Notes under the pieces: generated by a model | The model's database searches: none | Seen by the model: only the letters and a program-made list of their open reading frames with translations | Told to the model about the DNA's origin: nothing | Shown: piece by piece, positions 1-64,000 of the stretch | How the letters are laid out: every line of letters begins with the position of its first letter | Numbering within the stretch: the first letter of the stretch is position 1 | Translations under genes and position numbers: made by a program | Assembly (NCBI RefSeq): GCF_001677475.2 | Contig: NZ_CP015229.1 | Strand: one strand, 5' to 3' | From: Escherichia coli | Lineage (GTDB): Bacteria > Pseudomonadota > Gammaproteobacteria > Enterobacterales > Enterobacteriaceae | DNA length: 64,000 nucleotides

Positions 1-1004
1 AGGAAGAAAGGGAGGCTTTTCTTGAGGCCATTCAGGCTGGTGATTGTTTCGATTTCCTTAGCCTTCTGGAATATCCCGTCGCGTTGCAGAACCAGACTGT
101 TGAGTATTACTTCGCGCTGGAACGCTGCTGCCGTTACCATCCCGACTATGTCACTGCGTTTATGGCAATGGAAGGTCCGTGGTTCATTCCTGATGATGTC
201 AAGTTACATCGCAAACTGTTGCGCTGGTACAGCTCGGTGAAAACAGGTATGGCGGAACTCATTCCTGTTGCCCAACAGTGGCAAGCAGAAGAACCAGAAA
301 GCGAAGATGCCCGTTATTACCAGTGTGCGCAACGGTTGTACTGTGGCGAGGGGGAAAGCCTGCTTGCCGATCTCTGCGCATACCGGGAGAGTTACCCATC
401 TACACAAGCCGATAATTTGTTGTTGCAGTGGAGCAAGCGTCATTGCCCGGATTATTTCGCGCTGTTAGTGATGGTTATCGAAGCGCAGAGCATGGTTGAT
501 GCGCAAGGTCAACCGTTGAAATATGTTCCTGGTGAGAGCGCCCGGACGCGGCTGTTATGGGCGGAAATTTTACATAGCGGAAAATTATCGCCGTTAGGTC
601 AATCGTTTATTGAGTCGTTATTCTTCAAGCGCAAAGCATGGGCGTGGTGGAAATCGAGAGTCGGTAGCGAGACAGAACAAGATTCACCGTTACTGGATTT
701 GTATCGGGTAGCGGAACAGGTTGTGCTGGAAGCGTTCCCGAAACAAGAGATGCTGGCCCGTCTTAATACAAGGCTGGAAGGTGGAGATGCTCATCCATTA
801 GAGGCCATTATCACCCGGATGCTGTTGACGAAAGTGAAACTCGAGCCGGAGGATGAAGATGTCGATGAGACAACACCTGAAAACCACGAAGAAATAAATG
901 ATGAGGATGAAAAACCACAGAGCATTACCAGCATTATCAAAATCAGCTTAACGGTGCTGGTGATAGGTTATGCTCTCGGAAAAATCGCGATGTTGTTTAG
1001 CTGA
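1..1004 (+). CDS. djlC: J-domain co-chaperone DjlC-like, C-terminal portion (5' end lies upstream of window)
   Basis: Reading frame is open from base 3 with no stop; C-terminal hydrophobic anchor; convergent with hscC as in K-12 synteny; too long to be ybeU. Confidence 0.45.
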
Positions 1005-1085
1005 GGAAGTGTTTTTTGCGCCGATGCCGGATGCAGCGTTTATTGAACTGCACCCCAAATGTTGGACATAATCTGACATCTGAAG

Positions 1086-1616
1086 GTGCAGTTTATGAAA
1101 CATTCATTTGAAGTAAAACTTGCCGCTGTAAATCATTACCTGGCTGGTCATGCAGGCATCATTTCTACGGCAAAACTCTTTCAACTTTCTCACACCAGCC
1201 TCTCACACTGGATTAATCTTTTTCTTCTTCACGGTCCTCGGGCACTGGATTGCAGACACAAGCGTAGCTATTCTCCTGAAGATAAACTTTGCGTGGTTCT
1301 TTATGCTCTCGGGCATTCTGAGTCTCTACCCCGGGTAGCTGCCCGGTTTAACATTCCCAGCCACAACACGGTTAAAAACTGGATAAAAGGCTACCGCAAA
1401 TCTGGTAATGAGGCCTTTATCAGGCGCAGGAAGGAGAAAAGCATGACCCGTTCTGATGATACCCATGAAAACGAGGCAAACATGACGCCGGAAGAGATGA
1501 AGAATGAGCTGCGTTATCTTCGCGCAGAAAATGCATATCTGAAAGCCATGCAGGAGCATCTCCTGGAAAAAAAGCGCCAGGAGCTGGAGAAAAAACGAAA
1601 GTCATCCAGAGCCTGA
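1086..1616 (+). CDS. IS3-family transposase OrfA (HTH, leucine-zipper-like C-terminus)
   Basis: 176-aa ORF with IS3 OrfA architecture; slippery heptamer A AAA AAG at 1568-1574 near its 3' end. Confidence 0.8.
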   Translation: MQFMKHSFEVKLAAVNHYLAGHAGIISTAKLFQLSHTSLSHWINLFLLHGPRALDCRHKRSYSPEDKLCVVLYALGHSESLPRVAARFNIPSHNTVKNWIKGYRKSGNEAFIRRRKEKSMTRSDDTHENEANMTPEEMKNELRYLRAENAYLKAMQEHLLEKKRQELEKKRKSSRA

Positions 1617-1619
1617 GGT

Positions 1620-2477
<858 letters not shown>

Positions 2478-2499
2478 ATGCCGCATCCGGCAGCCGTGT

Positions 2500-4170
2500 T
2501 TAAGGGATCTCAATAGCCAAATAATCGCTCGCCCGTCGCCGAACTTCATCGACGCGGGCCATATCGTTTGACTGCAACGCCGCATCAAAATCGGTGATCA
2601 CCCGGCCGATCTCTTCTCGCTCGTCACCCAGCGCCCGCGCCCACAACTCTTCCAGTTTTGCTTTAAAGGTACGGTTGATGAGCATATCGCGCGGATAAAT
2701 TTTCAATGCGGATAACCGCGTCCGACTCTCTTCAATCTGCTGTGCGCTCAATGTTACAGGACTGTGATTAATGACTCTGGACTTAACGCTGCCGTCTTCC
2801 AGAAGCACGTCAACTTCAAGCAACCCGTTGATATCATAACTAAAGCGAATATCAATCGACTGATAAGCCCCGGTTTTCTTCAACGGCACATCGAAGGATT
2901 CCACCAGAATGTTATTTTTAACTTTGTGGTTTTCTCCCTGATAGACGTTAACCGTAATTGAATCCTGTTCCGGGTGCATGGTCGAGTAAGTTTCTACACG
3001 CGACACCGGTACAGTGGTGTTTCGTTCAATAATCGGCGAGAAAATGCCGGAAACGCCCTGGCGGTTAACTTCAACACCCAACGAGTAAGGGCAAATATCA
3101 GTGAGGATCACCTCTTCAATATCTTCACTGCGTAAGCGGCAGGCGGCCTGGATTGCTGCGCCCAGCGCGACAATGGTGCTCGGGTCGTAACTTTGATATG
3201 GTAATTTGCCAAACAGACGTACGGCGATTCGCTGCACCAGCGGCATTTGTGATGCGCCGCCAACCAGCACCAGACTGTCGATTTGACTTGGCTTCAGACG
3301 TGCATCGCGCAACGCCTGTTCAATCGGTACTCGCAAGCGATTGAGCAGCGGCAACCACAAATCTTCCAGTTCGTTTTCGTAAAATTCGCACTTACGCGTT
3401 TCTTCCTGATACTGCCAGCTAATTTGCAGCGGTAATTGATTGCCGCATTTTGCCGCTTCCACGCTGGTGTACAGGGCTGCCAGCTCACTTTCGTTGAGCA
3501 TGTTTTTAGCCACTGCGGCGCGTTTTAAAACTTCATCCACCAGCATATGAGTAAAATCTTCGCCGCCAAGAAAGTTGTCGCCAGCGGAGGCGTGAACTTC
3601 AATCACCGGCGTGGCGTATTCGAGCACCGTGACGTCAAACGTGCCGCCACCGAGATCAAAAACCAGCGAGCGGGTATTTTGTTGCGTATGCAGGCCATAT
3701 GCCATCGCAGCTGCTGTGGGTTCATTAATTAAGCGTACCGCATTTAACCCGGCTAACTCCGCTGCTAAACGGGTATGCTTGCGTTGTTCATCGCTGAAAT
3801 AAGCCGGAACGGAGATCACCACATCTTTAATCGGACGTTGCAGAAATTCTTCGGCATCTTCTTTTAATGAGCGTAATACCAAAGAGGACAGTTCTGGCGC
3901 GTTAAATGTATCGCTGCCTAACCGCCAGTTGGTATTACTGCCCATTGCACGTTTAAATAACGCTGCCGTTTTATCCGGATGCGAAGTGCGCCGTGATACA
4001 GCCGGTTTTCCGACTAAAATATGATTATTTTCATCCATGCTAATTATGGATGGTGTTAAATATTCACCGAACTTATTTGGAATTAATTGCGCGGCACCGT
4101 CTTTCCAGACGGCAATTAAACTATTGGTAGTACCGAGATCGATACCAATGGCGAGTTCTGCATTATCCAT
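2500..4170 (-). CDS. hscC: Hsp70-family chaperone HscC
   Basis: 556-aa ORF, N-terminal IGIDLGTTNS Hsp70 ATPase motif; K-12 synteny. Confidence 0.9.
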   Translation of the reverse strand: MDNAELAIGIDLGTTNSLIAVWKDGAAQLIPNKFGEYLTPSIISMDENNHILVGKPAVSRRTSHPDKTAALFKRAMGSNTNWRLGSDTFNAPELSSLVLRSLKEDAEEFLQRPIKDVVISVPAYFSDEQRKHTRLAAELAGLNAVRLINEPTAAAMAYGLHTQQNTRSLVFDLGGGTFDVTVLEYATPVIEVHASAGDNFLGGEDFTHMLVDEVLKRAAVAKNMLNESELAALYTSVEAAKCGNQLPLQISWQYQEETRKCEFYENELEDLWLPLLNRLRVPIEQALRDARLKPSQIDSLVLVGGASQMPLVQRIAVRLFGKLPYQSYDPSTIVALGAAIQAACRLRSEDIEEVILTDICPYSLGVEVNRQGVSGIFSPIIERNTTVPVSRVETYSTMHPEQDSITVNVYQGENHKVKNNILVESFDVPLKKTGAYQSIDIRFSYDINGLLEVDVLLEDGSVKSRVINHSPVTLSAQQIEESRTRLSALKIYPRDMLINRTFKAKLEELWARALGDEREEIGRVITDFDAALQSNDMARVDEVRRRASDYLAIEIP

Positions 4171-4253
4171 TGCATTTATATCTTGAAAGAAAAAGAGATA
4201 AACAGATTAAGACCACCCGGGTAACGCGTGGTGATCTTAATCAATGACGTGTG

Positions 4254-5189
4254 TTAAGCGTAAAATTTCAGACGATCAGCCAGTAAATCAACAAAGCCCT
4301 GACGATCAACATCGACCATTACAGTGGCATTCGGTTTATTGCCGGTCAGATAATAATAATCAACAACCGTCATACCCTGGGTATATTTCCCTTGTGTTTC
4401 CACGCCAACCCAGCGCTCAACAGTGGTAAACAACTCGGGTTTTAACAGCCAGGCGATGGTGCATGGGTCATGTAGCGGTGGGCCGACAAAGCCCCATTTT
4501 TCGTCTTTGTGATATTCGAGGAAGAAATCCAGCAGTTCGGCAACAATGGTTGAAACAGGGTTGCCAATGGCGCGGAAACGCTCGGTGTCCTCAACGTGAA
4601 TTTGTGCTTTGTGAGTAACATCCAGACCGGCCATCACCACCGGGATCCCTGACTGGAAGACAATTTCTGCCGCTTCCGGGTCAACGTAAATATTAAATTC
4701 AGCCGCAGGCGTCCAGTTACCAAGCCCCATTGCGCCGCCCATAATCACGATACGGGCAATTTTGCTATGCAGTTCCGGATGGCTATTGAGCAGCAAGGCA
4801 ACGTTAGTTTGCGGTCCGGTAGACACAATCGTGACAGGTTCCGCACTTTCACGTAGCGTTTTCGCCATCAGCTCCACCGCCGTACACTTTTGCGGTGCAA
4901 ACGTCGGTTCCGGTAATGCCGGGCCGTCGAGACCGCTTTCGCCGTGCACATTGTCCGCGATAATCAACTCACGCATTAACGGTTTTACTGCGCCGCCGGC
5001 TACCGGAATATCGGTGCGATTAAGCAATGTCAGCATACGCAGAACATTGCGTAAGGTTTTTTCTGGAGTCTGGTTTCCGGCGGAAGACGTAATTGCTTTG
5101 ACATCAAGCTCTGGTGAGGCGAGGGCGAGAACTATTGCGATAGCGTCATCATGACCTGGGTCGCAATCTAACAGAATTGGCAGTGCCAT
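4254..5189 (-). CDS. rihA: Pyrimidine-specific ribonucleoside hydrolase RihA
   Basis: ORF with DCDPGHDD nucleoside hydrolase motif; start placed at internal Met MALPILLD (ATG at 5187-5189). Confidence 0.85.
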
Positions 5190-5306
5190 TGTTGCTCCTT
5201 GTTGTGTGCTTCTTTGCGACAAGGGTACCGCCAGGATGTAACAGATACGAGGAGCGAAACGATAAAGCGTGAGATGGCGCGCACTTGGGTATGCGCGCCA
5301 GAGTGA

Positions 5307-6032
5307 TTAATGCAGGATTTTCGCGAGGAAGTCTTTTGCGCGGTCCGATTTCGGATCATCGAAGAAAGCGTCTTTCGGCGAGTCTTCGACAATTTTACCC
5401 TCGTCCATAAAGATCACCCGATTCGCCACTTTACGGGCAAAGCCCATTTCGTGGGTCACCACCATCATGGTCATTCCTTCATTCGCCAGTTCGACCATTA
5501 CGTCCAGCACTTCGTTGATCATCTCCGGATCCAGCGCCGATGTCGGTTCGTCGAACAGCATCGCGATAGGATCCATGCACAATGCGCGAGCGATCGCCAC
5601 ACGCTGCTGCTGACCGCCGGAAAGCTGCGCCGGAAACTTATTGGCATGTGCGGAAAGCCCGACGCGCTCCAGCAATTTCAATGCTTTTTCACGAGCGGGT
5701 GCTTTATCGCGTTTAAGCACTTTCACCTGCGCCAGGGTCAGGTTTTCAATAATCGACAAATGGGGGAACAACTCGAAATGCTGGAACACCATTCCCACAC
5801 GGGAACGCAGCTTCGCCAGATCGGTTTTCTTATCGTTCACCACGATGCCATCGACGGTGATTTCACCTTGCTGCACCGGTTCGAGGCCGTTAACGGTTTT
5901 AATCAGCGTTGATTTACCGGAGCCAGATGGGCCGCAAACCACCACCACTTCGCCTTTTTTCACTTCCGTTGAGCAGTCGGTCAGCACCTGAAAGTGACCA
6001 TACCATTTTGAAACATTTTTCAGGGTAATCAT
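5307..6032 (-). CDS. gltL: Glutamate/aspartate ABC transporter ATP-binding protein
   Basis: 241 aa, Walker [13 protein letters not shown] signature LSGGQQQR. Confidence 0.9.
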
Positions 6033-6706
6033 TATGCTGTCCTTCTTTTCAAGTAGCTGACCAACAACGACGCGCTAAGGCTAATAACGAAATAAACAAA
6101 TCCGGCAAACAGGATCATCTCAACCTGCGTACCATCACGCTCACCAATGGTTGAGGCGGTACGGAAGAAATCGGCCAGAGATAACACATACACCAGTGAG
6201 GTATCCTGAAACAGTACGATGCCCTGAGTGAGCAGCAGCGGCACCATCGCGCGGAACGCCTGCGGCAGAATAATCAGTTTCATCGACTGCCAGTGGGTCA
6301 TCCCCAACGCCAGCGCGGCGCTCGACTGACCACGAGAAATACTTTGAATACCGGCACGGATAATCTCTGAATAGTAGGCCGCTTCAAACATCGAAAACGC
6401 CACCATCGCCGAAATTAAACGGATATCATTTTTTGGTGATAATCCCAGCACGTTTTGCAGAAAACCCGGCACGATCAGGTAAAACCACAGCAAAACCATA
6501 ACTAAAGGAATCGAGCGGAATACGTTAACGTAGGCTTTGGCAAACCACGCTACGGGCGCAAAGCTGGACAAGCGCATCACCGCCAGCATGGTGCCCCACA
6601 AAATACCAATCACGACTGCCGTGACGGTGATTTTCAGGGTGATCACCAGCCCGTCGAGCAGATATGGCAGGGAAGGAACAATGGAACTCCAGTCAAACTC
6701 GTACAT
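6032..6706 (-). CDS. gltK: Glutamate/aspartate ABC transporter permease
   Basis: 224-aa polytopic membrane ORF overlapping gltL start; synteny. Confidence 0.9.
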
Positions 6707-7446
6707 TATTTGCCCCCCATGTTGCCGGGCAGGCGAACTTTACGTTCAACCAGCGTCATCACCAGCATGATAAAAGCGTTAATCAATACATACGCCAGCG
6801 TAATCGCGGTAAACGACTCCCAGGCGTGAGCCGAGTAGTCGAGCAATTTACCCGCCTGCGCTGCCATATCTACCAGACCGATGGTCGAGGCGATGGCGGA
6901 GTTTTTCACCAGGTTCATCATCTCTGAGGTCATCGGCGGGACGATAACGCGATAAGCATTAGGCAGCAGTACGTAGCGGTAAGCCTGCGGTAGCGTCAGA
7001 CCCATCGCCAGCGCGGCATTCTTCTGCCCACGCGGCAGCGACTGAATAGCGGCGCGTACCTGTTCGCAAACACGGGCGGCGGTAAACAGTCCAAGGCAGA
7101 GCATGGATGAAAGGAAAAACTGAATATTGGGATCCAGCTCGGCCTTAAACCACATGCCGATTTTCTCTGGCAGCAACTCCGGGATCACCAGATACCAGGT
7201 AAAGAATTGCACAATCAACGGCACGTTGCGGAACAGTTCGACATACAACGTACCCAGACCGGAGAGAAAACGGTTTGGAACGGTACGTAAAATGCCGAAA
7301 AATGAACCGACGAGGAAAGCGATAATCCAGGCGCAGATCGACAAAGCGATCGTCACCTGAAAACCACTCCAGATCCAACCAAGATAGGTGGTGTTGCCGA
7401 ACGGGGCTTGTTGTAAAAAAATACCCCAGTTCCAGTCTATAGACAT
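6706..7446 (-). CDS. gltJ: Glutamate/aspartate ABC transporter permease
   Basis: 246-aa membrane ORF; synteny. Confidence 0.9.
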
Positions 7447-7449
7447 AAA

Positions 7450-7612
7450 TCTACTCCAGAAAAAAGAGGGTAGCAGCGTTAACTGCTACCCTCGAAGATT
7501 GTTACCCAGCGTATTGCGGTTTTCAGGCCCGATGGGGAACGACCATCAGGCGTATAGTCTGTCCGTGCTACGTAACAATCGAGAGGGCTGGAATTTCCGC
7601 CCCTGGTTCTTG
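7450..7612 (-). ncRNA. sroC: SroC sRNA region (gltI 3' UTR / gltI-gltJ intergenic)
   Basis: Position between gltI stop and gltJ start matches where SroC is known to lie; stem-loop AGAGGGTAGCAGCG...CTGCTACCCTC present; boundaries approximate. Confidence 0.35.
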
Positions 7613-7615
7613 TAA

Positions 7616-8524
7616 TTAGTTCAGTGCCTTGTCATTCGGTTCTTTGAACAGAGCTTTCATTTCGTCTGACAGTTCGAAATTCATGTTCAGGTTTTTCGGC
7701 GGAATTGGATTTTTGAACCACTTATCAAACCATTTTTCCGCTTCGCCGGAGGTCTGCACCTGCGCGATGGTGTCATCCATCAGCTTTTTGAACTGCGGAT
7801 CATCTTTACGCAACATACAACCGTAGGCTTCCTGAGACTGCGGCTTGCCGACGATTTCCCAGTTGTCTGGTTTCTTCGCTTTCGCACGTTCACCGGCCAG
7901 CAGAGCGTCATCCATCATAAAGGCAACGGCACGACCGCTTTCCAGGGTGCGGAAAGAGTCACCGTGATCTTTGGCGCTGATGATGCGCATATTCATTTTT
8001 TGCTCTTCATTCAATTTGTTGAGCAAAACTTCAGAGGTAGTGCCGGAAGTGACGACTACGGCTTTGCCTTTCAGGTCGGCAAAATCTTTGATATCGCCGC
8101 CCTTTTTAGTCAGAAGGCGCGTACCGACCACGAAAATAGTGTCAGAGAAAGCCGCCTGTTTCTGGCGTTCGACGTTATTGGTGGTAGAACCACATTCAAA
8201 ATCGAAAGTGCCGTTTTGCAGCAGAGGAATACGGTTTTGTGAGGTGATCGGAATCAGTTTCACCTGCAAGTCCGGTTTGTTGAGTTTCTTTTTCACTGCT
8301 TCAACAATGGCGTTGGAGTAATCCTGCGAGTAACCCACCACTTTTTGCTGATTGTCGTAATAAGAGAAAGGTACTGAAGATTCACGGTGACCGACGACAA
8401 TCACACCGTTTTTGGCGATTTTGTCCAGCGTACTGCCCGCTGCCGGGGCGGCGTCATCTGCCTGTGCCAGTCCTGCGGAAAGCGCCAGGGCCAGGATTGC
8501 TGTGGCAGGTTTACGTAATTGCAT
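7616..8524 (-). CDS. gltI: Glutamate/aspartate periplasmic binding protein
   Basis: ORF with signal peptide MQLRKPATAILALALSAGLAQA; start set at ATG 8522-8524 preceded by AAGGAG. Confidence 0.9.
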   Translation of the reverse strand: MQLRKPATAILALALSAGLAQADDAAPAAGSTLDKIAKNGVIVVGHRESSVPFSYYDNQQKVVGYSQDYSNAIVEAVKKKLNKPDLQVKLIPITSQNRIPLLQNGTFDFECGSTTNNVERQKQAAFSDTIFVVGTRLLTKKGGDIKDFADLKGKAVVVTSGTTSEVLLNKLNEEQKMNMRIISAKDHGDSFRTLESGRAVAFMMDDALLAGERAKAKKPDNWEIVGKPQSQEAYGCMLRKDDPQFKKLMDDTIAQVQTSGEAEKWFDKWFKNPIPPKNLNMNFELSDEMKALFKEPNDKALN

Positions 8525-8920
8525 ATCCAACTCCTTTATCTTCTGCGTTAAGAACGCATGGATACCTGTTGTGAGTGTTTGTGTTGTTATCATCTGCAAC
8601 TTTATTGTGCAGTGTTGTGCCTGTTAGGTAACATTTAGTTTGGCTAAATGTAAAGATATTGCTGTTTTATTGTTTGTTTTTGCGAGTTGCGCCGCACCAT
8701 TCCGAAGCAAAATTCTTAAAATGCACTCTTTTGGTGCTACCCGTGGATTGCTGTGGTGCAACCGGGTTGTACTGATGCTGGTTCACGCTTTGCCTTGTAT
8801 AACAAAGCAATAGATGTGCCAAAGTTGGATAGGGGAATTTTGTTATCCGGATAACGCACTGATGCCGCATCCGGTGAGCGTGCCGAAATACGGGATGTAT
8901 TCCGGCACGATAAGAAGGGA

Positions 8921-10459
8921 TTATTTACGTCGTTGACGCAGACTCATCAGCACAGCAGCAAAACCAAACAGCGCCGTAAGCACCCACAGCGGCCAGTTGC
9001 CGGTACGTGCGTACGGTGTGAGTCCGGTGGTCGGCGTCACGTTAGTGGTTAACACCTCGCGGGTGAACTGCGGGATCATCGCCTGAATCTCACCCTGCGG
9101 ACCAATCACCGCCGTAATGCCGTTGTTGGTGCTACGCAGCAGTGGGCGCGCCAGCTCCAGCGCACGCATTCGCGCCATCTGGAAGTGTTGCCATGGACCA
9201 ATAGATTTACCAAACCACGCATCGTTGGAGATAGTCAGCAGGTAGTCGGTATCCGGGCGGAAGTTATCACGCACTTGCTCGCCGAGAATGATCTCGTAGC
9301 AAATAGCCGCAGTAAGCTCAATACCGTTTACCGACAGCGGCGGCTGGATATATGGCCCACGGCTGAACGACGACATCGGTAGATCAAAGAACGGTGCTAA
9401 CGGACGCAGAATCGACTCCAGCGGGACAAACTCGCCAAACGGCACCAGATGGTTTTTGTTATAGCGATCGGCTGATTCGTAGCTGTACGGCGCACCTTTA
9501 CCCAGCGTGATGATGGTGTTGTAGGTATCGTAGCGGTTCTGCTTATTGAGACGTGCGTCAACAATCCCGGTTACCAGCGAGCTACCTTTATCGCGCAACT
9601 CACCGTCCAGTGCTTTGAGGAACGGTTGCTGATTAATTTCCAGATCGGTTATCGCCGACTCCGGCCAGATAATCAACGATGATTTGCCCATCAGCGGTGC
9701 CGTTGCGTTGTAGTAAATCTTCAGCGTATTAAGAAGCTGGTCTCCGTCCCATTTCAGTGATTGCGGAATATCGCCCTGAACCATCGAAACCTGAATGGTT
9801 TTCTCCGGTTGCGGGGTAAACCACTGGATGTAACGCAGCGGGAAGGGAAGGGCGAACAGCACGACGGCCACCACCATCGGACGCCAGTTGCGTTTGACCA
9901 ACGCCAGTGCCAGCAGGCCGCTAACCATCATTAGCAGGAAGTTAATGGCTTCCACGCCCATTATCGGTGCCAGCCCTTTTAACGGGCCATCAATCTGGCT
10001 ATAGCCGAACTGTAACCACGGGAAACCAGTCAGCACCCAACCGCGCAGAAACTCGGTCACTTGCCAGAGAGCAGGGGCGGCAATCGCCACGCGCAGCCAG
10101 GTGGTTTTCGGCCACAGACGCGACAGCACGCCAGCAAACAGTCCGGTATACAGCGACAAATACGCCGCCAGCAGCACCACCAGGAAGATGTTAACCGGGC
10201 CAGGCATTCCGCCAAAGGTCGCGATGCTGACATAGACCCAGTTAATACCGCTGCCAAAGAGGCCAAATCCCCAGCAAAAGCCAATAGCGGCAGACTGGAG
10301 TGGACGGCGGTTAAAGGTCAGCGCCTGAAGCCCCATCAGCGAAATAATCGCCGCAGGCCAGACGTCGTAAGGAGAGAAGGCCAGCGTTCCGCAGGCACCG
10401 AATAATAACGCCAGCAGCAGGCGAATGCGCTGGCGTTCAATTAATGAGGCAAAAGCCAT
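8921..10459 (-). CDS. lnt: Apolipoprotein N-acyltransferase
   Basis: 512-aa ORF, N-terminal polytopic membrane domain plus C-terminal nitrilase-like domain; synteny. Confidence 0.9.
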
Positions 10460-10483
10460 GTAGTTATCTATCCAGTTTCGGTT

Positions 10484-11362
10484 TTATTCATCCAGCTTCG
10501 GCTGGGGTGAGTCATCCGGGATTTTGACATGAACCTGAATAATACGCCGACTGTCGGCCATCGCCACTTTGAACTGGTAACCGTCGATGTCGATGGTTTC
10601 GCCACGCGCCGGAAGATGCCCAAATGCCTGCATCACCAGACCACCGATAGTGTCAACCTCTTCATCGCTAAAGTGGGTGCCGAACGCTTCGTTGAAGTCT
10701 TCAATGGAAGCCAGTGCGCGCACGGTCCAGGTATGACGGCTCAGCTGACGGAAGTCGATATCATCTTCTTCGTCATACTCGTCTTCAATCTCACCAACAA
10801 TCAGTTCCAGGATGTCTTCAATGGTCACCAGACCGGAAACCCCACCGAATTCGTCAATGACGATCGCCATGTGGTAACGCTGAGAGCGAAACTCTTTCAG
10901 CATCCGGTCTACGCGCTTACTTTCAGGAACGACAACCGCCTGACGTAACACTTTGTCCATGCTGAAGGCTTCAGCATCGCTGCGCATAAACGGCAGCAAG
11001 TCTTTCGCCATCAGAATCCCTTCAATGTGATCTTTGTCTTCGCTAATCACCGGGAAACGTGAGTGGGCGGACTCGATGATGACATCAAGGCATTCGTCCA
11101 GCGTCTGGTTGCGTTTCAGGGTAATCATCTGGGAGCGGGGGATCATGATGTCGCGGACGCGTTGGTCTGCGATGTCCATCACCCCTTCGAGCATATCGCG
11201 CGTATCTTCGTCGATAAGGTCGTTCTGCCCGGAATCACGGATCAGCGCCAGCAGTTCGTCACGGTTTTTCGGTTCACCGTGGAAAAGTTGGCTGAGTAAC
11301 AGGGAGAAAAATCCCTTCTTGTTGCTTATCGTGTCACTACTGTGTGAATTGTCGTCGCTCAT
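10484..11362 (-). CDS. corC: CBS-domain Mg/Co efflux-associated protein CorC (YbeX)
   Basis: 292 aa; synteny upstream of lnt. Confidence 0.85.
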
Positions 11363-11451
11363 GGCGTCGTATGGGTTCTCATGTTAGTTAATCAAAACGC
11401 CGTCGTTAATCACCAACGGCGGGGACATCTGCCAGTCAAATGCCTGGCAAA

Positions 11452-11919
11452 TTATTCTTTCTCGGCAATGTACGGATCCTCATAGCCCAGAGCAAGCATA
11501 ATCTCTGTTTCGAGGGCTTCCATTTCTTCTGCTTCGTCATCTTCGATGTGATCGTAACCTAACAAATGCAGACTGCCGTGCACCACCATATGCGCCCAGT
11601 GCGCCTCCAGTGGTTTGCCTTGCTCCTGTGCTTCCTTCTCAACCACCTGACGGCAGATAACCAGATCGCCCAGTAGCGACATTTCCATGCCAGGCGGTAC
11701 TTCAAACGGGAAGGAGAGCACGTTGGTCGGCTTATCCTTACCGCGATAGGTCAGATTCAGACTGTGGCTTTCGGCGGTATCGACCACGCGAATCGTCACT
11801 TCCGATTCTTCCTGAAACTGCGGGATCACCGCATTCAGCCATGTCTGAAACTGGCTCTCTTCCGGTAACCCGGAATTATCTTCACATGCCAGTTGTAAAT
11901 CGAGGATCACCTGACTCAT
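11452..11919 (-). CDS. ybeY: Endoribonuclease YbeY (rRNA maturation)
   Basis: 155 aa with metal-binding [11 protein letters not shown] motif. Confidence 0.9.
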
Positions 11920-12956
11920 TTTTGTTCCTGTTCTTCGCGCTTGCGTTCTGCTGCCAGCGCCGCTTTACGTTTTTGTTCGGCTTCTTCCCAGGCTTCATAA
12001 GCGTTAACGATACGCGCCACCACCGGGTGACGAACCACGTCTTCGCTGTGGAAGAAGTTAAAGCTGATCTCTTCGACATCGGCCAGCACTTCGATGGCAT
12101 GACGCAAACCTGATTTAGTATTACGCGGCAGGTCGATCTGTGTGACGTCGCCGGTGATAACCGCTTTTGAGTTAAAACCGATACGGGTCAGGAACATCTT
12201 CATCTGTTCGATGGTAGTGTTCTGGCTCTCATCGAGAATGATAAATGCGTCGTTCAGCGTACGACCACGCATATAGGCCAGCGGTGCGACTTCAATAACG
12301 TTGCGCTCAATCAGTTTCTCAACTTTCTCAAAGCCCAGCATTTCAAACAGCGCGTCGTACAGCGGGCGCAAATACGGGTCTACTTTCTGGCTTAAATCGC
12401 CAGGCAGGAAGCCCAGTTTCTCACCGGCTTCTACCGCCGGACGAGTCAGCAGAATACGGCGAATTTCCTGACGCTCCAGGGCATCAACTGCCGCAGCCAC
12501 TGCCAGGTAGGTTTTACCCGTACCCGCCGGGCCAACGCCGAAGGTGATGTCATGGTCGAGAATATTGGCGATGTACTGCGCCTGGTTTGGCGTGCGCGGC
12601 TTGATTACGCCGCGTTTGGTTTTGATATTGACCGCTTTACCATACTCCGGCACGCTCTCCGCGCTTTGCTCCAGTACCCGCGCTTCTTTAATCGCAAGGT
12701 GGATCTGTTCCGGTTCGATATCCTGAATCTGACCGCGCATCGGGGCTGTATCGACATACAGGCTACGCAGAATGTCTGCCGCAGCGGTGACGCAAATCGG
12801 ACGGCCGGTCAGTTTAAAGTGGTTATCGCGGCGATTGATCTCGATGCCGAGACGGCGTTCGAGTTGTTTGATGTTGTCATCAAACGGGCCGCACAGGCTC
12901 AACAGACGCGCATTGTCTGCTGGCTCCAGGGTGATTTCGCGAGTGTCTATGTTCAA
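11916..12956 (-). CDS. ybeZ: PhoH-like ATPase YbeZ
   Basis: Walker A GPAGTGKT; start assumed at TTG giving the 346-aa K-12-like form (ORF could extend to 12995). Confidence 0.85.
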
Positions 12957-13108
12957 ACCGTTCCTCTTATCTGTATGCCGCCGGAAGCTGAACATTCACC
13001 GGCCTATAAGGAAATTATTCACGCCACAGGAAAAAGGCGCAAGCATTGCGATAAAGATGGGGATAAAGAGAGAAAAAACAAGGCCCACCGGAACGGCGGG
13101 CCTGAGAA

Positions 13109-14533
13109 TTACGGCTGATAATAACCCACGCCAAGGTCGTTTTCTTTGCGGGTACGGGCAATGACTGATTCCGGTGTTTCTGCCACGCGCAGACCCATTT
13201 CATCTTCAGTTCGCACCACTTTACCGCGCAGAGAGTTCGGGTAGACGTCGGTAATTTCTACATCGACGAATTTACCGATCATATCCGGTGTGCCCTCGAA
13301 GTTGACCACGCGGTTATTTTCAGTGCGACCGGAAAGCTCCATGATGCTCTTACGCGATGTACCTTCTACCAGAATACGCTGGGTGGTGCCGAGCATCCGG
13401 CGGCTCCATGCCATCGCTTGCTGATTAATACGTTCTTGTAGAATATACAGACGCTGCTTCTTCTCTTCTTCCGGAACATCATCAACCATGTCGGCGGCTG
13501 GTGTACCCGGACGTGCAGAGAAGATAAAGCTGTAGCTCATGTCGAAATTGACGTCGGCAATCAGCTTCATCGTTTTCTCGAAGTCTTCGGTGGTTTCGCC
13601 AGGGAAGCCGACGATGAAGTCAGAACTGATCTGAATATCCGGACGCGCCGCACGCAGTTTACGGATGATCGCTTTGTACTCCAGCGCCGTGTGGGTACGC
13701 CCCATCAGGTTCAGAATGCGATCGGAACCGCTCTGTACCGGCAGGTGCAGGAAACTCACTAGCTCCGGCGTGTCGCGGTACACTTCGATGATATCGTCGG
13801 TGAATTCGATCGGATGGCTGGTGGTAAAGCGAATACGATCGATCCCGTCGATCGCAGCAACCAGACGCAGCAGATCGGCAAACGATCCGGTGGTGCCGTC
13901 GTAGTTTTCACCACGCCAGGCGTTCACGTTCTGACCGAGCAGGTTGACTTCACGCACGCCCTGAGCCGCAAGCTGGGCGATCTCAAACAGAATATCGTCG
14001 GACGGACGGCTTACCTCTTCACCACGGGTGTAAGGCACTACGCAGTAGGTGCAATATTTATTGCAGCCTTCCATGATGGAGACAAACGCGGTCGGCCCTT
14101 CGGCACGTGGTTCCGGCAGACGGTCAAACTTCTCGATTTCCGGGAAGCTGATATCTACAACCGGGCTGCGGTCGCCGCGCACGGAGTTGATCATCTCCGG
14201 CAGACGGTGCAGCGTTTGCGGCCCAAAAATAATATCGACATAGTGGGCGCGCTGGCGAATGTGCTCGCCTTCTTGCGATGCCACGCAGCCGCCGACGCCG
14301 ATAATCAGGTCTGGATTCTTCTCTTTTAACAGTTTCCAGCGACCCAACTGATGGAAGACTTTTTCCTGAGCCTTCTCGCGGATTGAGCAGGTGTTCAGCA
14401 GCAGCACATCCGCTTCTTCCGCCACGTCGGTCAGTTGATAGCCGTGGGTGGCATCCAGCAGATCGGCCATCTTCGATGAATCGTACTCGTTCATCTGACA
14501 GCCCCAGGTTTTAATATGGAGTTTTTTGGTCAT
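13109..14533 (-). CDS. miaB: tRNA-i6A37 methylthiotransferase MiaB
   Basis: 474 aa, radical-SAM CxxxCxxC (CNKYCTYC) and N-terminal MTTase cysteines. Confidence 0.9.
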
Positions 14534-14678
14534 CGACTTGCTCTTGCGAAATAGTAGCCAGGAATGCAGGGCGCATAGTGTAATGCTTTGCTGCCGTTGT
14601 GACCAGTATGAGCGTTATCAGCCCTTGGGGGTAAAAATCCTGTAAACTTAAAGCATATTGCTAACAGGATGATTGACC

Positions 14679-15854
14679 ATGACAAATCAACCAACGGAAA
14701 TTGCCATTGTCGGCGGAGGAATGGTCGGCGGCGCACTGGCGCTGGGACTGGCTCAGCACGGATTTTCGGTAATGGTTATCGAACATGCCCAACCTGCACC
14801 GTTTGTCGCTGACAGCCAGCCGGACGTGCGGATCTCGGCGATTAGTGCGGCTTCGGTATCATTGCTTAAAGGGTTAGGGGTCTGGGATGCAGTACAGGCT
14901 ATGCGTTGCCATCCTTACCGCAGACTGGAAACGTGGGAGTGGGAAACGGCGCATGTGGTGTTTGACGCCGCTGAACTTAAGCTACCGTTGCTTGGCTACA
15001 TGGTGGAAAACACTGTCCTGCAACAGGCGCTGTGGCAGGCGCTGGAAGCGCATCCGAAAGTAACGTTACGTGTGCCAGGCTCGCTGATTGCGCTGCATCG
15101 CCATAATGATCTTCAGGAGCTGGAACTGAAGGGCGGTGAAACGATCCGCGCGAAGCTGGTGATTGGTGCCGACGGCGCAAATTCGCAGGTGCGGCAGATG
15201 GCGGGAATTGGCGTTCATGCCTGGCAGTATGCACAGTCGTGTATGTTGATTAGCGTACAGTGTGAGAACGATCCCGGCGACAGCACCTGGCAGCAATTTA
15301 CCCCGGATGGACCTCGTGCGTTTCTGCCGTTGTTTGATAACTGGGCATCGCTGGTGTGGTATGACTCTCCGGCACGCATTCGCCAGTTGCAGAATATGAA
15401 TATGGCGCAGTTACAGGCGGAAATCGCGAAGCATTTCCCGTCGCGTCTGGGTTACGTGACGCCACTCGCCGCGGGGGCGTTTCCGCTGACGCGCCGCCAT
15501 GCGTTGCAGTATGTGCAACCGGGGCTTGCGCTGGTGGGCGATGCGGCGCACACCATTCATCCGCTGGCGGGGCAGGGGGTGAATCTTGGTTATCGTGATG
15601 TCGATGCCCTGATTGACGTTCTGGTCAACGCTCGCAGCTATGGCGAAGCGTGGGCCAGTTATCCGATCCTCAAGCGTTACCAGATGCGGCGCATGGCGGA
15701 TAACTTCATTATGCAGAGCGGTATGGATCTGTTTTATGCCGGATTCAGCAATAATCTGCCGCCGCTGCGTTTTGTGCGTAATCTTGGTTTGATGGCGGCG
15801 GAGCGTGCTGGCGTGTTGAAACGTCAGGCACTGAAATATGCGTTAGGGTTGTAG
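14679..15854 (+). CDS. ubiF: Ubiquinone biosynthesis flavin monooxygenase UbiF
   Basis: FAD-binding IAIVGGGMVGG motif; start at MTNQPTEIA. Confidence 0.85.
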   Translation: MTNQPTEIAIVGGGMVGGALALGLAQHGFSVMVIEHAQPAPFVADSQPDVRISAISAASVSLLKGLGVWDAVQAMRCHPYRRLETWEWETAHVVFDAAELKLPLLGYMVENTVLQQALWQALEAHPKVTLRVPGSLIALHRHNDLQELELKGGETIRAKLVIGADGANSQVRQMAGIGVHAWQYAQSCMLISVQCENDPGDSTWQQFTPDGPRAFLPLFDNWASLVWYDSPARIRQLQNMNMAQLQAEIAKHFPSRLGYVTPLAAGAFPLTRRHALQYVQPGLALVGDAAHTIHPLAGQGVNLGYRDVDALIDVLVNARSYGEAWASYPILKRYQMRRMADNFIMQSGMDLFYAGFSNNLPPLRFVRNLGLMAAERAGVLKRQALKYALGL

Positions 15855-15970
15855 CCTTACAACATTGCCGGATACATGCCAACCGTAGGTCGGATAAGAC
15901 GCGTCAGCGTCGCATCCGACTTTGAAGGATAAGACGTGTCAACATCGCATTCGACATTGAATATACGCAG

Positions 15971-16003
15971 AAAAGCAAAAAGCTCGCCGAAGCGAGCTTT
16001 TTT
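15971..16003 (-). terminator. Rho-independent terminator of the metT tRNA operon
   Basis: GC hairpin AAAAAGCTCGC-CGAA-GCGAGCTTTTT immediately downstream (minus strand) of the last tRNA. Confidence 0.7.
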
Positions 16004-16007
16004 AATG

Positions 16008-16082
16008 TGGCTGGGGTACGAGGATTCGAACCTCGGAATGCCGGAATCAGAATCCGGTGCCTTACCGCTTGGCGATACCCCA
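16008..16082 (-). tRNA. glnX: tRNA-Gln (anticodon CUG)
   Basis: 75-nt match to E. coli tRNA-Gln; anticodon loop GGATTCTGATTCCGG on minus strand; CCA 3' end encoded. Confidence 0.9.
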
Positions 16083-16119
16083 ACTGGGTGCACTTACGAT
16101 GTAAGCGTCTTGAATAAAT

Positions 16120-16194
16120 TGGCTGGGGTACGAGGATTCGAACCTCGGAATGCCGGAATCAGAATCCGGTGCCTTACCGCTTGGCGATACCCCA
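16120..16194 (-). tRNA. glnV: tRNA-Gln (anticodon CUG)
   Basis: Identical copy of the 16008-16082 tRNA sequence. Confidence 0.9.
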
Positions 16195-16242
16195 ACAAAT
16201 TGGTTTGTGAATTTGCCGAACTTATTCGACACATTCAGAATT

Positions 16243-16319
16243 TGGTGGCTACGACGGGATTCGAACCTGTGACCCCATCATTATGAGTGATGTGCTCTAA
16301 CCAACTGAGCTACGTAGCC
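16243..16319 (-). tRNA. metU: tRNA-Met elongator (anticodon CAU)
   Basis: 77-nt cloverleaf GGCTACGTAGCTCAGTTGG...CTCATAA...; CCA encoded. Confidence 0.9.
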
Positions 16320-16334
16320 AGATTGTTTCTTCGA

Positions 16335-16409
16335 TGGCTGGGGTACCTGGATTCGAACCAGGGAATGCCGGTATCAAAAACCGGTGCCTTACCGCTTGGC
16401 GATACCCCA
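16335..16409 (-). tRNA. glnW: tRNA-Gln (anticodon UUG)
   Basis: 75-nt tRNA-Gln with anticodon loop CCGGTTTTTGATACCGG. Confidence 0.9.
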
Positions 16410-16443
16410 ATAACCGGGCGGTGAACCGCTTACTCGAAGAAGA

Positions 16444-16518
16444 TGGCTGGGGTACCTGGATTCGAACCAGGGAATGCCGGTATCAAAAACCGGTGCCTTA
16501 CCGCTTGGCGATACCCCA
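16444..16518 (-). tRNA. glnU: tRNA-Gln (anticodon UUG)
   Basis: Identical copy of the 16335-16409 tRNA. Confidence 0.9.
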
Positions 16519-16541
16519 TCCGTACAACGCTTTCTGGTGAA

Positions 16542-16626
16542 TGGTGCGGGAGGCGAGACTTGAACTCGCACACCTTGCGGCGCCAGAACCTAAATCTGGT
16601 GCGTCTACCAATTTCGCCACTCCCGC
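16542..16626 (-). tRNA. leuW: tRNA-Leu (anticodon UAG)
   Basis: 85-nt type II tRNA with long variable arm; anticodon loop AGATTTAGGTTCT. Confidence 0.9.
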
Positions 16627-16634
16627 AAAAAAGA

Positions 16635-16711
16635 TGGTGGCTACGACGGGATTCGAACCTGTGACCCCATCATTATGAGTGATGTGCTCTAACCAACTGA
16701 GCTACGTAGCC
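16635..16711 (-). tRNA. metT: tRNA-Met elongator (anticodon CAU)
   Basis: Identical to the 16243-16319 tRNA; first gene of the operon. Confidence 0.9.
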
Positions 16712-17090
16712 ATCTTTTTTTCGCGATACCTTATCGGCGTTGCGGGGCGCATTATGCGTATAGAGCCTTGCAGCGTCAACCTCTTTTTCAAGGAAAATTG
16801 CTCGAAAGTGACTGTTTGGTTAGGTTGCGAACAGCGTGGCGCTATATTCGTCAATTATTGTTTACTTTGTGTTTTTTCCCCACCCTACAGCCATTCTTTT
16901 GTCATACAGGATGAAATTCGGAATTCAACAATAGTGGTGGGAAATTAATCTATGAAGTACTGGCCTACAGTGATGAATTGTCAAACAGTGATGTGGCAAA
17001 CCCTGAACATTTCCTTACTGCATATCAGAATCAACAAGCAGCTCAATAACTAAAACAGCCCCGGATTTCTCCGGGGCAGTACCGCATTTC

Positions 17091-18755
17091 TTACTTATAC
17101 GCCGACTGGTGAACACCAACCGCACGACCAGACGGATCGTCCATTTTCTTGAACGCTTCATCCCACTCAATCGCTTTAGCGGAAGAACACGCGACGGAAG
17201 GACCGCCCGGTACGCACTCTGCGGCGCTCGGAAGCGGGAACAGTTCTTCAAAGATCTCCCGGTACAGATACGCTTCTTTGGACGTCGGCGTGTTGTACGG
17301 GAAGCGGAAGCGGGCAGTTTCCAGCTGTTGATCAGAAACCTGCTGCGCCGCCACTTCTTTCAGGGTATCGATCCAACTGTAACCGACGCCATCGGAGAAC
17401 TGCTCTTTCTGCCGCCAGGCCACGCTTGCAGGCAGATACGCTTCAAAACATTCACGCAGGATGTGTTTTTCCATTTTGCCGTTACCGCACATTTTATCCT
17501 GTGGGTTAATGCGCATCGCCACATCAAGGAATTTTTTGTCGAGGAACGGAACGCGTGCTTCCACGCCCCAGGCTGACATCGCTTTGTTGGCACGCGCGCA
17601 GTCATACATATGCAGGGCCAGCAGTTTACGCACCGTCTCTTCATGCAGTTCTTTGGCATTCGGTGCTTTGTGGAAGTAAAGATAACCGCCAAACACTTCA
17701 TCAGAACCTTCACCGGACAGCACCATTTTAATGCCCATCGCTTTGATCTTACGCGACATTAAATACATCGGTGTTGAAGCGCGAATAGTGGTCACATCAT
17801 AGGTTTCGATGTGGTAAATCACGTCGCGGATGGCGTCCAGACCTTCCTGTACAGTGAAGTGAATTTCATGATGCACAGTGCCCAGATGGTTTGCCACTTC
17901 CTGGGCTGCCTTCAGATCCGGTGAACCCGGCAGACCTACAGCAAAGGAGTGCAGCTGCGGCCACCAGGCTTCAGAGCGTTCCTGATCTTCCACGCGACGG
18001 GCGGCGTATTTCTTGGTGATAGCGGAAATGATTGAGGAATCCAGGCCACCAGATAGCAGCACACCGTAAGGCACATCAGACATCAGATGGCTTTTAACGG
18101 AATCTTCCAGTGCCTGACGCAGCTCGTTTTTGTCGGTCACGTTATCTTTCACTGCATCGTAGTCGAACCAGTCGCGGTGATAATAAGAACGGATTTCGCC
18201 GTCCTGACTCCACAAATAGCTCCCCGCCGGGAACTCTTTAATCGTGCGGCATACCGGCACCAGGGCTTTCATTTCTGAGGCCACATACAGCTGACCATGT
18301 TCGTCATAGCCCATATACAGTGGGATGATCCCCAGATGGTCGCGACCAATCAGATACGCATCTTTTTCGCTGTCGTACAGGGCAAAAGCGAACATGCCCT
18401 GCAAATCGTCCAGAAATTCCGGCCCTTTTTCCTGATACAGCGCGAGGATCACTTCACAGTCAGACCCGGTCTGGAACTGGTAACGATCGCCATATTCAGC
18501 GCGCAATGCCTGGTGGTTGTAGATTTCACCGTTTACTGCCAGCACGTGGGTTTTTTGTTGGTTGTAGAGAGGTTGCGCCCCCGCGTTAACGTCAACAATG
18601 GACAGACGTTCGTGGGCGAGAATGGCGTTATCGCTGGCATAAATACCGGACCAGTCCGGGCCACGATGACGCATCAGGCGTGACAGCTCGAGTGCTTTCT
18701 TGCGCAGCTCAACTGCGTCTGTTTTGATATCGAATACGCCAAAAATTGAACACAT
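17091..18755 (-). CDS. asnB: Asparagine synthetase B (glutamine-hydrolysing)
   Basis: Starts MCSIFGVFD (class II amidotransferase catalytic Cys2); 554 aa from internal start of the 581-aa ORF. Confidence 0.9.
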   Translation of the reverse strand: MCSIFGVFDIKTDAVELRKKALELSRLMRHRGPDWSGIYASDNAILAHERLSIVDVNAGAQPLYNQQKTHVLAVNGEIYNHQALRAEYGDRYQFQTGSDCEVILALYQEKGPEFLDDLQGMFAFALYDSEKDAYLIGRDHLGIIPLYMGYDEHGQLYVASEMKALVPVCRTIKEFPAGSYLWSQDGEIRSYYHRDWFDYDAVKDNVTDKNELRQALEDSVKSHLMSDVPYGVLLSGGLDSSIISAITKKYAARRVEDQERSEAWWPQLHSFAVGLPGSPDLKAAQEVANHLGTVHHEIHFTVQEGLDAIRDVIYHIETYDVTTIRASTPMYLMSRKIKAMGIKMVLSGEGSDEVFGGYLYFHKAPNAKELHEETVRKLLALHMYDCARANKAMSAWGVEARVPFLDKKFLDVAMRINPQDKMCGNGKMEKHILRECFEAYLPASVAWRQKEQFSDGVGYSWIDTLKEVAAQQVSDQQLETARFRFPYNTPTSKEAYLYREIFEELFPLPSAAECVPGGPSVACSSAKAIEWDEAFKKMDDPSGRAVGVHQSAYK

Positions 18756-19011
18756 AACCTTCTCCGTTAACCTGGTATTTGTTGCTTGTTGTGTTTGCTT
18801 GTTTAAAAAAATGCCGCAAAGCAGCACTGTGCGCAAGCGATTTGGCAGGGGGTAAATAAAAAACGTAATGGTGATTGCTGATTAATGAAAAAGGGTAGGG
18901 TGTGGAGGTGTATTTATTGATGAATCGATAATTTTTGGCGGGTTTTATTGAATGGGTGAATTTTAATGATGGGTAAAAATAAGAAACCACGCCCTGAGGC
19001 GTGGTTGCTAT

Positions 19012-19764
19012 TCAGATAACGTCGATTTCAGCGACTGACGGGTAAATCCAGCTTGGGCGGAACGGCATACTGTCGATATCGTCAAGCGACGAAACACCAG
19101 AGAGCACAAGAATCGTCTCCAGACCGGCCTGGAAGCCCGCCAGAATATCGGTACGCAAGTTATCGCCGACAATCACCGTTTCTTCCGAATGCGCCTGCAT
19201 TTTGTTTAATGCCGCGCGGATGATCCACGGACTCGGCTTTCCAACATAGAACGGTTTGCGCCCGGAGATTTTCTCGATCCCTGCACACAACGCGCCACAG
19301 GCGGGATAAAAACCGCGCCCGTGGGTGTCCGGGTTGGTGGCGATAAAGCGTGCACCGTTAGCGACGAAATAGGCTGCTTTATGCATCATGTCCCAGTTGT
19401 AGGAACGCGTTTCGCCAACAATCACAAAATCAGGGTTCACATCGGTAATAGTGAAACCGGCTTTGTACAGTTCATGAATCAGTGCGCCTTCGCCCACCAC
19501 ATACGCTTTCTTGCCTTCCTGGCGACGCAGGAAATCGGCGGTCGCCATCGCGGAGGTATAAAACACGCTATCCGGTACATCGACACCAGCAGTGGCAAAG
19601 CGGTTCGCCAGATCTTGCCCGGTCTGCGAAGGATAGTTGGTCAGCAACACCAGCGGCAGGCCTTTATCCATAATCCCGTGCAAAAATTCCGCTGCACCCG
19701 GTACGGCGACGTTATCGTGCATCAGCACGCCGTCGATATCGCAAATTACATTTTTAATGGTCAT
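19012..19764 (-). CDS. umpH: UMP phosphatase (HAD superfamily) UmpH/NagD
   Basis: 250 aa with HAD motif DIDGVL; synteny next to nagC. Confidence 0.85.
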   Translation of the reverse strand: MTIKNVICDIDGVLMHDNVAVPGAAEFLHGIMDKGLPLVLLTNYPSQTGQDLANRFATAGVDVPDSVFYTSAMATADFLRRQEGKKAYVVGEGALIHELYKAGFTITDVNPDFVIVGETRSYNWDMMHKAAYFVANGARFIATNPDTHGRGFYPACGALCAGIEKISGRKPFYVGKPSPWIIRAALNKMQAHSEETVIVGDNLRTDILAGFQAGLETILVLSGVSSLDDIDSMPFRPSWIYPSVAEIDVI

Positions 19765-19811
19765 GGACTACCCAGAATATTGACAACAATAAGCGCCACT
19801 ATAAAAGCATA

Positions 19812-21032
19812 TCAATTTTCCAGCAAATGCTGGAGCAAAATACCGTTGAGCATGGCGCGTTTTACCAGCGCAAAAGCGCCGATTGCCGAGCGGTGATCCA
19901 ACTCAGAACGTACCACCGGTAGATTAGTACGAAACGCCTTCAGCGCCTGGGTATTAATGCAGCTTTCAATAGCAGGGAGCAGCACTTTATCGGCTTCGGT
20001 GATTTCTCCAGCAATAACAATTTTTTGCGGATTAAATAAGTTGATAGCAATGGCGATGGTTTTACCCAGATGACGACCGACATATTCAATCACTTCCGAG
20101 GCCAGGCTATCGCCTTTGTTCGCGGCTTTGCAGATAGTTTTGATGGTGCAGTCGTCCAGTGGCACACGGCTCTGGTAGCCCTGCTTTAATAAATTCAACA
20201 CCCGTTGTTCAATGGCAGCGTTGGCAGCGATAGTTTCCAGGCAGCCGAAGTTGCCACAGTGGCAGCGTTCTCCCAGCGGTTCAACCTGAATATGACCAAT
20301 TTCACCGACGTTGCCGTTGCGGCCGATAAAAATGCGCCCGTTAGAGATGATTCCAGCCCCCGTTCCGCGATGCACGCGCACCAGAATGGAGTCTTCGCAA
20401 TCCTGACTTGCACCGAAGTAGTGCTCTGCCAGCGCCAGACTGCGGATATCGTGGCCGACAAAACAGGTCACTTTAAAACGCTCTTCCAATGCTTCTACCA
20501 GCCCCCAGTTTTCTACCTGAATATGCGGCATGTAATGAATTTTGCCGCTGTCCGGGTCAACAAGTCCTGGCAGGATCACGGAAATGGCGATCAGCTCGCG
20601 CAGCTTGCGCTGGTAGCTATCAATAAACTGAGCAATGGCGTTAAGCAGGGCATGTTCCAGCGTCTGCTGGGTACGTTCCGGCAGCGGGTAATGTTCTTCT
20701 GCCAGCACTTTGCTACTGAGATCAAACAAGGTGATGGTGGCGTCGTGACGACCAAGCCGTACGCCGATTGCGTGGAAATTGCGGGTTTCGGTGACGATGG
20801 AGATAGCGCGGCGGCCCCCGGTGGAGGCCTGCTGATCAACTTCTTTGATCAGCCCGCGTTCGATAAGCTGACGCGTAATTTTGGTTACGCTGGCGGGGGC
20901 AAGCTGACTTTGCTCGGCAATCTGAATCCGCGAGATTGGCCCATACTGGTCAATCAGGCGATAAACCGCCGCGCTGTTAAGCTGTTTTACGAGATCAACA
21001 TTACCTATCTGAGCTTGTCCGCCTGGTGTCAT
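19812..21032 (-). CDS. nagC: N-acetylglucosamine repressor NagC (ROK family)
   Basis: 406 aa, N-terminal HTH plus ROK sugar-kinase-like domain; synteny. Confidence 0.9.
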   Translation of the reverse strand: MTPGGQAQIGNVDLVKQLNSAAVYRLIDQYGPISRIQIAEQSQLAPASVTKITRQLIERGLIKEVDQQASTGGRRAISIVTETRNFHAIGVRLGRHDATITLFDLSSKVLAEEHYPLPERTQQTLEHALLNAIAQFIDSYQRKLRELIAISVILPGLVDPDSGKIHYMPHIQVENWGLVEALEERFKVTCFVGHDIRSLALAEHYFGASQDCEDSILVRVHRGTGAGIISNGRIFIGRNGNVGEIGHIQVEPLGERCHCGNFGCLETIAANAAIEQRVLNLLKQGYQSRVPLDDCTIKTICKAANKGDSLASEVIEYVGRHLGKTIAIAINLFNPQKIVIAGEITEADKVLLPAIESCINTQALKAFRTNLPVVRSELDHRSAIGAFALVKRAMLNGILLQHLLEN

Positions 21033-21040
21033 ACTTTCTC

Positions 21041-23049
<2,009 letters not shown>

Positions 23050-23381
23050 TATTCACCTCAATAAGTAAAATGTAAGCCGTTGGCGGATTAGGCATCTTTA
23101 AGCGTAACCTAGATTTGCGCAGACAGGCGTCAATCCGACCTGATTTTTTGAATGATAAAATAAGTTTTCTGGTTTAGCCAGTAAAAGGGAGTGATGATAA
23201 CGATATTTGGTGACAAAACTCACAAAAGACACGCGTTTAATTTGCGATACGAATTAAATTTTCACACACTCTGTAGCAGATGATCTAACAATCTGATTAC
23301 AGAACATCGGCAGTACAATTTGCAGCAAAATAAAAATACGGCTTTAAACGAGCCAAATAGGGTTCTCGTAGGGGGAATAAG
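23050..23381. promoter_or_regulatory. Divergent nagB / nagE promoter-operator region
   Basis: AT-rich intergenic region between divergently oriented nagB and nagE; individual NagC/CRP sites not delimited. Confidence 0.6.
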
Positions 23382-25328
23382 ATGAATATTTTAGGTTTTT
23401 TCCAGCGACTCGGTAGGGCGTTACAGCTCCCTATCGCGGTGCTGCCGGTGGCGGCGCTGTTGCTGCGATTCGGTCAGCCAGATTTACTTAACGTTGCGTT
23501 TATTGCCCAGGCGGGCGGTGCGATTTTTGATAACCTCGCATTAATCTTCGCCATCGGTGTGGCATCCAGCTGGTCGAAAGACAGCGCAGGTGCGGCGGCG
23601 CTGGCGGGTGCGGTAGGTTACTTTGTGTTAACCAAAGCGATGGTGACCATCAACCCAGAAATTAACATGGGTGTACTGGCGGGTATCATTACCGGTCTGG
23701 TTGGTGGCGCAGCTTATAACCGTTGGTCCGATATTAAACTGCCGGACTTCCTGAGTTTCTTCGGCGGCAAACGCTTTGTGCCGATTGCCACCGGCTTCTT
23801 CTGCCTGGTGCTGGCGGCCATTTTTGGTTACGTCTGGCCGCCGGTACAGCACGCTATCCATGCAGGCGGCGAGTGGATCGTTTCTGCGGGCGCGCTGGGT
23901 TCCGGTATCTTTGGTTTCATCAACCGTCTGCTTATCCCAACCGGTCTGCATCAGGTACTGAACACCATCGCCTGGTTCCAGATTGGTGAATTCACCAACG
24001 CGGCGGGTACGGTTTTCCACGGTGACATCAACCGCTTCTATGCCGGTGACGGCACCGCGGGGATGTTCATGTCCGGCTTCTTCCCGATCATGATGTTCGG
24101 TCTGCCGGGTGCGGCGCTGGCGATGTACTTTGCAGCACCGAAAGAGCGTCGTCCGATGGTTGGCGGTATGCTGCTTTCTGTTGCTGTTACTGCGTTCCTG
24201 ACCGGTGTGACTGAGCCGCTGGAATTCCTGTTCATGTTCCTTGCGCCGCTGCTGTACCTCCTGCACGCACTGCTGACCGGTATCAGCCTGTTTGTGGCAA
24301 CGCTGCTGGGTATCCACGCGGGCTTCTCCTTCTCTGCGGGGGCTATCGACTACGCGTTGATGTATAACCTGCCGGCCGCCAGCCAGAACGTCTGGATGCT
24401 GCTGGTGATGGGGGTTGTCTTCTTCGCTATCTACTTCGTGGTGTTCAGTTTGGTTATCCGCATGTTCAACCTGAAAACGCCGGGTCGTGAAGATAAAGAA
24501 GACGAGATCGTTACTGAAGAGGCTAACAGCAATACTGAAGAAGGTCTCAATCAACTGGCAACCAACTATATTGCTGCGGTTGGCGGTACTGACAACCTGA
24601 AAGCAATTGACGCCTGTATTACTCGTCTGCGCCTGACCGTGGTTGACTCGGCTCGCGTCAACGATGCGATGTGTAAACGGCTGGGTGCTTCTGGGGTAGT
24701 GAAACTGAACAAACAGACTATTCAGGTGATTGTTGGCGCGAAAGCGGAATCCATTGGCGATGCAATGAAGAAAGTTGTTGCCCGTGGTCCGGTAGCCGCT
24801 GCGTCAGCTGAAACTGCGCCTGCAACTGCCGCGCCTGTAGCAAAACCGCAGGCTGTACCAAACGCGGTGTCTATCGCGGAGCTGGTATCGCCGATTACCG
24901 GTGATGTTGTGGCACTGGATCAGGTTCCTGACGAAGCATTCGCCAGCAAAGCGGTGGGTGACGGTGTGGCGGTGAAACCGACAGATAAAATCGTCGTATC
25001 ACCAGCCGCAGGGACAATCGTGAAAATCTTCAATACCAACCACGCGTTCTGCCTGGAAACCGAAAAAGGCGCGGAGATCGTCGTCCATATGGGTATCGAC
25101 ACCGTAGCGCTGGAAGGTAAAGGCTTTAAACGTCTGGTGGAAGAGGGCGCGCAAGTAAGCGCAGGGCAACCGATTCTGGAAATGGATCTGGATTATCTGA
25201 ACGAAAACGCCCGCTCGATGATTAGCCCGGTGGTTTGCAGCAATATCGACGATTTCAGCGGCTTGATCATTAAAGCTCAGGGCCATGTCGTGGCGGGTCA
25301 AACGCCGCTGTATGAAATCAAAAAGTAA
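23382..25328 (+). CDS. nagE: PTS N-acetylglucosamine-specific EIICBA component
   Basis: 648 aa, N-terminal membrane EIIC, EIIB cysteine motif (ACITRLR), C-terminal EIIA domain. Confidence 0.9.
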   Translation: MNILGFFQRLGRALQLPIAVLPVAALLLRFGQPDLLNVAFIAQAGGAIFDNLALIFAIGVASSWSKDSAGAAALAGAVGYFVLTKAMVTINPEINMGVLAGIITGLVGGAAYNRWSDIKLPDFLSFFGGKRFVPIATGFFCLVLAAIFGYVWPPVQHAIHAGGEWIVSAGALGSGIFGFINRLLIPTGLHQVLNTIAWFQIGEFTNAAGTVFHGDINRFYAGDGTAGMFMSGFFPIMMFGLPGAALAMYFAAPKERRPMVGGMLLSVAVTAFLTGVTEPLEFLFMFLAPLLYLLHALLTGISLFVATLLGIHAGFSFSAGAIDYALMYNLPAASQNVWMLLVMGVVFFAIYFVVFSLVIRMFNLKTPGREDKEDEIVTEEANSNTEEGLNQLATNYIAAVGGTDNLKAIDACITRLRLTVVDSARVNDAMCKRLGASGVVKLNKQTIQVIVGAKAESIGDAMKKVVARGPVAAASAETAPATAAPVAKPQAVPNAVSIAELVSPITGDVVALDQVPDEAFASKAVGDGVAVKPTDKIVVSPAAGTIVKIFNTNHAFCLETEKGAEIVVHMGIDTVALEGKGFKRLVEEGAQVSAGQPILEMDLDYLNENARSMISPVVCSNIDDFSGLIIKAQGHVVAGQTPLYEIKK

Positions 25329-25530
25329 TCTGCTTTATGCCTGATGCGACGCTTGAGCGTCGCATCCAACAATGACAAGCGGTGGAGATCTTCTCTGCCG
25401 CTTTTTTTTTCATCAATCATCCCCATAATCTCAGTGAGATTTTCGATTTTCACTAACTAACAGTTGTCAGCCTGTCCCGCTTATAAGATCATACGCCGTT
25501 ATACGTTGTTTACGCTTTGAGGAATCCACG

Positions 25531-27195
25531 ATGAGTGAGGCAGAAGCCCGCCCGACTAACTTTATTCGTCAGATCATCGATGAAGATCTGGCCAGTGGTA
25601 AGCACACCACAGTACACACCCGTTTCCCGCCGGAGCCGAATGGCTATCTGCATATTGGCCATGCGAAATCTATCTGCCTGAACTTCGGGATCGCCCAGGA
25701 CTATAAAGGCCAGTGCAACCTGCGTTTCGACGACACTAACCCGGTAAAAGAAGATATCGAGTATGTTGAGTCGATCAAAAACGACGTTGAGTGGTTAGGT
25801 TTTCACTGGTCTGGTAACGTCCGTTACTCCTCCGATTATTTTGATCAGCTCCACGCCTATGCGATCGAACTGATCAATAAAGGCCTGGCGTACGTTGATG
25901 AACTGACACCGGAACAGATCCGCGAATACCGCGGCACCCTGACGCAGCCGGGTAAAAACAGCCCGTACCGCGACCGCAGCGTTGAAGAGAACCTGGCGCT
26001 GTTCGAAAAAATGCGTACCGGTGGTTTTGAAGAAGGTAAAGCCTGCCTGCGTGCGAAAATCGACATGGCGTCGCCATTTATCGTAATGCGCGATCCGGTG
26101 CTGTACCGCATTAAATTTGCTGAACACCACCAGACTGGCAACAAGTGGTGCATCTACCCGATGTACGACTTCACCCATTGCATCAGCGATGCGCTGGAAG
26201 GTATTACGCACTCTCTGTGTACGCTTGAGTTCCAGGACAACCGTCGCCTGTACGATTGGGTGCTGGACAACATCACCATTCCTGTTCACCCGCGCCAGTA
26301 CGAATTCTCGCGCCTGAATCTGGAATACACTGTGATGTCCAAGCGTAAGCTGAACCTGCTGGTGACCGACAAGCACGTTGAAGGCTGGGATGACCCGCGT
26401 ATGCCGACCATTTCCGGTCTGCGTCGTCGTGGTTACACTGCGGCTTCTATTCGTGAGTTCTGCAAACGCATCGGCGTGACCAAGCAGGACAACACCATTG
26501 AAATGGCGTCGCTGGAATCCTGCATCCGTGAAGATCTCAACGAAAACGCCCCGCGCGCAATGGCGGTTATCGATCCGGTGAAACTGGTTATCGAAAACTA
26601 TCAGGGCGAAGGCGAAATGGTCACCATGCCGAACCATCCGAACAAACCGGAAATGGGGAGCCGTCAGGTGCCGTTTAGCGGTGAGATTTGGATCGATCGC
26701 GCCGATTTCCGCGAAGAAGCTAACAAGCAGTACAAACGTCTGGTGCTGGGTAAAGAAGTGCGTCTGCGTAATGCTTACGTCATTAAGGCTGAACGCGTGG
26801 AGAAAGATGCCGAAGGCAATATCACCACCATCTTCTGTACTTATGACGCCGACACCTTAAGCAAAGATCCGGCAGATGGTCGTAAAGTGAAAGGCGTTAT
26901 TCACTGGGTGAGCGCGGCACATGCGCTGCCGGTTGAAATCCGTTTGTATGATCGTCTGTTCAGCGTGCCTAACCCAGGTGCTGCGGATGATTTCCTGTCG
27001 GTGATTAACCCGGAATCGCTGGTGATCAAACAGGGCTTTGCTGAACCGTCGCTGAAAGATGCGGTTGCGGGTAAAGCATTCCAGTTTGAGCGTGAAGGTT
27101 ACTTCTGCCTCGACAGCCGCCATTCCACTGCCGAAAAACCGGTATTTAACCGCACCGTTGGGCTGCGTGATACCTGGGCGAAAGTAGGCGAGTAA
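25531..27195 (+). CDS. glnS: Glutaminyl-tRNA synthetase
   Basis: 554 aa, class I HIGH (HIGHAKS) and KMSKS (VMSKR) motifs. Confidence 0.9.
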
Positions 27196-27262
27196 TTTTA
27201 AGTTCTACCAGGCCGGGTGAGGCGTTTACGCCGCATCCGGCATGAAACATGCAAACAATCCA

Positions 27263-27289
27263 AAACGCCGCGCTCTGCGGCGTTTTTTT
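27263..27289 (+). terminator. Rho-independent terminator downstream of glnS
   Basis: Hairpin AAACGCCGCGCTCTGCGGCGTTTTTTT. Confidence 0.7.
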
Positions 27290-27643
27290 CTGCTTTTCTT
27301 CGCGAATTAATTCCGCTTCGCAATTTATCCATAAAACAAATTTAAAATCACAAGCCATAATTAAATAAAATGTAACCGCTTTCATCTTGCTGGAATTTCA
27401 CGCTTTTATTCTTCTGCAAGCCTTTCAACTGCAAACTTAAGCCTTGTAACAAAAATCATCAAAATATGTGCGGTTGCTCATGTTCTTACATTCTGGTTAC
27501 AGAAAGAGATTGATAATTCGCGTCGCGAAAAATAGTCTGTTCCTGTAGTCAGCGAGACTTTTCTCAACGCTACTTTTTTAATTTTTATTTTTTTCGCTGT
27601 TCACCTTTGGTGCAGCAATTTATACGTCAAAGAGGATTAACCC

Positions 27644-29050
27644 ATGCGTACGTTTAGTGGCAAACGTAGTACGCTGGCGCTGGCTATCGCCGGTGTTACA
27701 GCAATGTCGGGCTTTATGGCAATGCCGGAGGCTCGCGCCGAAGGATTCATCGACGATTCAACCTTAACCGGCGGTATCTATTACTGGCAGCGTGAACGCG
27801 ACCGTAAAGATGTTACCGACGGCGACAAATACAAAACCAACCTTTCTCACTCCACCTGGAACGCCAACCTCGATTTTCAGTCTGGTTATGCTGCTGATAT
27901 GTTCGGCCTTGATATTGCTGCGTTTACGGCGATTGAAATGGCGGAAAACGGTGACAGCTCTCACCCGAACGAAATCGCGTTTTCAAAAAGCAATAAAGCC
28001 TATGACGAAGACTGGTCCGGCGACAAAAGCGGTATAAGCCTGTATAAAGCAGCGGCCAAATTTAAATACGGTCCGGTGTGGGCGAGGGCAGGTTACATTC
28101 AGCCAACTGGTCAGACGCTGTTAGCGCCGCACTGGAGCTTCATGCCGGGTACTTATCAGGGGGCGGAAGCCGGGGCGAATTTTGATTACGGCGATGCTGG
28201 TGCGTTGAGTTTCTCCTACATGTGGACCAACGAATACAAAGCACCGTGGCATCTGGAAATGGATGAGTTTTATCAGAACGATAAAACCACCAAAGTTGAT
28301 TATCTGCACTCCCTTGGGGCGAAATACGACTTCAAAAATAACTTCGTACTGGAAGCGGCATTTGGTCAGGCGGAAGGGTATATCGATCAATATTTTGCCA
28401 AAGCCAGCTACAAATTTGATATCGCCGGTAGCCCGTTAACCACCAGCTACCAGTTCTATGGTACGCGCGATAAAGTTGACGATCGCAGCGTCAACGATCT
28501 TTATGACGGCACCGCCTGGCTGCAAGCGTTGACCTTTGGTTACCGGGCGGCTGACGTAGTGGATTTGCGCCTCGAAGGCACCTGGGTTAAGGCTGACGGT
28601 CAGCAGGGATACTTCCTGCAACGTATGACTCCAACCTACGCTTCCTCGAACGGTCGCCTGGATATCTGGTGGGATAACCGTTCCGACTTCAACGCTAACG
28701 GCGAAAAAGCGGTCTTCTTCGGTGCGATGTATGACCTGAAAAACTGGAATCTTCCAGGCTTCGCCATCGGCGCTTCCTACGTTTACGCATGGGATGCTAA
28801 ACCTGCGACCTGGCAGAGCAATCCGGATGCGTACTACGACAAAAACCGGACTATTGAAGAGTCTGCCTACAGCCTGGATGCGGTGTACACCATTCAGGAC
28901 GGTCGCGCCAAAGGCACGATGTTCAAACTGCACTTCACCGAATACGACAACCACTCCGACATCCCAAGCTGGGGCGGTGGTTACGGCAACATCTTCCAGG
29001 ATGAGCGTGACGTGAAATTTATGGTAATCGCACCATTCACCATCTTCTGA
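27644..29050 (+). CDS. chiP: Chitoporin (outer-membrane chitooligosaccharide porin)
   Basis: 468 aa with signal peptide and beta-barrel-like composition ending in F; long 5' UTR upstream; synteny after glnS. Confidence 0.85.
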
Positions 29051-29099
29051 TGCCCGACGCGGCAGGTTTTGTGCCTGCCGCACGTTTGAGGAATTTGCT

Positions 29100-29426
29100 A
29101 TGAAAAAACTGATTCTCATCGCCATAATGGCATCGGGGCTGGTAGCTTGTGCGCAATCAACCGCGCCACAGGAAGACAGTCGTCTGAAAGAGGCATACAG
29201 CGCCTGTATCAACACCGCACAAGGTTCGCCAGAAAAAATTGAAGCCTGCCAGAGCGTGTTAAACGTGCTGAAGAAAGAGAAACAACATCAGCAGTTTGCC
29301 GACCAGGAAAGTGTCCGCGTACTGGATTATCAGCAGTGTCTGCGCGCAACGCAAACCGGAAATGATCAGGCGGTGAAAGCCGATTGTGATAAGGTCTGGC
29401 AGGAAATTCGCAGTAATAACAAATAA
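29100..29426 (+). CDS. chiQ: Lipoprotein ChiQ
   Basis: 108 aa with lipobox LVAC; immediately downstream of chiP. Confidence 0.8.
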   Translation: MKKLILIAIMASGLVACAQSTAPQEDSRLKEAYSACINTAQGSPEKIEACQSVLNVLKKEKQHQQFADQESVRVLDYQQCLRATQTGNDQAVKADCDKVWQEIRSNNK

Positions 29427-29467
29427 GTGAGAGCTGTAACTCTCGCTTTTCTTATTTCCCTTATATA

Positions 29468-29497
29468 AAAAAGCCAACCCGCAGGTTGGCTTTTCTC
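29468..29497. terminator. Bidirectional terminator between chiQ and fur
   Basis: Hairpin AAAAAGCCAACCCGCAGGTTGGCTTTTCT flanked by A/T runs on both sides. Confidence 0.65.
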
Positions 29498-29509
29498 GTT
29501 CAGGCTGGC

Positions 29510-29956
29510 TTATTTGCCTTCGTGCGCGTGCTCATCTTCGCGGCAATCGCCTTCGGCACAGTGACCGTAAAGATAGAGACTGTGGTTAGTCAGGCGAATG
29601 CCATGTTTTGCGGCAATTTCACGCTGACGCGCTTCGATGGAATCATCACTAAATTCGATTACCTTGCCGCAGTCGAGGCAGATCAGGTGATCGTGGTGAT
29701 GTTGCTGTGTCAGTTCAAATACGGATTTACCGCCTTCAAAATTGTGGCGGGTGACGATACCAGCGTCGTCAAACTGGTTCAGTACGCGATATACCGTAGC
29801 CAGACCAATTTCTTCACCCATATCGATCAGACGTTTGTATAAATCTTCCGCACTGACGTGATGGTTGTCCGGCTCCTGAAGAACTTCCAGGATTTTCAAG
29901 CGAGGAAGCGTTACTTTCAGGCCAGCTTTCTTTAGGGCGGTATTGTTATCAGTCAT
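29510..29956 (-). CDS. fur: Ferric uptake regulator
   Basis: 148 aa, MTDNNTALKKAGLKVTLPRLKILEVL, C-terminal HHDH/Cys metal sites. Confidence 0.95.
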   Translation of the reverse strand: MTDNNTALKKAGLKVTLPRLKILEVLQEPDNHHVSAEDLYKRLIDMGEEIGLATVYRVLNQFDDAGIVTRHNFEGGKSVFELTQQHHHDHLICLDCGKVIEFSDDSIEARQREIAAKHGIRLTNHSLYLYGHCAEGDCREDEHAHEGK

Positions 29957-30035
29957 GCGGAATCTGTCCTGTTACTAAGCGGTTCACTTCATTAGAAGAA
30001 GTGACAGAATTTGCTCTTGAGATAATGCGTATCAT
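29949..30035 (-). CDS. uof: uof, upstream ORF translationally coupled to fur
   Basis: 28-codon ORF MIRIISRANSVTSSNEVNRLVTGQIPHD whose stop overlaps the fur start codon. Confidence 0.7.
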   Translation of the reverse strand: MIRIISRANSVTSSNEVNRLVTGQIPHD

Positions 30036-30244
30036 TATAGAATTGCCACGCCTAAATGAAAACCACAAGTCCCTGGCAAATATTGTTAATAAAAACGTGG
30101 CACAGCTTACATTTACAACGGCAAGGCCACTTGAACACCGGGACATTGTACAGGTACAACAGCAAAAGTTACAAATTTGTAGCAATTATTTTGATTGGCA
30201 TTATCTATTAATACGGCGTAGACATGAGTCTACGCCGCATCACA

Positions 30245-30775
30245 TCAGGCATTGAGAATTTCGTCGAGATGCAGCTCTTCAGAAATTTGTTTAACCCATT
30301 TTTCTACACGTTCAGCGGTCAGTTCCGGCTGACGATCTTCGTCGATAGCCAGACCGACAAAGTGGTCATCATCAGCCAGACCTTTTGACGCTTCGAAGTG
30401 GTAGCCCGCGGTTGGCCAGTGACCAACGATGGTTGCACCGCGCGGTTCAATGATGTCGCGGATGGTGCCCAATGCATCGCAGAAGTATTCTGCGTAATCT
30501 TCCTGGTCGCCACAACCAAACAGCGCAACCAGTTTGCCATTGAAATCAATCTCTTCGAGAGTCGGGAAGAAGTCATCCCAGTCACACTGCGCTTCGCCGT
30601 AATACCAGGTTGGGATGCCCAGCAGCAGAATGTCATATGCTTCCAGATCTTCTTTGCTGCTTTTTGCAATGTCATGGACATCGGCAACGTCTTTACCAAG
30701 CTGTTTTTGAATCATTTTTGCGATATTTTCGGTATTACCGGTGTCGCTGCCGAAAAAGATGCCAGTGATAGCCAT
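30245..30775 (-). CDS. fldA: Flavodoxin 1
   Basis: 176 aa starting [16 protein letters not shown] (FMN-binding loop). Confidence 0.9.
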
Positions 30776-30914
30776 GAGTGAAATAACCTCTTGAAACTTA
30801 TTGAAATGGGGGTGGAAAATTGCCCACGGATAAAGGCAATCATAGCAGAACAGGCAGTCTTGCGGAATCAGCAAACGAGCAGGACTGCACACTGTGCTAC
30901 ATGAAAGTGGAAAT

Positions 30915-31208
30915 TTAAACGATGCCCTGACTACGCAGCGCCGCCAGTTGCTGCATTAACATCTCTTCGATCAGTTCGCTACGGCTCATATTGCGCGATT
31001 CCGCCAGCTCGTTCAGCGCCTCGACAGCTTCCGCGTTCAGCTTCAGTTCGACACGCTTAAGGCCACGTACTTTGTCGCGTTTTAGCTGGTTGCGTTTATT
31101 AATACGCAGCTGTTCATCGCGCGAAAGCGGATTAGTTTTCGGTCGTCCCGGTCGACGCTCGTGCGCGAACAGATCTAATGTCGTACGGTCCGTTTGTTCT
31201 TTGGCCAT
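30915..31208 (-). CDS. ybfE: LexA-regulated small protein YbfE
   Basis: 97 aa from [14 protein letters not shown]; synteny. Confidence 0.7.
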
Positions 31209-31347
31209 GATCTTGGTGACTTCGGGGGAAACAATCAGCCAGGCCTCTGCCCGGATGGATAGCGCGCCATAATACATCAGCGCGATGAGTCACGCCAACG
31301 CCCACGCGCGGAAAGCGACGCGGACGCTGGGTTTTTAATCAGTTGCG

Positions 31348-32112
31348 TTAATCATTGAGATAGCGACGGATAGCGCGTAATACCGCATCCGGTTTTTCAG
31401 CATGGACCCAGTGACCCGCGCCTGCAATCACATGCGCCCGTGCCTGTGGAAATTGTGCCAGTAAATCATCACGGTACTGCTCGCTAACATACGGAGAATT
31501 GCCGCCAGGGATAAACAGGGCAGGGTGATCCCATGCCGGGATTTTCTCCCAACCCACAATATGCGGATACTGATCCCACAATACCGGCACGTTAAAGCGC
31601 CACTCCCCGTCAACAAAAGATTTCAACAGAAACTGAATCACCCCTTCTTCATTAAGATGCTGGCGCATTATTGCTGCTGCTTGCTGGCGAGTTTGTGCGT
31701 CCGATTCACTGACCGCGTTGATGGCCGCAAAAATCTCATCATGACGGCGTACGTGATAGTCGACCGGTGCGATATCGATCGCTACCAGCTTATCGATGCG
31801 ATCGGGGGCCAGTGCAGTAAGAGCCATTACCGCTTTACCGCCCATGGAGTGACCGATAAATGTTGCTTTGTCGATCTGCTGTGCATCCAGGGTATCAACA
31901 AGATCCTGCGCCATCGCCGGGTAATTCATTACCGGATCTCTCGGTGAAAGACCGTGGTTACGCATATCAACCTGGATGATATTGTGATCGTTTACCAAAT
32001 CGCGAGCCAGTACGCCAAGGTTGTCGAGACTGCCAAACAGACCATGGACAAGAACGATGGGAGAATTATTGTGCTGGTTTTGTGCAGTTTGCGCGCGGAT
32101 ATTCAATTTCAT
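31348..32112 (-). CDS. ybfF: Esterase YbfF (alpha/beta hydrolase)
   Basis: 254 aa with GHSMGG nucleophile elbow. Confidence 0.85.
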   Translation of the reverse strand: MKLNIRAQTAQNQHNNSPIVLVHGLFGSLDNLGVLARDLVNDHNIIQVDMRNHGLSPRDPVMNYPAMAQDLVDTLDAQQIDKATFIGHSMGGKAVMALTALAPDRIDKLVAIDIAPVDYHVRRHDEIFAAINAVSESDAQTRQQAAAIMRQHLNEEGVIQFLLKSFVDGEWRFNVPVLWDQYPHIVGWEKIPAWDHPALFIPGGNSPYVSEQYRDDLLAQFPQARAHVIAGAGHWVHAEKPDAVLRAIRRYLND

Positions 32113-32296
32113 GGCAAAGTTCTTTTTTTCGCGTTGTCGGGTTAGGGTATTATGTTGACCATTGTGCCACAGGGCTGCAACAAATAAGGTTTATTCCGAG
32201 TTTTTCTGCAAGCCAGGCTTGACGCTATCCGCTGCCGGGATTTATTCATATACTCCTGGCGACTTGTATTCAGCTAAGACACTGCACTGGATTAAG

Positions 32297-32842
32297 ATGA
32301 AAACGATTGAAGTTGATGATGAACTCTACAGCTATATTGCCAGCCACACTAAGCATATCGGCGAGAGCGCATCCGACATTTTACGGCGTATGTTGAAATT
32401 TTCCGCCGCATCACAGCCTGCTGCTCCGGTGACGAAAGAGGTTCGCGTTGCGTCACCTGCTATCGTCGAAGCGAAGCCGGTCAAAACGATTAAAGACAAG
32501 GTTCGCGCAATGCGTGAACTTCTGCTTTCGGACGAATACGCAGAGCAAAAGCGAGCGGTCAATCGCTTTATGCTGCTGTTGTCTACACTATATTCTCTTG
32601 ACGCTCAGGCGTTTGCTGAGGCAACGGAATCGTTGCATGGCCGCACGCGCGTTTACTTTGCGGCAGATGAACAAACGCTGCTGAAAAATGGTAATCAGAC
32701 CAAGCCGAAACATGTGCCTGGTACGCCGTATTGGGTGATCACCAACACCAACACCGGCCGTAAATGCAGCATGATCGAACACATCATGCAGTCGATGCAA
32801 TTCCCGGCGGAATTGATTGAGAAGGTTTGCGGAACTATCTAA
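32297..32842 (+). CDS. seqA: Replication initiation negative regulator SeqA
   Basis: 181 aa from [15 protein letters not shown]. Confidence 0.9.
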
Positions 32843-32867
32843 AACGTTGCAGACAAAGGACAAAGCA

Positions 32868-34508
32868 ATGGCAATCCACAATCGTGCAGGCCAACCTGCA
32901 CAACAGAGTGATTTGATTAACGTCGCCCAACTGACGGCGCAATATTATGTACTGAAACCAGAAGCAGGGAATGCGGAGCACGCGGTGAAATTCGGTACTT
33001 CCGGTCACCGTGGCAGTGCAGCGCGCCACAGCTTTAACGAGCCGCACATTCTGGCGATCGCTCAGGCAATTGCTGAAGAACGTGCGAAAAACGGCATCAC
33101 TGGCCCTTGCTATGTGGGTAAAGATACTCACGCCCTGTCCGAGCCTGCGTTCATTTCCGTACTGGAAGTGCTGGCAGCGAACGGTGTTGATGTCATTGTG
33201 CAGGAAAACAATGGCTTCACTCCGACGCCTGCTGTTTCCAATGCCATCCTGGTTCACAATAAAAAAGGTGGCCCGCTGGCAGACGGTATCGTGATTACAC
33301 CGTCCCATAACCCGCCGGAAGATGGTGGTATCAAGTACAATCCGCCAAATGGTGGCCCGGCTGATACCAACGTCACTAAAGTGGTGGAAGATCGTGCCAA
33401 CGCACTGCTGGCCGACGGCCTGAAAGGCGTGAAGCGTATCTCCCTCGACGAAGCGATGGCATCCGGTCATGTGAAAGAGCAGGATCTGGTGCAGCCGTTT
33501 GTGGAAGGTCTGGCCGATATCGTTGATATGGCGGCGATTCAGAAAGCGGGCCTGACGCTGGGCGTTGATCCGCTGGGTGGTTCCGGTATCGAATACTGGA
33601 AGCGCATTGGCGAGTATTACAATCTCAACCTGACCATCGTTAACGATCAGGTCGATCAAACCTTCCGCTTTATGCACCTCGATAAAGACGGCGCGATCCG
33701 TATGGACTGCTCCTCCGAGTGTGCGATGGCGGGCCTGCTGGCACTGCGTGATAAGTTCGATCTGGCGTTTGCTAACGACCCGGATTATGACCGTCACGGT
33801 ATCGTCACTCCGGCAGGTTTGATGAATCCGAACCACTACCTGGCGGTGGCGATCAACTACCTGTTCCAGCATCGTCCGCAGTGGGGCAAAGATGTTGCTG
33901 TCGGTAAAACGCTGGTTTCTTCTGCGATGATCGACCGTGTGGTCAATGACTTGGGCCGTAAGCTGGTAGAAGTCCCGGTAGGTTTCAAATGGTTTGTTGA
34001 TGGTCTGTTCGACGGCAGCTTCGGCTTTGGCGGCGAAGAGAGCGCAGGGGCTTCCTTCCTGCGTTTCGACGGCACGCCGTGGTCCACCGATAAAGACGGC
34101 ATCATTATGTGTCTGCTGGCGGCGGAAATCACTGCCGTTACCGGTAAGAACCCGCAAGAACACTACAACGAACTGGCAAAACGCTTTGGTGCGCCGAGCT
34201 ACAACCGTTTGCAGGCAGCCGCGACTTCCGCACAAAAAGCGGCGCTGTCTAAACTGTCTCCGGAAATGGTGAGCGCCAGCACCCTGGCAGGTGACCCGAT
34301 CACCGCGCGCCTGACCGCTGCGCCTGGCAACGGTGCTTCTATCGGCGGTCTGAAAGTGATGACTGACAACGGCTGGTTCGCCGCGCGTCCGTCAGGCACG
34401 GAAGACGCCTATAAGATCTATTGTGAAAGCTTCCTCGGGGAAGAACATCGCAAGCAGATTGAGAAAGAAGCGGTTGAGATTGTTAGCGAAGTTCTAAAAA
34501 ACGCGTAA
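32868..34508 (+). CDS. pgm: Phosphoglucomutase
   Basis: 546 aa from [11 protein letters not shown]; active-site TPSHNP motif. Confidence 0.9.
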
Positions 34509-34523
34509 ACACATTTAATAAGA

Positions 34524-34553
34524 AAAAGGGCGGTCAGAAGATCGCCCTTTTTT
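34524..34553. terminator. Bidirectional terminator between pgm and potE
   Basis: Hairpin AAAAAGGGCGGTCAGAAGATCGCCCTTTTTT. Confidence 0.7.
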
Positions 34554-34564
34554 ACTTTGCTTTA

Positions 34565-35884
34565 TTAACCGTGTTTATTTTTCAGTTCAAAGCGTGGTGA
34601 GACCAGACCATACAGTGTCCAACCGAGGAAGGTCACGATGGAACCGTATAGCATGGCTTCTTCCCCGGATGAGTACAGCGCATAAAAGCTGTACATCGCG
34701 CCAACAAAAGCAACAAAGTTTGCAACTTTCGCTTTTGAGGGGGGCACATTAGCGACCTTCTGAATAATGACTAATGCCGCCATTGACAGAATATACGGAA
34801 TGATATTGGTCACCACGGCCAGGTTAACCAGCACGTTGAACTGACTGTTTAGCGACGGGCTAATCGTCATCAGCGCCAACCCGCTCTGGATAATCACAAT
34901 GGTCAACATTCCCTGCACCGGTGCATCCACTTTGGTTACACGGGAGAAAATTTTAGGGAAGTAGCCTTCATCAGATGAAGATTTAAACACCTGGGCAATG
35001 GTGAACTGCCAGCCAAGCAGCGAACCGCAGCAGGACATCACCATCAGCGCCATAATGACTTTACCCACTTCTGGCGTGAACATCTGTGCGAAGGCCAGGC
35101 CAAATGGTGCCGTTGAATTTGCCAGCTCCATATTAGGCACAATCCCTGCAATCACGTTGGTGGAGACGATATAAATCACCGCCGCACCTAACGTACCGCC
35201 GAGTACCGCGATTGGCACATTACGTTCCGGGTTTTCCACTACATCAGTATTCGCACACGCAGACTCCAGACCAAGAAAAGCCCACAGCGTCATAGCGATG
35301 GAAGAACCTACCGCACTGAAGAACGGTGCATGATGCGGATTCCAGGAATCAACGTAAAGCGTCGGGCTAAACCAGAACCAGCCGATAACGCACAGGCCTA
35401 CCACCGGAATAATGACCCCCCACACGGTAATGCTACTGATTTGCCCGGTAATGCGCGCACCACCAAAGTTAGCCACGGTACAAATCCACAGCACCCCGAT
35501 GGTCGCAAGACCAATCTGCACTGGCGACAAACTCGCGCCGAGCAGTTCGGTGCCGTAACCAACCGCCGAAATAGCAATCGCGACGTTAGCAATCAGCAGT
35601 GAGACGCCGTAGGTATAGTTCGCCATAAAGTTACCGGATTTACCGAAAGCATACTCGGCATAACCGCCCATACCACCTGATTTACGGCTGAACATACCGC
35701 ATTTTGCGAATGCCCATGCCAGTGCCATTGAGCCTACGGCTGTCACCAGCCAGGAAATAATTGAGATTGTCCCGACTTCGGCAAGCTTTGTCGGCAGCAT
35801 GATGATACCGGAGCCCATCATGTTGACCATCGTCAGTATGGTTAACTGAACGACGCCCATCTTATTCGATTTAGCCTGACTCAT
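34565..35884 (-). CDS. potE: Putrescine/ornithine antiporter
   Basis: 439-aa APC-family transporter; overlaps speF stop. Confidence 0.9.
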   Translation of the reverse strand: MSQAKSNKMGVVQLTILTMVNMMGSGIIMLPTKLAEVGTISIISWLVTAVGSMALAWAFAKCGMFSRKSGGMGGYAEYAFGKSGNFMANYTYGVSLLIANVAIAISAVGYGTELLGASLSPVQIGLATIGVLWICTVANFGGARITGQISSITVWGVIIPVVGLCVIGWFWFSPTLYVDSWNPHHAPFFSAVGSSIAMTLWAFLGLESACANTDVVENPERNVPIAVLGGTLGAAVIYIVSTNVIAGIVPNMELANSTAPFGLAFAQMFTPEVGKVIMALMVMSCCGSLLGWQFTIAQVFKSSSDEGYFPKIFSRVTKVDAPVQGMLTIVIIQSGLALMTISPSLNSQFNVLVNLAVVTNIIPYILSMAALVIIQKVANVPPSKAKVANFVAFVGAMYSFYALYSSGEEAMLYGSIVTFLGWTLYGLVSPRFELKNKHG

Positions 35885-38079
35885 AATTTTTCCCCTTTCA
35901 ACAGGGTGCTTTGCGCATCACGAGGCTTGATGACATAGCACCAAACTTGCTTACGACCATCATGTTCTTCGATATAGACACCCTGCAGCTCTGGTGCAAA
36001 ACCTGGCAGCAGGTTGATCCCTTCTTCCAGAGCGCTGAAGTAACGCAGAACAGCACCACCCCAGATTTCACCCGGAACAACACACAGCACACCCGGAGGA
36101 TAAGGAAGCGCACCTTCGGCAGCGATACGGCCTTCTGCATCCGGCAGACGAACCAGCTCCACTTCACCGCGTAAGTAGGCGTAGTTGGCTTCTTGCGGAT
36201 TCATGCTGACGCGTGGGAAGTGTTCCTTACGGAACATCTCTTTTTGCAGTTGTTTCACGTTGTGACGGGCATACAAATCATGCATTTCCTGGCACAACTG
36301 ACGCAGGGTATAACCGGCGTAGCGCTCTTCATGCTGTTTGTAGATGGAAGGCAGTACTTCCGCCAGAGGCGCATCAGCTTCCAGTAGTTTTTCGAAGCGT
36401 ACCAGCAGGGCAACAAGTTGCTGCAGTTTGGCCATATCTTCTGCCGGAGTCAGCAGGAAGAGGATGGAGTTAAGATCGCATTTTTCCGGCACTACGCCAT
36501 TTTCGCGCAGGAAGTTAGCAAGAATCGTTGCGGGTACACCGAACGCTTCATATTCGCCGTTACGTGCATCAATACCTGGAGTTGTCAGCAACAGTTTGCA
36601 CGGATCGACAAAGTATTGGTTCTCTGCGTAGCCTTCAAAAGAATGCCAGTGCTCACCGGGTACAAATTTAAAGAAGCGTAGATCAACCGCAATTTGCGCT
36701 GTTTCATACGACTGCCAGGGTTTACCATCCACCAGTTCAGGAACGAACGGGCGAATGTGCTGGCAGTTATCGAGGATCAATTTGCGGGCATTAATACCGT
36801 TAACCACACAATCCATCCACATATTACGACCGCTGACACCTTCATGCATTTTAGCGTTGATATCCAGTGCGGCAAACAGCGGATAGAACGGGCTGGTGGA
36901 GGCGTGCATCATAAAGGCGTTGTTCATGCGTTTGTGCGGTACATAACGCTGTTGCCCTTTGATATGGCTGTCTTTTTTATGAATTTGTGAAGTCTGAGAA
37001 AAACCAGCCTGTTGTTTATGCACAGATTGCGTAACCAGAATACCCGGATCGTTCTCATTAAGCTCCAGTAGCAGCGGCGAACAGTCCGCCATCATCGGAA
37101 TAAACTGTTCATAGCCGACCCATGCTGAGTCAAACAGGATGTAGTCACACAGATGACCGATTTTATCCACCACCTGGCGGGCGTTATAAATAGTACCGTC
37201 GTAGGTGCCTAACTGAATCACAGCGAGGCGGAACGGACGCGCCTCTTTTGCCCGTTGCGGTGCAACTTCTGTAATCAGTTCACGCAGATAACTTTCTTCG
37301 AAGCAGTGCGCATCAATGCCACCGATAAAACCATACGGGTTACGTGCTGTTTCCAGATAAACCGGTGTTGCACCAGCCTGTAGCAAGGCCCCGTGGTGGT
37401 TAGACTTATGGTTATTGCGGTCAAACAGCACCAGATCACCCGGTGTCAGCAGGGCGTTTAAAACCACTTTGTTGGAAGAGGAGGTGCCGTTTAAAACAAA
37501 GTACGTTTTATCGGCATTAAACACTTTAGCCGCATGTTGCTGTGCAATGCATGGCGCACCTTCATGAATCAGTAGATCGCCCATTGCAACGTCGGCATTA
37601 CACAAGTCGGAGCGGAAGAGCATTTCGCCAAAATATTCCACGAACTGATTGCCTGCCGGATGGCGACGGAAAAACTCACCTCCCTGATGACCCGGGCAGT
37701 CAAAAGCGCTATTGCCCTGATTGACATAATCGACCAGTGCGCGGAAGAAGGGCGGGCGCAGTTGCGTTTCATAATGGCTGGCAGCGGTTTCTAACTGACG
37801 TCCATAAAACTCTTTCCGTGATTCGCAATGCTCGAAGACACCCGAAATACGGGGCAAATACTCTGCGGGTACACGTTCTTCATTTTCCGTTGCAATAAAA
37901 ACAGGAATGCCATAGCCAGTAGCGTCTATTTCATCGAGTTTTCCACGTTCAACATCACTGACTGATAAAATAATGGCGGCAACGTCAATATAATTACTTT
38001 TGTCAATATTCACGCATTCACGATGAGTGGAAAAACAATCCGGGCAAGAACGGCTAACGGCAATTTTTAATTCTGACAT
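35881..38079 (-). CDS. speF: Inducible ornithine decarboxylase
   Basis: 732 aa from MSELKIAV; PLP-dependent fold-I decarboxylase. Confidence 0.9.
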   Translation of the reverse strand: MSELKIAVSRSCPDCFSTHRECVNIDKSNYIDVAAIILSVSDVERGKLDEIDATGYGIPVFIATENEERVPAEYLPRISGVFEHCESRKEFYGRQLETAASHYETQLRPPFFRALVDYVNQGNSAFDCPGHQGGEFFRRHPAGNQFVEYFGEMLFRSDLCNADVAMGDLLIHEGAPCIAQQHAAKVFNADKTYFVLNGTSSSNKVVLNALLTPGDLVLFDRNNHKSNHHGALLQAGATPVYLETARNPYGFIGGIDAHCFEESYLRELITEVAPQRAKEARPFRLAVIQLGTYDGTIYNARQVVDKIGHLCDYILFDSAWVGYEQFIPMMADCSPLLLELNENDPGILVTQSVHKQQAGFSQTSQIHKKDSHIKGQQRYVPHKRMNNAFMMHASTSPFYPLFAALDINAKMHEGVSGRNMWMDCVVNGINARKLILDNCQHIRPFVPELVDGKPWQSYETAQIAVDLRFFKFVPGEHWHSFEGYAENQYFVDPCKLLLTTPGIDARNGEYEAFGVPATILANFLRENGVVPEKCDLNSILFLLTPAEDMAKLQQLVALLVRFEKLLEADAPLAEVLPSIYKQHEERYAGYTLRQLCQEMHDLYARHNVKQLQKEMFRKEHFPRVSMNPQEANYAYLRGEVELVRLPDAEGRIAAEGALPYPPGVLCVVPGEIWGGAVLRYFSALEEGINLLPGFAPELQGVYIEEHDGRKQVWCYVIKPRDAQSTLLKGEKL

Positions 38080-38388
38080 TTTGTTCATCTCTTTATTTCA
38101 GGTAATAGCAGGTCCTCAATTTCTCAAAGGAGAAATTGATCACGCCGGAAAAAAAGCAAAACCCACCGCTGATAAATAAATCAGTAGTTTGCTTTTTGCA
38201 GATGCAATAACCCAGACCAGCCCGGTAACTGGCTATACTCGTCATACTTCAAGTTGCATGTGCTGCGACTCGAATTATTTAGAGTTTAAAAGGGTTAGCA
38301 GTATATGAGCACCGAGGGATACAGGTATTAACCTGTAATGCTTAAAGTCAGGGAGACCTGTACGCTGAGGTGCCCTTTAGTCAGAAGA

Positions 38389-38493
38389 CTAGCGGGCATT
38401 AAAGAAATGAAAGTCAAAACTATTACGATGTGCAAACTTCATGATATGGGTTGTCCGCCTTATATGAGGCATTAAGCGGTTATTATTTTCCAT
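38389..38493 (-). CDS. speFL: speF leader peptide SpeFL (ornithine-sensing arrest peptide)
   Basis: 34-codon ORF MENNNRLMPHIRRTTHIMKFAHRNSFDFHFFNAR about 300 nt upstream of speF; matches the recalled SpeFL sequence at all but two positions. Confidence 0.7.
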   Translation of the reverse strand: MENNNRLMPHIRRTTHIMKFAHRNSFDFHFFNAR

Positions 38494-38767
38494 TTACCTT
38501 TACCTTTTTCTGTGTCAGTTGAAGGTAGAGTTATTCTATCCATGAAATGGCTATAATCTGTGAAGAAGATCAACAAAAAACGATCATATCCCAAATAATA
38601 AATCATTAATGATGAATAGCGCCATATTAGATGCTGTTTTGTTGTTTAAATGTTGCAATTTTGTGGGTTGTATTTTCATTAAGAAATTAAACCTGCCAAA
38701 TAATAATTTTCGGGGCAGGTTTAATAATAAATTAATAATTATTTAAGCGTATTTATTGAATAATAAT

Positions 38768-39445
38768 TCATGGCATAAACCGATACCCAATACCGGTTTC
38801 AGTAATAAAATGGCGGGGGCGGGCGGGATCTTGCTCCAGTTTTTGTCGCAGATGCCCCATATAAATACGCAAATAATGACTGTGTTCGACCGCGTTTGGC
38901 CCCCACACCTGGTTAAGGAGCTGGCGCTGGGTGAGCACTTTTCCCGCATTATTAAGCAACACTGCCAGCAGGCGGAACTCAATCGGGGTAAGATGCACCT
39001 CTTCCTCGCCCCGATGGATCACACGAGCTGCTAAATCGACGGTAACATCGGAAAATTTCACCAGCGGATCGGGCGCGGTGGTGGCAGAGTGGCGGCGTAA
39101 AGCGACGCGCAGACGGGCCTGCAATTCGCCAATGCCAAATGGTTTACTCAGGTAATCATCCGCTCCGGCATCCAGCGCGGCGATTTTGTCGCTCTCTTCG
39201 CTACGTGCGGAAAGCACAATCACCGGCACTGCGCTCCACTGGCGCAGGTCGCGGATAAACTCAATCCCATCACCGTCGGGCAGGCCGAGATCGAGAATAA
39301 TCAAATCTGGCTTACGGGTTGCCGCTTCCAGCAAGCCGCGTTGCAGCGTTTCGGCCTCAAAGACGCGCATACCGTCGCCCTCCAGCGCCGTGCGCAGAAA
39401 GCGACGAATAGCCTGTTCATCTTCAACAATCAGAACGTTTGTCAC
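38768..39445 (-). CDS. kdpE: Response regulator KdpE (OmpR family)
   Basis: 225 aa, receiver domain plus winged-helix; overlaps kdpD stop. Confidence 0.9.
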   Translation of the reverse strand: MTNVLIVEDEQAIRRFLRTALEGDGMRVFEAETLQRGLLEAATRKPDLIILDLGLPDGDGIEFIRDLRQWSAVPVIVLSARSEESDKIAALDAGADDYLSKPFGIGELQARLRVALRRHSATTAPDPLVKFSDVTVDLAARVIHRGEEEVHLTPIEFRLLAVLLNNAGKVLTQRQLLNQVWGPNAVEHSHYLRIYMGHLRQKLEQDPARPRHFITETGIGYRFMP

Positions 39446-42126
39446 ATATCCTCATGAAATTCTTCAAGTTCAGGAGCTGTTTGCTGGGGAAGTGTAACAC
39501 GAAAACAGGCACCACCTTCCGGTCGGTTGAATGCGGTAATGGTGCCGCCGTGTACATCCACTATCGCCCGACAAATTGCCAACCCAAGCCCTACACCCGG
39601 TACCGCCGACTCTTTATTCCCGCGAGCAAACTTATCAAATATCGTCTGCTCCTGGCCTGGTGGAAGACCGGGGCCATTATCCCAGACATCCAGTTGTAGA
39701 TTTTCGCCCTCAACGTGGGCATCGATACCAATTTCGGCCTGCGCACCCGCGTATTTCACCGCGTTCTCCAGCAGATTAATCAGCACCCGTTCAAACAGTG
39801 GCCCGTCAACGTGGATTAAGGTCAGCGGTTCTGGCAGAGAAAGATTGATGGGCGACGATAAACCCGGTTCCAGCATTTGCAGCGCGCTGCCGACCACTTC
39901 TTCCAGCGTTAACCACTCTTTCTTCAAATTAAAGCCGCCGGACTGAATTCGCGCCATATCCAGTAGATTATTCACCAGTCGGGTCGTGTTCAGCACATGC
40001 TGACGAATCTCGCTGGCCTGGCGGGCGTGGGGCGATCCTTCGCTTGCCAGATCGAGCGTTAAGATTTCTGCCTGACCGAATAACACCGTGAGCGGAGTGC
40101 GTAAATCATGCGAAAGTGCCGCCAGCAGGGCGTTGCGGATCTGTTCACGTTCGCTTGCCATCCGCGCCTGTTCTTCGCTGGCGGTCAGTGTCAGCCGCTC
40201 AAGGGCATTGGCGACTAACAGCGTAAACGTCTCCAGCAGGCGCTGCTGTTCCGGGATCATCAACTGGCGCAGATTCCCCGGTTCCACCACCACCAGTCCG
40301 TAGGTTTTCTCGCCGCTTTTTAGCGGCAAAATCTGGTACGGTACACCGGGTAACGTGTCGGTGCCCGCGCCCGCAGGCAGGCCTTTATCAAAACTCCACT
40401 GCGCGATGGCATCGTCCCACGGCGTCATTCCTTGCGGATGTGTTAAAGGCTGCAATTTACCGTTGTCATCAGGCAGCAACACCTGGCTACGGGCATGAAA
40501 CGTGGAGGCAATAAACTGTTCGCTGGTGGCGGCGATATCCTGCGAACTACGGCCCACAGCCAGAGCTTTCGACATTTCATATAAGTGCCGTGTGCGTTGT
40601 TCGCGGTAACGGGCTACCCGCGCCTGATAACGCACGCCAGCAGTAAGGTTCCCGATCACCAGCCCGACGGTTAACATCACCGCGAAGGTCAGCAGATATT
40701 GCACATCAGAGACGGCGAGCGTGCCGCGTGGGGCGATAAAAAAGAGATCGAAACTCACCACATTAATGACGGTGGCAACCACCGAAGGCCAGCGTCCGTA
40801 AAATAGTGCCACCACCACGACGCCAAGCAGATACAGCATCACCAGGTTGGCGGCATCAAACGCCATCAGCCACTGCATGGCAATTAAGGTGATAACGGCG
40901 CATAACGCGGCGGCAACCACGCATCCCTGAATCTGTACCCGCCACTTGTCTTTAAAAGAGCGGCTATCCGGCGCGTTGTTAAGCGTGCGGGCGGGTGGTT
41001 CATCAAGCGCGACCAGCACCTGATCGAGATCGGGGGCGATGCGCGCCAGCCGGTCAGCAAACGTTTCCCGACGCCACCAGCGGCGCGAGGCTGGGCGACC
41101 GAGAATAATCTTGCCGAGATTATGTTCACGGGCATAACGCACTACCGCTTTCTCTTCCGCTGGATCAGAAAGTGTTGCCGTCTCTGCGCCCAGTTCCTGC
41201 GCCAGACGTAAGGCGCTGAGAATTGCCCGACGTTTTTTCTCCGGTAAACGGTGCAAGGCAGGGGTTTCAACATACACCGCGTGCCAGACGCTCCCCAGCC
41301 GTGACGCCAGCCGCGCCGCTGCGCGGACCAGTTTTTCGCTGCCCGTGTTATGCCCGATGCATAAAAGGATCGCGTCGCGCGTGTGCCAGACTTTCTCTTC
41401 GCCAGGATGCCCCCGCCAGGCGCGCATTTGCTCATCTACGCGATCGGCAGTACGGCGCAGTGCCAGTTCGCGCAGGGCGATCAGATTGCCTTTGCGGAAA
41501 AAATGTTCAATGGCGCGCTCCGCCTGCCCGGTAATATAGACTTTGCCTTCTTTCAGTCGCTGGCGCAGATCGTCCGGGGGCAAGTCCACCAGTACTACGT
41601 CGTCGGCGGCATCAAAAAAAGGATCGGGCACGGTTTCCCGTACCTGAATTCCGGTGACGCCGCTGACCACATCATTCAGACTTTCCAGATGCTGAACGTT
41701 GACGGTTGTGAAAACATCAATGCCAGCTTCCAGCAGTTCTTCGATATCCTGCCAGCGTTTAGGATGACGAGAACCTGGCGCATTACTGTGCGCCAGTTCG
41801 TCCATTAAGATCAGCGCCGGACGGCGGGCGAGGGCGGCATCGAGATCAAACTTGCTGATATGCCGCCCACGGTACGCCTGGCGTTTCAGCGGCAGAACAG
41901 CCAGCCCTTCCAGCATGGCGGCGGTATCTTTCCGACCATGGGTTTCTACCACGCCAACCACAATATCCAGCCCTTGTGCCCGCAGTCGCTGGGCTTCTGC
42001 CAGCATCGCCCAGGTCTTCCCGACGCCTGCACAGGCACCGAAAAAAACTTTCAGCTTCCCCCGATGCGGCGCGGCAGTTTGTTCCAGCAGACGATCGGGG
42101 TCGGGACGTAAGGGTTCGTTATTCAT
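39442..42126 (-). CDS. kdpD: Sensor histidine kinase KdpD
   Basis: 894 aa from [14 protein letters not shown]; Usp-like N-terminus, four TM helices, HisKA/HATPase C-terminus. Confidence 0.9.
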
Positions 42127-42691
42127 CAAGCTTATCCAGCGCCAGATTGAGTTCGACAATGTTGACGACCGGCTGGCCGATATATTTCACCAGCGGTTGT
42201 TGGCTGTATTTTGCGATCAGTTGCGTGAGTTGTTCAACGCTGAGATTACGCGCTTTCGCCACGCGTGGGATCTGCCAGGCTGCCGCTTGCGGGGTGATGT
42301 TATTGTCCAGCCCGCTTGCCGATGCCGTCACCAGTTCAACCGGAACGCTCGCGCTGGCATCCGGGTTAGCGGCCCGTAATGCAGCAACGCGTGCGGCTAT
42401 TAGTTTATCCAGCTCAGGGTTACTGACCGCCAGATTGCTCCCGCCAGAAGCCTGTGGATTATAGGGTATTTCTGCCGTTGCCGACGGGCGACCATGAAAA
42501 TAGCCGTTGCCGGTAAAATTCTGCCCGATTAATGCTGAACCCCGCACCGTATCACCTTCACGAATCAACGAACCGTTGGCCTGCCAGGGAAACCACCATT
42601 GCCCCAGCGCGGTGGTCAGCAGCGGGTAAACGCCGCCAGTAATCAATAACAGAAAGATAAATGTTGATAATGCCGGACGTAATCCACTCAT
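42119..42691 (-). CDS. kdpC: K+-transporting ATPase subunit C
   Basis: 190 aa from MSGLRPAL. Confidence 0.9.
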
Positions 42692-42699
42692 GGTAAACC

Positions 42700-44748
42700 T
42701 CACACCAGACCGCAAACGGTCAGCAGTAAATCAATGACTTTGATACCAATAAACGGCACCAGCAGCCCACCCAGACCGTAAATCCATAAGTTACGGCGCA
42801 ACATGGCAGAAGCGGTAAGCGGTTTATAACTCACGCCTTTTAACGCCAGGGGAATCAAAAAGACGATAATCAAGGCGTTGAAAATGACCGCACTGAGAAT
42901 GGCGGAGTCGGGCGAATGCAGGCGCATGATGTTCAGCGCATTTAACTGTGGATACGTTGCCGCGAATGCCGCCGGAATAATGGCGAAGTATTTCGCCACA
43001 TCGTTGGCAATGCTGAAGGTGGTCAGCGAGCCACGGGTCATCAGCATCTGTTTGCCAATGTGCACCACCTCGATCAACTTGGTCGGGTTAGAGTCGAGAT
43101 CCACCATATTGCCCGCTTCTTTCGCCGCCTGAGTACCGGAGTTCATCGCTACCGCGACATCTGCCTGCGCCAGCGCCGGAGCATCGTTGGTGCCATCGCC
43201 GGTCATCGCCACTAAACGGCCTTCCGCCTGATACTGACGAATCAATGCCAGCTTGGCCTCCGGTGTCGCTTCGGCGAGAAAATCATCGACACCCGCTTCC
43301 GCAGCAATCGCGGCGGCAGTCAGACGGTTATCGCCGGTAATCATCACCGTTTTAATGCCCATTTTACGCAACTGCGCGAAGCGTTCTTTAATGCCGCCTT
43401 TGACGATATCTTTCAGCGCAATAACGCCCAGCACACGGGAACCTTCCACCACCACCAGCGGCGTGGCTCCCTGACGCGCAATCTGATCGACTTTTTGATC
43501 AACATCGGCTGGGAAGTGACCACCATTAGCCTCAACATGGCGGCGAATGGCATCGACAGAACCTTTACGGATCATGCGGTTGTCGATGTTGATCCCGCTC
43601 ATCCGGCTTTGCGCAGTAAACGGTACAAAGGTGGCATGGAGCGACTGCACATCGCGCTCGCGCAGGTTAAAACGCTGCTTGGCGAGGATCACAATACTGC
43701 GGCCTTCCGGCGTTTCATCAGCCAGCGAAGCCAGTTGTGCGGCGTCAGCCAGCGTTTTTTCATCCACGCCCTGCGCGGGGATAAACTCCGACGCCTGACG
43801 GTTACCGAGTGTGATGGTGCCGGTTTTATCCAGTAGCAGAACGTCAACGTCACCTGCCGCTTCAACTGCACGTCCGCTGGTGGCAATCACATTCGCGCCC
43901 AGCATCCGACTCATCCCGGCGACGCCGATCGCTGACAACAGGCCGCCAATAGTGGTTGGGATCAGACAGACCAGCAGCGCCACCAGTACCGTTACACTCA
44001 CTGCATTACCGCCCCACGCGGAAAACGGCCACAGCGTGGCGGTTGCCAGTAAAAAGACGATAGTCAGGGCAATCAGGAGAATGGTCAGGGCAATCTCGTT
44101 CGGCGTTTTGCGTCGCTGTGCGCCTTCCACCATCGCGATCATCCTATCCAGAAATGTCTCGCCGGGGTTAACGCTGCACTCAATCACCAGCCAGTCAGAA
44201 AGAATACGCGTGCCGCCAGTGACGGAGGCAAAATCGCCGCCGGATTCACGGATCACCGGTGCCGATTCCCCGGTGATGGCGCTTTCATCGACCGATGCCC
44301 CCCCTTCAATAACTTCACCATCGCAGGGGATAATATCGCCAGCTTCTACCAGTACGATATCGCCTTTACGCAGTTGATCGGCAGGTACTTTGTCCGCCGC
44401 AGCGCCATATTTCGGCTCACGCAGCTTGCGGGCAAAGGCAGTTTTTTTCACCCCTTTCAGACTGTTGGCCTGCGCTTTACTGCGGCCTTCTGCCAGCGCC
44501 TCGGCGAAATTAGCGAACAGTACGGTGACCCACAGCCAGCCGCTAATTGCCGCGCTAAACAGCGCATTGCCAGGCATCGCACCGCTTGCCATCGCGATGC
44601 TAATACAGGTGGTCAGCAGACTGCCGATCCAGACGATAAACATCACCGGATTGCGCCATTGCGCCTGCGGGTTTAATTTTTTCACCGCTTCTTTCAGCGC
44701 CTGAACGACAAGTGTTGGTTCGAATAGCGCCAGTTGTTTACGACTCAT
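42700..44748 (-). CDS. kdpB: K+-transporting P-type ATPase subunit B
   Basis: 682 aa with DKTGT phosphorylation motif and TGDN/GDGTND motifs. Confidence 0.95.
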
Positions 44749-44770
44749 ATTCAGTGCTCACTCAATATCA

Positions 44771-46444
44771 TCAGGAGAGATATTCCGCCACCGGACCAAG
44801 CGCCAGGGCAGGGATAAAGGTCAGTGCGCCAACCAGCAATACGGTGCCGATTAACAGGCCAACAAACAGCGGGCCGTGCGTTGGCAGCGTGCCGGAGCTG
44901 GCGGGTTGGCTCTTTTTACTCACCAGCGAACCGGCAATTGCCATCACCGGGATAATCACCCCGAAGCGACCGACAAACATGCAGAACGCCAGTAAACAGT
45001 TCCAGAACGGAGAGTTGGCGCTTAATCCGGCAAAGGCGCTGCCGTTGTTGTTAGCGGCGGACGACACGGCGTACAGCACTTCGCTAAAACCATGCGGGCC
45101 AGGGTTGAGCATGGCGCTACGTCCGGCGTCGGTCATCATTGCCAGCGCCGCGCCCATCAGCACCAGCGTCGGGGTGACCAGAATCGCCAGCGCGGTCAAT
45201 TTCATCTCGCGTACGTCGATTTTTTTACCCAGATATTCCGGTGTACGACCAATCATCAGCCCGGCAATAAACACCGCCAGCAGGACGAACAGCATCATGC
45301 CGTAAAGACCAGAACCGACACCGCCGAATACCACTTCACCAATTTGCATCAGCCACATCGGCACCATGCCACCAAGAGCGGTAAACGAATCATGCATCGC
45401 AATCACCGCGCCGCAGGAAGCCGCCGTAGTCACGACCGCAAACAGGCTACTGACCAGCACGCCGAAACGACTCTCTTTACCTTCCATATTGATGCTGCTG
45501 TCCGCGCCCAGTGCCAGCAGATGCGGATTACCCTGAACTTCTGCCCACATCACCACGCCTGTGCAGATGATAAAAATCACTGACATCGCCCACAGCAACA
45601 TGCGCCCCTGGCGGCGATCGCCCGCCACTTCACCAAAGGCAAAGCACAGCGCTGTTGGGATCAAGAAGATCGCCAGCATCTGCACGAAGTTGGTCAGTGC
45701 GGTTGGGTTTTCAAACGGATGCGACGAGTTGGCATTAAAGAAGCCACCACCGTTAGTGCCGAGCATCTTGATCGCTTCCTGAGAAGCCACCGGACCCATT
45801 GGTAACAGCTGTTTCGCTCCTTCAACGGTATTCACCGCCTGATAGGGCAGAAAGTTTTGCAGTGCACCTTGTTGAATAAAAAACAGTGCGATCAACAACG
45901 CCACAGGGACTAGCACCCATAACGTGATGCGTAGCAGATCGACCCAGGCATTCCCGAGTGTGCTCATGCTCTGGCGGGTAAATGCACGGATGAGGGCAAA
46001 AATCACCGCAATCCCGCTGGCGGCAGAAAGAAAGTTTTGCACCGTTAAGCCCGCCATCTGGCTGAAATAGCTCAACGTGGTTTCACCGCTGTAAGATTGC
46101 CAGTTGGTATTCGTGACAAAGCTGACGGCGGTATTCAGCGCCAGATCCCATGACAGTCCCGGCAACTGCTGCGGATTAAGCGGCAGATAGTGCTGACCGA
46201 GCAACATAAAAAACAGCACCGCCAGCCCCAGCATATTCAGGCCAAGAATGGCTGAGAGATACTGCTTCCAGTTCATCTCGCGGTCAGAGACGCCAAGCGC
46301 GCTAAAGAGTACGCGTTCAACGCCCGTCGTACCAGGAAGAGGAATATCATTAATCAGCCGCGCCAGCCCGCTGCCTAAAGGACGTGCCAGTACCATTAAC
46401 ACCAGTAAAAACGTGGCGATCAGTAAGAACCCTTGCGCAGCCAT
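44771..46444 (-). CDS. kdpA: K+-transporting ATPase subunit A
   Basis: 557 aa from [14 protein letters not shown]; start overlaps kdpF stop (ATGA). Confidence 0.9.
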
Positions 46445-46533
46445 CAGAACGCCTCCGCATTGATCAGGGCATAAACCAGATAACCCAGTAATAAAAACAC
46501 CAGCAACACGCCGGCTATCACGCCTGCACTCAC
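46444..46533 (-). CDS. kdpF: K+-transporting ATPase subunit F (29 aa)
   Basis: GTG-initiated [28 protein letters not shown]; single TM helix; stop overlaps kdpA start. Confidence 0.75.
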
Positions 46534-46599
46534 AGTGCACCTCCAGTGGCCTAAAAGTGATACCGGAAGGGTAGAATTCTGGCTGCAAAGATTTCGCAA

Positions 46600-46640
46600 A
46601 AATCTTCGGGCGGGATGTAAAAAAAGTATAAAAATGGCAA
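46600..46640 (-). promoter_or_regulatory. kdpFABC promoter with KdpE-binding T-rich box
   Basis: Minus-strand CATTTTTATACTTTTTTTACATCCCGCCCG resembles the known KdpE operator upstream of kdpF. Confidence 0.5.
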
Positions 46641-46845
46641 AAGCCATGATTTAACTGATGGTTAGTATTAATTTAACTTTTGTGTAACTTAATTACAGTG
46701 TGAATGTAAATAAACCATCAATAAGCAAAAATAAGTGGTCGGATGAGTAGTAAAATTACACAAAAGGCGGTACTATTTTCATCAGATAAACAAATTCATT
46801 TTTCCGGTGCCATTCACCGGGTAGATACAAAAGGGGGAGAAAAGT

Positions 46846-47052
46846 ATGGAACTCTACAGAGAATATCCTGCATGGCTTATCTTTTTACGCCGTACTTATG
46901 CGGTTGTAGCGGGCGTCCTGGCGCTGCCTTTCATGCTTTTCTGGAAAGACCGCGCCCGCTTTTACAGCTACCTGCATCGCGTCTGGTCGAAAACCAGCGA
47001 TAAACCGGTGTGGATGGATCAGGCCGAAAAGGCAACTGGTGATTTTTACTGA
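46846..47052 (+). CDS. ybfA: DUF2517 small protein YbfA
   Basis: 68 aa [20 protein letters not shown]... Confidence 0.8.
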
Positions 47053-48054
47053 TTGCCTGCGCGTTTAAGCCAGCCTCGTATCAGGGGGCTGGTTTAGGCG
47101 TTTTGAATCAACGGGTTCCATGGTGTTGTTCATTTAATCACTGTTTTAGTATCAATTTTCAATAGTATCCTTTCATAGGACTACTCTGGATGCGTTCACC
47201 TTCATTGTCGCTCTAAGCAACTAGATCCTCAGAAATCTCCAGTTAGGTTGCATCCTTCCTTACACACTTTCCTGAAACTTCAGGGTAAGGTGAGAAAGCC
47301 GCCATCACTTTTTCTTATTCCAGCATCTAAATAAATTCCGAATTTTGCTATTAATATCGCTACCGCAATAAAAACAGATAGTAAAGAGAGTAATATATAC
47401 TTTAGTGATATGTTAAGAATAATTGATTGTTAACATATCTAATGGGATAAGATGTGTTTCTGTTAATGAAAATATTCAAGATTTATAGTTGATAATTAAA
47501 ATACACTCGATATCTCAGCCCTTTCTATGCAAGATGCAATTTTATAAGCTGTCCATTTTTTATATGGAGGCGGTAGCGTGTTTGTTACTCGTGATTTTAT
47601 TGGTATGGTGAATATGTTGGGATTGTTAAATACATAACGGCATATCAGTTCCGGTCATTGTAAATATGGGTAATTGCTTAATGTTATTAGTGATTACCGT
47701 TTGAAAGATAAAGAGTGCTGTAAAGCGGTGATAGACATTACATTCATGATTAAAAAACAGAACCTGTCAATAAATAATTCATTTATTAAAAAGGACGACT
47801 TCTATTATGACGGAATATTATCTCAATGAGACGGTTTGCAAATACAGAGCCAGTTTCTCCGGGGTAACGAGCAGGTGTACCAGTGTCAGGTGGCATTTGT
47901 ATTGCCGGGTGAGCGGGTCATGATGGCCTTCACCTACGCCCGAACCACACCGCTGACCCCGGCAGATATGACGCGCTGGGCTGAAATTAAAAAGAATCTG
48001 CGCTTCAGGATGCGGCAGGAAGCCGGGACGAATTAATCACACAGGGAACGGGAC

Positions 48055-51000
48055 ATGGAAGAGGCATTCTGGGCGGCAAGGCAGGGTGATGCCCTGCTGC
48101 ATACGTCGTTTATGGCAGATGTGCTGGGGGCAGTTGTAGAGGTTGCCGCCACAGCCCTGGTGGATGTTCTGGTTGTCGGAACCATGGCGGCGCTGGGCGG
48201 AGTTGAAGTGGCAACGCTGGGCTGCTCAACCATTTTAGCGATCGGTATAGCAACAGCGGTATTTATGTCGTATCAGGGCTGGAATGACCGAATCAGTAGG
48301 GAAAGTGAGCAACTGGCGAACTGGCTTTTCCCGCCTCAGATTGAAGGTTACATCCTCACCGGCTCTGGCGACACATGGATCAACAGCAAACCTGCCGCGC
48401 GGGCCGCGGCGACTGCGGCATCGCGGCAGGACATTGAGGCGCAGGAGGCGCAGGCGAAGGCGGAACAGGAAGAAGCGCAGCGTCAGGAGGATGCCAGAAC
48501 GTTCCTGGATGTGGCCGGGGAATATCTGGAAATGGCGGGGGCCATAGCCCTGGCGGTTAACCCGGTGACAGGGCCTGTGCTGATGTCCCGGGCGCTGCAC
48601 GACCAGCTCAGTACGGAAGAAGGGCGTTCTGAAATGGTGGATGGCGTGACACATTTTGTGTCGGAACTATGGCAGCCCACCGTGGCCAGTGCGGCCCCGG
48701 GCTCCACCCCGACCCCTGACGATAAAATCGACTGCCATAAACATCCCTCCTCACTGACGCAGTTTCTCGCACAAAAAAAAGCCGCCTTTCTGGATGACCC
48801 CCTGGGAACGGCCCTTAACCTGCTGAGTCCGGGCGGTATGCTGGAAACCGCCTTTCAGGGAGTGAATGCGGTTATTGGCAGCATCAGTAATCTGTTCAAA
48901 GGCGATGATGAACCGCCCGCAGCGGAATATATCGCGGAAGGCGCGCGGGATGTGCGTATCAACAGCCAGCCGGCGGCACGCAGCGGGGCACGCTGCACCT
49001 GCGAGGCCAGGGTGGTGAATGAGCCGGGGAACGGGGCGTTTGTGTCACCGGATGTCCGCATTGGCGGTCCGTTACTGGTGGTCAGGGATATCAGAAGCGG
49101 CAGGTCGCAGATAACCCTGGTGGCAACCGTGGCGCTGATGTTTCTTCGCCCGGGCAAAATGCTTTCTAAAATCGCCTGTTTTGCTGCCAGTGTCGGGATG
49201 GGGGTGATGACGCAGAAGGCCATCAGTGCCCTTCCGCATCCGGTCAATGCCGCCACCGGAGCCAAATATCTGGCCGATGACGATGATTTTGACTTCAGTC
49301 TGCCGGGCCACTTTCCGCTGGACTGGCAGCGCGTGTACAGCAGTCGTGACGACCGCACGGAAGGGATGTTCGGGCAGGGCTGGAGTGTAATGTATGAAGT
49401 CAGCCTCGAGCGCACGCCGGGTACTGCTGACGAAAACTGTATGACCTTTGTGTCGGGCATGGGACGACGTCTGGATATGGAGGCCGTGCTGCCGGGGAGC
49501 GGGTTTTACAGCCCCGGCGAAGGACTGGCAGTACGGCGGGGTGAGCAGGGGCACTGGCTTATCAGCAGCGATGACGGGCAGTTTTTTCTGTTTGAGGCCG
49601 ACCCGCGTCACCCGCAGCGCCAGCGGCTGAAAATGCTGGGCGACCGCAACAGCAACTGTCTGAATCTGTACTACGACGAGCTGGGGCGCATCACGCAAAT
49701 CAGCGGTGAACAGCAGCGTCCGTGCATCCGTCTGCATTATGAACTGGCGGCGCATCCCCGGCGGGTGACACAGATTTATCAGCATTTCCCTGAGATGGCT
49801 CCTTTACTGCTGCGTCGTTACCGCTATGACGAGGCCGGCGACCTGAACGGCGTGTACGACAGCACGGGGCACCTGCTGCGCGAGTTTGCTTACGACGAAA
49901 ACCACTGCATGACCCTGCACCGCCAGCCGGGCGGCGAAGGGTATTATTACCAGTGGGGCTGGTATGAAGGCCCGGATGACGCAGCGTGGCGGGTGACGGG
50001 GCACCACACGGACAGCGGTGAACAGTACCGGCTGGCGTGGAGCCTGGCGGCACGCAGGCTGTGCGTGACGGACGGGCTGGGGCGCACGCGTTATCATCAG
50101 TGGGACGCGCAAAATCAGGTGACGGCGTACCAGGACGAAGCCGGGCAGGTGACGACGTTCCGCTGGAGCGACGAAGAACGGCTGTTACTGGGAATGACCG
50201 ATGCGCAGGGCGGCAAATGGCGCTATGTGTATGACCGGCAGGGGCATATCACGGAGACGCACGACCCGCTGGGGCGGGTGGCACAGACACAGTGGCACCC
50301 GGTGTGGCACCAGCCGGAAACGGAGGTGGACGCGGCGGGGAACAGCTGGTGCTGTGAGTACGATGAACGCGGCAATCTTCTTGCGGTGACCGACCCGCTG
50401 CAGCAGAACACCCGGTATCAGTATGACCGCCACGGCCAGGTGGTGCAGATAACGGATGCGCGCGGGGGGAATAAATACCTTCAGTGGAACGAAGACGGGC
50501 AGCTCATGCGGCACACGGACTGTTCCGGCTCGCAGACGGCCTGGTTCTACGACGAACGCACGCGGCTGATACGGATGACAGACGCGCAGAGCCACAGCAC
50601 GCGCTACGGGTATGACGACAGCGGCCACCTGACGGAGGTGATACTGGCGGACGGCCGCACGGTGAATTACCAGTCGGACGCGGCGGGCAGGCTGGTGAAG
50701 TACACCAGCCCGATGGGGAGGATAACGCGCTGGCAGCGGGACGGGCAGGGCCGGGTGCGCAGCCGGACAGACGCGACGGGGCGCAGGACGGCGTTCGGGT
50801 ACGATGCCTACGGGCGTCTGGTCACGCTCACGAACGAGAACGGAGAAAGCTACCGGTTCCGCCATGACGTGCTGGACCGTCTGGCGGAGCAGATAAATCC
50901 GGACGGCTGCCGCCAGACGTACCGCTACAACGCGCTGAACGCGGTCACGGAAGTGGTGTTCACCGGGGACCGGGGCGGTGAAATCCGCCACCGGCTGGCA

Positions 51001-52737
51001 CGTGATGCGGCGGGCCGGCTCACGGCAAAGGAGACAGCCGATGGCCATACGGAATACGTCCATGATGCGGCAGACCAGCTACTGGAAATCCGCCGCCGAC
51101 GGTCGGATGCCGGGGAAACAGACGCACCGGAGATTATCCGTTTCAGTTACGACAGACTGGGGCGGATGCTGACCGAGGAGACGGCGCAGGGCGTCCTGAC
51201 CCATCAGTACGATGAACTCAGCAACCGGACAGCCACCACCTTTCCGGATGGCAGAACGCAGCGTCATCTGTACTACGGCAGCGGCCATCTCCAGCAGATA
51301 AATCTGGACCGGGAGGTCATCAGCGAGTTCACACGTGACGCCCTGCACCGGGAAGTGCTCAGAAGTCAGGGGCGACTGAGCACGCGGCAGCTTTATGACC
51401 CCGCCGGGCGGCTGAAGCGCAGGGAGACATACAGCGGGATGCGCGGGGTGGTACCGGAGACGTTCACGGACCGGCAGTACAGCTACAGCGGCGAGGATGA
51501 ATTGCTGAAGACGCGGCACAGCCGGCGGGGGGAAACGGATTACTTCTACGACCCCACGGGGCGCATCACGGCGTGCCGCTCGGAGGATGAGAGGTATCTG
51601 GCGAGCTGGCAGTACGACGCGGCGGGAAACCTGCTGGGGAGGCGCGCGGGGGAAAGGGCCACGGCAGAAAACAGCGTGGTGCCGTTCAACCGGCTGATGT
51701 CTTACCGTGGTGTGCACTACCGTTATGACGAATTTGGCCGGACGGTGGAAAAGGAGGGCCGGAGCGGCACGCAGAGTTACCGTTATGATGCGGAACACCG
51801 GATGGTGGAAGTGACGACAGCGCGGGGGACATACCGGTATGTGTACGATGCGCTGGGGAGGCGGACGGAAAAACAGCACATCAGCCCTGACGGTAAACCG
51901 TACAACCGGACGACATTTTTATGGGACGGAATGCGGCTGGCGCAGGAGAGCAGGCCGGAGGGAATAAGCAGCCTGTATATCTACAGCGACCCGGGGAGTT
52001 ATGAACCGCTGGCGCGGGTGGATAAGGCGGGCAAAGAGGGCCCGAACCGGATACTGTATTTTCACACGGATGTGAACGGTGCGCCGGAAGAGATGACGGA
52101 CAGTGACGGGAAAATCGTGTGGGAGACGGGGTATCAGGTCTGGGGTAACACGATACAGGAGAAGGACCACGGCGGGGTGGAGCAGAACCTGCGCTACCAG
52201 GGACAGTACCTCGACAGGGAAACGGGGCTGCATTACAATCTGCACAGGTACTATGATCCGGATGTCGGGCGGTTCATGGTAACGGACCCGATAGGGCTGG
52301 CGGGGGGACTGAATCTTTACCAATACTCACCGAATCCAATAAGTTGGATCGACCCGCTGGGATTAACAGGGGAGTGGGTTAATCCCAAAGATATTAATTT
52401 TTCTCAAAGAACAATATCACCTCATGATTATGCCGATATTATGCGTAATGGTGGTTGGGATTGGGACAGGTCTCCATTAAGAGTAATTGATATTGATGGG
52501 CAATTAGTTTCTTATGATAATAGGCGATTAGACGCAGCTCTAGAGGCCGGATTAGATAAGGTTAAAGTCATTAGAGTTGACCCTAATGCTCCTCATCCTG
52601 ACTCATCTACTGGAAAAACATGGTTACAAAAATTCCGAGAGAGATTTAGAGATCGAAGAAATATAAAGGCCGGTGGAATAGTACCAGATAAAGGATTAAA
52701 TTCTCGACCGGAAAGAACATCAAGAGGTTGCAAATGA
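48055..52737 (+). CDS. Rhs-family polymorphic toxin with prePAAR motif, N-terminal TM segments, PAAR motif, YD-repeat shell and variable C-terminal toxin domain
   Basis: 1560-aa ORF; N-terminus MEEAFWAARQGDALLH fits AARxxDxxxH; hydrophobic segments at residues ~20-70; SKPAARA PAAR motif; many YD repeats; [27 protein letters not shown] demarcation before a unique ~130-aa tip. Confidence 0.85.
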   Translation: MEEAFWAARQGDALLHTSFMADVLGAVVEVAATALVDVLVVGTMAALGGVEVATLGCSTILAIGIATAVFMSYQGWNDRISRESEQLANWLFPPQIEGYILTGSGDTWINSKPAARAAATAASRQDIEAQEAQAKAEQEEAQRQEDARTFLDVAGEYLEMAGAIALAVNPVTGPVLMSRALHDQLSTEEGRSEMVDGVTHFVSELWQPTVASAAPGSTPTPDDKIDCHKHPSSLTQFLAQKKAAFLDDPLGTALNLLSPGGMLETAFQGVNAVIGSISNLFKGDDEPPAAEYIAEGARDVRINSQPAARSGARCTCEARVVNEPGNGAFVSPDVRIGGPLLVVRDIRSGRSQITLVATVALMFLRPGKMLSKIACFAASVGMGVMTQKAISALPHPVNAATGAKYLADDDDFDFSLPGHFPLDWQRVYSSRDDRTEGMFGQGWSVMYEVSLERTPGTADENCMTFVSGMGRRLDMEAVLPGSGFYSPGEGLAVRRGEQGHWLISSDDGQFFLFEADPRHPQRQRLKMLGDRNSNCLNLYYDELGRITQISGEQQRPCIRLHYELAAHPRRVTQIYQHFPEMAPLLLRRYRYDEAGDLNGVYDSTGHLLREFAYDENHCMTLHRQPGGEGYYYQWGWYEGPDDAAWRVTGHHTDSGEQYRLAWSLAARRLCVTDGLGRTRYHQWDAQNQVTAYQDEAGQVTTFRWSDEERLLLGMTDAQGGKWRYVYDRQGHITETHDPLGRVAQTQWHPVWHQPETEVDAAGNSWCCEYDERGNLLAVTDPLQQNTRYQYDRHGQVVQITDARGGNKYLQWNEDGQLMRHTDCSGSQTAWFYDERTRLIRMTDAQSHSTRYGYDDSGHLTEVILADGRTVNYQSDAAGRLVKYTSPMGRITRWQRDGQGRVRSRTDATGRRTAFGYDAYGRLVTLTNENGESYRFRHDVLDRLAEQINPDGCRQTYRYNALNAVTEVVFTGDRGGEIRHRLARDAAGRLTAKETADGHTEYVHDAADQLLEIRRRRSDAGETDAPEIIRFSYDRLGRMLTEETAQGVLTHQYDELSNRTATTFPDGRTQRHLYYGSGHLQQINLDREVISEFTRDALHREVLRSQGRLSTRQLYDPAGRLKRRETYSGMRGVVPETFTDRQYSYSGEDELLKTRHSRRGETDYFYDPTGRITACRSEDERYLASWQYDAAGNLLGRRAGERATAENSVVPFNRLMSYRGVHYRYDEFGRTVEKEGRSGTQSYRYDAEHRMVEVTTARGTYRYVYDALGRRTEKQHISPDGKPYNRTTFLWDGMRLAQESRPEGISSLYIYSDPGSYEPLARVDKAGKEGPNRILYFHTDVNGAPEEMTDSDGKIVWETGYQVWGNTIQEKDHGGVEQNLRYQGQYLDRETGLHYNLHRYYDPDVGRFMVTDPIGLAGGLNLYQYSPNPISWIDPLGLTGEWVNPKDINFSQRTISPHDYADIMRNGGWDWDRSPLRVIDIDGQLVSYDNRRLDAALEAGLDKVKVIRVDPNAPHPDSSTGKTWLQKFRERFRDRRNIKAGGIVPDKGLNSRPERTSRGCK

Positions 52738-53168
52738 AAAATATTATTCAGTTATGGGAAGATGGTTTATTACCGATAAAAGATGCTATTTACTTTTCTA
52801 ACGGTGAATCTTTCCTTTGTAAAATAACATCTTACCCTACTCCTTGTATTGAGAAAAATGGTGAGTTTGATTTCTCTGCCTTTTATGAAAAAAATAAAGA
52901 TGAAGTTACTGATATTGATAAGTCTAGAGAAGTTAAATTAGCGAATAATTGCTATTGTTGCATTGGAGAAGGTAGTTATGGTTCTGAAGGATTTATCGCA
53001 TATCTCGATGAAAATAAAAACTTAGTTTGGGTTCTTTATTCCGAAGAATCTAATCCATTTATTAATATAACTGAATATACATCTGATATTATTATAGTAG
53101 AATCAAGTTCTAATATTAGACTAAGAATAAATATAAACAATCCAGTGGATTTAGAATTGGCATTTTAA
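52734..53168 (+). CDS. Putative cognate immunity protein of the Rhs C-terminal toxin
   Basis: ATG overlaps the rhs TGA stop (ATGA); AT-rich 144-aa ORF directly downstream of a toxin tip. Confidence 0.6.
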   Translation: MKNIIQLWEDGLLPIKDAIYFSNGESFLCKITSYPTPCIEKNGEFDFSAFYEKNKDEVTDIDKSREVKLANNCYCCIGEGSYGSEGFIAYLDENKNLVWVLYSEESNPFINITEYTSDIIIVESSSNIRLRININNPVDLELAF

Positions 53169-53169
53169 A

Positions 53170-53211
53170 TAAAAAGCCGGGTGAAATTAAATCTTCCCGG
53201 CTTTTTTATTA
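53170..53211. terminator. Hairpin terminator (AAAGCCGGG-loop-CCCGGCTTTTTT), first of four copies of this motif
   Basis: Perfect GC stem flanked by A and T runs between the immunity gene and the convergent symE-like gene; similar hairpins at 57795-57835, 60412-60452 and 62816-62902. Confidence 0.7.
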
Positions 53212-53212
53212 T

Positions 53213-53542
53213 TTAACTCTCGTTCAGCACACTAAACATCCCGTTCCGCATCCCCTTAACCACCTGTTTAACCTGATAAAGTTCTTCCCGCAGCTCCTGC
53301 ACCTCGTCACTGTCAGCGATGATGGTCAGGTACCCCTCCGAAATCTTCACCGTGACACCCCGCCCGGTATCAAATCCCGCCTCAGCCAGCCAGTCGCCCT
53401 TGAGGTGCAGGCTGGGATGTTGTGAATAATACCGGGCTATACCTGTTGTGCGGTCCTGGTGGCGGGTTCTGACATAGCCGACTTTATAGCGGCGCTGGGT
53501 TTTGGAAATGGTGACTTCTGGCGTAATATCGTGTTCAGCCAT
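53213..53542 (-). CDS. SymE-like protein (type I toxin family, AbrB/MazE-like fold), full-length copy
   Basis: 109-aa ORF; core HLKGDWLAEAGFDTGRGVTVKISEGYLTII resembles SymE KGxWLxxAGFxxGxxVxV motif as recalled. Confidence 0.6.
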   Translation of the reverse strand: MAEHDITPEVTISKTQRRYKVGYVRTRHQDRTTGIARYYSQHPSLHLKGDWLAEAGFDTGRGVTVKISEGYLTIIADSDEVQELREELYQVKQVVKGMRNGMFSVLNES

Positions 53543-53781
53543 GATTAACTACTCCTGTTAGTTGCTTGTGGTGAGCGGCTGTTACAGGCGGCAACCTGTA
53601 GCAGTCGCGTTAAATATCAACGCATTACCTTCATTACCTGCTTCATCTTCTCCTGGGTGATCGCCATATCCAGAATACGGCAGATCACTTCCTGATCGTC
53701 TGCTTTAAGCTCATCAACCTGCTTACACAGTTCTTTTAACCGCTTGTTTTTTATATCGAAAACATCGCGGAAGAAGAAGGT

Positions 53782-54861
53782 GTGCGCCAGGCGGCCTACG
53801 CGCTCAAGCTGTTGCAGTCGGACGGGGAACTGACCATCGCCAGTACGGGCAAGGATGACGCCAGCGGTAACCTGGTCACCAAACAGTATACGGTGAAAGG
53901 CCCGGTGATGCTGATGCTGACCACCACCGCCATCGATGTTGACGAGGAGTTACTCAACCGCTGTCTGGTGCTGACGGTGAACGAATCGCGGGAACAGACG
54001 GAAGCTATCCACGCGGCGCAGCGTTACGCGCAGACGCTGGAAGGACTGCTGGCGGCTAACGAAAAAAGTTACATCACGCAGCTTCACCAGAACGCGCAGC
54101 GGCTGCTGCGCCCGCTCAACGTGGTGAACCCGTTCGCCTCGCAGCTCACGTTCATGAGCGACAAAACCCGCACCCGGCGCGACCACATGAAATACCTGAC
54201 GCTGATCCAGGCGATCGCCCTGCTGCACCAGTACCAGCGGGAGATCAAGCGCGTGGAGCATCGCGGGCAGGTGGTGGAGTACATCGAGGTCACGCGGGAG
54301 GACATCGCCCTGGCGAACCGCCTGGCACATGAAATACTCGGGCGCACCCTGGATGAAATGCCGCCGCAGACGCGCAAACTGTTAACCCTGATCCAGCAAT
54401 GGGTGAGCGACAGCGGTCAGGCGCGTGAGGCGATGCGGTTCACCCGTAAACAACTGCGTGACGCGGTACAGTGGGGCGACACGCAGCTCAAGATCCACCT
54501 GGCGCGGCTGGTCGAAATGGAATATCTGCTGGTCCACCGTCTCGGGCTGACGTTCTGCTATGAACTGCTGTTCGACGGGGACGGCAGCGCAGACACCGCG
54601 CACCTGTGCGGGCTGATCGACGTACCGGAACCACCGTATGACGTCGCCCGGTCGGGGGAAACGGTGAAGCAGCTGGCCTCTGGTCGGGCAGTGGTCGGCG
54701 GTCAGTCGGGTAAGGAAAAAACCGCCTCAGACCAGACACCACGAGGCTTACAGGCCGGAGCGGTCGGGGCAGAGGAAAAAGCCCTGTTCCGGCAGAACGC
54801 AAAAAAACCGTCCCGCAATCATACTGCGGCCCGTCCGGGCCGGAGCAACACGGAAGCATAA
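53782..54861 (+). CDS. Hypothetical protein, apparently 5'-truncated (no ATG; frame closed by TAA just upstream); function unknown
   Basis: 1080-nt open frame in GC-rich DNA, far longer than the overlapping opposite-strand ORFs; no family recognised. Confidence 0.35.
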   Translation: MRQAAYALKLLQSDGELTIASTGKDDASGNLVTKQYTVKGPVMLMLTTTAIDVDEELLNRCLVLTVNESREQTEAIHAAQRYAQTLEGLLAANEKSYITQLHQNAQRLLRPLNVVNPFASQLTFMSDKTRTRRDHMKYLTLIQAIALLHQYQREIKRVEHRGQVVEYIEVTREDIALANRLAHEILGRTLDEMPPQTRKLLTLIQQWVSDSGQAREAMRFTRKQLRDAVQWGDTQLKIHLARLVEMEYLLVHRLGLTFCYELLFDGDGSADTAHLCGLIDVPEPPYDVARSGETVKQLASGRAVVGGQSGKEKTASDQTPRGLQAGAVGAEEKALFRQNAKKPSRNHTAARPGRSNTEA

Positions 54862-55065
54862 GTACGACTTCATCCGGTCGGGGCAACGGCTGCAATAGTC
54901 GGCCCCTGGTCGGCAGTCAGTCGGCGGGTAGTCGGGGTGCGTAAAACCCCCGCAGGCCGCGCCCGGCAAGGTTCAGGCCATGAAGCGGTCGGCCTGCCTG
55001 AAAATCACTGTTCCATCCTCTGTTCTTCTCTCTGTCGTACCGTAATCTCAATCAGGACAATCATC

Positions 55066-56095
55066 ATGACAAAACCCATCCCTCCGGGGCCGGAGGAACT
55101 TTACCTCAGCCGCCAGAACCTGACGCAGCGCCAGTATGTGGTGGTGTGGCTGGAATACCTGACGGCACAGAACTACAGCGCGATCAGCGTAAGCGACTAT
55201 CGCGAACGGGTGTTACCGTTCGTGACATGGTGTGAGGAGCGCGGGCTGATGTACGCGCCGCAGGTCAGCCAGCCGCAGCTTGAAAGCTATCAGCGCCACC
55301 TTCACGGCTACCGTAAGGCGGACGGCCATCCGCTGGCGGTCAGCGGTCAGGTGGGCCGGATAAGCGCGATAAAAATCTTTTACCGCTGGCTGCTGAAGCG
55401 GCATGTGATCCTGTACAACCCCGCCGATCTGCTGGAACTGCCAAAGCCGGACAAACGGCTTCCGGCGCAGGTGTTCAGTAAGGGCGAGACGCGGCAGGTG
55501 TTACAGAGCCTTGATATCAACACGCCCGTTGGCCTGCGCAACCGGACAATCCTTGAGGTGCTGTGGAGTACCGGGATCAGGCGGATGGAGCTGGCCAGCC
55601 TGATGTTGTGGGATGTTGACACCGGGCGCGGTGTGGTTAACGTGCGGCAGGGTAAGGGGCGTAAGGATCGGGTGGTTCCGGTGGGCCATGTGGCGCTGGG
55701 ATGGCTGGCAAGACGTGCGACCACAGATGACGCGCCAGCGCGACAGTGGTCATCTGTTCGTGACGAAATACGGCAGCGGGATGAAACGCAACACGCTGAC
55801 GGCGATGGCAGGCACCGCGATCCGGGAAACGGCACGGATCGACAAACCGGGCGCGTGCCATATCTTCCGGCACTCGATGGCGACGCAGATGCTGGACAAT
55901 GGCGCAGACACGCGGCATATCCAGGCGATCCTCGGCCATGAGAAGCTGGAGACGACGCAGATCTACACGAAGGTGGCCATAAAGCCGTTGCAGAAGGTTC
56001 ATGCGCGGACGCACCCGGCAGAGAAGCGGCGAAGGGAAAAGCGCGTGCAGCAGCCGGACGAGGCCACCGTATCGCCGGACAGCCTGAAAAGTTAG
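55066..56095 (+). pseudogene. Tyrosine recombinase (phage-integrase family) with frameshift
   Basis: N-terminal SAM-like domain in one frame to ~55710 ([13 protein letters not shown]), catalytic domain ([16 protein letters not shown]...[13 protein letters not shown]...[13 protein letters not shown]) in the other frame from ~55700; single indel inferred. Confidence 0.65.
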
Positions 56096-57005
56096 GTGGC
56101 GATCCCTGTAAGGCCGTGGGGTGCGGTGCAGGGCAGACAACCGCCTTCCCTGGCGGTTGACTGCCCCCTGCCAGCGGCGTGCGCGGGGGTAAATGCCGTC
56201 CGCCCCGTGGAGGCAGCCGCGCCCCATGCGACCATGCAGCACGGGGCAAACGTCATTCAACATAATGCGGATTATGCGCACTCTCGCCGGTCGGCAATGA
56301 CGGCGAACCCGATCCGCTGTGCGCGGCTCGTGTTCGCACAATCCGCATTATGTCTGACGCCCCCGCGTTCAGCCCCGTGGTCCGTGCAGCGCAAAGCTTC
56401 GCTGGCGCTCCGCTCTGCTGCCGGGTGCGGTGTTCTTCTGTGGCCCCGCAGTCGCCGCCATCCCTGGCGGCTCCGGTGCCGTTCTGCGGCAGCGTCATCG
56501 TGTGGCAGTCAGTCAGAAAAGGGTGTCGGCCTGGCGGCCTCCGCTTGTAAGGGCTTTATGCCCGCCCGGCGTCGTCTGGCTGCGGCGGCTCGTGCCGCGC
56601 AAAAAGGCCGCGCGTCACTCGTTCCCGCCTCGCCAGCTTCCGCTGCCCGCCCCGGTCAGGTGTGGTCATGCAAAGGCAACCCCCGGTCAGGCAGCGGTGC
56701 CACAGAGCGCCGTTCCGTCGCTTGCGGACTCTCTGCCGCCCGCACCCGCAGACCCCGCGCCGTGGCCCCGCCATGCCGCCGGAGGCGTCCTGGCGGCCCC
56801 CCGTCACGGGGTGCCGGAAACGGACTTAGTGGAAAGCGGAATGACAGGCGGTGGTGGTGGTGCTATGGTGAGCGGGCGTGAAAATGCGCGTCGGGAAAGT
56901 CGGGTTAACGTGCTGTTAAATAAGTAAAAGGTGATAGCCGGGAAGCCAGAAACGGCGCGGGCGGTAGCGTGTTAAAAAGTGTGACCTGCACCGGATCGTT
57001 CCGAT

Positions 57006-57515
57006 GACCCGATAGGACTGCGGGGTGGATTAAATCTCTATCAATATGCGCCGAATCCGTTGAGCTATATTGATCCTCTTGGCCTTTGTAAATTAAGGGG
57101 AAGTAATGGGCGCTTCAGAAGTGCTCAGAATATTCAGGAAGAAATAGGCGGACTACCTAATTTTTCAGGGAAGACTCCAGGGCAAATACGACAAACTTTG
57201 CGTAATCGAGTTTATTCGTCGGTACAAGCGCATAGTGGTGGAGAGGTCTGGACAAAAGCATTACCTGACGGAAATACTGTTGCTGTGAGAATTGACCCGG
57301 CAAATCCTCGCTCACCTTCACATTATGCTGATGCTGTGCCTCATGCTCATATTGAAACAGTTCCAACGTCCAGTGTTTCTAATGGGAATTATCGCCCACG
57401 AGACGTGACTGGCAGGCATACTGCCACTGGTGGGATTTCTGACCGAGGAACGAATCCGAATCATAATGCTGATGTTCACATTCCAATGTCTCCGGGACGA
57501 TTCCCATATAATTAA
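57006..57515 (+). CDS. Orphan Rhs C-terminal toxin module (DPIGL homology patch plus toxin tip), no upstream core
   Basis: Frame opens with [28 protein letters not shown] then a unique ~140-aa domain; no ATG at the patch. Confidence 0.6.
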   Translation, partial: DPIGLRGGLNLYQYAPNPLSYIDPLGLCKLRGSNGRFRSAQNIQEEIGGLPNFSGKTPGQIRQTLRNRVYSSVQAHSGGEVWTKALPDGNTVAVRIDPANPRSPSHYADAVPHAHIETVPTSSVSNGNYRPRDVTGRHTATGGISDRGTNPNHNADVHIPMSPGRFPYN

Positions 57516-57526
57516 TGTGAGGTTTT

Positions 57527-57790
57527 ATGAATATCCGAAATCAATATAATGAAGCCTTAAATAAATTAGAAGTTGATGTTAATGATGGTTTAAGAGATTT
57601 AATAAACATATATTGTGTAGCTATTGATTCTTTTGAAAATGATATCGTTGACTCGATTGCTTTATACGTGATTGATATGGGAAATAAAGATACTTGTCGA
57701 TATCTACAAGAAATATTATCAGAGAATGAAGATCCTTATTTAGTAAAAGAATTTAATGCATGGATGAAAGAAATTAAGAAAAAATATTAA
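57527..57790 (+). CDS. Putative immunity protein for the orphan toxin at 57006-57515
   Basis: AT-rich 87-aa ORF 11 nt downstream of the toxin stop with RBS-like GAGG. Confidence 0.5.
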   Translation: MNIRNQYNEALNKLEVDVNDGLRDLINIYCVAIDSFENDIVDSIALYVIDMGNKDTCRYLQEILSENEDPYLVKEFNAWMKEIKKKY

Positions 57791-57836
57791 AATAAAAGCC
57801 GGGACGGTTATTAAATCTTCCCGGCTTTTTTATTAC

Positions 57837-58070
57837 TTAACTTTCGTTCAGCACACTAAACATCCCGTCACGCATTCCCTTAACCGCCTGTTTAACCAGA
57901 TAAAGTTCCCTGCGCAGTTCCTGTACTTCGTTGTTATCCGCAAGCAGGATCAGACATCCTTCCGAGATCTTCACGGTGACGCCCGTGCCGATCTCAAATC
58001 CCGCTTCTCTCAGCCATTTTGCGCTGATTTTGATTACCGGCGTGTCGCTGCGGTTGGGCAGATAACCCAC
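57837..58070 (-). CDS. SymE-like protein, short paralog (77 aa)
   Basis: KISAKWLREAGFEIGTGVTVKISEGCLILLADNNEVQELRRELY...; synonymous differences from copy 1 in this frame. Confidence 0.55.
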   Translation of the reverse strand: MGYLPNRSDTPVIKISAKWLREAGFEIGTGVTVKISEGCLILLADNNEVQELRRELYLVKQAVKGMRDGMFSVLNES

Positions 58071-58263
58071 GGTACAGTGGCGCTGTGTTTTGGAAATGAT
58101 ATTCTTATATTTAATCTGCTGATTAGATAGTAAAATTAACTTCGTGCAGATAGCTTACTTTATCAGGGTGCGGCGGTAGTGTATGAACTATGACGTGATG
58201 GTTTTAGTGATTTATATACGAAAATGACAGTACGATCCGGACTTCGAATAGATTGCGCGATTT

Positions 58264-58413
58264 GACCCGATAGGGCTGGCGGGGGGATTAAATCTCTATC
58301 AATATGCGCCTAATCCGTTAAGTTATATTGATCCACTTGGATTGTGTCCTAAAACTGACTTTAAATGGGGAAATCCCAGGGAAAGATCACGTAATGCTGC
58401 TTTTTTGTACTAA
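58264..58413 (+). pseudogene. Truncated orphan rhs C-terminal fragment
   Basis: [49 protein letters not shown] then stop, just before the ISAs1 element. Confidence 0.5.
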
Positions 58414-58419
58414 ACAATT

Positions 58420-59700
58420 CGCATTTTATGTTTAAAAATTGAGATATTCCTCATTACATAAAGCTGTTTTTTATTGCTTATACATGATCAAATACTCCTT
58501 ACATAATTAAGGAGAACAAAATGGAACTTAAAAAATTGATGGAACATATTTCTATTATCCCCGATTACAGACAAGCCTGGAAAGTGGAACATAAATTATC
58601 GGATATTCTACTGTTGACTATTTGTGCCGTTATTTCGGGTGCAGAAGGCTGGGAAGATATAGAGGATTTTGGGGAAACACATCTCGATTTTTTGAAGCAA
58701 TATGGTGATTTTGATAATGGTATTCCTGTTCACGATACCATTGCCAGAGTTGTATCCTGTATCAGTCCTGCAAAATTTCACGAGTGCTTTATTAACTGGA
58801 TGCGTGACTGCCATTCTTCAGATGATAAAGACGTCATCGCAATTGATGGAAAAACGCTCCGGCATTCTTATGACAAGAGTCGCCGCAGGGGAGCGATTCA
58901 TGTCATTAGTGCGTTCTCAACAATGCACAGTCTGGTCATCGGACAGATCAGGACGGATGAGAAATCAAATGAAATTACAGCTATCCCTGAACTTCTTAAC
59001 ATGCTGGATATTAAAGGAAAAATCATCACAACTGATGCGATGGGTTGCCAGAAAGATATTGCAGAGAAGATACAAAAACAGGGAGGTGATTATTTATTCG
59101 CTGTAAAAGGAAACCAGGGGCGGCTAAATAAAGCCTTTGAGGAAAAATTCCCACTGAAAGAATTAAATAATCCAGAGCATGACAGTTACGCAATTAGTGA
59201 AAAGAGTCACGGCAGAGAAGAAATCCGTCTTCACATTGTTTGCGATGTCCCTGATGAACTTATTGATTTCACGTTTGAATGGAAAGGACTGAAGAAATTA
59301 TGCGTGGCAGTCTCCTTTCGGTCAATAATAGCAGAACAAAAGAAAGAGCCAGAAATGACGGTCAGATATTATATCAGTTCTGCTGATTTAACCGCAGAGA
59401 AGTTCGCCACAGCAATCCGAAACCACTGGCACGTGGAGAATAAGCTGCACTGGCGTCTGGACGTGGTAATGAATGAAGACGACTGCAAAATAAGAAGAGG
59501 AAACGCCGCAGAATTATTTTCAGGGATACGGCACATCGCTATTAATATTTTAACGAATGATAAGGTATTCAAGGCAGGGTTAAGACGTAAGATGCGAAAA
59601 GCAGCCATGGACAGAAACTATCTCGCGTCAGTCCTTGCGGGGAGCGGGCTTTCGTAATCTTGCCCTGGGGGAAATCCAAAAAGTAAGCCTACATACGGTC
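58420..59700 (+). mobile_element. ISAs1-family (H-repeat) element; ends not precisely mapped
   Basis: Contains the 378-aa H-repeat-associated transposase ORF; boundaries approximate. Confidence 0.6.
58521..59657 (+). CDS. ISAs1-family transposase (H-repeat-associated protein, YhhI/YbfD-like)
   Basis: 378-aa ORF with typical H-rpt protein content; K-12 rhs loci carry homologues. Confidence 0.8.
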
Positions 59701-59726
59701 ACACATTTTCTGAACACGGACAGAAA

Positions 59727-59993
59727 ATGAAACCAAGTCAGTTAATTGATCGTGCCAGAAATAAAGGTCATCAAGTAGGACAATATCTCGATGATAATTC
59801 TGCTGCTGATTTTATTGCTTCTGTTGCCAAAAAAGGTCCGGGTGTGCATGATGTGCCATTGCCTACAAATATAAAAGGTCGAGGTTATTTGCCTGATGGG
59901 ACAGAGGTCGTTCCAGATATGGCAAGGGTTGTTGTAAAACCCGATGGTTCTGTACGAACATCGTTCCCATTCAATTCATCACACACCAACTAA
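59727..59993 (+). CDS. Hypothetical protein, possibly the distal part of an orphan toxin split by the ISAs1 insertion
   Basis: 88-aa ORF starting 70 nt after the H-rpt transposase stop, followed by an immunity-like ORF. Confidence 0.35.
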   Translation: MKPSQLIDRARNKGHQVGQYLDDNSAADFIASVAKKGPGVHDVPLPTNIKGRGYLPDGTEVVPDMARVVVKPDGSVRTSFPFNSSHTN

Positions 59994-60010
59994 AGTAATG
60001 AAGGGTATAT

Positions 60011-60391
60011 ATGAATGAAATAGATAAGATCTGTAGTGAACTTGGCGTACCAGTTGGTGATAAGTTTACACAAGATTGGGCTTATGAACTGCCTGAAAAA
60101 TATCGAACTAAAGAGTGGCTAAGTAAATACATTGCTGCATACTTAAACAATGGCTACTCCCAAAAAGGGAAGACTGAATTAATGACTTTAGCCCTTGATG
60201 TCTGTAATGATTTATTATCTTCTGGAGTACCCCCATCAGATGAGGTTATTATAAAAGTACTCAACGCCCTGCGTGATAATTACAAAAATCATATAGATCT
60301 TATTAATTATTGGTCCTTGGATGATGAATCTTTAGATGACAGTTTTGCATTAACTCCTGAAATAAGGGAGCTAAAAAGAAGATTGATTTAG
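60011..60391 (+). CDS. Putative immunity protein
   Basis: AT-rich 126-aa ORF followed by the shared hairpin terminator and a convergent symE-like gene. Confidence 0.45.
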   Translation: MNEIDKICSELGVPVGDKFTQDWAYELPEKYRTKEWLSKYIAAYLNNGYSQKGKTELMTLALDVCNDLLSSGVPPSDEVIIKVLNALRDNYKNHIDLINYWSLDDESLDDSFALTPEIRELKRRLI

Positions 60392-60452
60392 GATTATAAT
60401 ATTATTAAGTTATAAAAAGCCGGGAATATAATCTTCCCGGCTTTTTTATTAT

Positions 60453-60695
60453 TTAACTCTCGTTCAGCACACTAAACATCCCGTCACGCATCCCCTTAAC
60501 CGCCTGTTTAACCTGATAAAGTTCCCTGCGCAGTTCCTGTACTTCGTTGTTATCCGCGAGCAGGATCAGGCAACCTTCCGAGATCTTCACGGTAACGCCC
60601 GTACCGATCTCAAATCCCGCTTCTCTCAGCCATTTGGCGCTGATTTTGATCACCGGCGTGTCGCTGCGGTTGGGCAGATGCTGCGCTGGCAGCAC
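60453..60695 (-). CDS. SymE-like protein, paralog with replaced 5' end
   Basis: Near-identical to the 57837-58070 copy from codon ~5 onward; upstream sequence replaced by the rhs core fragment at ~60700. Confidence 0.5.
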   Translation of the reverse strand: MLPAQHLPNRSDTPVIKISAKWLREAGFEIGTGVTVKISEGCLILLADNNEVQELRRELYQVKQAVKGMRDGMFSVLNES

Positions 60696-60704
60696 GACGG
60701 CAGA

Positions 60705-62083
60705 GCCAGACGTACCGTTACAACGCGCTGAACGCGGTCACGGAAGTGGTGTTCACCGGGGACCGGGGCGGTGAAATCCGCCACCGGCTGGCACGTGATG
60801 CGGCGGGCCGGCTCACGGCAAAGGAGACAGCCGATAGCCGAACGGAATACGTCCATGATGCGGCAGACCAGCTACTGGAAATCCGCCGCCGACGGTCGGA
60901 TGCCGGGGAAATGGACGCACCGGAGATTATCCGTTTCAGTTACGACAGACTGGGGCGGATGCTGACTGAGGAGACGGCGCAGGGCGTCCTGACCCATCAG
61001 TACGATGAACTCAGCAACCGGACAGCCACCACCTTTCCGGACGGCAGAACGCAGCGTCATCTGTACTACGGCAGCGGCCATCTCCAGCAGATAAATCTGG
61101 ACCGGGAGGTCATCAGCGAGTTCACACGTGACGCCCTGCACCGGGAAGTGCTCAGAAGTCAGGGGCGACTGAGCACGCGGCAGCTTTATGACCCCGCCGG
61201 GCGGCTGAAGCGCAGGGAGACATACAGCGGGATGCGCGGGGTGGTACCGGAGACGTTCACGGACCGGCAGTACAGCTACAGCGGCGAGGATGAACTGCTG
61301 AAGACGCGGCACAGCCGGCGGGGGGAAACGGATTACTTCTACGACCCCACGGGGCGCATCACGGCGTGCCGCTCGGAGGATGAGGGGTATCTGGCGAGCT
61401 GGCAGTACGACGCGGCGGGAAACCTGCTGGGGAGGCGCGCGGGGGAAAGGGCCACGGCAGAAAACAGCGTGGTGCCGTTCAACCGGCTGATGTCTTACCG
61501 TGGTGTGCACTACCGTTATGACGAATTTGGCCGGACGGTGGAAAAGGAGGGCCGGAGCGGCACGCAGAGTTACCGTTATGATGCGGAACACCGGATGGTG
61601 GAAGTGACGACAGCGCGGGGGACATACCGGTATGTGTACGATGCGCTGGGGAGGCGGACGGAAAAACAGCACATCAGCCCTGACGGTAAAGCGTACAACC
61701 GGACGACATTTTTATGGGACGGAATGCGGCTGGCGCAGGAGAGCAGGCCGGAGGGAATAAGTAGCCTGTATATCTACAGCGACCCGGGGAGTTATGAACC
61801 GCTGGCGCGGGTGGATAAGGCGGGCAAAGAGGGCCCGAACCGGATACTGTATTTTCACACGGATGTGAACGGTGCGCCGGAAGAGATGACGGACAGTGAC
61901 GGGAAAATCGTGTGGGAGACGGGGTATCAGGTCTGGGGTAACACGATACAGGAGAAGGACCACGGCGGGGTGGAGCAGAACCTGCGCTACCAGGGACAGT
62001 ACCTCGACAGGGAAACGGGGCTGCACTACAATCTGCACAGGTACTATGATCCGGATGTCGGGCGGTTCATGGTAACGGACCCG
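60705..62083 (+). repeat. Near-identical direct repeat of the main rhs core 3' region (50914-52292)
   Basis: Nucleotide and protein near-identity to the main rhs over ~1.38 kb with a handful of substitutions (read by eye). Confidence 0.8.
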
Positions 62084-62518
62084 ATAGGGCTGAGAGGCGG
62101 ATTAAACTTATACCAATACGCGCCTAATCCGTTAAGCTGGATCGATCCTCTTGGATTAAGTGCCGCCTCTGATTTACCTCAATTAAAAGGAAGATCCCCA
62201 GGGGCAATAGGTTCTATTCTTACTGATAATGGATTCAATTTAGATAAACAAACAAGTACCGGGAATCAGACTTGGAGCCACGCCGATGGTTCTAAAGTTC
62301 GTGTCGATCCCTATGGAAACCAAAGTATGACTATGAAAAACGGTGATCCATTACCGAAATCAGGAGCTAACGCACATGTGCATAAATATGATCCCGGTGA
62401 GATACCGCTGAATGACAGAGGCATTCCGAGTACAAATCCAAATGAAACACATATAGGGATCAGGAATCCAAATGATTATTCTACAAAACGAGGGCGGGCC
62501 CATGGGTGCGGCGTATAA
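60746..62518 (+). CDS. Orphan Rhs fragment: C-terminal part of YD-repeat core plus an alternative C-terminal toxin tip
   Basis: 590-aa ORF; first ~455 aa match the main Rhs, ending [27 protein letters not shown], then a unique ~120-aa tip. Confidence 0.8.
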   Translation: MVFTGDRGGEIRHRLARDAAGRLTAKETADSRTEYVHDAADQLLEIRRRRSDAGEMDAPEIIRFSYDRLGRMLTEETAQGVLTHQYDELSNRTATTFPDGRTQRHLYYGSGHLQQINLDREVISEFTRDALHREVLRSQGRLSTRQLYDPAGRLKRRETYSGMRGVVPETFTDRQYSYSGEDELLKTRHSRRGETDYFYDPTGRITACRSEDEGYLASWQYDAAGNLLGRRAGERATAENSVVPFNRLMSYRGVHYRYDEFGRTVEKEGRSGTQSYRYDAEHRMVEVTTARGTYRYVYDALGRRTEKQHISPDGKAYNRTTFLWDGMRLAQESRPEGISSLYIYSDPGSYEPLARVDKAGKEGPNRILYFHTDVNGAPEEMTDSDGKIVWETGYQVWGNTIQEKDHGGVEQNLRYQGQYLDRETGLHYNLHRYYDPDVGRFMVTDPIGLRGGLNLYQYAPNPLSWIDPLGLSAASDLPQLKGRSPGAIGSILTDNGFNLDKQTSTGNQTWSHADGSKVRVDPYGNQSMTMKNGDPLPKSGANAHVHKYDPGEIPLNDRGIPSTNPNETHIGIRNPNDYSTKRGRAHGCGV

Positions 62519-62530
62519 GGTAAGAAATTA

Positions 62531-62815
62531 ATGAGTGTTGAATATGTTATACATGTCGATGATAAAGTAGATAATTTACTTTCTTTTATTGTCGAGAGAA
62601 TAAAGGAAAATCAACCATCCTCTCGAATTAATACTGACGGTTCACTTTGGATTCCATCTAGCTATTCAAATTGGATTGATTTTTCAATAGAAGACCATGA
62701 GGATGGTTTTTTTATTGTAAATAATTTAAATGGAAGTGATAGAGATAAATTATTTTCACTGATATTTACTGCCTTTCATGAATTATCTATAAAATATGAA
62801 ATAGAAGAAGTCTAA
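62531..62815 (+). CDS. Putative immunity protein for the orphan toxin tip at 62120-62518
   Basis: AT-rich 94-aa ORF 12 nt downstream of the toxin stop. Confidence 0.5.
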   Translation: MSVEYVIHVDDKVDNLLSFIVERIKENQPSSRINTDGSLWIPSSYSNWIDFSIEDHEDGFFIVNNLNGSDRDKLFSLIFTAFHELSIKYEIEEV

Positions 62816-62828
62816 TGAAAGCCGGGTT

Positions 62829-62880
62829 TTTGGACTGACCCCATAAAGTTGGACACCCAACTGATTAAGGTGCAGTCCAA
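62829..62880. mobile_element. Miniature inverted-repeat element resembling back-to-back IS3-family terminal repeats, inserted in a terminator loop
   Basis: TTGGACTGACCCCATAAAGTTGGACA ... CAGTCCAA; resembles the IS IR TGAACTGCACCCCAAATGTTGGACA at 1044; the other three hairpin copies lack this ~52-bp segment. Confidence 0.4.
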
Positions 62881-62902
62881 CATATTCCCGGCTTTTTATT
62901 AT

Positions 62903-63136
62903 TTAACTCTCGTTCAGTACACTAAATATCCCGTCACGCATACCCTTAACCACCTGTTTAACCTGATAAAGTTCCCTGCGCAGTTCCTGTACTTCGTTGT
63001 TATCTGCAAGCAGGATCTGGCAGCCTTCCGAGATCTTCACGGTAACGCCCGTGCCGATCTCAAATCCCGCTTCTCTCAGCCATTTTGCGCTGATTTTGAT
63101 TACCGGCGTGTCGCTGCGGTTGGGCAGATAACCCAC
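62903..63136 (-). CDS. SymE-like protein, short paralog (77 aa)
   Basis: Near-identical to the 57837-58070 copy. Confidence 0.55.
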   Translation of the reverse strand: MGYLPNRSDTPVIKISAKWLREAGFEIGTGVTVKISEGCQILLADNNEVQELRRELYQVKQVVKGMRDGIFSVLNES

Positions 63137-63329
63137 GGTACAGTGGCGCTGTGTTTTGGAAATGATATTTTTGTATTTAACCTGCTGATTAGATAGTAAA
63201 ATAAACTTCGTGCAGATAGCTTACTTTATCAGGGTGTGGCGGTAGCGTATGAACTATGATGCGGTGGTTTCAGGAATGTACGTACAAAATCGATAGTACG
63301 ATCCTCCAATCAGGTAGATTTGCTGCCCT

Positions 63330-63734
63330 GATCCGATAGGGCTAAGAGGCGGGCTGAACCTGTATGCTTATGCGCCTAATCCGCTGAAATATATTGATCC
63401 ACTCGGATTAAAAAAAGAGCTCTGTAATGGAACTACTCGTGTGCGGCATTATACTAATCGTAAAGGTTCAAATGCGATTGCTGAAAGTGGGATAATTAAG
63501 GCGCATGATAACGGTCGTGTATATTTGGAACCTGCGAATAAAAAACCACTCAGTCAAGTAGACATAGAGGCGAAATATCAAATAGGTCGTGGGAAAGGTA
63601 GAGATTATGTGGATACAGATGTATCTAACGAGCAATTAGAGTGGGTAACAAACCCTCGATATCATATAGATGAATTGACTGTGAAAGGTGATATTATTCT
63701 TTCTGAAAATGCAAAAATAACTCGGCGTAAATAA
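63330..63734 (+). CDS. Orphan Rhs C-terminal toxin module
   Basis: Opens with DPIGLRGGLNLYAYAPNPLKYIDPLGL then a unique ~105-aa domain. Confidence 0.6.
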   Translation, partial: DPIGLRGGLNLYAYAPNPLKYIDPLGLKKELCNGTTRVRHYTNRKGSNAIAESGIIKAHDNGRVYLEPANKKPLSQVDIEAKYQIGRGKGRDYVDTDVSNEQLEWVTNPRYHIDELTVKGDIILSENAKITRRK

Positions 63735-63735
63735 T

Positions 63736-64000
63736 ATGAATAAAAACAATGATGTAATTAATATACCCGGAAAGGATGCCCTTTATATTCTAAGTGAGGT
63801 AGAGTACATATTGATATCACTTAAGAATATTGCAAGGTATTATTTCAATGGTATAGAACAGAACGTTATTGATGATAAATTGTTGAATTCTTACTTTAAA
63901 GAAACCACTAAATTTATTGATGATAAAAATATTACACATCGATTGGCTGAAATAAGAAGGGTTATTACTGAAAATTTTAATACTGATCTTGGAGATGATG
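63736..64000 (+). CDS. Putative immunity protein (3' end beyond window)
   Basis: AT-rich ORF starting 1 nt after the orphan toxin stop; open to window end. Confidence 0.45.
   Translation, partial: MNKNNDVINIPGKDALYILSEVEYILISLKNIARYYFNGIEQNVIDDKLLNSYFKETTKFIDDKNITHRLAEIRRVITENFNTDLGDD

Follow-up and report, generated by a model that had tools for sequence, protein, structure and literature searches.

The DNA stretch analysed here (64,000 nucleotides, hereafter the window) is very probably part of a non-K-12 Escherichia coli core chromosome which carries empty, uninterrupted alleles at two junctions, gltI-lnt and pgm-potE. The window runs from djlC to ybfA and then enters an Rhs island. At the site where an IS5 element is found in K-12, it is K-12 that is the exception, and the state of the window is common. 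According to the proposed mechanism the 396-bp spacer between gltI and lnt would serve as the native regulatory DNA of gltI-sroC-gltJKL, where a predicted sigma-54 promoter with nearby NtrC-like sites may drive the uptake of glutamate and aspartate under nitrogen limitation. The two spacers are ordinary strain polymorphisms which were already known, and the promoter was known as well; here it is seen in its native, uninterrupted form.

The two junctions and the genes which border them are the following:

7616-8524, minus strand: gltI, binding protein of the glutamate/aspartate ABC transporter, 302 aa (RefSeq annotation of matching genomes; exact protein in a public collection)
8525-8920, no strand assigned: uninterrupted gltI-lnt spacer, 396 bp, comprising the predicted control sequences of gltI and the hairpins 3' of lnt; neither IS5 nor a rhomboid-protease gene is present
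8921-10459, minus strand: lnt, apolipoprotein N-acyltransferase, 512 aa (exact protein ANO87847.1, labelled E. coli)
32868-34508, plus strand: pgm, phosphoglucomutase, 546 aa, with its stop at 34508
34509-34564, no strand assigned: pgm-potE spacer, 56 bp, with one bidirectional intrinsic-terminator-like hairpin (34522-34553)
34565-35884, minus strand: potE, putrescine-ornithine antiporter, 439 aa, with its stop at 34565, convergent with pgm

Comparison of the window with K-12

As a K-12 reference two annotated stretches of strain C3026 were joined, and the whole window was aligned to them by BLAST. This alignment had been recommended in the preliminary description of the sequence, and it revealed that the gene content differs from that of K-12 at both gltI-lnt and pgm-potE. 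From djlC to ybfA (1-47056) the window is colinear with K-12, with 93-99% identity per 2 kb and about 97% overall, while past 47056 a copy of ISAs1 was the sole sequence that the window and the K-12 stretch had in common in the alignment. Membership in the K-12 lineage was judged by a core identity over 99.9% together with the presence of rhsC downstream of ybfA, and the window shows neither.

The preliminary description, all coordinates of which proved to be exact, had deduced a non-K-12 lineage from a gltI-lnt gap of about 400 bp lacking IS5, a 56-bp pgm-potE gap with a shared terminator and without the small genes of K-12, an insertion sequence at position 1044 and an rhs gene unlike that of K-12. 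Its deduction is borne out at every point. The gltI-lnt gap measures 396 bp and is free of IS5; one strong bidirectional hairpin was found in the 56 bp between pgm and potE, where ybfP, ybfG and ybfI are missing; the insertion sequence is IS1397, and the Rhs protein is only distantly related to RhsC (29% amino-acid identity, without any nucleotide match). The IS5 at gltI, the ybfP-ybfG-ybfI genes, the IS-free flank of hscC and rhsC, all characteristic of K-12, are thus absent or different in the window. Chance does not enter into these differences, since they come from direct comparison with a reference.

At window position 8624-8627 K-12 has 1,199 extra bp, composed of the 1,195-bp IS5 and a 4-bp TTAG duplication, with the junctions CCTG-TTAG-GGAAGGTGCG...IS5...CGCACCTTCC-TTAG-GTAACA. 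On the basis of the junction sequences and the alignment the window contains here:

8624-8627, no strand assigned: a single TTAG, the empty target of the K-12 IS5 (insH3), 100 bp upstream of gltI

In other respects the two arrangements are alike: the flanking genes are the same, the K-12 spacer minus IS5 is about 96-97% identical to that of the window, the sigma-54 motif is identical, and both have the REP-like palindrome and the hairpin at lnt. In K-12, but not in the window, IS5 keeps the sigma-54 promoter and gltI about 1.2 kb apart.

Relative to K-12 the window has an insertion of its own:

1044-2475, plus strand: IS1397 (IS3 family), 1,432 bp, between djlC and hscC; 99.8% identity over 1,433 bp to annotated copies

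The element interrupts a REP palindrome within its loop and is flanked by a duplication of TTAT or TTA. Its ends (TGAACTG...CAGTTCA) were read from the sequence as TGAACTGCACCCCAAA and TTTGGGGTTCAGTTCA, and the empty site of K-12 keeps the intact REP palindrome GCCGGATGCAGCGTTTACGCCGCATCCGGC. Reportedly, Bachellier, Clement, Hofnung and co-workers recognized that IS1397 inserts into REP/BIME palindromes; the window copy conforms to this known target preference and nothing notable differs. The djlC segment next to it (1-1042) shares 99.7% identity with strain 135 (NZ_CP080260.1) and 95.4% with K-12, while the remaining core is 98.2% identical to strain 135; judged from these identities, the segment is probably a local mosaic created by recombination adjoining the IS1397 site.

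Minor differences were also seen elsewhere in the core. REP/BIME blocks present only in K-12 occur in the asnB-nagD gap (about 140 bp, at window 18955-18985) and in the glnS-chiP gap (about 130 bp, at 27210-27257). The potE-speF segment (34565-38767) is 93-94% identical to K-12 as against 97-99% in its flanks, and in the speF-kdpE spacer the identity drops to about 74%; the leader peptide speFL (38389-38493, minus strand) is retained with two substitutions relative to K-12.

The gltI-lnt spacer and its predicted promoter

The distribution of the gltI-lnt alleles was counted in 5,426 complete RefSeq E. coli genomes. A 796-bp query was covered in one piece, that is, the spacer was uninterrupted, in 1,834 of them, and a 2.5-kb query in which an IS5-sized gap was allowed was covered in 2,178. 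The exact IS5 junction of K-12 was present in 351 of the 5,426 genomes, which among the matches listed were K-12 laboratory derivatives or O16:H48 strains. About 60% of the genomes (approximately 3,246) break at window positions 8769 and 8937; in BL21 a gene for a 625-aa rhomboid-family intramembrane protease is situated at this break (4270-6483 of the BL21 locus). In E. coli the gltI-lnt locus exists in three states: it can be empty, occupied by IS5 or, in about 60% of the complete genomes, occupied by the rhomboid-family protease gene.

Genomes with the empty state resemble the window closely. In AF39 (NZ_OZ547136.1), strain 135 and O157:H7 the spacer is likewise 396 bp long without insertion and 97.4-98.7% identical, the differences being point substitutions only, and the matching RefSeq genomes annotate nothing between gltI and lnt. 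In the BL21-type allele the 245 bp upstream of gltI (8525-8769) are 96% identical to the window and a sigma-54-like element stands at an equal distance from gltI, but about 2.2 kb replaces window 8770-8936 and the last codons of lnt also differ. The spacer measures 396 bp in a genome labelled E. albertii, which is 92.8% identical to the window. In Salmonella Typhimurium, with about 82% nucleotide identity overall, the gene order lnt-gltI-gltJKL is the same and the spacer is 353 bp long. The rhomboid protease gene was absent from gltI-lnt in the E. albertii and Salmonella outgroups examined. Since the spacer is short in both, the short form can be regarded as ancestral, and IS5 and the rhomboid gene as later gains.

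The following elements could be assigned within the spacer:

8722-8738 and 8754-8763, no strand assigned: two NtrC-like elements, TGCACTCTTTTGGTGCT and TGGTGCAACC, 22 bp apart, putative binding sites (direct repeat and reading of the sequence)
8806-8822, minus strand: predicted sigma-54 promoter element TTGGCACATCTATTGCT, facing gltI; zero mismatches to TGGCAC-N5-TTGCW
8841-8909, minus strand: inverted repeats just downstream of lnt, a REP-like palindrome (about 8841-8875) and a hairpin with 13-bp arms (8879-8909)

A pattern search with TGGCAC-N5-TTGCW gave this one perfect match in the whole 64 kb, at 8806-8821, and it is oriented toward gltI. K-12, AF39 and strain 135 have the motif without any change, and the BL21-type allele has it with one mismatch, the GG/GC core being kept and the distance to gltI unchanged. 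Salmonella Typhimurium has the near-identical TGGCACGTCTATTGCT upstream of its gltI. The transcript of gltI would start near 8795 and have a leader of about 270 nt. Two further sigma-54 elements, picked by eye near 8590-8621, were dropped, their spacing being wrong.

Published data from K-12 and Salmonella agree with this assignment. At OS04, a sigma-54 ChIP-seq site of K-12 that was assigned to insH3 in the study concerned, the identical 17-mer TTGGCACATCTATTGCT is found (PMC4591121). An NtrC ChIP-seq peak of K-12 at 688381-688461 was assigned by its authors to gltIJKL (PMC4066584); by our own conversion of coordinates it corresponds to about 8744-8824 of the window and covers the sigma-54 motif, and the two NtrC-like elements fall within or beside it. 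RpoN and NtrC gSELEX peaks were likewise located between insH and lnt in K-12 (PMC8743547). For Salmonella gltI (STM0665) the sigma-54 site TGGCACGTCTATTGCTTT was reported, and the operon is listed as NtrC-dependent (PMC3844500). NtrC may accordingly be expected to bind at 8722-8763, as the sequence of the two elements suggests. These sites are located downstream of the sigma-54 element, on the gltI side, an unusual position, as in classic NtrC promoters they are found upstream.

Without IS5 the predicted sigma-54 promoter of the window is continuous with gltI, as in Salmonella. K-12 has gained IS5 at the TTAG that lies 100 bp ahead of gltI, and the element splits the promoter from its gene. 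The promoter is predicted to be active in the strain of the window, the binding data all coming from K-12. It should be emphasized that K-12 genome-wide studies assign this sigma-54 promoter, site OS04, to insH3 because in K-12 the IS5 separates the NtrC/sigma-54 promoter from gltI and adjoins the site. Strains like that of the window show the native arrangement of the gltI promoter.

The remaining part of the spacer appears to be devoid of further signals of the kinds searched for. A simple consensus scan of the gltI-lnt spacer detected no sigma-70 promoter, and no credible ORF was recognized in it, the small ORFs being short, overlapping and unannotated in the matching RefSeq genomes. At the gathering thresholds of Rfam no family was found in 8525-8920 or in 34509-34564. 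The palindrome and the hairpin after lnt fold together at -34.2 kcal/mol (z -5.1), and no T-run follows them. The sRNA sroC lies outside this spacer, between gltI and gltJ (7458-7620, minus strand, 174.8 bits in Rfam), as in K-12.

The pgm-potE junction

The hairpin of the 56-bp spacer (34522-34553) has 14 pairs, a G+C-rich stem, an A-run on one side and a T-run on the other. Its calculated folding energy is -21.1 kcal/mol (z -5.8) for the plus strand and -16.2 kcal/mol (z -3.9) for the minus strand. A G+C-rich stem-loop with a U-run is therefore present on both transcripts, as in a bidirectional intrinsic terminator, and the hairpin could end both of the convergent transcripts, pgm and potE. 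Termination of the two transcripts at this point in the strain of the window is predicted from the sequence.

In K-12 pgm and potE converge likewise and a homologous terminator hairpin is present, but the K-12 junction is 1,747 bp long and accommodates three additional genes or pseudogenes (ybfP, pseudo-ybfG and pseudo-ybfI) and two hairpin copies, as against 56 bp and one hairpin in the window. The two similar hairpins are located at the edges of the K-12 block and ATCGCCCTTTTTTAC is found in both. The single hairpin of the window resembles a hybrid of them, in that its stem and loop correspond to the copy next to pgm and its flank to the one next to potE. At this junction K-12 thus differs by a 1.7-kb block, ybfP with the two pseudogenes, between two copies of the terminator hairpin. 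A side observation concerns ybfI: the 3' end of kdpE (window 38767-38911) is 89% identical to the ybfI pseudogene fragment of the K-12 junction, and because of this identity ybfI appears to be a stray copy of the end of kdpE.

The 56-bp junction is the majority state, since 3,196 of the 5,426 complete genomes (59%) match its query without a break. Other cargo is found at the site in the outgroups. E. albertii CP034212.1 has the terminator and an IS200-like Y1 transposase, and Salmonella has a Pyridox_ox_2 gene; the intervals concerned in the outgroup loci are 5642-6409 and 5642-6305. The pgm-potE junction is a small cargo hotspot, and its empty state is probably ancestral for Escherichia; we infer this direction of the event with outgroups, E. 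albertii and Salmonella, which themselves carry other cargo.

The opposite direction has to be considered as well, namely that the short junction is a derived deletion, in which an ancestral ybfP-ybfG-ybfI block was lost in the lineage of the window and in many others by recombination between the two similar hairpins. The two copies of the hairpin sharing ATCGCCCTTTTTTAC around the K-12 block and the hybrid-like character of the window hairpin could be explained in this way, and the pseudogene state of ybfG and ybfI in K-12 would fit an old, decaying segment. Nevertheless, the short state is that of the majority, ybfP, ybfG and ybfI are missing from this position both in Salmonella and in E. 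albertii, where only the terminator and the IS200-like element are found, and an insertion which duplicated the hairpin would leave identical junctions. We consider such a deletion unlikely, and prefer the reading that the empty junction is the older one.

Lineage of the window and the adjoining Rhs island

As markers the two short spacers are weak: they say 'not K-12' and do not identify the lineage of the window, being common or ancestral-like states. The lineage can be placed much more closely by its nucleotide divergence. Among the 5,426 complete RefSeq E. coli genomes the highest identity was 98.2% for 1-25000 and 97.6% for 25001-47000, with near-equal identity to strains of many sources, hosts and serotypes. 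Draft assemblies are much closer: GCA_002516285.1 (NJSK01000068.1) reaches 99.995% identity over 18.7 kb, and three more show 99.5-99.8%. The exact Lnt protein, ANO87847.1, was seen on 63 contigs. The source of the window is thus an E. coli lineage which has been sequenced and is missing from the complete RefSeq set.

The same drafts bear on whether the differences from K-12 might have arisen in assembly, through the collapse of repeats such as IS5. Assemblies typically break or collapse at IS elements and rhs genes, and the draft contigs of this lineage do end at IS1397 and near rhs. However, the empty IS5 site consists of one TTAG without a scar, the same short spacers occur in thousands of complete genomes, and the gltI-lnt layout is the same in the four independent draft assemblies, whose agreement rules out an artefact at gltI-lnt. 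For the differences as a whole we regard the chance of such an origin as negligible. The breaks of the draft contigs at IS were also the reason why a Shigella source was considered; with one IS in the 47 kb of core and no exact-Lnt record labelled Shigella, it is not supported.

A further question is whether the window comes from a deep-branching or badly under-sampled lineage (one resembling cryptic clade I, a rare phylogroup or a Shigella-like clone), for which K-12 would be the wrong frame altogether. No complete RefSeq E. coli genome exceeds the identities given above, and the window is nearly equidistant from many strains. Moreover, E. albertii (92.8%) and Salmonella (82-84%) are in this region about 2 points more similar to the window than what we take to be their genome-wide identities; given this higher conservation of the region, the genome-wide identity of the window's source to E. 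coli may be near 95-96%. On the other hand, the exact Lnt protein is labelled Escherichia coli in the public records, the gene order is fully E. coli-like, and a divergence of 2-3% is also seen between ordinary phylogroups. A lineage-specific 36-mer (18877-18912) had no exact match in any GTDB species representative, which makes a separate GTDB species improbable. A deep lineage is therefore a possibility that we hold only tentatively. The same tentative standing is given to the corollary that such an unrepresented lineage would have preserved both variable junctions in their ancestral form, free of cargo, in which case the adjoining Rhs island would come from a poorly charted part of the species.

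Whatever its depth, the preferred reading, a non-K-12 E. coli core with two empty alleles, calls for caution with K-12 as a reference, K-12 being an unusual genome at both sites. Since the core, E. coli-like as it is, differs by about 2% from all of the complete RefSeq genomes, a rare lineage and not K-12 is the proper standard for the accessory DNA beside it. This DNA (47057-64000) includes:

48055-52737, plus strand: toxin gene with PAAR, DUF6531 and RHS-repeat domains (Pfam), 1,560 aa, at the K-12 rhsC site
54937-55941: integrase-family ORF
58521-59657: ISAs1 copy
60746-62518: orphan rhs fragment with its own tip

Of the island only 71% is covered by its best match in E. coli, with 94% identity. 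By comparison of the sequences, the Rhs protein represents a different Rhs family at the rhsC site, a difference which goes beyond another allele or tip. The small ORF at 52728-53168 is likely to be its immunity gene. Just downstream of the C-terminal toxin of Rhs and of this ORF, the sequence at 53343-53471 on the plus strand matches the Rfam family isrA, an Hfq-binding sRNA of Salmonella islands, over its full length (107.5 bits).

Follow-up and report, generated by a model that had tools for sequence, protein, structure and literature searches.

The 34-codon open reading frame (ORF) at positions 38389..38493, on the minus strand of the window (the whole 64,000-nucleotide stretch of E. coli DNA that was analysed), is almost certainly speFL, which encodes the leader peptide of the speFL-speF-potE operon, and it has the form found in most E. 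coli. The element is already known, well characterised and routinely annotated, and the allele found here is common and intact.

Identification of the ORF

In the ORF listing of the window, the frame runs for 34 codons from an ATG to a TAG stop and encodes MENNNRLMPHIRRTTHIMKFAHRNSFDFHFFNAR; the original prediction had given its coordinates and peptide correctly and had left out the strand. Among all PDB chains searched with phmmer, the sole match of the peptide was the SpeFL chain of 6TBV/6TC3 (E = 1.7e-18), whose sequence, MENNSRTMPHIRRTTHIMKFAHRNSFDFHFFNAR, is also that of the K-12 b4803 product. The two peptides share 32 of 34 residues, namely 1-4, 6, and 8-34, and the changes are S5N and T7L. 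This alignment bears out the earlier proposal of two N-terminal differences, with S5 and T7 as the K-12 residues, and of a conserved C-terminal arrest region; divergence from the published SpeFL, on which that proposal had been staked, comes down to 2 residues in 34. The likeness to the K-12 gene extends to the locus between kdpE and speF, the length, the UAG stop and the AGG-CGG pair at codons 12-13.

Family assignment and annotation agree with this identification. The peptide reaches 27.9 bits (E = 2.1e-6) against Pfam PF10940, the SpeFL family, formerly DUF2618, whose gathering score is 25, and no NCBIfam model matches the 34-residue peptide. The RefSeq annotation of strain SK1144 has at the equivalent position the entry 'speFL: leader peptide SpeFL' (WP_001312672.1), with the same translation, and the exact window peptide is found in UniRef and, under the SpeFL name, on at least 1000 contigs of the public protein collection. 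The supposition that ORFs of this size are routinely missed by gene callers does not hold for speFL, as PGAP labels it 'leader peptide SpeFL' throughout RefSeq E. coli.

Conservation of the Peptide and Its Codons

In the published system, residues 1-13 of SpeFL form a sensor hairpin, in which the HIRRXXH motif and 23S rRNA trap a single L-ornithine, the segment 14-34 packs around F26 together with F20, F28, F30, and F31, and N32 displaces U2585, so that RF1 is blocked at the UAG codon; the stalled ribosome hides a Rho-loading site, which allows transcription into speF, and the rare arginine codons 12-13 stop ribosome queuing at low ornithine (10.1101/604074). The window peptide has all the functionally required residues (H10, I11, R12, R13, H16, F26, F28, F30, and F31), as well as other residues reported as contacts (E2, N3, P9, F20, R23, N24, N32, and A33). 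Its N-terminal hairpin, residues 1-7, reads MENNNRL, with conserved E2 and N3. P9 directly precedes the ornithine-recognition motif HIRRTTH at codons 10-16 (38446..38466, minus strand), identified from the sequence with roles taken from 10.1101/604074, and codons 11-13 (38455..38463, minus strand) are ATA AGG CGG, with the rare Arg codons 12-13 in succession. The effector part holds the Phe core F20, F26, F28, F30, and F31 and ends with N32-A33-R34 before the stop.

How the family varies was determined by a degenerate-codon DNA scan for PHIRRTTHIM, with one genome per species, which yielded 72 loci, nearly all of them in Enterobacteriaceae. Each of the 71 complete ORFs, from as many enterobacterial species, has exactly 34 codons. 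The scan pattern encoded residues 9-18, and the invariance of P9 and of the HIRRXXH columns in the 71 species is therefore by construction. AGG CGG at codons 12-13, as in K-12, is the commonest form among these species, and so is ATAAGGCGG. Positions 5 and 7 rank among the most variable columns of the family, with N in 52 species and S in 19 at position 5, and L (34), T (12), M (9), A (5), I (4), V (3), S (2), and F (2) at position 7; the representatives of protein clusters (1.8 billion proteins) show the same pattern at both. The contacts with the ribosome and the ligand listed for the SpeFL cryo-EM structure include neither residue (10.1101/604074). The window carries the majority residue at each position, which reverses the view of its peptide as a K-12 variant: the family consensus is N5 and L7, which belong to the majority E. 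coli allele, and S5 and T7 belong to the minority.

The nucleotide differences between the two E. coli alleles are distributed as in a constrained coding sequence. Of the 105 nucleotides of the ORF, 15 differ between the window and K-12, and they fall in 11 codons with synonymous and 2 with non-synonymous changes, which indicates selection on the peptide. All ten changes over residues 8-34 are synonymous; by chance this outcome would have a probability of about 1e-6, if roughly 1/4 of random changes are assumed to be synonymous. That residues 8-34 have undergone synonymous change only, while the non-coding surroundings are 78-82% identical, argues that speFL is more than a chance ORF, as do the phmmer E-value and the length fixed at 34 codons in all 71 species.

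The speFL-speF-potE Operon and Its Surroundings

The gene downstream of the ORF, on the same strand as had been proposed, is speF (35881..38079, minus strand), which encodes an inducible ornithine decarboxylase of 732 residues from its conserved ATG and matches TIGR04301 at 1435 bits (cutoff 1310). The distance from the speFL stop, predicted at about 300 nt, comes to 300 nt when counted to the first in-frame ATG (38086..38088) and to 309 nt when counted to the conserved ATG (38077..38079), which is the start used in RefSeq, in K-12 and in 66 other species. The longest speF ORF accordingly runs over 35881..38088 (minus strand) and has 735 codons for amino acids instead of 732. Its extra ATG lies 9 nt 5' of the conserved start and arose from a 2-nt insertion relative to K-12; its use is unlikely, given a position only 1-2 nt after the Shine-Dalgarno sequence AAAGAG (38089..38094, minus strand). 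The second gene of the operon, potE (34565..35884, minus strand), was identified from its ORF and from synteny with the K-12 and CFT073 annotation, and it codes for the putrescine-ornithine antiporter.

The gene order is that of E. coli, hscC...nag...glnS...fur...pgm-potE-speF-speFL-kdpEDCBA-rhs. Two features of the flanks may be mentioned. At ~34525..34555, the window is without about 1.66 kb found in K-12 between pgm and potE, a segment made up of ybfP and the ybfG and ybfI pseudogenes. On the other side, just 3' of kdpE, an inverted repeat, AAACCTGCC...GGCAGGTTT, occupies 38681..38754 (minus strand) in a stretch that is largely replaced in K-12. It has a sub-threshold match to Rfam STnc370 (26.9 bits vs 54) and is possibly the terminator of the kdp operon.

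Sequences Upstream of speFL

A Shine-Dalgarno-like AAGGT (38502..38506, minus strand), whose function is proposed from its sequence, lies 8 nt 5' of the speFL ATG, and a further AAGGT lies 2 nt 5' of it; an AAAGG/GAAAGG block in front of the ATG is conserved in most species. A generic promoter scan gave no promoter near the ORF on the speFL strand, and the putative -10 hexamer of the speFL-speF-potE promoter, TAGAAT (38533..38538, minus strand), is therefore proposed on the strength of conservation across species: a -10-like GGATA(A/G)AAT occurs at a nearly constant distance from the speFL ATG in about 70 species. This hexamer would put the transcription start about 32 nt 5' of the ATG. In Salmonella, transcription starts 31 nt before the orf34 AUG (PMC6386406).

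Two further features were noted in this region. The sequence TTGATC-N4-TTCACA at 38559..38573 (minus strand) is likewise conserved in about 70 species at a nearly constant distance from the speFL ATG. Its centre, ~40 nt 5' of the likely start, is at the position of a class II activator of the FNR/CRP type, which makes it a candidate site. Expression of speF is induced under anaerobic and acid conditions, which such a site would fit. In addition, a 44-residue ORF (38472..38606, minus strand) overlaps the start of speFL and the putative promoter. PGAP lists it as 'hypothetical protein' WP_001295874.1 in strains of the window type, it is unannotated in K-12, it has no Pfam match, and it is probably a spurious gene call.

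Predicted RNA Structure of the Leader

Codons 33-34 and the UAG stop are predicted to fold into the hairpin GCCC-GC-UAGUC-UUCU-GACUA-AA-GGGC (38372..38398, minus strand), with -17.4 kcal/mol and z = -3.5. This hairpin also comes out of the predictions for K-12 and for most of the 66 distinct species sequences, and it matches, at the level of a fold prediction, the published RNA-polymerase pause hairpin. RNAalifold found no consensus structure in the short alignment of the stop hairpin, in which several genera are out of register. In a count of pairs, 68.3% of the alignment cells of the hairpin were paired, against 66.5% in shuffles, and one pair was altered on both sides; the stem is mostly invariant in sequence, and its two outermost pairs were mis-registered in the structure string used for that count. 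A second local hairpin, UACAGGU-UAAU-ACCUGUA (38320..38337, minus strand; z = -3.2), has the K-12 counterpart ACAGGC..GCCUGU, so that one C-G pair there is a U-A pair in the window. The loop of the equivalent hairpin holds ERIC-type insertions in Salmonella and in some Citrobacter.

Minimum-free-energy folds of the whole leader (z = -5.0) contain in addition a second helix, which begins just 3' of the stop hairpin, and a long-range helix, also predicted in the K-12 leader. The 5' arm of the latter consists of speFL codons 24-32 (38400..38422, minus strand) and its 3' arm covers the speF Shine-Dalgarno sequence, the extra ATG and the conserved ATG (38068..38095, minus strand). The predicted fold matches the architecture published for Salmonella, where the pairing between the 3' part of the speFL orthologue and the speF ribosome-binding site was tested by mutation (PMC6386406). 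A candidate Rho-loading site is suggested by a composition bias of C over G that extends from the middle of the ORF to about 120 nt beyond the speFL stop, its sole support. A scan found no intrinsic terminator on the speFL strand, and no Rfam family reached its gathering score over 37500..39000.

An ERIC Repeat in the Spacer

The spacer between speFL and speF harbors a short, internally deleted ERIC repeat (38232..38288, minus strand), which was recognized by its match to ERIC ends and corresponds to positions 1-26 and 91-129 of a full ERIC located in the dxs-yajO spacer. The full copy includes a one-mismatch version of the ERIC2 primer site; the spacer copy is without the ERIC core, and an E. 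coli genome has about 5 copies related to it. The K-12 leader has no ERIC. The resulting 51-nt insertion at about 38232..38288 explains why the spacer is 52 nt longer in the window (309 nt) than in K-12 (257 nt). In the predicted fold, the repeat forms a hairpin of its own and the long-range helix stays intact. The Rfam family isrH was considered for 38234..38290 and rejected, because the Rfam score was 24 bits against a threshold of 45 and the matching segment is the ERIC fragment.

In 66 other species, the spacer measures 197-381 nt, with a mode of 253-257 nt and longer classes of 304-309 and 366-381 nt. A divergent insertion occupies the site of the window ERIC in E. albertii, full ERICs are found elsewhere in the leader of some Citrobacter and Kluyvera, and in the arizonae and diarizonae subspecies of S. 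enterica a 122-nt insertion in the hairpin loop, away from the window ERIC site, brings the spacer to about 379 nt. The leader 'ring' thus tolerates repeated insertions of the ERIC type. No relevant paper came up in a literature search that combined ERIC with speF.

Allele Classes in E. coli

Among 5426 complete E. coli genomes, about 3335 (about 61%) match the speFL segment of the window at 95% identity or more, about 1704 have a K-12-type speFL (80-90% identity to that segment, about 85%), 24 match it in part only, and 383 have no match to it. The K-12 sequence is thus the minority form of speFL. Divergence between the window and K-12 peaks sharply at ~37000..38770, over the speF promoter, the leader and the beginning of the speF gene: the flanking genes are 96-99% identical, and identity is 86% at 37500..38000, 82% at 38000..38500 and 78% at 38500..39000. 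The two leaders are about 82% identical and the promoter-proximal DNA about 78%.

The leader of the window is nearest to those of E. albertii and strain E69 (87-90%), whereas that of K-12 is 82.5% identical to the window and about 84-85% to Citrobacter, a marginal difference in favour of the latter. These leader identities are ambiguous as to whether the K-12 leader was imported from Citrobacter. For the speF coding sequence, such an import is not supported: the K-12 and window alleles are 92.7% identical and each other's nearest relatives, and their identities to C. braakii are 80.3% (K-12) and 82.1% (window). The divergent segment may go back to an old polymorphism or to an import. The two diverged control regions might be non-neutral, setting different thresholds for ornithine, pH, or anaerobiosis or serving different conditions, and might be kept by selection or by targeted recombination, a suggestion that we regard as improbable. 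Across 18 kb of core genes, none of the 5426 complete genomes exceeds 98.2% identity to the window, and across the 24 kb around speFL, which include the Rhs region, none exceeds 97.7%; judged by these values, the lineage is E. coli-like and not closely represented among complete genomes.

One window-type leader has a shortened speFL. In the uropathogen CFT073 (NC_004431.1), a 63-nt in-frame deletion inside speFL leaves a 13-codon ORF, MENSFDFHFFNAR, from which the ornithine-sensor domain is gone. The remnant lies at 5995..6036 of the CFT073 locus, is homologous to 38389..38493 of the window, and is labelled by PGAP as a partial TonB-dependent receptor pseudogene. The 24 genomes of the 5426 with partial matches set an upper bound, and no more than that, on deletions of the CFT073 type.

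Proposed Mechanism and Related Systems

The experiments on arrest and regulation, by toeprinting, cryo-EM and reporters, were performed with the K-12 peptide and a 257-nt spacer or with orf34 of Salmonella (10.1101/604074; PMC6386406), and we infer from the sequence that the mechanism may be carried over to the window allele. Nascent SpeFL in the exit tunnel would trap one L-ornithine against 23S rRNA by means of its sensor (residues 1-13, with the motif at 10-16). Compaction of the Phe-rich effector (residues 14-34) would then displace U2585, and RF1 could not release the peptide at UAG. Stalled and queued ribosomes would mask the Rho-loading site overlapping the speFL 3' end, letting transcription continue into speF-potE, and the stalled ribosome would also open the long-range helix in which speFL codons 24-32 pair with the speF ribosome-binding site. 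When ornithine is absent, the ribosome would terminate, Rho would load, and transcription would end just past the stop-codon hairpin. Slow decoding of AGG-CGG at codons 12-13 would keep ribosomes from stacking and may link the system to arginine supply.

The K-12 leader shares with the window the predicted stop hairpin and long-range helix. In Salmonella Typhimurium, orf34 is an orthologous 34-codon leader with the same predicted architecture, in which Rho-dependent termination follows the stop hairpin and a helix sequesters the speF ribosome-binding site. Rho ends transcription there just past the hairpin containing the stop of orf34, whose 3' part base-pairs with the speF ribosome-binding site and whose Arg codons tie the system to arginine supply; the stop is UGA, not UAG as in the window (PMC6386406). 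Unlike the window, the arizonae and diarizonae subspecies of S. enterica have F7 and M19 (MENNNRFMPHIRRTTHIMMF...). TnaC, the leader peptide of tnaCAB, which responds to tryptophan, follows a logic similar to that of SpeFL, in that a free amino acid is sensed, a release factor is blocked and a Rho site is masked (10.1101/604074). Its sequence is however unrelated, it uses another ligand and another tunnel site, its release at UGA depends on RF2, and it is not a member of the family.

Alternative Explanations

That the frame arose by chance in AT-rich intergenic DNA, the real gene being the overlapping 44-residue ORF (38472..38606, minus strand), has a negligible probability. Many small ORFs occur here on both strands, and PGAP annotates the 44-residue one in window-type strains; it nonetheless lacks both a Pfam match and a K-12 annotation, and it covers conserved promoter elements 5' of the likely transcription start. 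The speFL frame, in contrast, keeps its length and conserves its sequence across 71 species and has changed only synonymously over residues 8-34. It is also very unlikely, if somewhat less so, that the window allele is homologous to speFL and impaired, or regulates differently, owing to S5N and T7L or to the ERIC repeat and the divergence of its leader. The N-terminus does matter, since deletion of residues 1-7 abolishes arrest by K-12 SpeFL (10.1101/604074), the leader is 52 nt longer than the tested K-12 leader and about 82% identical to it, so that its quantitative behaviour could differ, and natural loss of the sensor does occur, as CFT073 illustrates. However, the 71 species have N5 and L7 as their consensus, the reported contacts with the ribosome or the ligand include neither, the allele is common (about 3335 of 5426 complete genomes), the ERIC repeat is a self-contained hairpin in a predicted fold whose long-range helix is unaffected, and in Salmonella, where regulation has been demonstrated, the spacer is even longer (about 379 nt).

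A more serious contender, though still a doubtful one, is the model of Ben-Zvi, in which the ORF would mainly sense arginine supply, and pausing at AGG-CGG would decide whether the mRNA adopts an RNase G-sensitive or an RNase G-resistant fold. The model was tested in Salmonella, and the same source reports positive regulation by ornithine (PMC6386406), so that sensing of arginine would be an added layer and not an alternative. Moreover, cryo-EM has located ornithine bound by the HIRRXXH motif of SpeFL (10.1101/604074), and a demonstration of RNase G dependence for the E. coli leader is absent both from 10.1101/604074 and from PMC6386406. The ornithine-sensing leader peptide SpeFL is thus the reading that we retain for the ORF.

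Implications

The laboratory sequence of K-12 is a minority form at positions 5 and 7 of SpeFL, and every published E. coli experiment used a leader, with 257 nt and no ERIC, that is unlike the one of most natural E. coli. The sensor domain of speFL is gone from at least one model uropathogen, CFT073, and to describe the window allele as intact is thus informative. These differences in allele and leader, together with the loss in CFT073, bear on the extension of the ornithine-sensing results obtained with K-12 to clinical strains.

Follow-up and report, generated by a model that had tools for sequence, protein, structure and literature searches.

The window analysed here is a 64,000-nt stretch of the E. 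coli chromosome, which carries kdpFABCDE, ybfA, an rhs island and mobile-element genes, and which was compared with a set of 5426 complete E. coli genomes. Its left 47 kb have the same run of ordinary core genes, leuS through kdp, in the same order as a near-identical strain. The interval of interest separates ybfA from rhs. It runs from the ybfA stop codon (47052) to the rhs ATG (48055) and thus covers exactly 47053–48054, i.e., 1002 bp. The features of the locus are as follows.

46846–47052, + strand: ybfA, the left flanking core gene (Pfam DUF2517, E 5.5e-34)
about 47057 or 47106 to 47726, no strand assigned: AT-rich non-coding leader, specific to this rhs island (GC 30–35%, no ORF of 60 aa or more, no Rfam match)
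47061–47101, + strand: hairpin with a 17-bp stem followed by UUUU, probable ybfA terminator (RNA fold)
47727–47757, + strand: vestige of a vgrG 3′ end, which reads KAVIDITFMIKK as compared with the VgrG C-terminus LAIDVAFMTKK*
47750–47778, + strand: sigma-70-like hexamer pair TTAAAA-17-AATAAT, 29 nt upstream of the eag ATG, a weak promoter candidate
47807–47836, + strand: eag 5′ stub, nt 1–30, codons 1–10 (MTEYYLNETV), from alignment to the intact eag genes of RM8082, D7 and the ansP locus of strain 181.1
47807–47923, + strand: accidental 38-codon ORF, made of eag codons 1–10 and then out-of-frame eag (ORF list and direct reading)
47836/47837, + strand: deletion junction, with 223 bp lost (pairwise alignments)
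47837–48036, + strand: eag 3′ remnant, nt 254–453, codons 86–150 and TAA, ending in QEAGTN* (alignment and Pfam)
48055–52737, + strand: rhs, intact, encoding a class I prePAAR Rhs effector of 1560 aa, the client of the lost chaperone (motif and Pfam)
about 48130–48350 (220 bp), + strand: mosaic patch in the Rhs transmembrane region, of the ansP-locus type and not of the usual ybfA-locus type
52728–53168, + strand: candidate immunity gene of 146 aa, from its position after the Rhs C-terminal toxin

The ybfA–rhs interval

The earlier note had described about 1 kb of AT-rich DNA with no intact gene ahead of rhs, and the composition and ORF list bear this description out. The GC content is 34.6% over 47053–47806 and 30.2% over 47300–47806, as compared with 51.6% for the whole window; the second segment comes close to the window minimum, which is 29.8% per 500 bp. 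No ORF of at least 60 aa is found in 47053–47806 on either strand, those present being of 40 and 51 aa. A Rfam scan of 46500–48300 gave two chance-level matches, both outside 47053–48054. The 1002-bp region as such was found in 213 of the 5426 genomes. In a BLAST comparison with the K-12 locus, similarity ends at 47056, four bases past the ybfA stop, and an unrelated rhsC element starts at the same point after ybfA in K-12. Since the similarity stops there, the whole 1 kb is island DNA rather than core intergenic sequence.

The hairpin that follows ybfA (−28.1 kcal/mol, z = −3.85 against shuffled sequences) is kept in the allele of strain RM8082 and is probably the ybfA terminator. A consensus terminator scan found no terminator in the region and missed this hairpin because of its 7-nt loop, long stem and weak T-tract. 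Beyond it, the AT-rich leader occurs at a single place per genome in 199 of the 5426 E. coli genomes and is annotated in none of them. It exists as two deep haplotypes (identities of at least 98% and of 80–90%). The deletion allele described below lies on one of these, and no intact-eag representative of this upstream haplotype was found among the 5426 genomes. In strain D7, the leader is interrupted by ISEc1. In RM8082, it contains an extra 27-bp palindromic insert, TCTTCCATGATAATTAACATGGAAGAC (6062–6088 of its locus), which is absent from the window at about 47113.

The leader presumably holds the promoter region of the island. The hexamer pair at 47750–47778 is the one weak site returned by a promoter consensus scan of the region, against 4.2 expected in shuffled sequences. 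AAGGA at 47791–47795 reads as a plausible Shine-Dalgarno sequence for the eag ATG.

The eag remnants and their intact relatives

Just upstream of rhs, the earlier note had pointed out two short overlapping frames. Both are present, one of 38 aa and one of 66 aa (47836–48036), which overlaps the former in another reading frame; the start of the first, placed at about 47798, actually lies 9 nt further on, at 47807. Alignment with intact homologues identifies these short frames as the two ends of an eag gene destroyed by an internal deletion of 223 bp, which removed nt 31–253 of a 453-bp gene, i.e., codons 11–85. The 5′ stub differs from the intact copies at 3 of its 30 positions, and from 47840 onwards the 3′ remnant matches the ansP-linked eag of strain 181.1, an intact copy, with 100% identity. 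As 223 corresponds to 74 codons plus one nucleotide and is thus not a multiple of three, the two halves lie in different frames, and the ATG at 47807 is not in phase with the 3′ remnant. The gene is indeed broken and shortened, as the note had supposed, the lesion being this internal deletion and not a simple point frameshift. No clear microhomology was seen at the junction, where two of the three bases TGC (47837–47839) agree with the 3′ flank.

The eag remnant ends with a stop codon (48034–48036) 18 nt before the rhs ATG. At 47920–47923, the TGA of the 38-codon ORF (47921–47923) overlaps the in-frame ATG of eag Met113 (47920–47922) as ATGA. Termination-reinitiation at this overlap could allow ribosomes to translate the 38 final eag codons and stop 18 nt short of rhs; such an arrangement would be incidental.

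The 66-aa frame matches positions 77–126 of the 127 positions of the Pfam profile PF08786 (DcrB/DUF1795), with an E value of 1.8e-5. Its score of 25.3 bits is below the gathering cut-off of 27.2 bits, and the full-length domain expected of an Eag protein is not present. Neither does the window copy offer an uninterrupted ORF of about 150 aa. A working chaperone cannot be made from this locus. As regards position, the remnant lies directly upstream of a prePAAR effector, as expected of an Eag gene.

The earlier note had suggested comparing the same locus in related strains, and these carry at this place an intact 453-bp gene annotated as 'DcrB-related protein'. It encodes 150 aa in RM8082 (6783–7235 of its locus) and D7 (10974–11426), and in the intact-eag genomes it stands directly before rhs in a ybfA–rhs region that is about 250 bp longer. 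The remnant was also supposed to derive from the chaperone of the prePAAR effector. The PF08786 match, the intact gene at the same site and the alignment over nt 1–30 and 254–453 together establish this origin. The note would have dropped this idea had neither frame resembled Eag proteins and had no longer homologue existed elsewhere; both the resemblance and the longer homologue were found.

Further insights into the family came from the intact protein. The intact Eag paralogue scores 68.2 bits against PF08786 (profile positions 11–126), well above the same cut-off. A profile was built from the intact protein and seven homologues of 69–99% identity, mainly from Salmonella and Superficieibacter. 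When searched against the PDB, it retrieved only SciW (6XRB, 6XRR, 9MVG), the Eag chaperone that serves Rhs1 in Salmonella, with E values of 6e-4 to 1e-3. An AlphaFold (AF2) model of the intact Eag, of moderate confidence (pLDDT 65, pTM 0.62), was compared with known structures by Foldseek. EagT6 and SciW came first (E 6e-6 to 2e-4, TM 0.5–0.58) and DcrB ranked lower. Homology and fold are thus shared with the solved Eags, SciW and EagT6, as far as the intact copy of the gene is concerned. NCBIfam returned nothing specific, either for the intact Eag or for the remnant. In the model, the deletion (residues 11–85) removes the strands 22–27, 33–41 and 69–77, part of the strand 9–13, and the long helix 48–65.

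Eag chaperones are required for the stability and delivery of prePAAR effectors (PMC7773334; PMC4524185). By analogy, an intact Eag would bind and stabilise the prePAAR segment and the transmembrane N-terminus of Rhs, allowing its loading onto the T6SS. As with the known Eag chaperones EagR1 (Serratia and P. protegens), SciW (Salmonella) and EagT6 (P. aeruginosa), the gene here stands directly ahead of that of a prePAAR Rhs effector. The intact copies at the ybfA locus resemble them in their length of about 150 aa and their PF08786 domain, and they match SciW by profile and SciW/EagT6 by predicted fold, although in the structural alignments their identity with the solved Eags is only 20–25%. 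Unlike all of these, the window copy lacks codons 11–85 and is frame-broken, and is thus a pseudogene.

The distribution of this allele was followed with a 120-nt query across 47836|47837, for which a full-length match was required. The junction was found in 96 of the 5426 genomes, and poultry isolates are frequent among these. The same junction precedes several different Rhs-CT/immunity cassettes (Imm8, Imm26 and various hypotheticals). On these genome comparisons, the deletion is shown to be an old, inherited allele, and not an assembly error, since the same junction recurs in so many genomes. The loss of eag is already known as an annotated pseudogene of a well-characterised chaperone family. 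PGAP records a 'DcrB-related protein, pseudogene (incomplete; missing N-terminus)' at all six near-identical loci retrieved (L001, L004, L007, L009, L010 and L012). The RefSeq/PGAP pseudogenes of strains such as 200164, 181.1, AR_0077 and APEC E12049 have the same sequence and junction, with at least 99% identity. The annotation covers the 3′ piece only and does not note the surviving start and first 10 codons upstream; their survival identifies the lesion as an internal deletion. Mildly new are the exact 223-bp lesion, its link with the absence of the T6SS, the mosaic TMD patch and the vgrG relic, the last three of which are detailed below.

The rhs gene, the ansP island and the secretion system

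The Rhs protein encoded downstream reads AARQGDALLH at residues 7–16, which corresponds to the prePAAR motif AARxxDxxxH, followed by a hydrophobic TMD region. Pfam recognises a PAAR domain (33.8 bits), DUF6531, 14 RHS repeats and the RHS core, and NCBIfam recognises Rhs_assc_core. The window Rhs thus combines the motif, the single N-terminal TMD region, the PAAR domain and the Rhs cage of a class I prePAAR effector, as this class is defined in PMC7773334. Neither the Rhs C-terminal region nor the 146-aa ORF, which occupies the usual immunity position, matched any Pfam or NCBIfam family. The toxin/immunity cassette (52380–53170) was found in one of the 5426 genomes, that of strain A34 (97.2%), which has an intact eag upstream of it.

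The immunity gene is closely followed, on the minus strand at 53213–53542, by a type I toxin gene of the SymE family (Pfam E 6e-20); symE also comes after the rhs cassette in the ansP island and in other variants of the ybfA locus. Downstream of symE, 53782–60000 contains mobile-element genes, with several patches below 36% GC; as judged from related genomes, these include a XerC-type recombinase, a DNA primase/CHC2 zinc finger, an ISAs1/ISEc1 transposase and more Rhs fragments.

The rhsC element of K-12 and the orphan rhs elements of EHEC come without linked vgrG or eag. K-12 rhsC and the window element share the same insertion point after ybfA, and in both cases an intact rhs stands without a complete linked delivery module. 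However, K-12 RhsC belongs to a different Rhs lineage, with no DNA similarity to the window past 47056. Unlike it, the window element encodes a prePAAR/TMD Rhs, and it formerly included an eag, and probably a vgrG, of its own.

This last point comes from a comparison with the ansP island, a second island that adjoins ansP and has the order vgrG–eag–rhs–immunity–symE in strain 181.1. DNA homology between the ybfA and ansP islands sets in within vgrG, about 33 nt from its 3′ end, and this point marks the left edge of the shared segment. The ybfA island thus looks like a copy of a vgrG–eag–rhs module minus vgrG. Over this edge, 47727–47796 of the window is 74% identical to the 181.1 ansP island (11917–11990; E 1e-8), as compared with 90% for the RM8082 allele (E 1e-26). 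When the AT-rich leader was searched at the protein level for more of vgrG, only the last 12 codons or so could be recognised.

The Eag proteins of the two loci are very close, the ansP-island Eag differing from the ybfA-locus Eag of RM8082 at 3 of 150 residues (98% identical). Of the 212 genomes with this eag type, 199 have a full-length copy at one or more places. It follows that no fewer than 83 of the 96 genomes with the deletion allele must have such a copy elsewhere, and in the cases examined this second copy lies at the ansP island. The ansP islands of 181.1 (12471–16770) and GPEC673 (7472–11795) have intact vgrG and eag and a frameshifted rhs. Decay is thus complementary in these two strains, where the ansP island loses rhs and the ybfA island loses eag but keeps rhs.

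The window rhs itself bears the mark of the ansP type. Its mosaic patch is 99–100% identical to the ansP-linked rhs of 181.1 and 53–61% identical to other ybfA-linked rhs genes. Over the first 80 Rhs residues, there are 79 identities with the ansP type and 46 with the ybfA type, and the two types do not differ in the prePAAR segment. Such a patch implies gene conversion between the two rhs loci. The deletion and the patch occur as one contiguous piece in 17 genomes, out of about 88 deletion-allele genomes.

The secretion machinery was then considered. In RM8082, which has the intact eag allele, a complete T6SS cluster lies between tRNA-Asp (aspU) and dkgB (8782–37877 of that locus, with tssB/tssC at 18848–20932). 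It comprises tssA–M, hcp and tae4/tai4, and also encodes a VgrG, a PAAR protein and a second Eag; the assembly marks tagK, tssH and hcp as pseudogenes. The DcrB-related/Eag gene of the cluster is only 27% identical, and the cluster vgrG is 82% identical to the ansP-linked vgrG. In strain 181.1, which has the deletion allele, the aspU–dkgB site is empty, dkgB directly abutting the tRNA, and no T6SS gene was found in the approximately 100 kb read at its aspV island. In a spread sample, a single vgrG place was observed in 14 of 16 identifiable deletion-allele strains, the exceptions being JNEC-KY177 and 2012C-4221 (vgrG split by ISEc16), and two places in all of at least 12 intact-allele strains. 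A composite query made of RM8082 tssBC and a 60-nt junction segment was also run by megablast. It covers one tssBC type, so that a divergent T6SS would be missed. It matched 186 of the 5426 genomes, 113 of them with tssBC, at 201 places in total. As 201 places fall in 186 genomes, about 15 genomes have both the junction and tssBC, and about 71 of some 85 junction-positive genomes (about 84%) are without a matching tssBC. At least four of the 17 genomes with deletion and patch are T6SS-positive, namely AR_0077, SCU-171, MEI003 and HCP5S3_I2.

Persistence of the deletion allele

As a whole, the locus is very probably explained by an eag gene lost by deletion within an orphaned island. On this reading, an eag–rhs–immunity island, with eag as its first gene, was acquired horizontally and inserted directly after ybfA. 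The 223-bp internal deletion has destroyed eag, leaving codons 1–10 and, in another frame, codons 86–150. Selection would have been relaxed, as suggested by the genome comparisons, in which most deletion-allele genomes are without the T6SS cluster that accompanies this vgrG/eag/rhs family. Nearly all such genomes also appear to have an intact eag, 98% identical, in the ansP island; where there is a T6SS, this copy could act in trans on the ybfA-linked Rhs. The preferred reading is thus that an orphaned effector island is decaying and that the loss of eag is most likely tolerated through redundancy or disuse. Other states of decay are seen at both loci. At the ybfA locus, rhs has an internal stop behind an intact eag in RM8082, and GDSC2227PM shows the opposite decay (6785–7498), its eag being intact and its rhs cut to the first 243 bp, with ybgA directly after; the ISEc1 insertion in the leader of D7 is a further such state. 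At the ansP locus, vgrG has an internal stop in VCSW5, and rhs is frameshifted in 181.1 and GPEC673. These scattered states, together with redundancy and the absence of T6SS, indicate erosion of an orphaned effector module.

Three other accounts bear on the broken gene itself. The idea that the break is a sequencing or assembly artefact in a gene that is really intact deserves practically no credence, given the identical junction in 96 independent complete genomes and a 223-bp loss which is unlike a homopolymer-type error. The earlier note had alternatively proposed a small regulatory ORF within a promoter region silenced by H-NS. In favour of this are the marked AT-richness of the region, the plausible Shine-Dalgarno and start of the 38-codon ORF, and the overlap of its stop with an ATG as ATGA. 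However, both frames turn out to be eag sequence (codons 1–10, out-of-frame eag, and in-frame codons 86–150). The 38-codon ORF is not conserved as a coding unit of its own, and its 38-aa product exists only through the deletion. No Rfam element was found, and matches to the H-NS nucleation motif are few, since two sites with at most two mismatches (2.7 per kb, against 1.5 per kb window-wide) make an uninformative count. H-NS silencing of the AT-rich leader is in itself plausible, on composition and general knowledge, 30% GC being compatible with binding. A literature search on H-NS and rhs gave nothing specific to this locus, and one on ybfA with T6SS gave nothing relevant. A regulatory or leader ORF of this kind is highly improbable. 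Slightly less credible still is a functional mini-Eag made from the 3′ remnant, either as 66 aa from the TTG at 47836 or as 38 aa from the ATG at 47920 by termination-reinitiation. The frame is open down to its native stop close to rhs, the ATGA could permit reinitiation, and the remnant is fully identical to the intact paralogue. However, such a product would lack residues 1–85, which in the model amount to six of the ten beta-strands and the long helix, with the seventh strand (84–93) cut; its Pfam score is under the cut-off, and the identity with the paralogue is explained by gene conversion between the loci.

A more serious possibility, though one that we still consider rather unlikely, is that the ansP-island Eag chaperones the ybfA-linked Rhs in trans, so that the window Rhs would remain a deliverable toxin. 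It overlaps with the decay of an orphaned island and differs from it only on whether the system is in use. The near-identity of the Eags of the two loci, the common prePAAR segment and the full-length eag that at least 83 of the deletion-allele genomes must hold elsewhere are all consistent with it, as is the identity of the window TMD patch with that of the ansP-linked Rhs. There is also a precedent, since EagR1 provided in trans restores Rhs1 activity in Serratia (PMC4524185). Behind the deletion, rhs is intact over 4.6 kb in seven of eight sampled loci (the window, L001, L004, L007, L008, L010 and L012; L009 is frameshifted), and intact rhs genes with varied toxin cassettes could reflect continued use rather than decay. 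The roughly 15 T6SS-positive deletion-allele genomes, four of which are known to carry the patch as well, count against pure disuse. On the other side, about 84% of the junction-positive genomes are without a matching tssBC, and strains A37 and CT282 combine the deletion and an intact rhs with no second eag. K-12, which has no T6SS, retains intact rhs ORFs, and since such ORFs persist there, an intact rhs ORF is weak evidence of use.

The minority of strains that combine the deletion allele with the matching T6SS, such as AR_0077, SCU-171, MEI003 and HCP5S3_I2, lend themselves to a bolder, and more doubtful, conjecture. Their ybfA-linked Rhs would have outsourced both chaperone and spike to the ansP vgrG–eag pair, the conversion of the TMD patch (48130–48350) to the ansP type having been selected to fit this chaperone and this VgrG. 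If this were true, it would be a case of complementary degeneration, in which one working effector system is divided between two loci.

To come back to decay of the orphaned island as the preferred reading, the loss of this eag matters little on its own, as it concerns a pseudogene of a well-characterised chaperone family that annotation has already flagged. It has its use as a marker: before an intact prePAAR Rhs behind a dead eag is counted among active T6SS effectors, the presence of a T6SS and of a trans-encoded Eag should be checked. The strong association of the allele with absence of the cognate T6SS makes it a small, clean example of the erosion of an effector island once the secretion machine is gone.

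Follow-up and report, generated by a model that had tools for sequence, protein, structure and literature searches.

Why should an apparently complete Rhs effector gene, of a type whose product is expected to need an Eag chaperone and a type VI secretion system (T6SS), be found with neither at hand? The question is raised by a 64-kb stretch of Escherichia coli DNA (the window), in which the initial annotation saw no T6SS structural genes; none were found among the window ORFs, and no vgrG. The effector gene sits at the kdp-ybfA rhs hotspot of E. coli. Positions 4248-47638 run collinear with rihA..kdp-ybfA as annotated in strain 64.1, and the remaining ORFs of the window are IS3, an hscC-like gene, a XerC-like ORF, ISAs1, symE-like genes and rhs orphans. 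It is routine for E. coli rhs loci to lie scattered, apart from T6SS clusters, and K-12 carries Rhs elements while lacking a T6SS. Orphan rhs genes are also present in EHEC (PMC7216683). The lack of an intact chaperone gene and of T6SS genes here is not an anomaly, and what looked like a “chaperone-less, T6SS-less” Rhs proves to be an E. coli rhs hotspot of the normal kind whose eag is dead.

The effector gene is intact (Table 1), and by its prePAAR motif, one transmembrane (TMD) region, PAAR domain, YD cage and C-terminal toxin its product is a class I prePAAR effector. The motif, AARQGDALLH, had been recognized from the start, and agrees with the consensus AARxxDxxxH defined by Ahmad et al. 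(2020; PMC7773334). The two hydrophobic stretches described behind it fared less well: hydrophobic helices are present (two to three of them), but they lie within a single region, N-terminal to the PAAR domain, which is the only one to exceed a Kyte-Doolittle value of 1.6 over 19 residues. Two weaker hydrophobic segments (aa 150-181 and 352-391) stay below this threshold and align to the linker and the seal/anchor helix of RhsA, and a class II (two-TMD) architecture was rejected. The PAAR-like SKPAARA sequence is where it was said to be (aa 111-117), inside a first PAAR motif (aa 97-118) that Pfam PAAR_motif matches weakly (E 1.7); the second and third motifs, at aa 291-338, give a better match (PF05488, aa 291-321, E 1.9e-5), and NCBIfam T6SS_PAAR_dom scores 18.5 bits, below its cutoff of 124. 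The proposed YD-repeat shell is borne out by profile matches to the RHS repeat (TIGR01643, eleven times), DUF6531, Rhs_assc_core (TIGR03696) and Pfam RHS (PF03527); RHS_core, whose cutoff is 2000 bits, reaches only 330, and a classical RhsA-D type element was rejected as well. The conserved part of the protein is closed by the motif order YYDPDVGRF...DPIGL...DPLGL, with DPLGL (aa 1433-1437) ending a 27-residue stretch, [27 protein letters not shown] (aa 1411-1437).

Table 1. Features of the rhs module and its surroundings (window positions; aa numbering is that of the Rhs protein).
Feature	Position	Strand	Basis or remark
eag (EagR / DUF1795 / “DcrB-related”) chaperone pseudogene	47807..48036	+	alignment with intact 453-bp A34 gene
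rhs, class I prePAAR Rhs effector, 1560 aa	48055..52737	+	open over 1560 codons
prePAAR motif, aa 7-16 (A7-H16)	48073..48102	+	fits AARxxDxxxH
Single transmembrane region, aa 18-73, expected Eag-binding segment	48106..48273	+	hydropathy scan
PAAR domain, split by ~170-aa linker	48343..49068	+	Pfam PF05488; RhsA alignment
Plug start, DUF6531, aa 395-473	49228..49473	+	Pfam; RhsA alignment
YD-repeat shell (cocoon)	49474..52132	+	TIGR01643 x11; RHS_core aa 579-1326
Rhs-associated core / aspartyl autoprotease motif, aa 1360-1437	52133..52365	+	TIGR03696 and PF03527
Toxin tip, aa 1438-1560, ParB/sulfiredoxin-fold domain (predicted)	52366..52734	+	predicted fold and motifs
Immunity gene, 144 aa	52734..53168	+	ATG overlaps rhs TGA (bases 52734-52737, ATGA)
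symE-like gene, convergent, closes the module	53213..53542	-	SymE family in relatives' annotation; PF08845 in L005-L012
Further orphan tip and immunity cassettes	57060..60391 (57060-57515 with 57527-57790; 59727-59993 with 60011-60391)	+	ORF list
Orphan rhs 3' fragment with its own immunity ORF (62531-62815)	60696..62815	+	homology to main rhs

The closest solved structure is that of P. protegens RhsA (7q97; E = 0 over aa 287-1443 of the window protein). With the class I prePAAR Rhs/Eag systems (P. protegens RhsA/EagR1, Salmonella Rhs1/SciW; PMC7773334, PMC8765631) the window shares the prePAAR motif, single N-terminal TMD region, PAAR domain, plug with a conserved H/P cleavage site, YD cocoon, C-terminal aspartyl autoprotease, downstream immunity gene and an eag immediately upstream; it differs in that this eag is a pseudogene, no vgrG is adjacent, and the toxin tip is unrelated. 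At the start of the plug, ALPH395/P396 and DDDD408-411 are aligned to H304/P305, the N-terminal autocleavage site of RhsA (PMC8765631), and to its D318-320. Compared with the RhsA chain in 7q97 (1426 residues), the window protein has about 135 aa more: the PAAR domain is split in the same way, but by a longer linker (about 30 + 47 extra residues), which is the main source of the added length.

That such an architecture calls for an Eag chaperone had been foreseen, and the remains of an eag gene do lie directly upstream of rhs. The statement that no intact chaperone gene is nearby was correct but, in view of this remnant, incomplete. An internal, frame-breaking deletion of 223 bp (junction 47836/47837) has left 230 of 453 bp: the 5' end survives through the start codon and the first 10 codons, in a frame that now closes after 38; at the 3' end 66 codons are undamaged, though readable in another frame only; and the full frame of about 150 aa is absent. 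In strains 64.1, 181.1, 20Ec-P-124 and VCSW5, RefSeq labels the same remnant “DcrB-related protein, incomplete”. A promoter and terminator scan 5' of eag and rhs returned a single site (47750-47778), which is no excess over chance. Since its cis eag is dead, the window rhs should not be taken as a chaperone-independent effector.

How common is this arrangement? A junction-specific 54-mer finds the deletion allele in 83 of 5426 complete E. coli genomes, once in each; all 83 matches are at 96-98% identity over the 54 nt, none of them exact. The full eag sequence is found in the same set at 389 places in 212 genomes, and the deleted segment alone at 293 places in 204 genomes: no more than 8 genomes can therefore lack a segment-bearing eag copy, and at least 75 of the 83 carriers keep another, near-identical one that retains the deleted segment. 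The apparent anomaly comes down to a chaperone gene that is present but inactivated, by an allele shared with other strains, nearly all of which have a second copy.

Three of the carriers were inspected (181.1, 20Ec-P-124 and VCSW5). In each, the ybfA locus has the deleted eag and a full-length Rhs (1552, 1544 and 1539 aa, respectively), with a different tip in every case and different downstream immunity genes too. All three also encode an identical intact Eag (WP_000141612.1) beside vgrG near ansP, in an island with the order vgrG-eag-rhs-immunity-symE in these relatives; this Eag is identical at 148 of 151 positions to the ancestral ybfA-locus Eag of strain A34. The first 120 residues of the window Rhs are matched at 119 positions by the 181.1 Rhs encoded beside this intact Eag. 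Allele comparison shows that Rhs residues 28-90 are a two-allele cassette in E. coli; the two TMD cassettes are only about 40% identical to each other, while the Eag proteins accompanying them are near-identical, which bears on the question of Eag specificity. The E. coli vgrGO1-eagR-rhs-CT modules, as they are described in later papers (Ma et al., 2017, via PMC6730261 and PMC7216683), belong to the same species and effector family, and have exactly the order of the ansP island; the window copy differs in being at ybfA, with no vgrG and with its eag deleted.

What might such a gene still do? It seems probable that the window holds a hotspot polymorphic-toxin module, with dead eag, intact Rhs, immunity gene and orphan array, whose product is exported by means of genes elsewhere. 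Because the cis eag is destroyed and no vgrG or T6SS gene is in the window, export would have to rely on an Eag, a VgrG and a T6SS encoded at other sites; judging from the other carriers, Eag and VgrG would most probably be supplied by an ansP-type vgrG-eag-rhs island. If characterised relatives are a guide, the prePAAR and PAAR parts would fold into a cone capping the VgrG spike, an Eag dimer would keep the single transmembrane region soluble up to firing, and the YD shell would encase the C-terminal toxin, to be severed at the DPxGL aspartyl-protease core and freed in the target cell after T6SS delivery; sibling cells would be protected by the overlapping immunity protein. The anatomy, the deletion with its frequency among genomes, the island holding the paralogue and the fold of the toxin come from the present analysis; trans-chaperoning, T6SS delivery and the chemistry of the toxin are things we infer. 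To be stable and exported, prePAAR effectors depend on Eag, and EagT2 is a documented case of an Eag encoded apart from its effector; Eag chaperones have also been reported to be effector-specific, which counts against supply in trans (all PMC7773334). Delivery of Rhs-CT by E. coli T6SS2 requires both vgrGO1 and eagR (Ma et al., 2017, as cited in PMC6730261).

Another possibility, which we consider unlikely, is that the locus is a decaying relic: without eag, the Rhs would be unstable, could not be loaded, and would go undelivered, with the locus kept for immunity against firing kin and as a store of tips for other rhs loci. This is somewhat supported by the eag frameshift deletion itself, given the published dependence of effector stability and export on Eag, and by the absence of T6SS genes from the aspV-yafV island (a usual T6SS-2 site, and the island searched) in two carriers, 181.1 (150 kb) and 20Ec-P-124 (50 kb). 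The A34 homologue is frameshifted, an identical immunity gene is retained in other strains as the terminal orphan cassette beside yafV, and K-12 retains Rhs elements without any T6SS. On the other hand, a 4.7-kb ORF is still open in the window and in all three inspected carriers, with differing tips, which would be unexpected if the locus were long dead; most carriers have the second, segment-bearing eag; and the Eag-binding N-terminus is nearly the same as one encoded beside an intact Eag. The ansP islands decay as well: vgrG has an internal stop in VCSW5, and rhs is frameshifted in 181.1. Supply of Eag and VgrG in trans appears, from the sequences compared, to be the likeliest arrangement, with decay as its rival.

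It is very improbable that the Rhs works with neither T6SS nor chaperone, being released by lysis or in some other way, or acting within the cell that makes it, for instance in an abortive-infection or addiction module with symE. The window and the aspV site in relatives do lack T6SS genes, and a symE-like toxin gene is closely linked with every cassette; but the prePAAR motif, the TMD and the PAAR domain are adaptations for mounting on VgrG (PMC7773334, PMC8765631), a paralogous copy lies directly behind a vgrG, and no sign of another route was found.

The unique tip that had been placed after aa 1411-1437 begins where homology with the downstream orphan rhs, and with the paralogue, ends, at 52366, and GC content falls there from 58% to 38%: a core ending in PxxxxDPxGL is followed by a variable tip of other composition and by an adjacent immunity gene, as in Rhs polymorphic toxins generally. 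The overlap of the immunity ORF with the rhs stop codon is as first described, and a Shine-Dalgarno sequence (AAGAGG) lies 8 nt 5' of its ATG. The immunity protein is predicted to be all-beta, a fragment of about three propeller blades; it has no NCBIfam match, and its homologues carry no precomputed Pfam domain. Three orphan tip/immunity cassettes follow within 57060-62815. The last of these, the orphan rhs, is 97.7% identical to positions 50902-52366 of the main rhs up to the DPLGL codons and has a different tip beyond them, making it a substrate for tip switching. The ORF at 57060 starts with MSYIDPLGL, and an ISAs1 transposase gene (58521-59657) lies between the two further cassettes.

The least ordinary part of the locus is the toxin domain, which the initial annotation had left unidentified. 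Its fold is confidently predicted to be that of a ParB/sulfiredoxin domain. A DNRR motif (aa 1488-1491; D55, N56, R57 and R58 of the tip) is invariant among 31 tip-family sequences, and a second motif, SQRT (aa 1450-1453), nearly so, as is its serine (S17). At 50% identity (E <= 1e-10) the family falls into about 200 clusters, in nearly all of which the domain is at the C-terminus of the protein; carriers are Rhs proteins of proteobacteria, actinobacteria and firmicutes, and the sampled long members are Rhs proteins, with one PT-HINT protein. Pfam and NCBIfam searches with the tip and the 31 family members gave only the carrier domains RHS and PT-HINT, plus a chance-level Ntox47 match on the linker; the ParB N-terminal domain (PF02195) matched none of them, and against PDB sequences the tip had no meaningful match (levansucrase, E 0.14). 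Within E. coli, the tip and immunity pair is present in one of the 5426 complete genomes, that of A34 (94% identity), in the frameshifted rhs mentioned above; two draft contigs (L008, L010) are 100% identical, and only 7-10 kb long. Contigs of GCA_031341795.3 and GCA_033692315.1 match window 51545-61336 at 100% identity.

The best structural matches of the tip are the NTP-binding ParB, Noc and KorB, ATP-dependent sulfiredoxin and a serine kinase. DNRR would be equivalent to the GERR phosphate-binding arginine motif (GxxR / GERR / DGHHR), by motif context and fold rather than residue-level superposition. The tip is thus more likely an NTP-binding enzyme, with NTP hydrolysis or phosphotransfer favoured over nuclease activity: the top matches bind NTP, the invariant residues would be phosphate-binding arginines, and ToxB, the sole ParB-fold polymorphic toxin tested so far, is an ATPase that does not bind DNA. 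A DNase of the “ParB-like nuclease” kind seems distinctly unlikely, even though the structural matches include pNOB8-type ParB “nuclease” domains. Zhang et al. (2012; PMC3482391) favoured a nuclease role for Tox-ParB and Tox-ParBL1, reasoning by analogy from the way nucleases predominate in polymorphic toxins, but themselves describe the original nuclease assignment as erroneous.

Judged by the published motif definition (a conserved N-terminal Ser and [NT][RT][RT]; Zhang et al., 2012, PMC3482391) and by fold, the tip fits the predicted Tox-ParBL1 class, whose type member is N. gonorrhoeae NGK_2271. It shares with Tox-ParBL1 and Tox-ParB the ParB fold, the conserved N-terminal Ser, an N-R-R motif that corresponds to DGHHR, and its carriers, which are Rhs and PT-HINT proteins of proteobacteria, actinobacteria and firmicutes; Pfam places the window immunity protein in neither SUKH nor Imm44, and no Neisseria MafB members were among the matches in the tip-family searches. 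The tip also resembles CdiA-ToxB, the ParB-CTPase-fold ATPase toxin of contact-dependent inhibition (CDI) systems (bioRxiv 10.64898/2026.05.05.722872), in having a ParB-fold domain at a polymorphic-toxin C-terminus, a phosphate-binding xxR motif that is conserved and, directly downstream, a small cognate immunity gene, and in the concentration of the family in Enterobacterales. The two differ in several respects: ToxB is found with PF02195, which the window tip does not match; its motif is GNHR rather than DNRR; and it is carried by CdiA/T5SS, whereas the window carrier is Rhs/T6SS, with no post-VENN position in a cdiBAI operon and with an immunity protein predicted to be a propeller fragment. 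The ToxB preprint makes no mention of Rhs or T6SS.

A more specific model is tentative, and on balance doubtful: one ansP vgrG-eag island may serve several rhs loci, whether eag-less or carrying either TMD cassette, with a cargo that would be the first ParB/sulfiredoxin-fold toxin delivered by T6SS/Rhs, killing by NTP chemistry and countered by a beta-propeller-fragment immunity protein. If this distributed system exists, its toxin-immunity pair would be without an experimentally characterised counterpart.

Overall, the locus is an ordinary E. coli contact-weapon gene of known type with an unannotated toxin tip. The coexistence of the deletion allele (83 of 5426 genomes) with full-length, tip-diversified Rhs proteins makes trans-chaperoning between rhs loci testable in natural strains. 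Are Eag chaperones as specific as has been reported? The near-identical Eags that accompany divergent TMD cassettes touch on this question. The tip family, together with ToxB, would carry ParB-fold toxins from CDI to T6SS/Rhs delivery, possibly with other chemistry.

The main locus, real but ordinary in kind, is an Rhs module of the class I prePAAR type in a known hotspot of E. coli. The window is Escherichia coli chromosome and the module occupies the classical rhs hotspot at ybfA; the annotated region rihA...nag-glnS-fur-pgm-potE-speF-kdpEDCBAF-ybfA of strain 64.1 matches positions 4248-47638 in collinear order, with 93-98% identity. The main rhs (48055-52737, plus strand) has 1560 open codons, and ORF, motif and profile searches recovered all the features listed for it in the initial annotation: prePAAR, PAAR, YD repeats, tip and overlapping immunity gene. 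The 144-aa downstream ORF begins on the rhs stop codon (ATGA, 52734-52737), with a ribosome-binding site, AAGAGG, 8 nt 5' of its start. An RhsA-D type is ruled out for the main Rhs (NCBIfam RHS_core scores 330 bits, where the cutoff is 2000).

Features of the main Rhs protein and the symE-like genes of the window
Feature	Position	Strand	Remarks
prePAAR motif AARQGDALLH	Rhs aa 7-16		
Hydrophobic stretch	Rhs aa 18-73		hydropathy scan; sole stretch above Kyte-Doolittle 1.6 over 19 residues
SKPAARA	Rhs aa 111-117		
PAAR_motif	Rhs aa 291-321		Pfam, E 1.9e-5; aa 97-118 weakly
DUF6531	Rhs aa 395-473		Pfam
YD-repeat			11 matches in main Rhs
Rhs_assc_core	Rhs aa 1360-1437		Pfam RHS matched too
DPIGL...DPLGL	Rhs aa 1411-1437		
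symE-like gene (PF08845)	53213-53542	-	convergent; after main rhs tip/immunity cassette
Truncated symE-like copy	60453-60695	-	after cassette 59727-60391

Of solved structures, Pseudomonas protegens RhsA, a class I prePAAR effector, is the best relative of the main Rhs (7q97; E = 0, aa 287-1443). The PAAR region is split alike in both, but the linker is longer in the main Rhs (about 30 + 47 extra residues), and its weaker hydrophobic segment at aa 352-391 is the aligned partner of the RhsA seal peptide and anchor helix. The alignment also pairs the mapped N-terminal autocleavage site of RhsA, between H304 and P305, with ALPH395 and P396, and RhsA D318-320 with DDDD408-411; the C-terminal YYDPDVGRF...DPIGL...DPLGL is the aspartyl autoprotease core. 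By homology and analogy with RhsA, prePAAR and PAAR would mount the effector on VgrG, Eag would shield its TMD, and the toxin would be cut yet kept inside the cocoon, to be freed once fired.

The tip (aa 1438-1560) has no match in Pfam, in NCBIfam or, by sequence, in the PDB. Its homologues (44 direct, 104 with a profile) are Rhs C-termini in Salmonella (98% identical), Serratia, Snodgrassella, Gilliamella, Pseudomonas, Streptomyces and Lysinibacillus, with one on a PT-HINT protein of Ruminococcus; a search of all cluster representatives gave 205 clusters at E <= 1e-10, the long members sampled being Rhs. Invariant in the family (alignment numbering) are V52, D55, N56, R57, R58, A62 and R97, and S17, Q18, R19 and T20 are nearly so. 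DNRR holds the position of the phosphate-binding P-motif (GERR in ParB, GNHR in ToxB), and the tip has exactly the published Tox-ParBL1 signature, a conserved N-terminal Ser plus N-R-R (Zhang et al., 2012), the comparison being one of signatures. Among experimentally characterised toxins, CdiA-ToxB, an ATPase with a ParB fold (2026 preprint), is the nearest analogue; since the tip fails its defining Pfam match and sits on another carrier, it would be ToxB-like in its working at most, not a ToxB-family member. We therefore predict an NTP-binding enzyme, either hydrolase or phosphotransferase; the rival reading is a nuclease.

For the immunity protein, 53 homologues were found, and they share their host organisms with those of the toxin; in Gibbsiella greigii the toxin and immunity homologues have consecutive locus tags. 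The high-confidence model of the immunity protein (pLDDT 94.7) is an all-beta fragment matching two to three WD40-/YncE-type propeller blades; oligomers of small propeller fragments can form full propellers. The invariant residues G78, S81, G83, G86 and F87 cluster in a GEGSYGSEGF stretch.

Positions 50902-52366 of the main rhs and 60696-62159 of an orphan are 97.7% identical right up to the DPLGL codons, where GC in the main rhs drops from 58% to 38%; tips are typically swapped by recombination in just such a stretch. A 100% identical immunity gene ends a long orphan array of immunity and symE units by yafV-ivy-fadE in four draft E. coli contigs (L005, L006, L007, L012), preceded in L006 and L012 by a 98-aa toxin remnant with a 4-nt overlap. 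The same toxin/immunity pair is thus the live tip of the ybfA Rhs and, elsewhere, an orphan kept in store; the pair therefore moves between rhs loci. Because symE-like genes recur after and among cassettes, they look like part of the repeated unit. The yafV-side arrays of other E. coli isolates (L005-L012) have three such genes per locus among their orphan cassettes.

Beyond the immunity gene lie the convergent symE-like gene, a GC-rich fragment, three orphan rhs tip/immunity cassettes and an ISAs1 element. The fragment is foreign and inserted (53782-57000, separating symE from the first orphan tip; GC 60-67%, the chromosome being at about 50%). It has a 359-aa ORF lacking an NCBIfam match and a XerC-like tyrosine recombinase (integrase) gene that a frameshift divides into 54937-55941 and 55613-56095, and looks like a decayed integrative element; annotations of related genomes matching 53200-64000 include “DNA primase” and “xerC”. 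After the last orphan immunity gene, shortly before the window ends, a 97-aa ORF (63441-63734) without a family match is perhaps one more orphan piece of a toxin or immunity gene. The window's first 4.2 kb hold one ORF (84-1004, 306 aa, no NCBIfam match), an IS3-family element with two ORFs (1086-1616 and 1868-2443) and an hscC-like gene; 84-2443 replaces leuS-ybeL, the sequence strain 64.1 has there. The potE-speF segment (34541-38226) is 92.8% identical to 64.1, against 97-98% in its flanks, and the adjoining 38227-38760 (about 530 bp; GC 39.6% over 38001-39000) fails to align, which suggests a recombination import or divergent allele. T6SS structural genes are absent from the 64 kb, as first reported.

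The initial annotation also noted that no chaperone gene is intact nearby. That holds, but the gene is not absent: when the ybfA-rhs interval was aligned with that of strain A34, where RefSeq has an intact 150-aa “DcrB-related” (DUF1795/Eag) gene directly upstream of rhs, a remnant emerged at 47807-48036. It keeps the start codon (47807) and first ten codons, has lost 223 bp, and continues to the stop at 48036; as 223 is not divisible by three, reading in the 5' frame stops after 38 codons, and the gene is thus a pseudogene. The allele is not confined to this strain: of 5426 complete E. coli genomes, 83 were matched, once in each, by a 54-nt probe that crosses the deletion junction and is unable to seed on intact eag. 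Among the complete genomes, full-length eag found 389 places in 212 and the deleted segment alone 293 places in 204, so at most 8 genomes with an eag match are without any segment-containing copy. Of the 83 carriers, at least 75 therefore retain one.

In all three carriers inspected (181.1, 20Ec-P-124 and VCSW5), the deleted eag at ybfA is followed by a full-length Rhs (1552, 1544 and 1539 aa, respectively), with downstream immunity genes that differ among the three, one encoding a barstar-family protein. All three also have vgrG-eag-rhs-immunity-symE in the vicinity of ansP-yncE (the RhsE position), with an identical Eag, WP_000141612.1, that matches the A34 ybfA-locus Eag at 148/151 residues. 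The window's Rhs N-terminus is identical at 119/120 residues to that of the Rhs beside intact Eag in 181.1. Its TMD/Eag-binding segment (48136-48324, Rhs aa 28-90) is a two-allele cassette in the loci compared (L001, L002, L003, L013): one version occurs in the window, 64.1 ybfA and 181.1 ansP, the other in A34 ybfA and 181.1 ybfA. The versions are about 40% identical, with identical flanks (aa 1-27 and 91-140). Both adjoin Eag proteins 148/151 identical to each other, which sits oddly with reported Eag effector specificity.

Eag is needed for stability and export of prePAAR effectors, and its gene can lie apart from that of the effector, as with EagT2 (Ahmad et al., PMC7773334); as summarised in review passages (PMC6730261, PMC7216683), Ma et al. 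(2017) found that Rhs-CT delivery by the E. coli T6SS2 requires vgrGO1 and eagR. The less likely rival is that the ybfA rhs locus is decaying. On its side are an internal stop in the VCSW5 ansP-locus vgrG, frameshifts in the 181.1 ansP-locus rhs and in the rhs of the sole complete genome sharing the window's tip, and the aspV-yafV island, in which T6SS genes were sought and not found in 181.1 (L014-L016) and 20Ec-P-124 (L021). In these two strains, both with vgrG-eag-rhs islands, the aspV-yafV island carries genes for type I secretion and for adhesins along with debris of mobile elements, and an ISAs1 fragment is left beside yafV. Supply in trans is favoured over decay because the rhs ORFs behind deleted eag stay long, open and diversified in their tips, and because most carriers hold an intact, matching Eag elsewhere. 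Most probably, then, Eag and VgrG from the paralogous ansP vgrG-eag island account for the missing partners of the window's Rhs, the island evidence coming from related strains, since perfect matches to the window are 7-10 kb draft contigs only. The unannotated ParB/Srx-fold tip and the eag deletion allele are the main points worth keeping, and the allele, shared as it is, offers a natural test of trans-chaperoning.

Follow-up and report, generated by a model that had tools for sequence, protein, structure and literature searches.

The window considered here is a stretch of 64,000 nucleotides from a genome of Escherichia coli (contig NZ_CP015229.1). It carries an rhs gene of full length (48055–52737, plus strand) at the kdp-ybfA...ybgA locus, which is the rhsC position. 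This main gene encodes a protein of 1,560 amino acids in which prePAAR and PAAR regions are followed by DUF6531, YD/RHS repeats, the RHS core, a DPIGL patch and a C-terminal tip, designated tip M. Pfam matches include RHS_repeat (2.6e-79, in 11 stretches), RHS (9.7e-15), DUF6531 and PAAR_motif (33.8 bits, cutoff 27). Residues 8–17 read AARQGDALLH, a prePAAR motif of the form AARxxDxxxH that was reportedly defined by Ahmad et al. in 2020. The exact protein is present in GenBank from E. coli (ANO87881.1/WP_065226381.1). The possibility that the main gene is a mosaic broken at 50912 was rejected, as the gene shows 98.5% identity over its whole length (47829–52361) with the vgrG-linked rhs in strain VCSW7.

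The left edge of the rhs element (47829–48054, plus strand) carries the remnant of an Eag/DcrB-family chaperone gene (ORF 47836–48036, 66 aa). Only the final ~66 codons of this gene are left, and its Pfam DcrB match spans only profile positions 77–126 of 127. Homology with the VCSW7 locus begins at 47829, within the DcrB-related gene, and the counterpart in loci L004–L007 is annotated as 'missing N-terminus'. No vgrG lies between ybfA and rhs in the window. An intact vgrG-Eag-rhs paralogue is found at another locus in other strains. With the chaperone truncated and vgrG absent from the window, delivery of either of the two toxins described below would thus rely on genes elsewhere.

Tip M (52300–52737, plus strand) consists of a conserved linker and an AT-rich toxin of ~123 aa without a Pfam family. 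It is followed by a putative immunity gene of 144 aa (52734–53168, plus strand), which overlaps the rhs stop codon. Among 5,426 complete E. coli genomes, tip M occurs only in strain A34, on a main rhs of a different core type, and the exact immunity protein occurs in 42 blocks of public assemblies.

Four dissociated tips are present downstream of the main gene, together with several other modules. A full-length symE-family gene of 109 aa (53213–53542, minus strand; Pfam SymE_toxin, 6e-20) comes first and is associated with two antisense RNA signals from Rfam, an isrA-like signal at 53343–53471 (107.5 bits, above the gathering score) and a symR-like signal at 53537–53611 (39 bits, under the gathering score). 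Next is a GC-rich insert (53763–57000, plus strand), a degenerate primase/XerC-like tyrosine-recombinase module (Pfam Phage_integrase) made up of a primase fragment (53782–54861), the recombinase (54937–55941) and a hypothetical gene (56096–56881). Alignment with the intact modules in loci L001 and L007 revealed that the insert lacks about 2.2 kb. Such modules, with a DnaG-like primase and an XerC-like recombinase, are multicopy (roughly 250 copies) and lie inside rhs tip arrays at the four E. coli loci inspected.

The first short orphan module (57005–58126, plus strand) contains a DPxGL/linker patch (57005–57089), a tip, an 87-aa ORF (57527–57790) and a truncated symE (57837–58070, minus strand), and belongs to repeat families D1 and D3. 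Its longest exact match to the main rhs is 12 bp, and thus it is not a recombination substrate. The second short module (58263–60391, plus strand) carries a tip designated X, which is split by ISEc1 (58376–59667; transposase 58521–59657, Pfam DDE_Tnp_1) and is followed by the remainder of tip X and its immunity gene (60011–60391). From 59668 to 62159 the window is collinear with strain APEC O2-211, in which tip X on the main gene, an immunity gene, a truncated symE and an orphan core follow one another. At the right-hand end, short orphan module 4 (63329–64000, plus strand) holds a DPxGL patch and a Tox-ART-HYD1 tip (63441–63734; Pfam, 1.9e-14); the stretch 63330–64000 matches 17520–18190 of locus L004 at 97.6%. 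In APEC O2-211 the Tox-ART-HYD1 tip is carried by the long orphan. Exact matches between the short orphans and the main gene do not exceed 24 bp, which leaves the long orphan as the only substrate.

This long orphan begins where a 5'-truncated symE of 80 aa (60453–60704, minus strand) is fused to an rhs core (60705–62092, plus strand) at the microhomology GACGGC. The core frame is open but has no N-terminal delivery region. It is closed upstream by a TGA at 60647–60649, and its starts are internal GTG or ATG codons only, the first listed being the GTG at 60746. A distinct tip, O, begins at 62093 (62093–62518, plus strand) and comprises a linker and a 119-aa toxin without a Pfam or PDB match. 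Behind it lie a putative immunity gene of 94 aa (62531–62815, plus strand) and another truncated symE (62893–63192, minus strand; ORF 62903–63136). The 5'-truncated core, the distinct tip and the 94-aa ORF behind it identify the fragment as an orphan rhs-CT/rhsI module. Like tip M, tip O was found in one of the 5,426 complete genomes; the exact protein of its immunity gene occurs in 58 blocks of public assemblies. Searches of Pfam and the PDB returned no usable family for tips M and O or for their immunity proteins. Both are putative toxin/immunity pairs, as suggested by AT-rich tips with small downstream ORFs in the expected positions.

The final 1,388 bp of the core in the main gene (50912–52299, copy A) and the core of the long orphan (60705–62092, copy B) form a direct repeat. 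Within-window alignment is ungapped over the whole 1,388 bp, with 13 mismatches (99.06% identity). Along the diagonal at offset 9793, identity rises from ~25% to 98–100% between 50912 and 52299, and drops to 70% and then below 50% directly past the end. The last shared base is the final base of the Leu codon in DPIGL. Uninterrupted identity extends over 305, 263 and 252 bp in the three longest blocks. Seven of the differing nucleotides cause five amino-acid changes and the other six are synonymous; from A to B the substitutions include G997S/H998R (GHTEYV versus SRTEYV) and R1180G (EDERYL versus EDEGYL). Chance cannot account for 1.4 kb of sequence matching at 99%. An earlier note, written from the letters of the window, had described a near-identical direct repeat of the rhs core, had quoted these substitutions, and had placed all other divergence after the DPIGL patch; the pairwise alignment bears out each of these points. 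The coordinates in the note were 2 nt out of register (60705 pairs with 50912, not 50914) and missed ~9 bp of the repeat on its 3' side. The separation of ~9.8 kb that it gave is accurate as the start-to-start spacing (9,793 bp), but not as the DNA separating the copies, which amounts to 8,405 bp.

The same layout is found in other E. coli strains. In the collection of 5,426 complete genomes, 53 contain the junction of truncated symE and core together with the same 1,388-bp orphan core. Four junction-bearing loci were inspected (APEC O2-211, 21F61, SCU-171 and 200164), and in all four the orphan lies at the kdp-ybfA locus, with a core 97.7–98.3% identical to that in the window. SCU-171 and 200164 each carry two tandem long-orphan units with the same junction. 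These loci resemble the window in site, 80-aa truncated symE, junction and core, and the immunity gene of tip X and the ART-HYD1 tip are common to them. What sets the window apart is its rare tips, M and O, and a long orphan that does not follow the main gene directly, as theirs does, but lies beyond extra modules. Main and orphan cores differ at 1–21 positions within each inspected genome, the 21F61 pair at a single site. Tip X belongs to the full-length gene of APEC O2-211 and 21F61 but to the first orphan of SCU-171 and 200164, and the symE/core junction bears at least four different tips. The earlier note considered the repeat unusually long and fresh-looking, which does not hold for E. 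coli: core and junction recur in those 53 genomes, and the 13 differences in the window fall inside the range of 1–21 and are little fewer than the 15–17 that separate its copies from a vgrG-linked rhs in another strain.

Core alleles are mosaic among main and orphan genes. The four-gamete test is failed by 34% of informative site pairs, compatibility between neighbouring core sites exceeds that of all 2,000 permutations (PHI-like test, p<0.0005), and homogenised patches are seen in the core within genomes. Main and orphan cores thus recombine at the population level.

No close relative of the window backbone is present in the complete-genome collection, in which the best match is 97.8%; the comparison within the lineage was thus based on draft and Logan contigs. 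One such short-read contig, L011 (Logan ERR14024652), has the order kdpB-kdpA-ybfA-Rhs(1,556 aa)-immunity O-symE, with the immunity gene directly 3' of the full-length rhs. It differs from the upstream backbone of the window by 4 mismatches in 8,174 bp, and its tip O and immunity gene match the window without a mismatch over 840 bp. Both the stored and the fused state of tip O therefore exist on almost identical backbones. In its left part the L011 core is closer to the main copy of the window (1 mismatch, versus 3 to the orphan), and in its right part to the orphan (1 mismatch, versus 8 to the main copy). By itself this pattern is no more than suggestive of a single crossover inside the core, at a Fisher p of 0.052 that is uncorrected for the choice of breakpoint. 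L011 carries about 12 changes relative to the orphan in the first 40 nt past DPIGL, and thus it is not the one-step product of the window sequence; the difference between the two can be read as a deletion or as an insertion. The L011 sample is not among the 10 places listed for the immunity gene of tip M, which is uninformative. A protein search that returned only proteins of at most 209 aa had indicated that tip O is never carried on a full-length Rhs. This was rejected: at 90%, full-length Rhs proteins are clustered together whatever tip they bear, so that the search was blind to tips on long proteins; the Rhs proteins of the window and of L011 fall into one such cluster of 7,194 members.

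Very likely, then, the repeat represents a core segment that occurs twice, at the 3' end of the core in a prePAAR-Rhs type VI effector gene of the expressed type and again in a presumably silent long orphan rhs-CT/immunity module. Owing to the direct orientation and shared codon register, a crossover between the copies would yield an intact Rhs of 1,556 aa ending in the tip at 62093–62518; the predicted fusion has no internal stop. Given perfect identity over as much as 305 bp, RecA-type recombination would have three possible outcomes. Firstly, a 9,793-bp unit would be deleted and the delivery part of the Rhs joined to tip O. Secondly, exchange between sister chromosomes would duplicate the unit, making the fusion while keeping the immunity gene of tip M. 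Thirdly, patch conversion of one copy by the other would keep the copies alike. In a simple deletion the immunity gene of the main rhs (52734–53168) would go as well, so that recombinants would be sensitive to their siblings. For this reason the duplication route of Koskiniemi et al. (2014) is preferred as the more viable one, and the tandem units in SCU-171 and 200164 demonstrate that array expansion is possible. The fusion to the alternative tip described in the earlier note thus agrees with frame and register, but the account was incomplete in that plain deletion drops the tip M immunity gene; its appeal to an established toxin-switching mechanism is well founded, as the arrangement matches the Rhs main/orphan switch shown experimentally (PMC3967940). 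Useful rates of switching in the window strain, and delivery of either toxin, are inferred. A double-crossover exchange of cassettes, with symE copies as the second arm, is unlikely, as the symE after tip M is only ~61–80% identical to the copies after the orphans.

The 5' end of the orphan may have been born once, through an illegitimate join of a symE gene to an rhs core at GACGGC. The unit of core, tip, immunity gene and truncated symE would later have been propagated and re-tipped through homologous recombination in the core (C-terminal displacement). A fixed fragment with a conserved junction and different tips in 53 genomes indicates a single inherited unit that has repeatedly been re-tipped. 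As a case of Rhs main/orphan recombination with C-terminal displacement, the window locus is typical and well preserved. It reveals no new principle; the mechanism is already known and the layout is common in E. coli. Rhs tip arrays are an enterobacterial route to diversified contact-dependent weapons, and this locus offers a clean natural example, in which a long, near-perfect homology arm is poised to swap two uncharacterised toxin/immunity pairs. With stored and deployed forms of tip O in public data, it is a convenient system for measuring how often switching occurs and what loss of the main immunity gene costs.

The closest experimental precedent is STM0291/STM0292 of Salmonella Typhimurium LT2, for which main/orphan switching was shown and recombination following duplication was proposed in view of the immunity loss on deletion (Koskiniemi et al., 2014; PMC3967940). 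Both systems have, behind a full-length Rhs, an orphan truncated at its 5' end, with the core in common as far as DPxGL and with its own tip and cognate immunity gene. Recombination in the common core gives a chimeric full-length Rhs in LT2 and is predicted to do so in the window. The homology is 522 bp at 95% in LT2 and 1,388 bp at 99.1% in the window; the repeat is thus longer and cleaner than the model, but ordinary within E. coli. In LT2 the two genes are adjacent, whereas the 8.4 kb between the copies in the window holds other orphans, an insertion sequence and a primase/recombinase remnant. The window locus also lies outside a T6SS island, its Eag chaperone gene is truncated, and switching is predicted here from sequence.

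Jackson and colleagues (2009; PMC2935791) found attached and dissociated cores within one locus to be identical. Similarly, in the window an intact gene has an array of dissociated tips downstream, its attached core and the dissociated one are near-identical (99.06%) and of the same clade, and a GC-rich core stands beside AT-rich tips. Their model predicts deletion or a circle from core-core recombination, and a circle excised from the window is predicted to be 9,793 bp. In contrast to the variable core lengths expected from that model, one fixed 1,388-bp fragment with one junction and various tips is found in 53 genomes. The mafB arrays of Neisseria, cited as analogues (Jackson et al., 2009; PMC2935791), and the orphan cdiA-CT/cdiI modules (Poole et al., 2011; PMC3150448) would be comparable in that 3' cassettes that lack a promoter, each equipped with an immunity gene, come after an expressed gene. 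There too, exchange needs common upstream homology. This resemblance is drawn from the literature only, and the protein families and secretion routes are different.

Two further readings are possible but rather improbable. In one, a promoter within the final ~100 nt of the core drives the tip and immunity gene of the orphan, which work intracellularly as a toxin-antitoxin module, the long core being incidental. This is compatible with main/orphan switching and has a precedent in Salmonella rhs-CT, in which internal P2 promoters were found upstream of PxxxxDPxGL, with similar sequences in E. coli (Starsta et al., 2020; PMC7043789). A sigma-70-like site, TCGACA-17-TACAAT (10/12), lies at 62004–62032 and has a twin in the main copy, but this match is statistically weightless: the promoter/terminator scan performed no better than on shuffled sequence, with 2 promoter sites against 3.5 expected. 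An internal module also leaves the conservation of a 1.4-kb core with a fixed junction unexplained. The other reading, about equally doubtful, is that the fixed symE/core junction marks a discrete cassette that spreads as a homologous-recombination circle, each integration of which turns the resident tip into a long orphan bearing that junction, and for which the primase/XerC-like modules may be the vehicle between strains. If so, the circular-intermediate model of Jackson and colleagues (2009) would gain a concrete molecular basis.

Still less probable is an inert relic, in which a deletion that also cut symE left only the 3' part of a second rhs, now decaying as the orphan, which has no role and resembles the main copy through slow divergence of the core. 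The junction does resemble a one-off microhomology-mediated deletion, the chaperone gene is truncated, and 5 of the 11 altered codons carry a non-synonymous change. Moreover, all copies of this core lineage are within about 2.5% of one another, and the 13 differences between the window copies compare with 15–17 between either copy and the vgrG-linked rhs of VCSW7 (main copy, 17). Decay is contradicted, however, by the 1.8-kb orphan frame, which is open, with immunity genes intact, in the window and in every inspected genome. One junction with at least four tips, also in tandem, requires repeated recombination via the core; the recombination tests are positive, and the fused state exists in L011. 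An assembly artefact, in which the repeat was duplicated or misplaced, has practically no standing: although Rhs cores are classic assembly break sites and many draft contigs of the lineage stop inside the repeat, the two copies are told apart by their flanks and by 13 fixed differences, a 5.50-Mb contig is the source of the main protein, the same architecture is present in many finished genomes, and the draft contig L012 reproduces 59669–64000 of the window with 1 mismatch.

The main rhs gene (48055-52737) lies in the E. coli kdpFABC-ybfA ... ybgA-phrB region, at the position of rhsC in K-12. Its product (1,560 amino acids) carries a prePAAR-like AARQGDALLH motif, PAAR, DUF6531, RHS repeats and an RHS core domain, and is exactly E. 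coli ANO87881.1, found on a 5.50-Mb contig. GC content is 0.61-0.66 in the core and 0.29-0.37 in the tips. Downstream of the main toxin tip (M) are putative immunity gene M (52734-53168) and a minus-strand, full-length symE with antisense signals resembling isrA and symR. A GC-rich, degenerate primase/tyrosine-recombinase module (53763-57000) and two short orphans come next; the second, with tip X, is interrupted by ISEc1 and has immunity X behind it. A truncated symE (80 aa) separates immunity X from the long orphan, a 5'-truncated rhs fragment with a core (60705-62092), toxin tip O (62093-62518) and putative immunity gene O (62531-62815). After it come the remains of another symE and a short orphan with a Tox-ART-HYD1 tip.

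Each tip/immunity module is closed by an oppositely oriented gene of the symE family (53213-53611, 57760-58126, 60443-60742 and 62893-63192), of which only the first is full length (109 aa), the other three being 5'-truncated. The antisense strand of the first copy matches Rfam isrA above the gathering score (107.5 bits), its 5' end gives a sub-threshold symR-like match, and the truncated copies give partial matches to Shigella Ssr1. The SymE-RHS gene neighbourhood was pointed out by Kawano (2007). ISEc1 (ISAs1 family, H-repeat; 58376-59667) interrupts tip X after about 88 nt, leaving the DPxGL patch (58263) on one side and the remaining tip with immunity X on the other. A copy about 97% identical lies upstream of rhs in strain EC554, and copies also occur elsewhere in the arrays of other strains.

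An earlier reading of the sequence by eye had proposed a near-identical direct repeat of the rhs core, and exact alignment bears this out: 50912-52299 and 60705-62092 match over 1,388 bp without gaps at 99.06% identity (13 mismatches), the proposed coordinates having been off register by 2 nt and a little too short. A repeat search of the window placed 50912 and 60705 in one family (300-nt seed). In a diagonal scan at offset 9793, identity rose from a background of about 0.25 to 0.94-1.00 across 50912-52299, then fell to 0.70 and below 0.5 beyond 52299; it stops at the last base of the DPIGL Leu codon. Perfect blocks of 305, 263 and 252 bp occur inside the repeat. Six mismatches are synonymous and seven give five amino-acid changes, among them the substitutions already read by eye (G997S/H998R and R1180G).

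The predicted geometry of a toxin switch also holds. The copies are in direct orientation and share a codon register, and joining the main gene up to 52299 to 62093-62518 gives, by computation, an ORF of 1,556 amino acids with no internal stops. It is well established that RecA recombination has a length threshold. The long orphan is the only realistic RecA substrate, since the other orphans match the main gene exactly over at most 24 bp. A single crossover on one chromosome would delete 9,793 bp, including immunity M, so that, provided the main toxin is delivered, recombinants would be susceptible to sibling cells. Because deletion loses the main immunity gene, Koskiniemi et al. (PMC3967940) argued for recombination after duplication, with one copy of the main immunity gene kept. 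Two tandem units with the junction of truncated symE and orphan core are present in strains SCU-171 and 200164, so that such expansions do become fixed. The recombination mechanism is supported.

The fused state itself, as predicted, was found in public data. A search of public assemblies with the exact immunity O protein retrieved a short-read contig (L011, Logan ERR14024652) with the order kdpB-kdpA-ybfA-Rhs(1,556 aa)-immunity O-symE and a backbone almost identical to the window: 4 of 8,174 positions differ 5' of the repeat, and none at 62133-62972 (toxin O, immunity O and part of symE). Its Rhs differs from the predicted fusion protein at eight residues. Left of about 51100 its core differs from the main copy at one site and from the orphan at three; to the right the counts are eight and one. 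Taken by itself, this sign of a crossover is weak (Fisher p=0.052). Neither window copy has the haplotype A-A-T that L011 shows at 51043/51047/51048, which speaks against a bubble-popping chimera of the two. About 12 differences are crowded into the first 40 nt 3' of DPIGL, indicating at least one more patch event between L011 and the window. Either deletion from a window-like array or insertion into a gene like that of L011 may relate the two. Among the 10 places listed (of 23 contigs), only L011 has a full-length rhs upstream of immunity O; the others show a window-like layout or break inside the repeat, and one draft contig (L012) has a single mismatch to 59669-64000.

Recombination through the core is also visible across strains. 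APEC O2-211 and 21F61 carry tip X on the full-length gene, SCU-171 and 200164 on orphan 1; the ART-HYD1 tip is on the long orphan in APEC O2-211, but in the window it forms a short orphan behind module O. In a set of 15 core copies, the four-gamete test failed for 34% of informative site pairs, and compatibility of neighbouring sites exceeded that in every one of 2,000 permutations. In some patches the copies of one genome are homogenised. The linker of about 22 codons after DPIGL (xGGLNLYxYxPNPxxWIDPLGL; 52300-52365, 62093-62158 and L011 9563-9628) is a mosaic, that of L011 starting like tip M, ending like tip O and partly matching the linker of strain VCSW7; its sequence suggests a second, short recombination hotspot directly 3' of the core. 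In draft E. coli/Escherichia assemblies (L019, L020, L021, L026), a different rhs array, adjoining ivy, fadE and CN-hydrolase genes, contains both immunity M and a 94-aa ORF equal in size to immunity O as short orphan modules. Therefore, these rare pairs circulate among several rhs loci.

The repeat had also been called unusually long and fresh, which did not hold. A 291-bp probe spanning the symE-core junction found it in 53 of 5,426 complete E. coli genomes (97.6% identity), and the four inspected (APEC O2-211, 21F61, SCU-171 and 200164) have it at the kdp-ybfA locus, like the window. The 13 differences of the window are typical beside 1 in 21F61, 2-14 in SCU-171, 13 in APEC O2-211 and 17-21 in 200164 over 1,388 bp. 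The vgrG-linked rhs of VCSW7 differs from the window copies at only 15-17 sites, so these are barely each other's closest relatives. Compared with the arm of the Salmonella experimental model (522 bp, 95%; PMC3967940), that of the window is longer and cleaner. The window is a typical, well-preserved case of an architecture that roughly 1% of complete E. coli genomes share. Identity of attached and dissociated cores of one locus was reported by Jackson et al. (PMC2935791); main/orphan Rhs modules, DPxGL demarcation, recombinational switching, tip arrays, ISAs1/H-repeat elements and the symE-RHS link have likewise been described. Both toxin/immunity pairs (M and O) are rare and uncharacterised.

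In most genomes the junction reads ...CAGCACGACGGC joined to TGCCGCCAGACG, with AGA in place of TGCC in the window and one orphan of 200164; the intact core counterpart is ...CCGGACGGCTGCCGCCAGACG. GACGGC is common to both sides, pointing to a single illegitimate join, which, as the sequences indicate, would have taken out about 2.85 kb of rhs sequence together with the 5' end of symE. Behind this one junction stand at least four tips (X, ART-HYD1, a fourth in 200164, and O), and the unit has therefore been inherited and re-tipped, not re-created. The fixed junction across different tips is only mildly new.

A recurring module, of which the GC-rich insert is a degenerate copy, contains in this order a minus-strand HTH regulator, a DnaG-like primase of about 980 aa (CHC2 zinc ribbon, Toprim and P-loop), a XerC-like tyrosine recombinase and a short patch of RHS DPxGL sequence with tip, immunity and symE. 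Further copies are at 19476-24255 and 27394-28292 of the 200164 locus (L007), 1-4492 and 8545-13339 of L029, and 13969-18453 of L001. The module is present in 62 of 5,426 complete E. coli genomes (median five chromosomal copies per genome); all inspected copies, some of them in tandem, are within tip arrays of rhs, and these arrays belong to two different loci. A literature search found no paper tying such modules to rhs, and their recurrence within rhs arrays is again only mildly new. They may be vehicles for tip cassettes.

Toxin delivery is uncertain here, because only the last ~66 codons of the Eag/DcrB-family chaperone gene remain 5' of the prePAAR-Rhs gene (47829-48054) and the window has no vgrG. 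APEC O2-211, SCU-171, 21F61 and 200164 carry this truncation in their annotation. Other strains have, at the ansP-yncE locus, an intact vgrG-Eag-rhs paralogue that shares this core, and by sequence the kdp-ybfA element looks like a copy of it beginning mid-chaperone. The orphan module may be expressed from an internal promoter and have a toxin-antitoxin-like role; a promoter-like site (62004-62032) falls in the region of the internal promoter placed upstream of the DPxGL motif in rhs (Starsta, 2020; PMC7043789), although the site is without statistical support. Elsewhere, close to the window's start, about 1.46 kb (1016-2475) shares 99% identity with a transposase region of the IS3 family (rve) that lies 3' of phrB in a draft contig (L009), and is therefore a mobile element occupying differing sites among related genomes.

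Follow-up and report, generated by a model that had tools for sequence, protein, structure and literature searches.

The 123-residue C-terminal tip of an Rhs polymorphic toxin of E. coli belongs, by its published description, to a toxin family (Tox-ParBL1) previously predicted only by computer. Given its predicted ParB/sulfiredoxin (ParB/Srx) fold and the position of one conserved motif, we consider it probable (roughly 0.6) that the tip is a nucleoside-triphosphate-dependent toxin; it is likelier to use ATP or another nucleotide than to cut DNA. The gene lies within a 64,000-nucleotide stretch of E. coli contig NZ_CP015229.1 (the window), whose coordinates are used throughout:

47807..48036, + strand: what is left of the Eag/DcrB-like (DUF1795) chaperone gene usually found ahead of this Rhs, compared with E. 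coli A34
48055..52737, + strand: Rhs polymorphic toxin gene, 1560 aa, an intact open reading frame with domain matches
52351..52365, + strand: DPLGL, closing the Rhs core (PxxxxDPxGL), aa 1433-1437, read in the translation
52366..52734, + strand: toxin tip, 123 aa (Rhs aa 1438-1560), predicted ParB/Srx fold with Tox-ParBL1-type motifs, from alignment and structure prediction

The protein is an effector of the PAAR-Rhs kind, encoded at the rhsC-type locus kdp-ybfA of E. coli. A prePAAR motif, AARQGDALLH, could be read directly from the translation at aa 7-16, and hydrophobic helices are present at the N-terminus. A Pfam scan identified PAAR (PF05488) at aa 291-321 (E 3.9e-8), 15 matches to RHS repeats (PF05593; E 2.6e-79) and the RHS core (PF03527) at aa 1333-1369 (E 9.7e-15); DUF6531 was also found in the domain scan. 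PxxxxDPxGL is followed by a variable tip and then by an immunity gene, the arrangement that marks a PAAR-Rhs effector of the T6SS. In Rhs and Tc toxins, the role of DPLGL as the C-terminal autoproteolysis site that frees the tip is established. Where the tip begins, the GC content drops from about 0.58 to about 0.39, and the following open reading frame is lower still, at about 0.3; this fall over tip and immunity gene suggests that the two were acquired as a module. Upstream, no intact cognate Eag chaperone gene precedes the Rhs: the remnant carries a 223-nt internal deletion relative to E. coli A34, which puts it out of frame. With this chaperone gene broken, the strain may be unable to export its copy of the Rhs. 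The surroundings of the Rhs are rich in orphan tips and recombinase fragments and include an IS element. A single complete E. coli genome shares the tip, and its version of this Rhs is frameshifted.

The preliminary description had placed a ParB-like core at the end of the Rhs, in the interval 52350-52737, which covers the cleavage motif DPLGL, the 123-aa tip and the stop codon. The core was confirmed: VIDIDGQLVSYDNRRLDAALEAG occupies Rhs aa 1477-1499 (nt 52483-52551), inside the tip after DPLGL. The loose pattern [DG]xxRxxA by which it had been recognised proves nothing alone, because composition predicts such matches by chance (0.16 expected in 123 aa and about 2 over the full length of the Rhs, with one observed). 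Structure prediction and profile comparison nevertheless gave the tip a ParB/Srx fold and not an unrelated one. The predicted model has a pLDDT of 94.6, with all five models at 93 or above. The closest structural matches were a serine kinase, sulfiredoxin, SbnI and the CTP-binding ParB, KorB and PadC; Foldseek returned the same set with a probability of 1.0. Among relatives with solved structures, those ranked highest by the fold searches are kinases, phosphotransferases or CTPases. When a 35-member alignment of the tip was compared by hhalign with four PDB ParB N-domains, tip residues 37-73 aligned with Spo0J 42-79, and the motif DNRR fell over the ParB motif GERR (P 2.9e-5, probability 74%).

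52396..52410, + strand: NFSQR motif, aa 1448-1452, from the divergent-family alignment
52516..52527, + strand: DNRR motif, aa 1488-1491, at the N-terminus of helix 52-60, from the alignment and the predicted structure

In the predicted model DNRR comes after strands 38-43 and 46-49, at the start of helix 52-60, the place expected for the superfamily's strand-turn-helix phosphate motif (GxxR), which supports the tip's DNRRLDAA as a modelled structural counterpart of GERRxRAA in ParB. At the level of the alignment, DNRR corresponds to the phosphate-binding motif that reads GERR in ParB and GNHR in ToxB, a ParB-fold toxin. Across the divergent alignment S1450 (tip S13) and Q1451 of NFSQR were invariant, as were N1489 (tip N52) and R1491 (tip R54) of DNRR; R53 is usual, DNTR replacing DNRR in divergent members of the family. 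The invariant set thus comprises S, Q, N, R and G, with D1488 likewise counted as invariant, and in the alignments of the tip family no His is conserved and just one acidic residue is. NFSQR may lie roughly at the position of ParB NPxQPR, a placement of low confidence that the ParB alignment reaches only in global or low-threshold hhalign.

The tip is a single 123-aa domain without an HTH or other DNA-binding domain. As a whole it is basic (pI 9.7), residues 1-74 being acidic (pI 4.9) and residues 75-123 forming a very basic, family-specific C-terminal extension of 49 residues (pI 11.3). In the Pfam scan, PF02195 (ParB_N) gave no match to the tip, and it touched two of 25 divergent relatives at a sub-threshold E of 0.025. 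Against Pfam and NCBIfam, neither the tip nor the immunity protein matched anything beyond chance level. HTH_Tnp_Tc5 (E 0.16) and an FxLD methyltransferase (E 0.024) were dismissed as chance, and SETMAR and gastrodianin, which matched the tip-alignment profile in a search of PDB sequences (E 0.016-1.2), were set aside as chance matches to the string YDNRR.

At E<=1e-3 the tip family comprises 1090 cluster representatives. The domain is C-terminal in these proteins, with a median of 3 residues beyond it. The carriers are Rhs, PT-HINT and WXG100 proteins and proteins named filamentous haemagglutinin; PT-TG carriers gave weak, sub-threshold matches, and no MafB or LXG carriers occurred among the matches scanned. 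The family spans Proteobacteria, Actinobacteria, Firmicutes and Bacteroidales. Near-identical tips (98-99%) are found in many Salmonella sequences, one cluster having 243 members. A tblastn search of plasmids with the tip gave only two weak matches, indicating that the tip is not a plasmid-borne module. The family is absent from both Pfam and NCBIfam and is consequently annotated as "hypothetical" in genomes; in the literature on Tox-ParB/ParBL1, ParB/Srx toxins and ParB-like Rhs we found no experimental work on it.

The toxin gene is followed immediately by its partner:

52734..53168, + strand: cognate immunity gene, 144 aa, pI 4.3, from its overlap with the Rhs, conserved pairing and predicted fold
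53171..53206, unstranded: GC-rich hairpin bordered by runs of A and T, with the immunity gene on one side and the convergent symE on the other, from folding

The ATG of the immunity gene overlaps the stop codon of the Rhs (ATGA). Its product has no Pfam match at E<=10 and no NCBIfam match; it is predicted to be all-beta, resembling beta-propeller blades, a fold class not seen among immunity proteins according to Zhang et al. 2012 (PMC3482391). A conserved motif, GEGSYGSEGF...W...SNPF, runs through the immunity family, and homologues lie directly 3' of the toxin in Pseudomonas (50% identity), Gilliamella (30%) and Streptomyces (29%). The pairing of toxin and immunity protein is therefore conserved from Pseudomonas to Streptomyces. 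The hairpin downstream (dG -16.6 kcal/mol, z -3.6 by RNA folding) is probably a bidirectional terminator; a consensus terminator scan missed it owing to its long loop, and folding recovered it.

We propose that the Rhs would cleave itself at DPLGL and that a neighbouring cell would then receive the freed 123-aa tip. Because it is predicted to have a ParB/Srx fold in which DNRR is placed on the ParB phosphate motif, the tip may there bind a nucleoside triphosphate, most likely ATP, and could poison the cell through nucleotide hydrolysis or by transferring phosphate to a cellular target; cutting of DNA would be unlikely. The acidic immunity protein would presumably block the tip by direct binding. 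ParB-superfamily domains are treated as NTPases in the current literature (PMC12065111). The one polymorphic toxin of ParB fold with experimental data so far, ToxB (Kaljevic et al., bioRxiv 10.64898/2026.05.05.722872), binds and hydrolyses ATP, and an R108A substitution abolishes both activities; its turnover is slow (about 300 per hour), nucleoid compaction is observed, genomic DNA is left intact and no SOS response occurs. The tip family is too distant from ToxB for a safe transfer of this activity, because PF02195 is blind to it and both carrier and immunity protein differ. A more specific version of the nucleotide reading is tentative and somewhat less probable than the general one: the tip would be the first T6SS/Rhs-delivered NTP-using ParB-fold toxin, either an ATPase like ToxB or a kinase or phosphotransferase whose target is essential, with a distinct S-Q and D-N-R-R site, a basic extension and an uncatalogued family of beta-propeller-blade-like immunity proteins.

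The strongest competing explanation, although an unlikely one, makes the tip a metal-dependent DNase (or RNase) whose ParB-like site hydrolyses phosphodiester bonds in the target cell. Nucleases dominate the tips of polymorphic toxins, and the nuclease role that Zhang et al. 2012 (PMC3482391) favoured for ParB-type toxins counts against the nucleotide reading, as does the basic extension, which would equally suit nucleic-acid binding. A basic tip beside an acidic immunity protein is likewise found in many nuclease-immunity pairs, and Osa, also of ParB/Srx type, is cited in PMC12065111 with multiple enzymatic activities (from Maindola et al. 2014). The residues of the tip argue the other way. 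A family with no conserved His and one conserved acidic residue is a poor fit to such an enzyme, and the tip differs from the classical ParB-type "nuclease" toxins (Tox-ParB, Osa-like) in that the DGHHR motif with its conserved histidines, invoked for ParB-type nucleases, is absent. Moreover, the close structural matches are all nucleotide-using enzymes or switches, and ToxB spares DNA. The reading of the tip as a ParB-like nuclease in the preliminary description accordingly divides in two: its structural half, the ParB/sulfiredoxin fold, stands, but no support was found for its functional half, in which the toxin would be of DNase type. The name "ParB-like nuclease" is historical and was, according to Zhang et al. 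2012 (PMC3482391), assigned for the wrong reasons.

It is improbable that the tip is a non-catalytic binder that sequesters a nucleotide, or that uses its basic tail to coat and compact nucleic acid or some other polyanion, with stoichiometric toxicity. The very basic 49-residue extension and the slow, nucleoid-compacting action of ToxB would suit such a protein. Canonical ParB proteins, too, are switches rather than fast enzymes. Only few toxin molecules would arrive via a T6SS spike, however, which would favour catalysis, and the tip has no HTH or other DNA-binding domain. The conserved Gln (QPR) and Glu (GERR) of ParB have a hydrolytic role, and the tip retains conserved polar residues at these catalytic positions, with N over the Glu of GERR and, in a low-confidence register, Q roughly at the Gln of QPR. 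Equally improbable is a decaying relic, inactive in this strain, at an Rhs locus that has fallen out of use: the chaperone deletion, the frameshifted copy and the nearby orphan tips, IS element and recombinase fragments would agree with this, but the 1560-codon Rhs and the immunity open reading frame are both intact, every family-invariant residue is present, the tip is kept at 98-99% in many Salmonella sequences, and the explanation bears on deployment in this strain and not on the function of the domain.

The nucleotide-dependent reading, if true of Rhs tips, would add a new mode of action for a large toxin family (more than 1000 cluster representatives). Rhs tips are a reservoir of antibacterial activities, and the work on ToxB indicates that a ParB fold can kill via ATP and not by cutting DNA (bioRxiv 10.64898/2026.05.05.722872). 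Were Tox-ParBL1 tips to use nucleotide, they would be a second and independent example of a weapon made from a chromosome-segregation fold, and the label "ParB-like nuclease" would be misleading the annotation of toxins in many genomes. With a small toxin-immunity pair (123 and 144 aa) and confident predicted structures, the proposal is readily testable.

Among known systems, the canonical ParB/Spo0J/Noc/KorB proteins, which are CTP-dependent DNA clamps, share with the tip the fold of the N-domain and the correspondence of GERRxRAA to DNRRLDAA; the tip is a 123-aa secreted toxin and, in contrast to these clamps, has no HTH, dimerisation domain or ParA-binding motif. The ParB/Srx enzymes sulfiredoxin and the free serine kinases SerK/SbnI show only 7-20% sequence identity to the tip and act on unrelated substrates. 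Sulfiredoxin's catalytic Cys, which lies in GGCHR, is missing from the tip, and the S-Q motif and basic tail are the tip's own.

Like the tip, ToxB is a ParB-fold toxin of one domain, without a DNA-binding domain, that forms the C-terminal end of a polymorphic toxin; the two have Asn and Arg at the same positions of the phosphate motif (DNRR in the tip, GNHR in ToxB), and each is followed directly downstream by a small immunity gene. ToxB is borne by CdiA after VENN, is detectable with PF02195 and is reported in only 52 of 68,709 species, whereas the tip is borne by Rhs and invisible to PF02195, its family is far larger, it has the additional basic C-terminal extension and its immunity protein is unrelated; the demonstrated ATPase activity is that of ToxB.

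Tox-ParBL1 itself is an in-silico family described by Zhang, de Souza, Anantharaman, Iyer and Aravind in 2012 (Biol Direct 7:18; PMC3482391), with NGK_2271 of Neisseria gonorrhoeae as its type member. It was defined by an N-terminal Ser absent from classical ParB and by a [NT][RT][RT] motif, mostly N-R-R, and was found C-terminal on Rhs, FilH, HINT, WXG, LXG or MafB toxins. The partner of the tip, an unannotated all-beta protein, is neither the Imm-SUKH nor the Imm44 listed in 2012, although these are associations and not part of the strict definition. The tip matches the published definition by description: common to both are the predicted ParB fold, the N-terminal Ser (here S1450) and the N-R-R motif, and the two families alike sit at the C-terminus of Rhs, HINT, filamentous-haemagglutinin and WXG toxins and occur in Proteobacteria, Actinobacteria and Firmicutes.

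A single long ORF in the window encodes an Rhs protein whose last 123 residues (aa 1438-1560, the tip) are followed directly by a small gene. The features of this locus are:

47807-48036, Eag/DcrB-like (DUF1795) chaperone pseudogene, upstream of Rhs
48055..52737, + strand, Rhs ORF, 1560 codons
from 52351, + strand, DPLGL (Rhs aa 1433-1437), end of the Rhs core
52366-52734, + strand, the tip, 123 residues after DPLGL
52734..53168, + strand, immunity ORF; its ATG overlaps the Rhs stop codon and its product is an acidic 144-aa protein (pI 4.3)
53171-53206, hairpin (dG -16.6 kcal/mol, z -3.6) closing the cassette, between the immunity gene and the convergent symE

The Rhs N-terminus has a prePAAR arrangement (AARQGDALLH, then hydrophobic helices), and Pfam places after it a PAAR motif (aa 291-321), DUF6531, 15 RHS repeat stretches and an RHS core (aa 1333-1369); the Rhs core is closed by PNPISWIDPLGL. 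GC content falls from ~0.58 to 0.39 over the tip and to ~0.3 in the next ORF, a drop that is the usual mark of a swapped-in toxin-immunity cassette. The peptide on which the preliminary description had based a ParB-like nuclease is indeed present inside the tip, at Rhs aa 1477-1499. Since composition predicts 0.16 occurrences of [DG]xxRxxA per 123 residues, this loose motif alone is no proof of anything.

Direct scans of the tip against Pfam and NCBIfam gave no match. An AlphaFold model built with a 35-sequence tip alignment was confident (pLDDT 94.6, pTM 0.86; 5/5 models at least 93), and Foldseek searches with this model returned the ParB/Srx families, with a probability of 1.0. Against a small reference alignment made from genuine ParB N-domains in PDB, hhalign aligned tip residues 37-73 with Spo0J 42-79, with the tip motif DNRR (Rhs aa 1488-1491) exactly over the GERR of ParB (P 2.9e-5, probability 74%). 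PF02195 was touched by 2 of 25 divergent family members, at sub-threshold E-values. Together these results bear out the ParB-like fold, and the fold-level half of the earlier guess was therefore correct.

A protein search with the tip found 67 relatives in Enterobacteria, Pseudomonas, Gilliamella, Streptomyces, Ruminococcus and Bacteroidales, none with a Pfam domain over the tip region. Their carrier, where visible, is Rhs or PT-HINT, and many are short unnamed fragments. In the 35-sequence alignment, N11, Q14, D51, N52, R53, R54, L55, A58, W86, R93 and G110 are invariant and S13 and R15 nearly so; a more divergent alignment reduces the invariant set to S13, Q14, G45, N52, R54, G110 and P115, and DNTR occurs among the motif variants. 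An exhaustive HMM search recovered 1090 cluster representatives at E<=1e-3 (156 at E<=1e-10). The domain lies nearly always at the extreme C-terminus, with a median of 3 residues beyond it. Its carriers include PT-HINT proteins, Rhs proteins of both Gram-negative and Gram-positive type, proteins named filamentous haemagglutinin by JGI and, as a single weak, sub-threshold match, a PT-TG protein. A WXG100-headed polyvalent toxin of 3255 aa (P0178) combines a glutamine-deamidase toxin domain with an internal ParBL1-like domain (aa 1059-1140). This non-terminal placement is unusual, as are those in P0113, in which the domain sits upstream of a subtilase, and in P0139, in which three stretches are matched.

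Tox-ParBL1 was defined in silico by a 'predicted ParB fold; [ST], [NT][RT][RT]', with a conserved N-terminal serine missing from classical ParB and with RHS, FilH, HINT and WXG toxins as carriers (Zhang et al. 2012, PMC3482391). In motifs and carriers the tip family fits this published definition, whose type member is NGK_2271. The partners listed in 2012 were Imm-SUKH and Imm44, and no propeller domain was then known from an immunity protein (PMC3482391). The immunity protein described here is neither of the two; it had no Pfam match even at E<=10, and its confident model (pLDDT 93.9) is all-beta. Related tips in Pseudomonas delhiensis, Gilliamella and Streptomyces are likewise followed directly by a homologue of it (50%, 30% and 29% identity, respectively), and all three homologues share GEGSYGSEGF...W...SNPF with it; the pair has thus been inherited together across phyla. 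By the 2012 definition, the tip is a new member of Tox-ParBL1, a family known from computation alone, with an uncatalogued immunity partner. Our literature search found no experimental paper on this tip family, which is large, unannotated and experimentally untouched.

The Rhs flanks are ~98% identical to the E. coli kdpFABCDE-ybfA region, which makes this an rhsC-type locus. Among 5426 complete E. coli genomes, the tip and immunity DNA occur in that of strain A34 alone (97.3% identity), and there the Rhs gene is frameshifted; Salmonella enterica has tips 98-99% identical, one cluster comprising 243 sequences. The chaperone gene also precedes Rhs in A34. Relative to that copy, ours has a 223-nt internal out-of-frame deletion (453 nt to 230 nt), leaving only the last 66 codons in frame (PF08786 DcrB, E 1.8e-5). 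PrePAAR effectors depend on Eag-type chaperones, so export of the Rhs effector may be poor in the source strain, though its ORF is intact. Downstream of the cassette lie:

53213-53542, - strand, symE, a type I toxin gene (SymE-type; PF08845, E 6e-20) running towards the immunity gene
53782-56930, high-GC insert (~0.6-0.65), downstream of symE
57060-57790, orphan Rhs tip of 151 aa, starting ..YIDPLGL, followed by an 87-aa ORF
58521-59657, intact DDE transposase (DDE_Tnp_1_assoc + DDE_Tnp_1), amid orphan tips
60746-62518, second Rhs C-terminal fragment of 590 aa with RHS repeats, an RHS core (aa 367-403) and its own ~190-aa tip

The high-GC insert looks like a decayed integrative element: it holds a 359-aa ORF without Pfam match and a tyrosine-recombinase ORF matching only the first half of PF00589 before an apparent frame shift. 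The 87-aa ORF is likely the immunity gene of the orphan tip; neither matched Pfam, nor did a small ORF (59727..59993) upstream of the second Rhs fragment. The transposase is presumably of the H-repeat/ISAs1 type, elements that typically accompany E. coli rhs loci.

The preliminary description inferred a DNase-type toxin, yet ParB domains bear the name 'nuclease' for historical reasons, and Zhang et al. 2012 judged its original basis erroneous (PMC3482391). The close structural relatives of the tip all use a nucleotide: the kinases SerK and SbnI, the ATP-dependent phosphotransferase sulfiredoxin, and the CTP-binding proteins ParB, Noc, KorB and PadC. The Gln of the ParB NPxQPR motif is required for CTP hydrolysis, and the tip keeps a Gln at roughly this position, in a low-confidence register. 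A 2025 Menshen analysis (PMC12065111) summed up ParB variants as NTPases in which nucleotide binding centres on motif II. The tip family conserves only one acidic residue and no His, which is little to build a metal-dependent nuclease site from. Its very basic C-terminal extension (49 residues, pI 11.3), specific to the family, might serve for binding a polyanionic target.

Among ParB-fold polymorphic toxins, the CdiA-CT ToxB alone has been studied by experiment. It binds ATP (Kd ~87 uM), hydrolyses it at ~300 per hour, needs R108 in its GNHR motif and compacts the nucleoid; it neither cleaves genomic DNA nor induces SOS, and its immunity protein occludes its pocket (2026 preprint, bioRxiv 10.64898/2026.05.05.722872). 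DNase activity of the tip is thus unsupported and, given the residues, the structural relatives and ToxB, improbable. The same evidence leads us to favour a nucleotide-triphosphate-dependent toxin, which would act as an NTPase or phosphotransferase. The tip's DNRR and the GNHR of ToxB share the Asn and the last Arg, and the result in this sister family makes a non-nuclease mechanism directly testable for the tip family.
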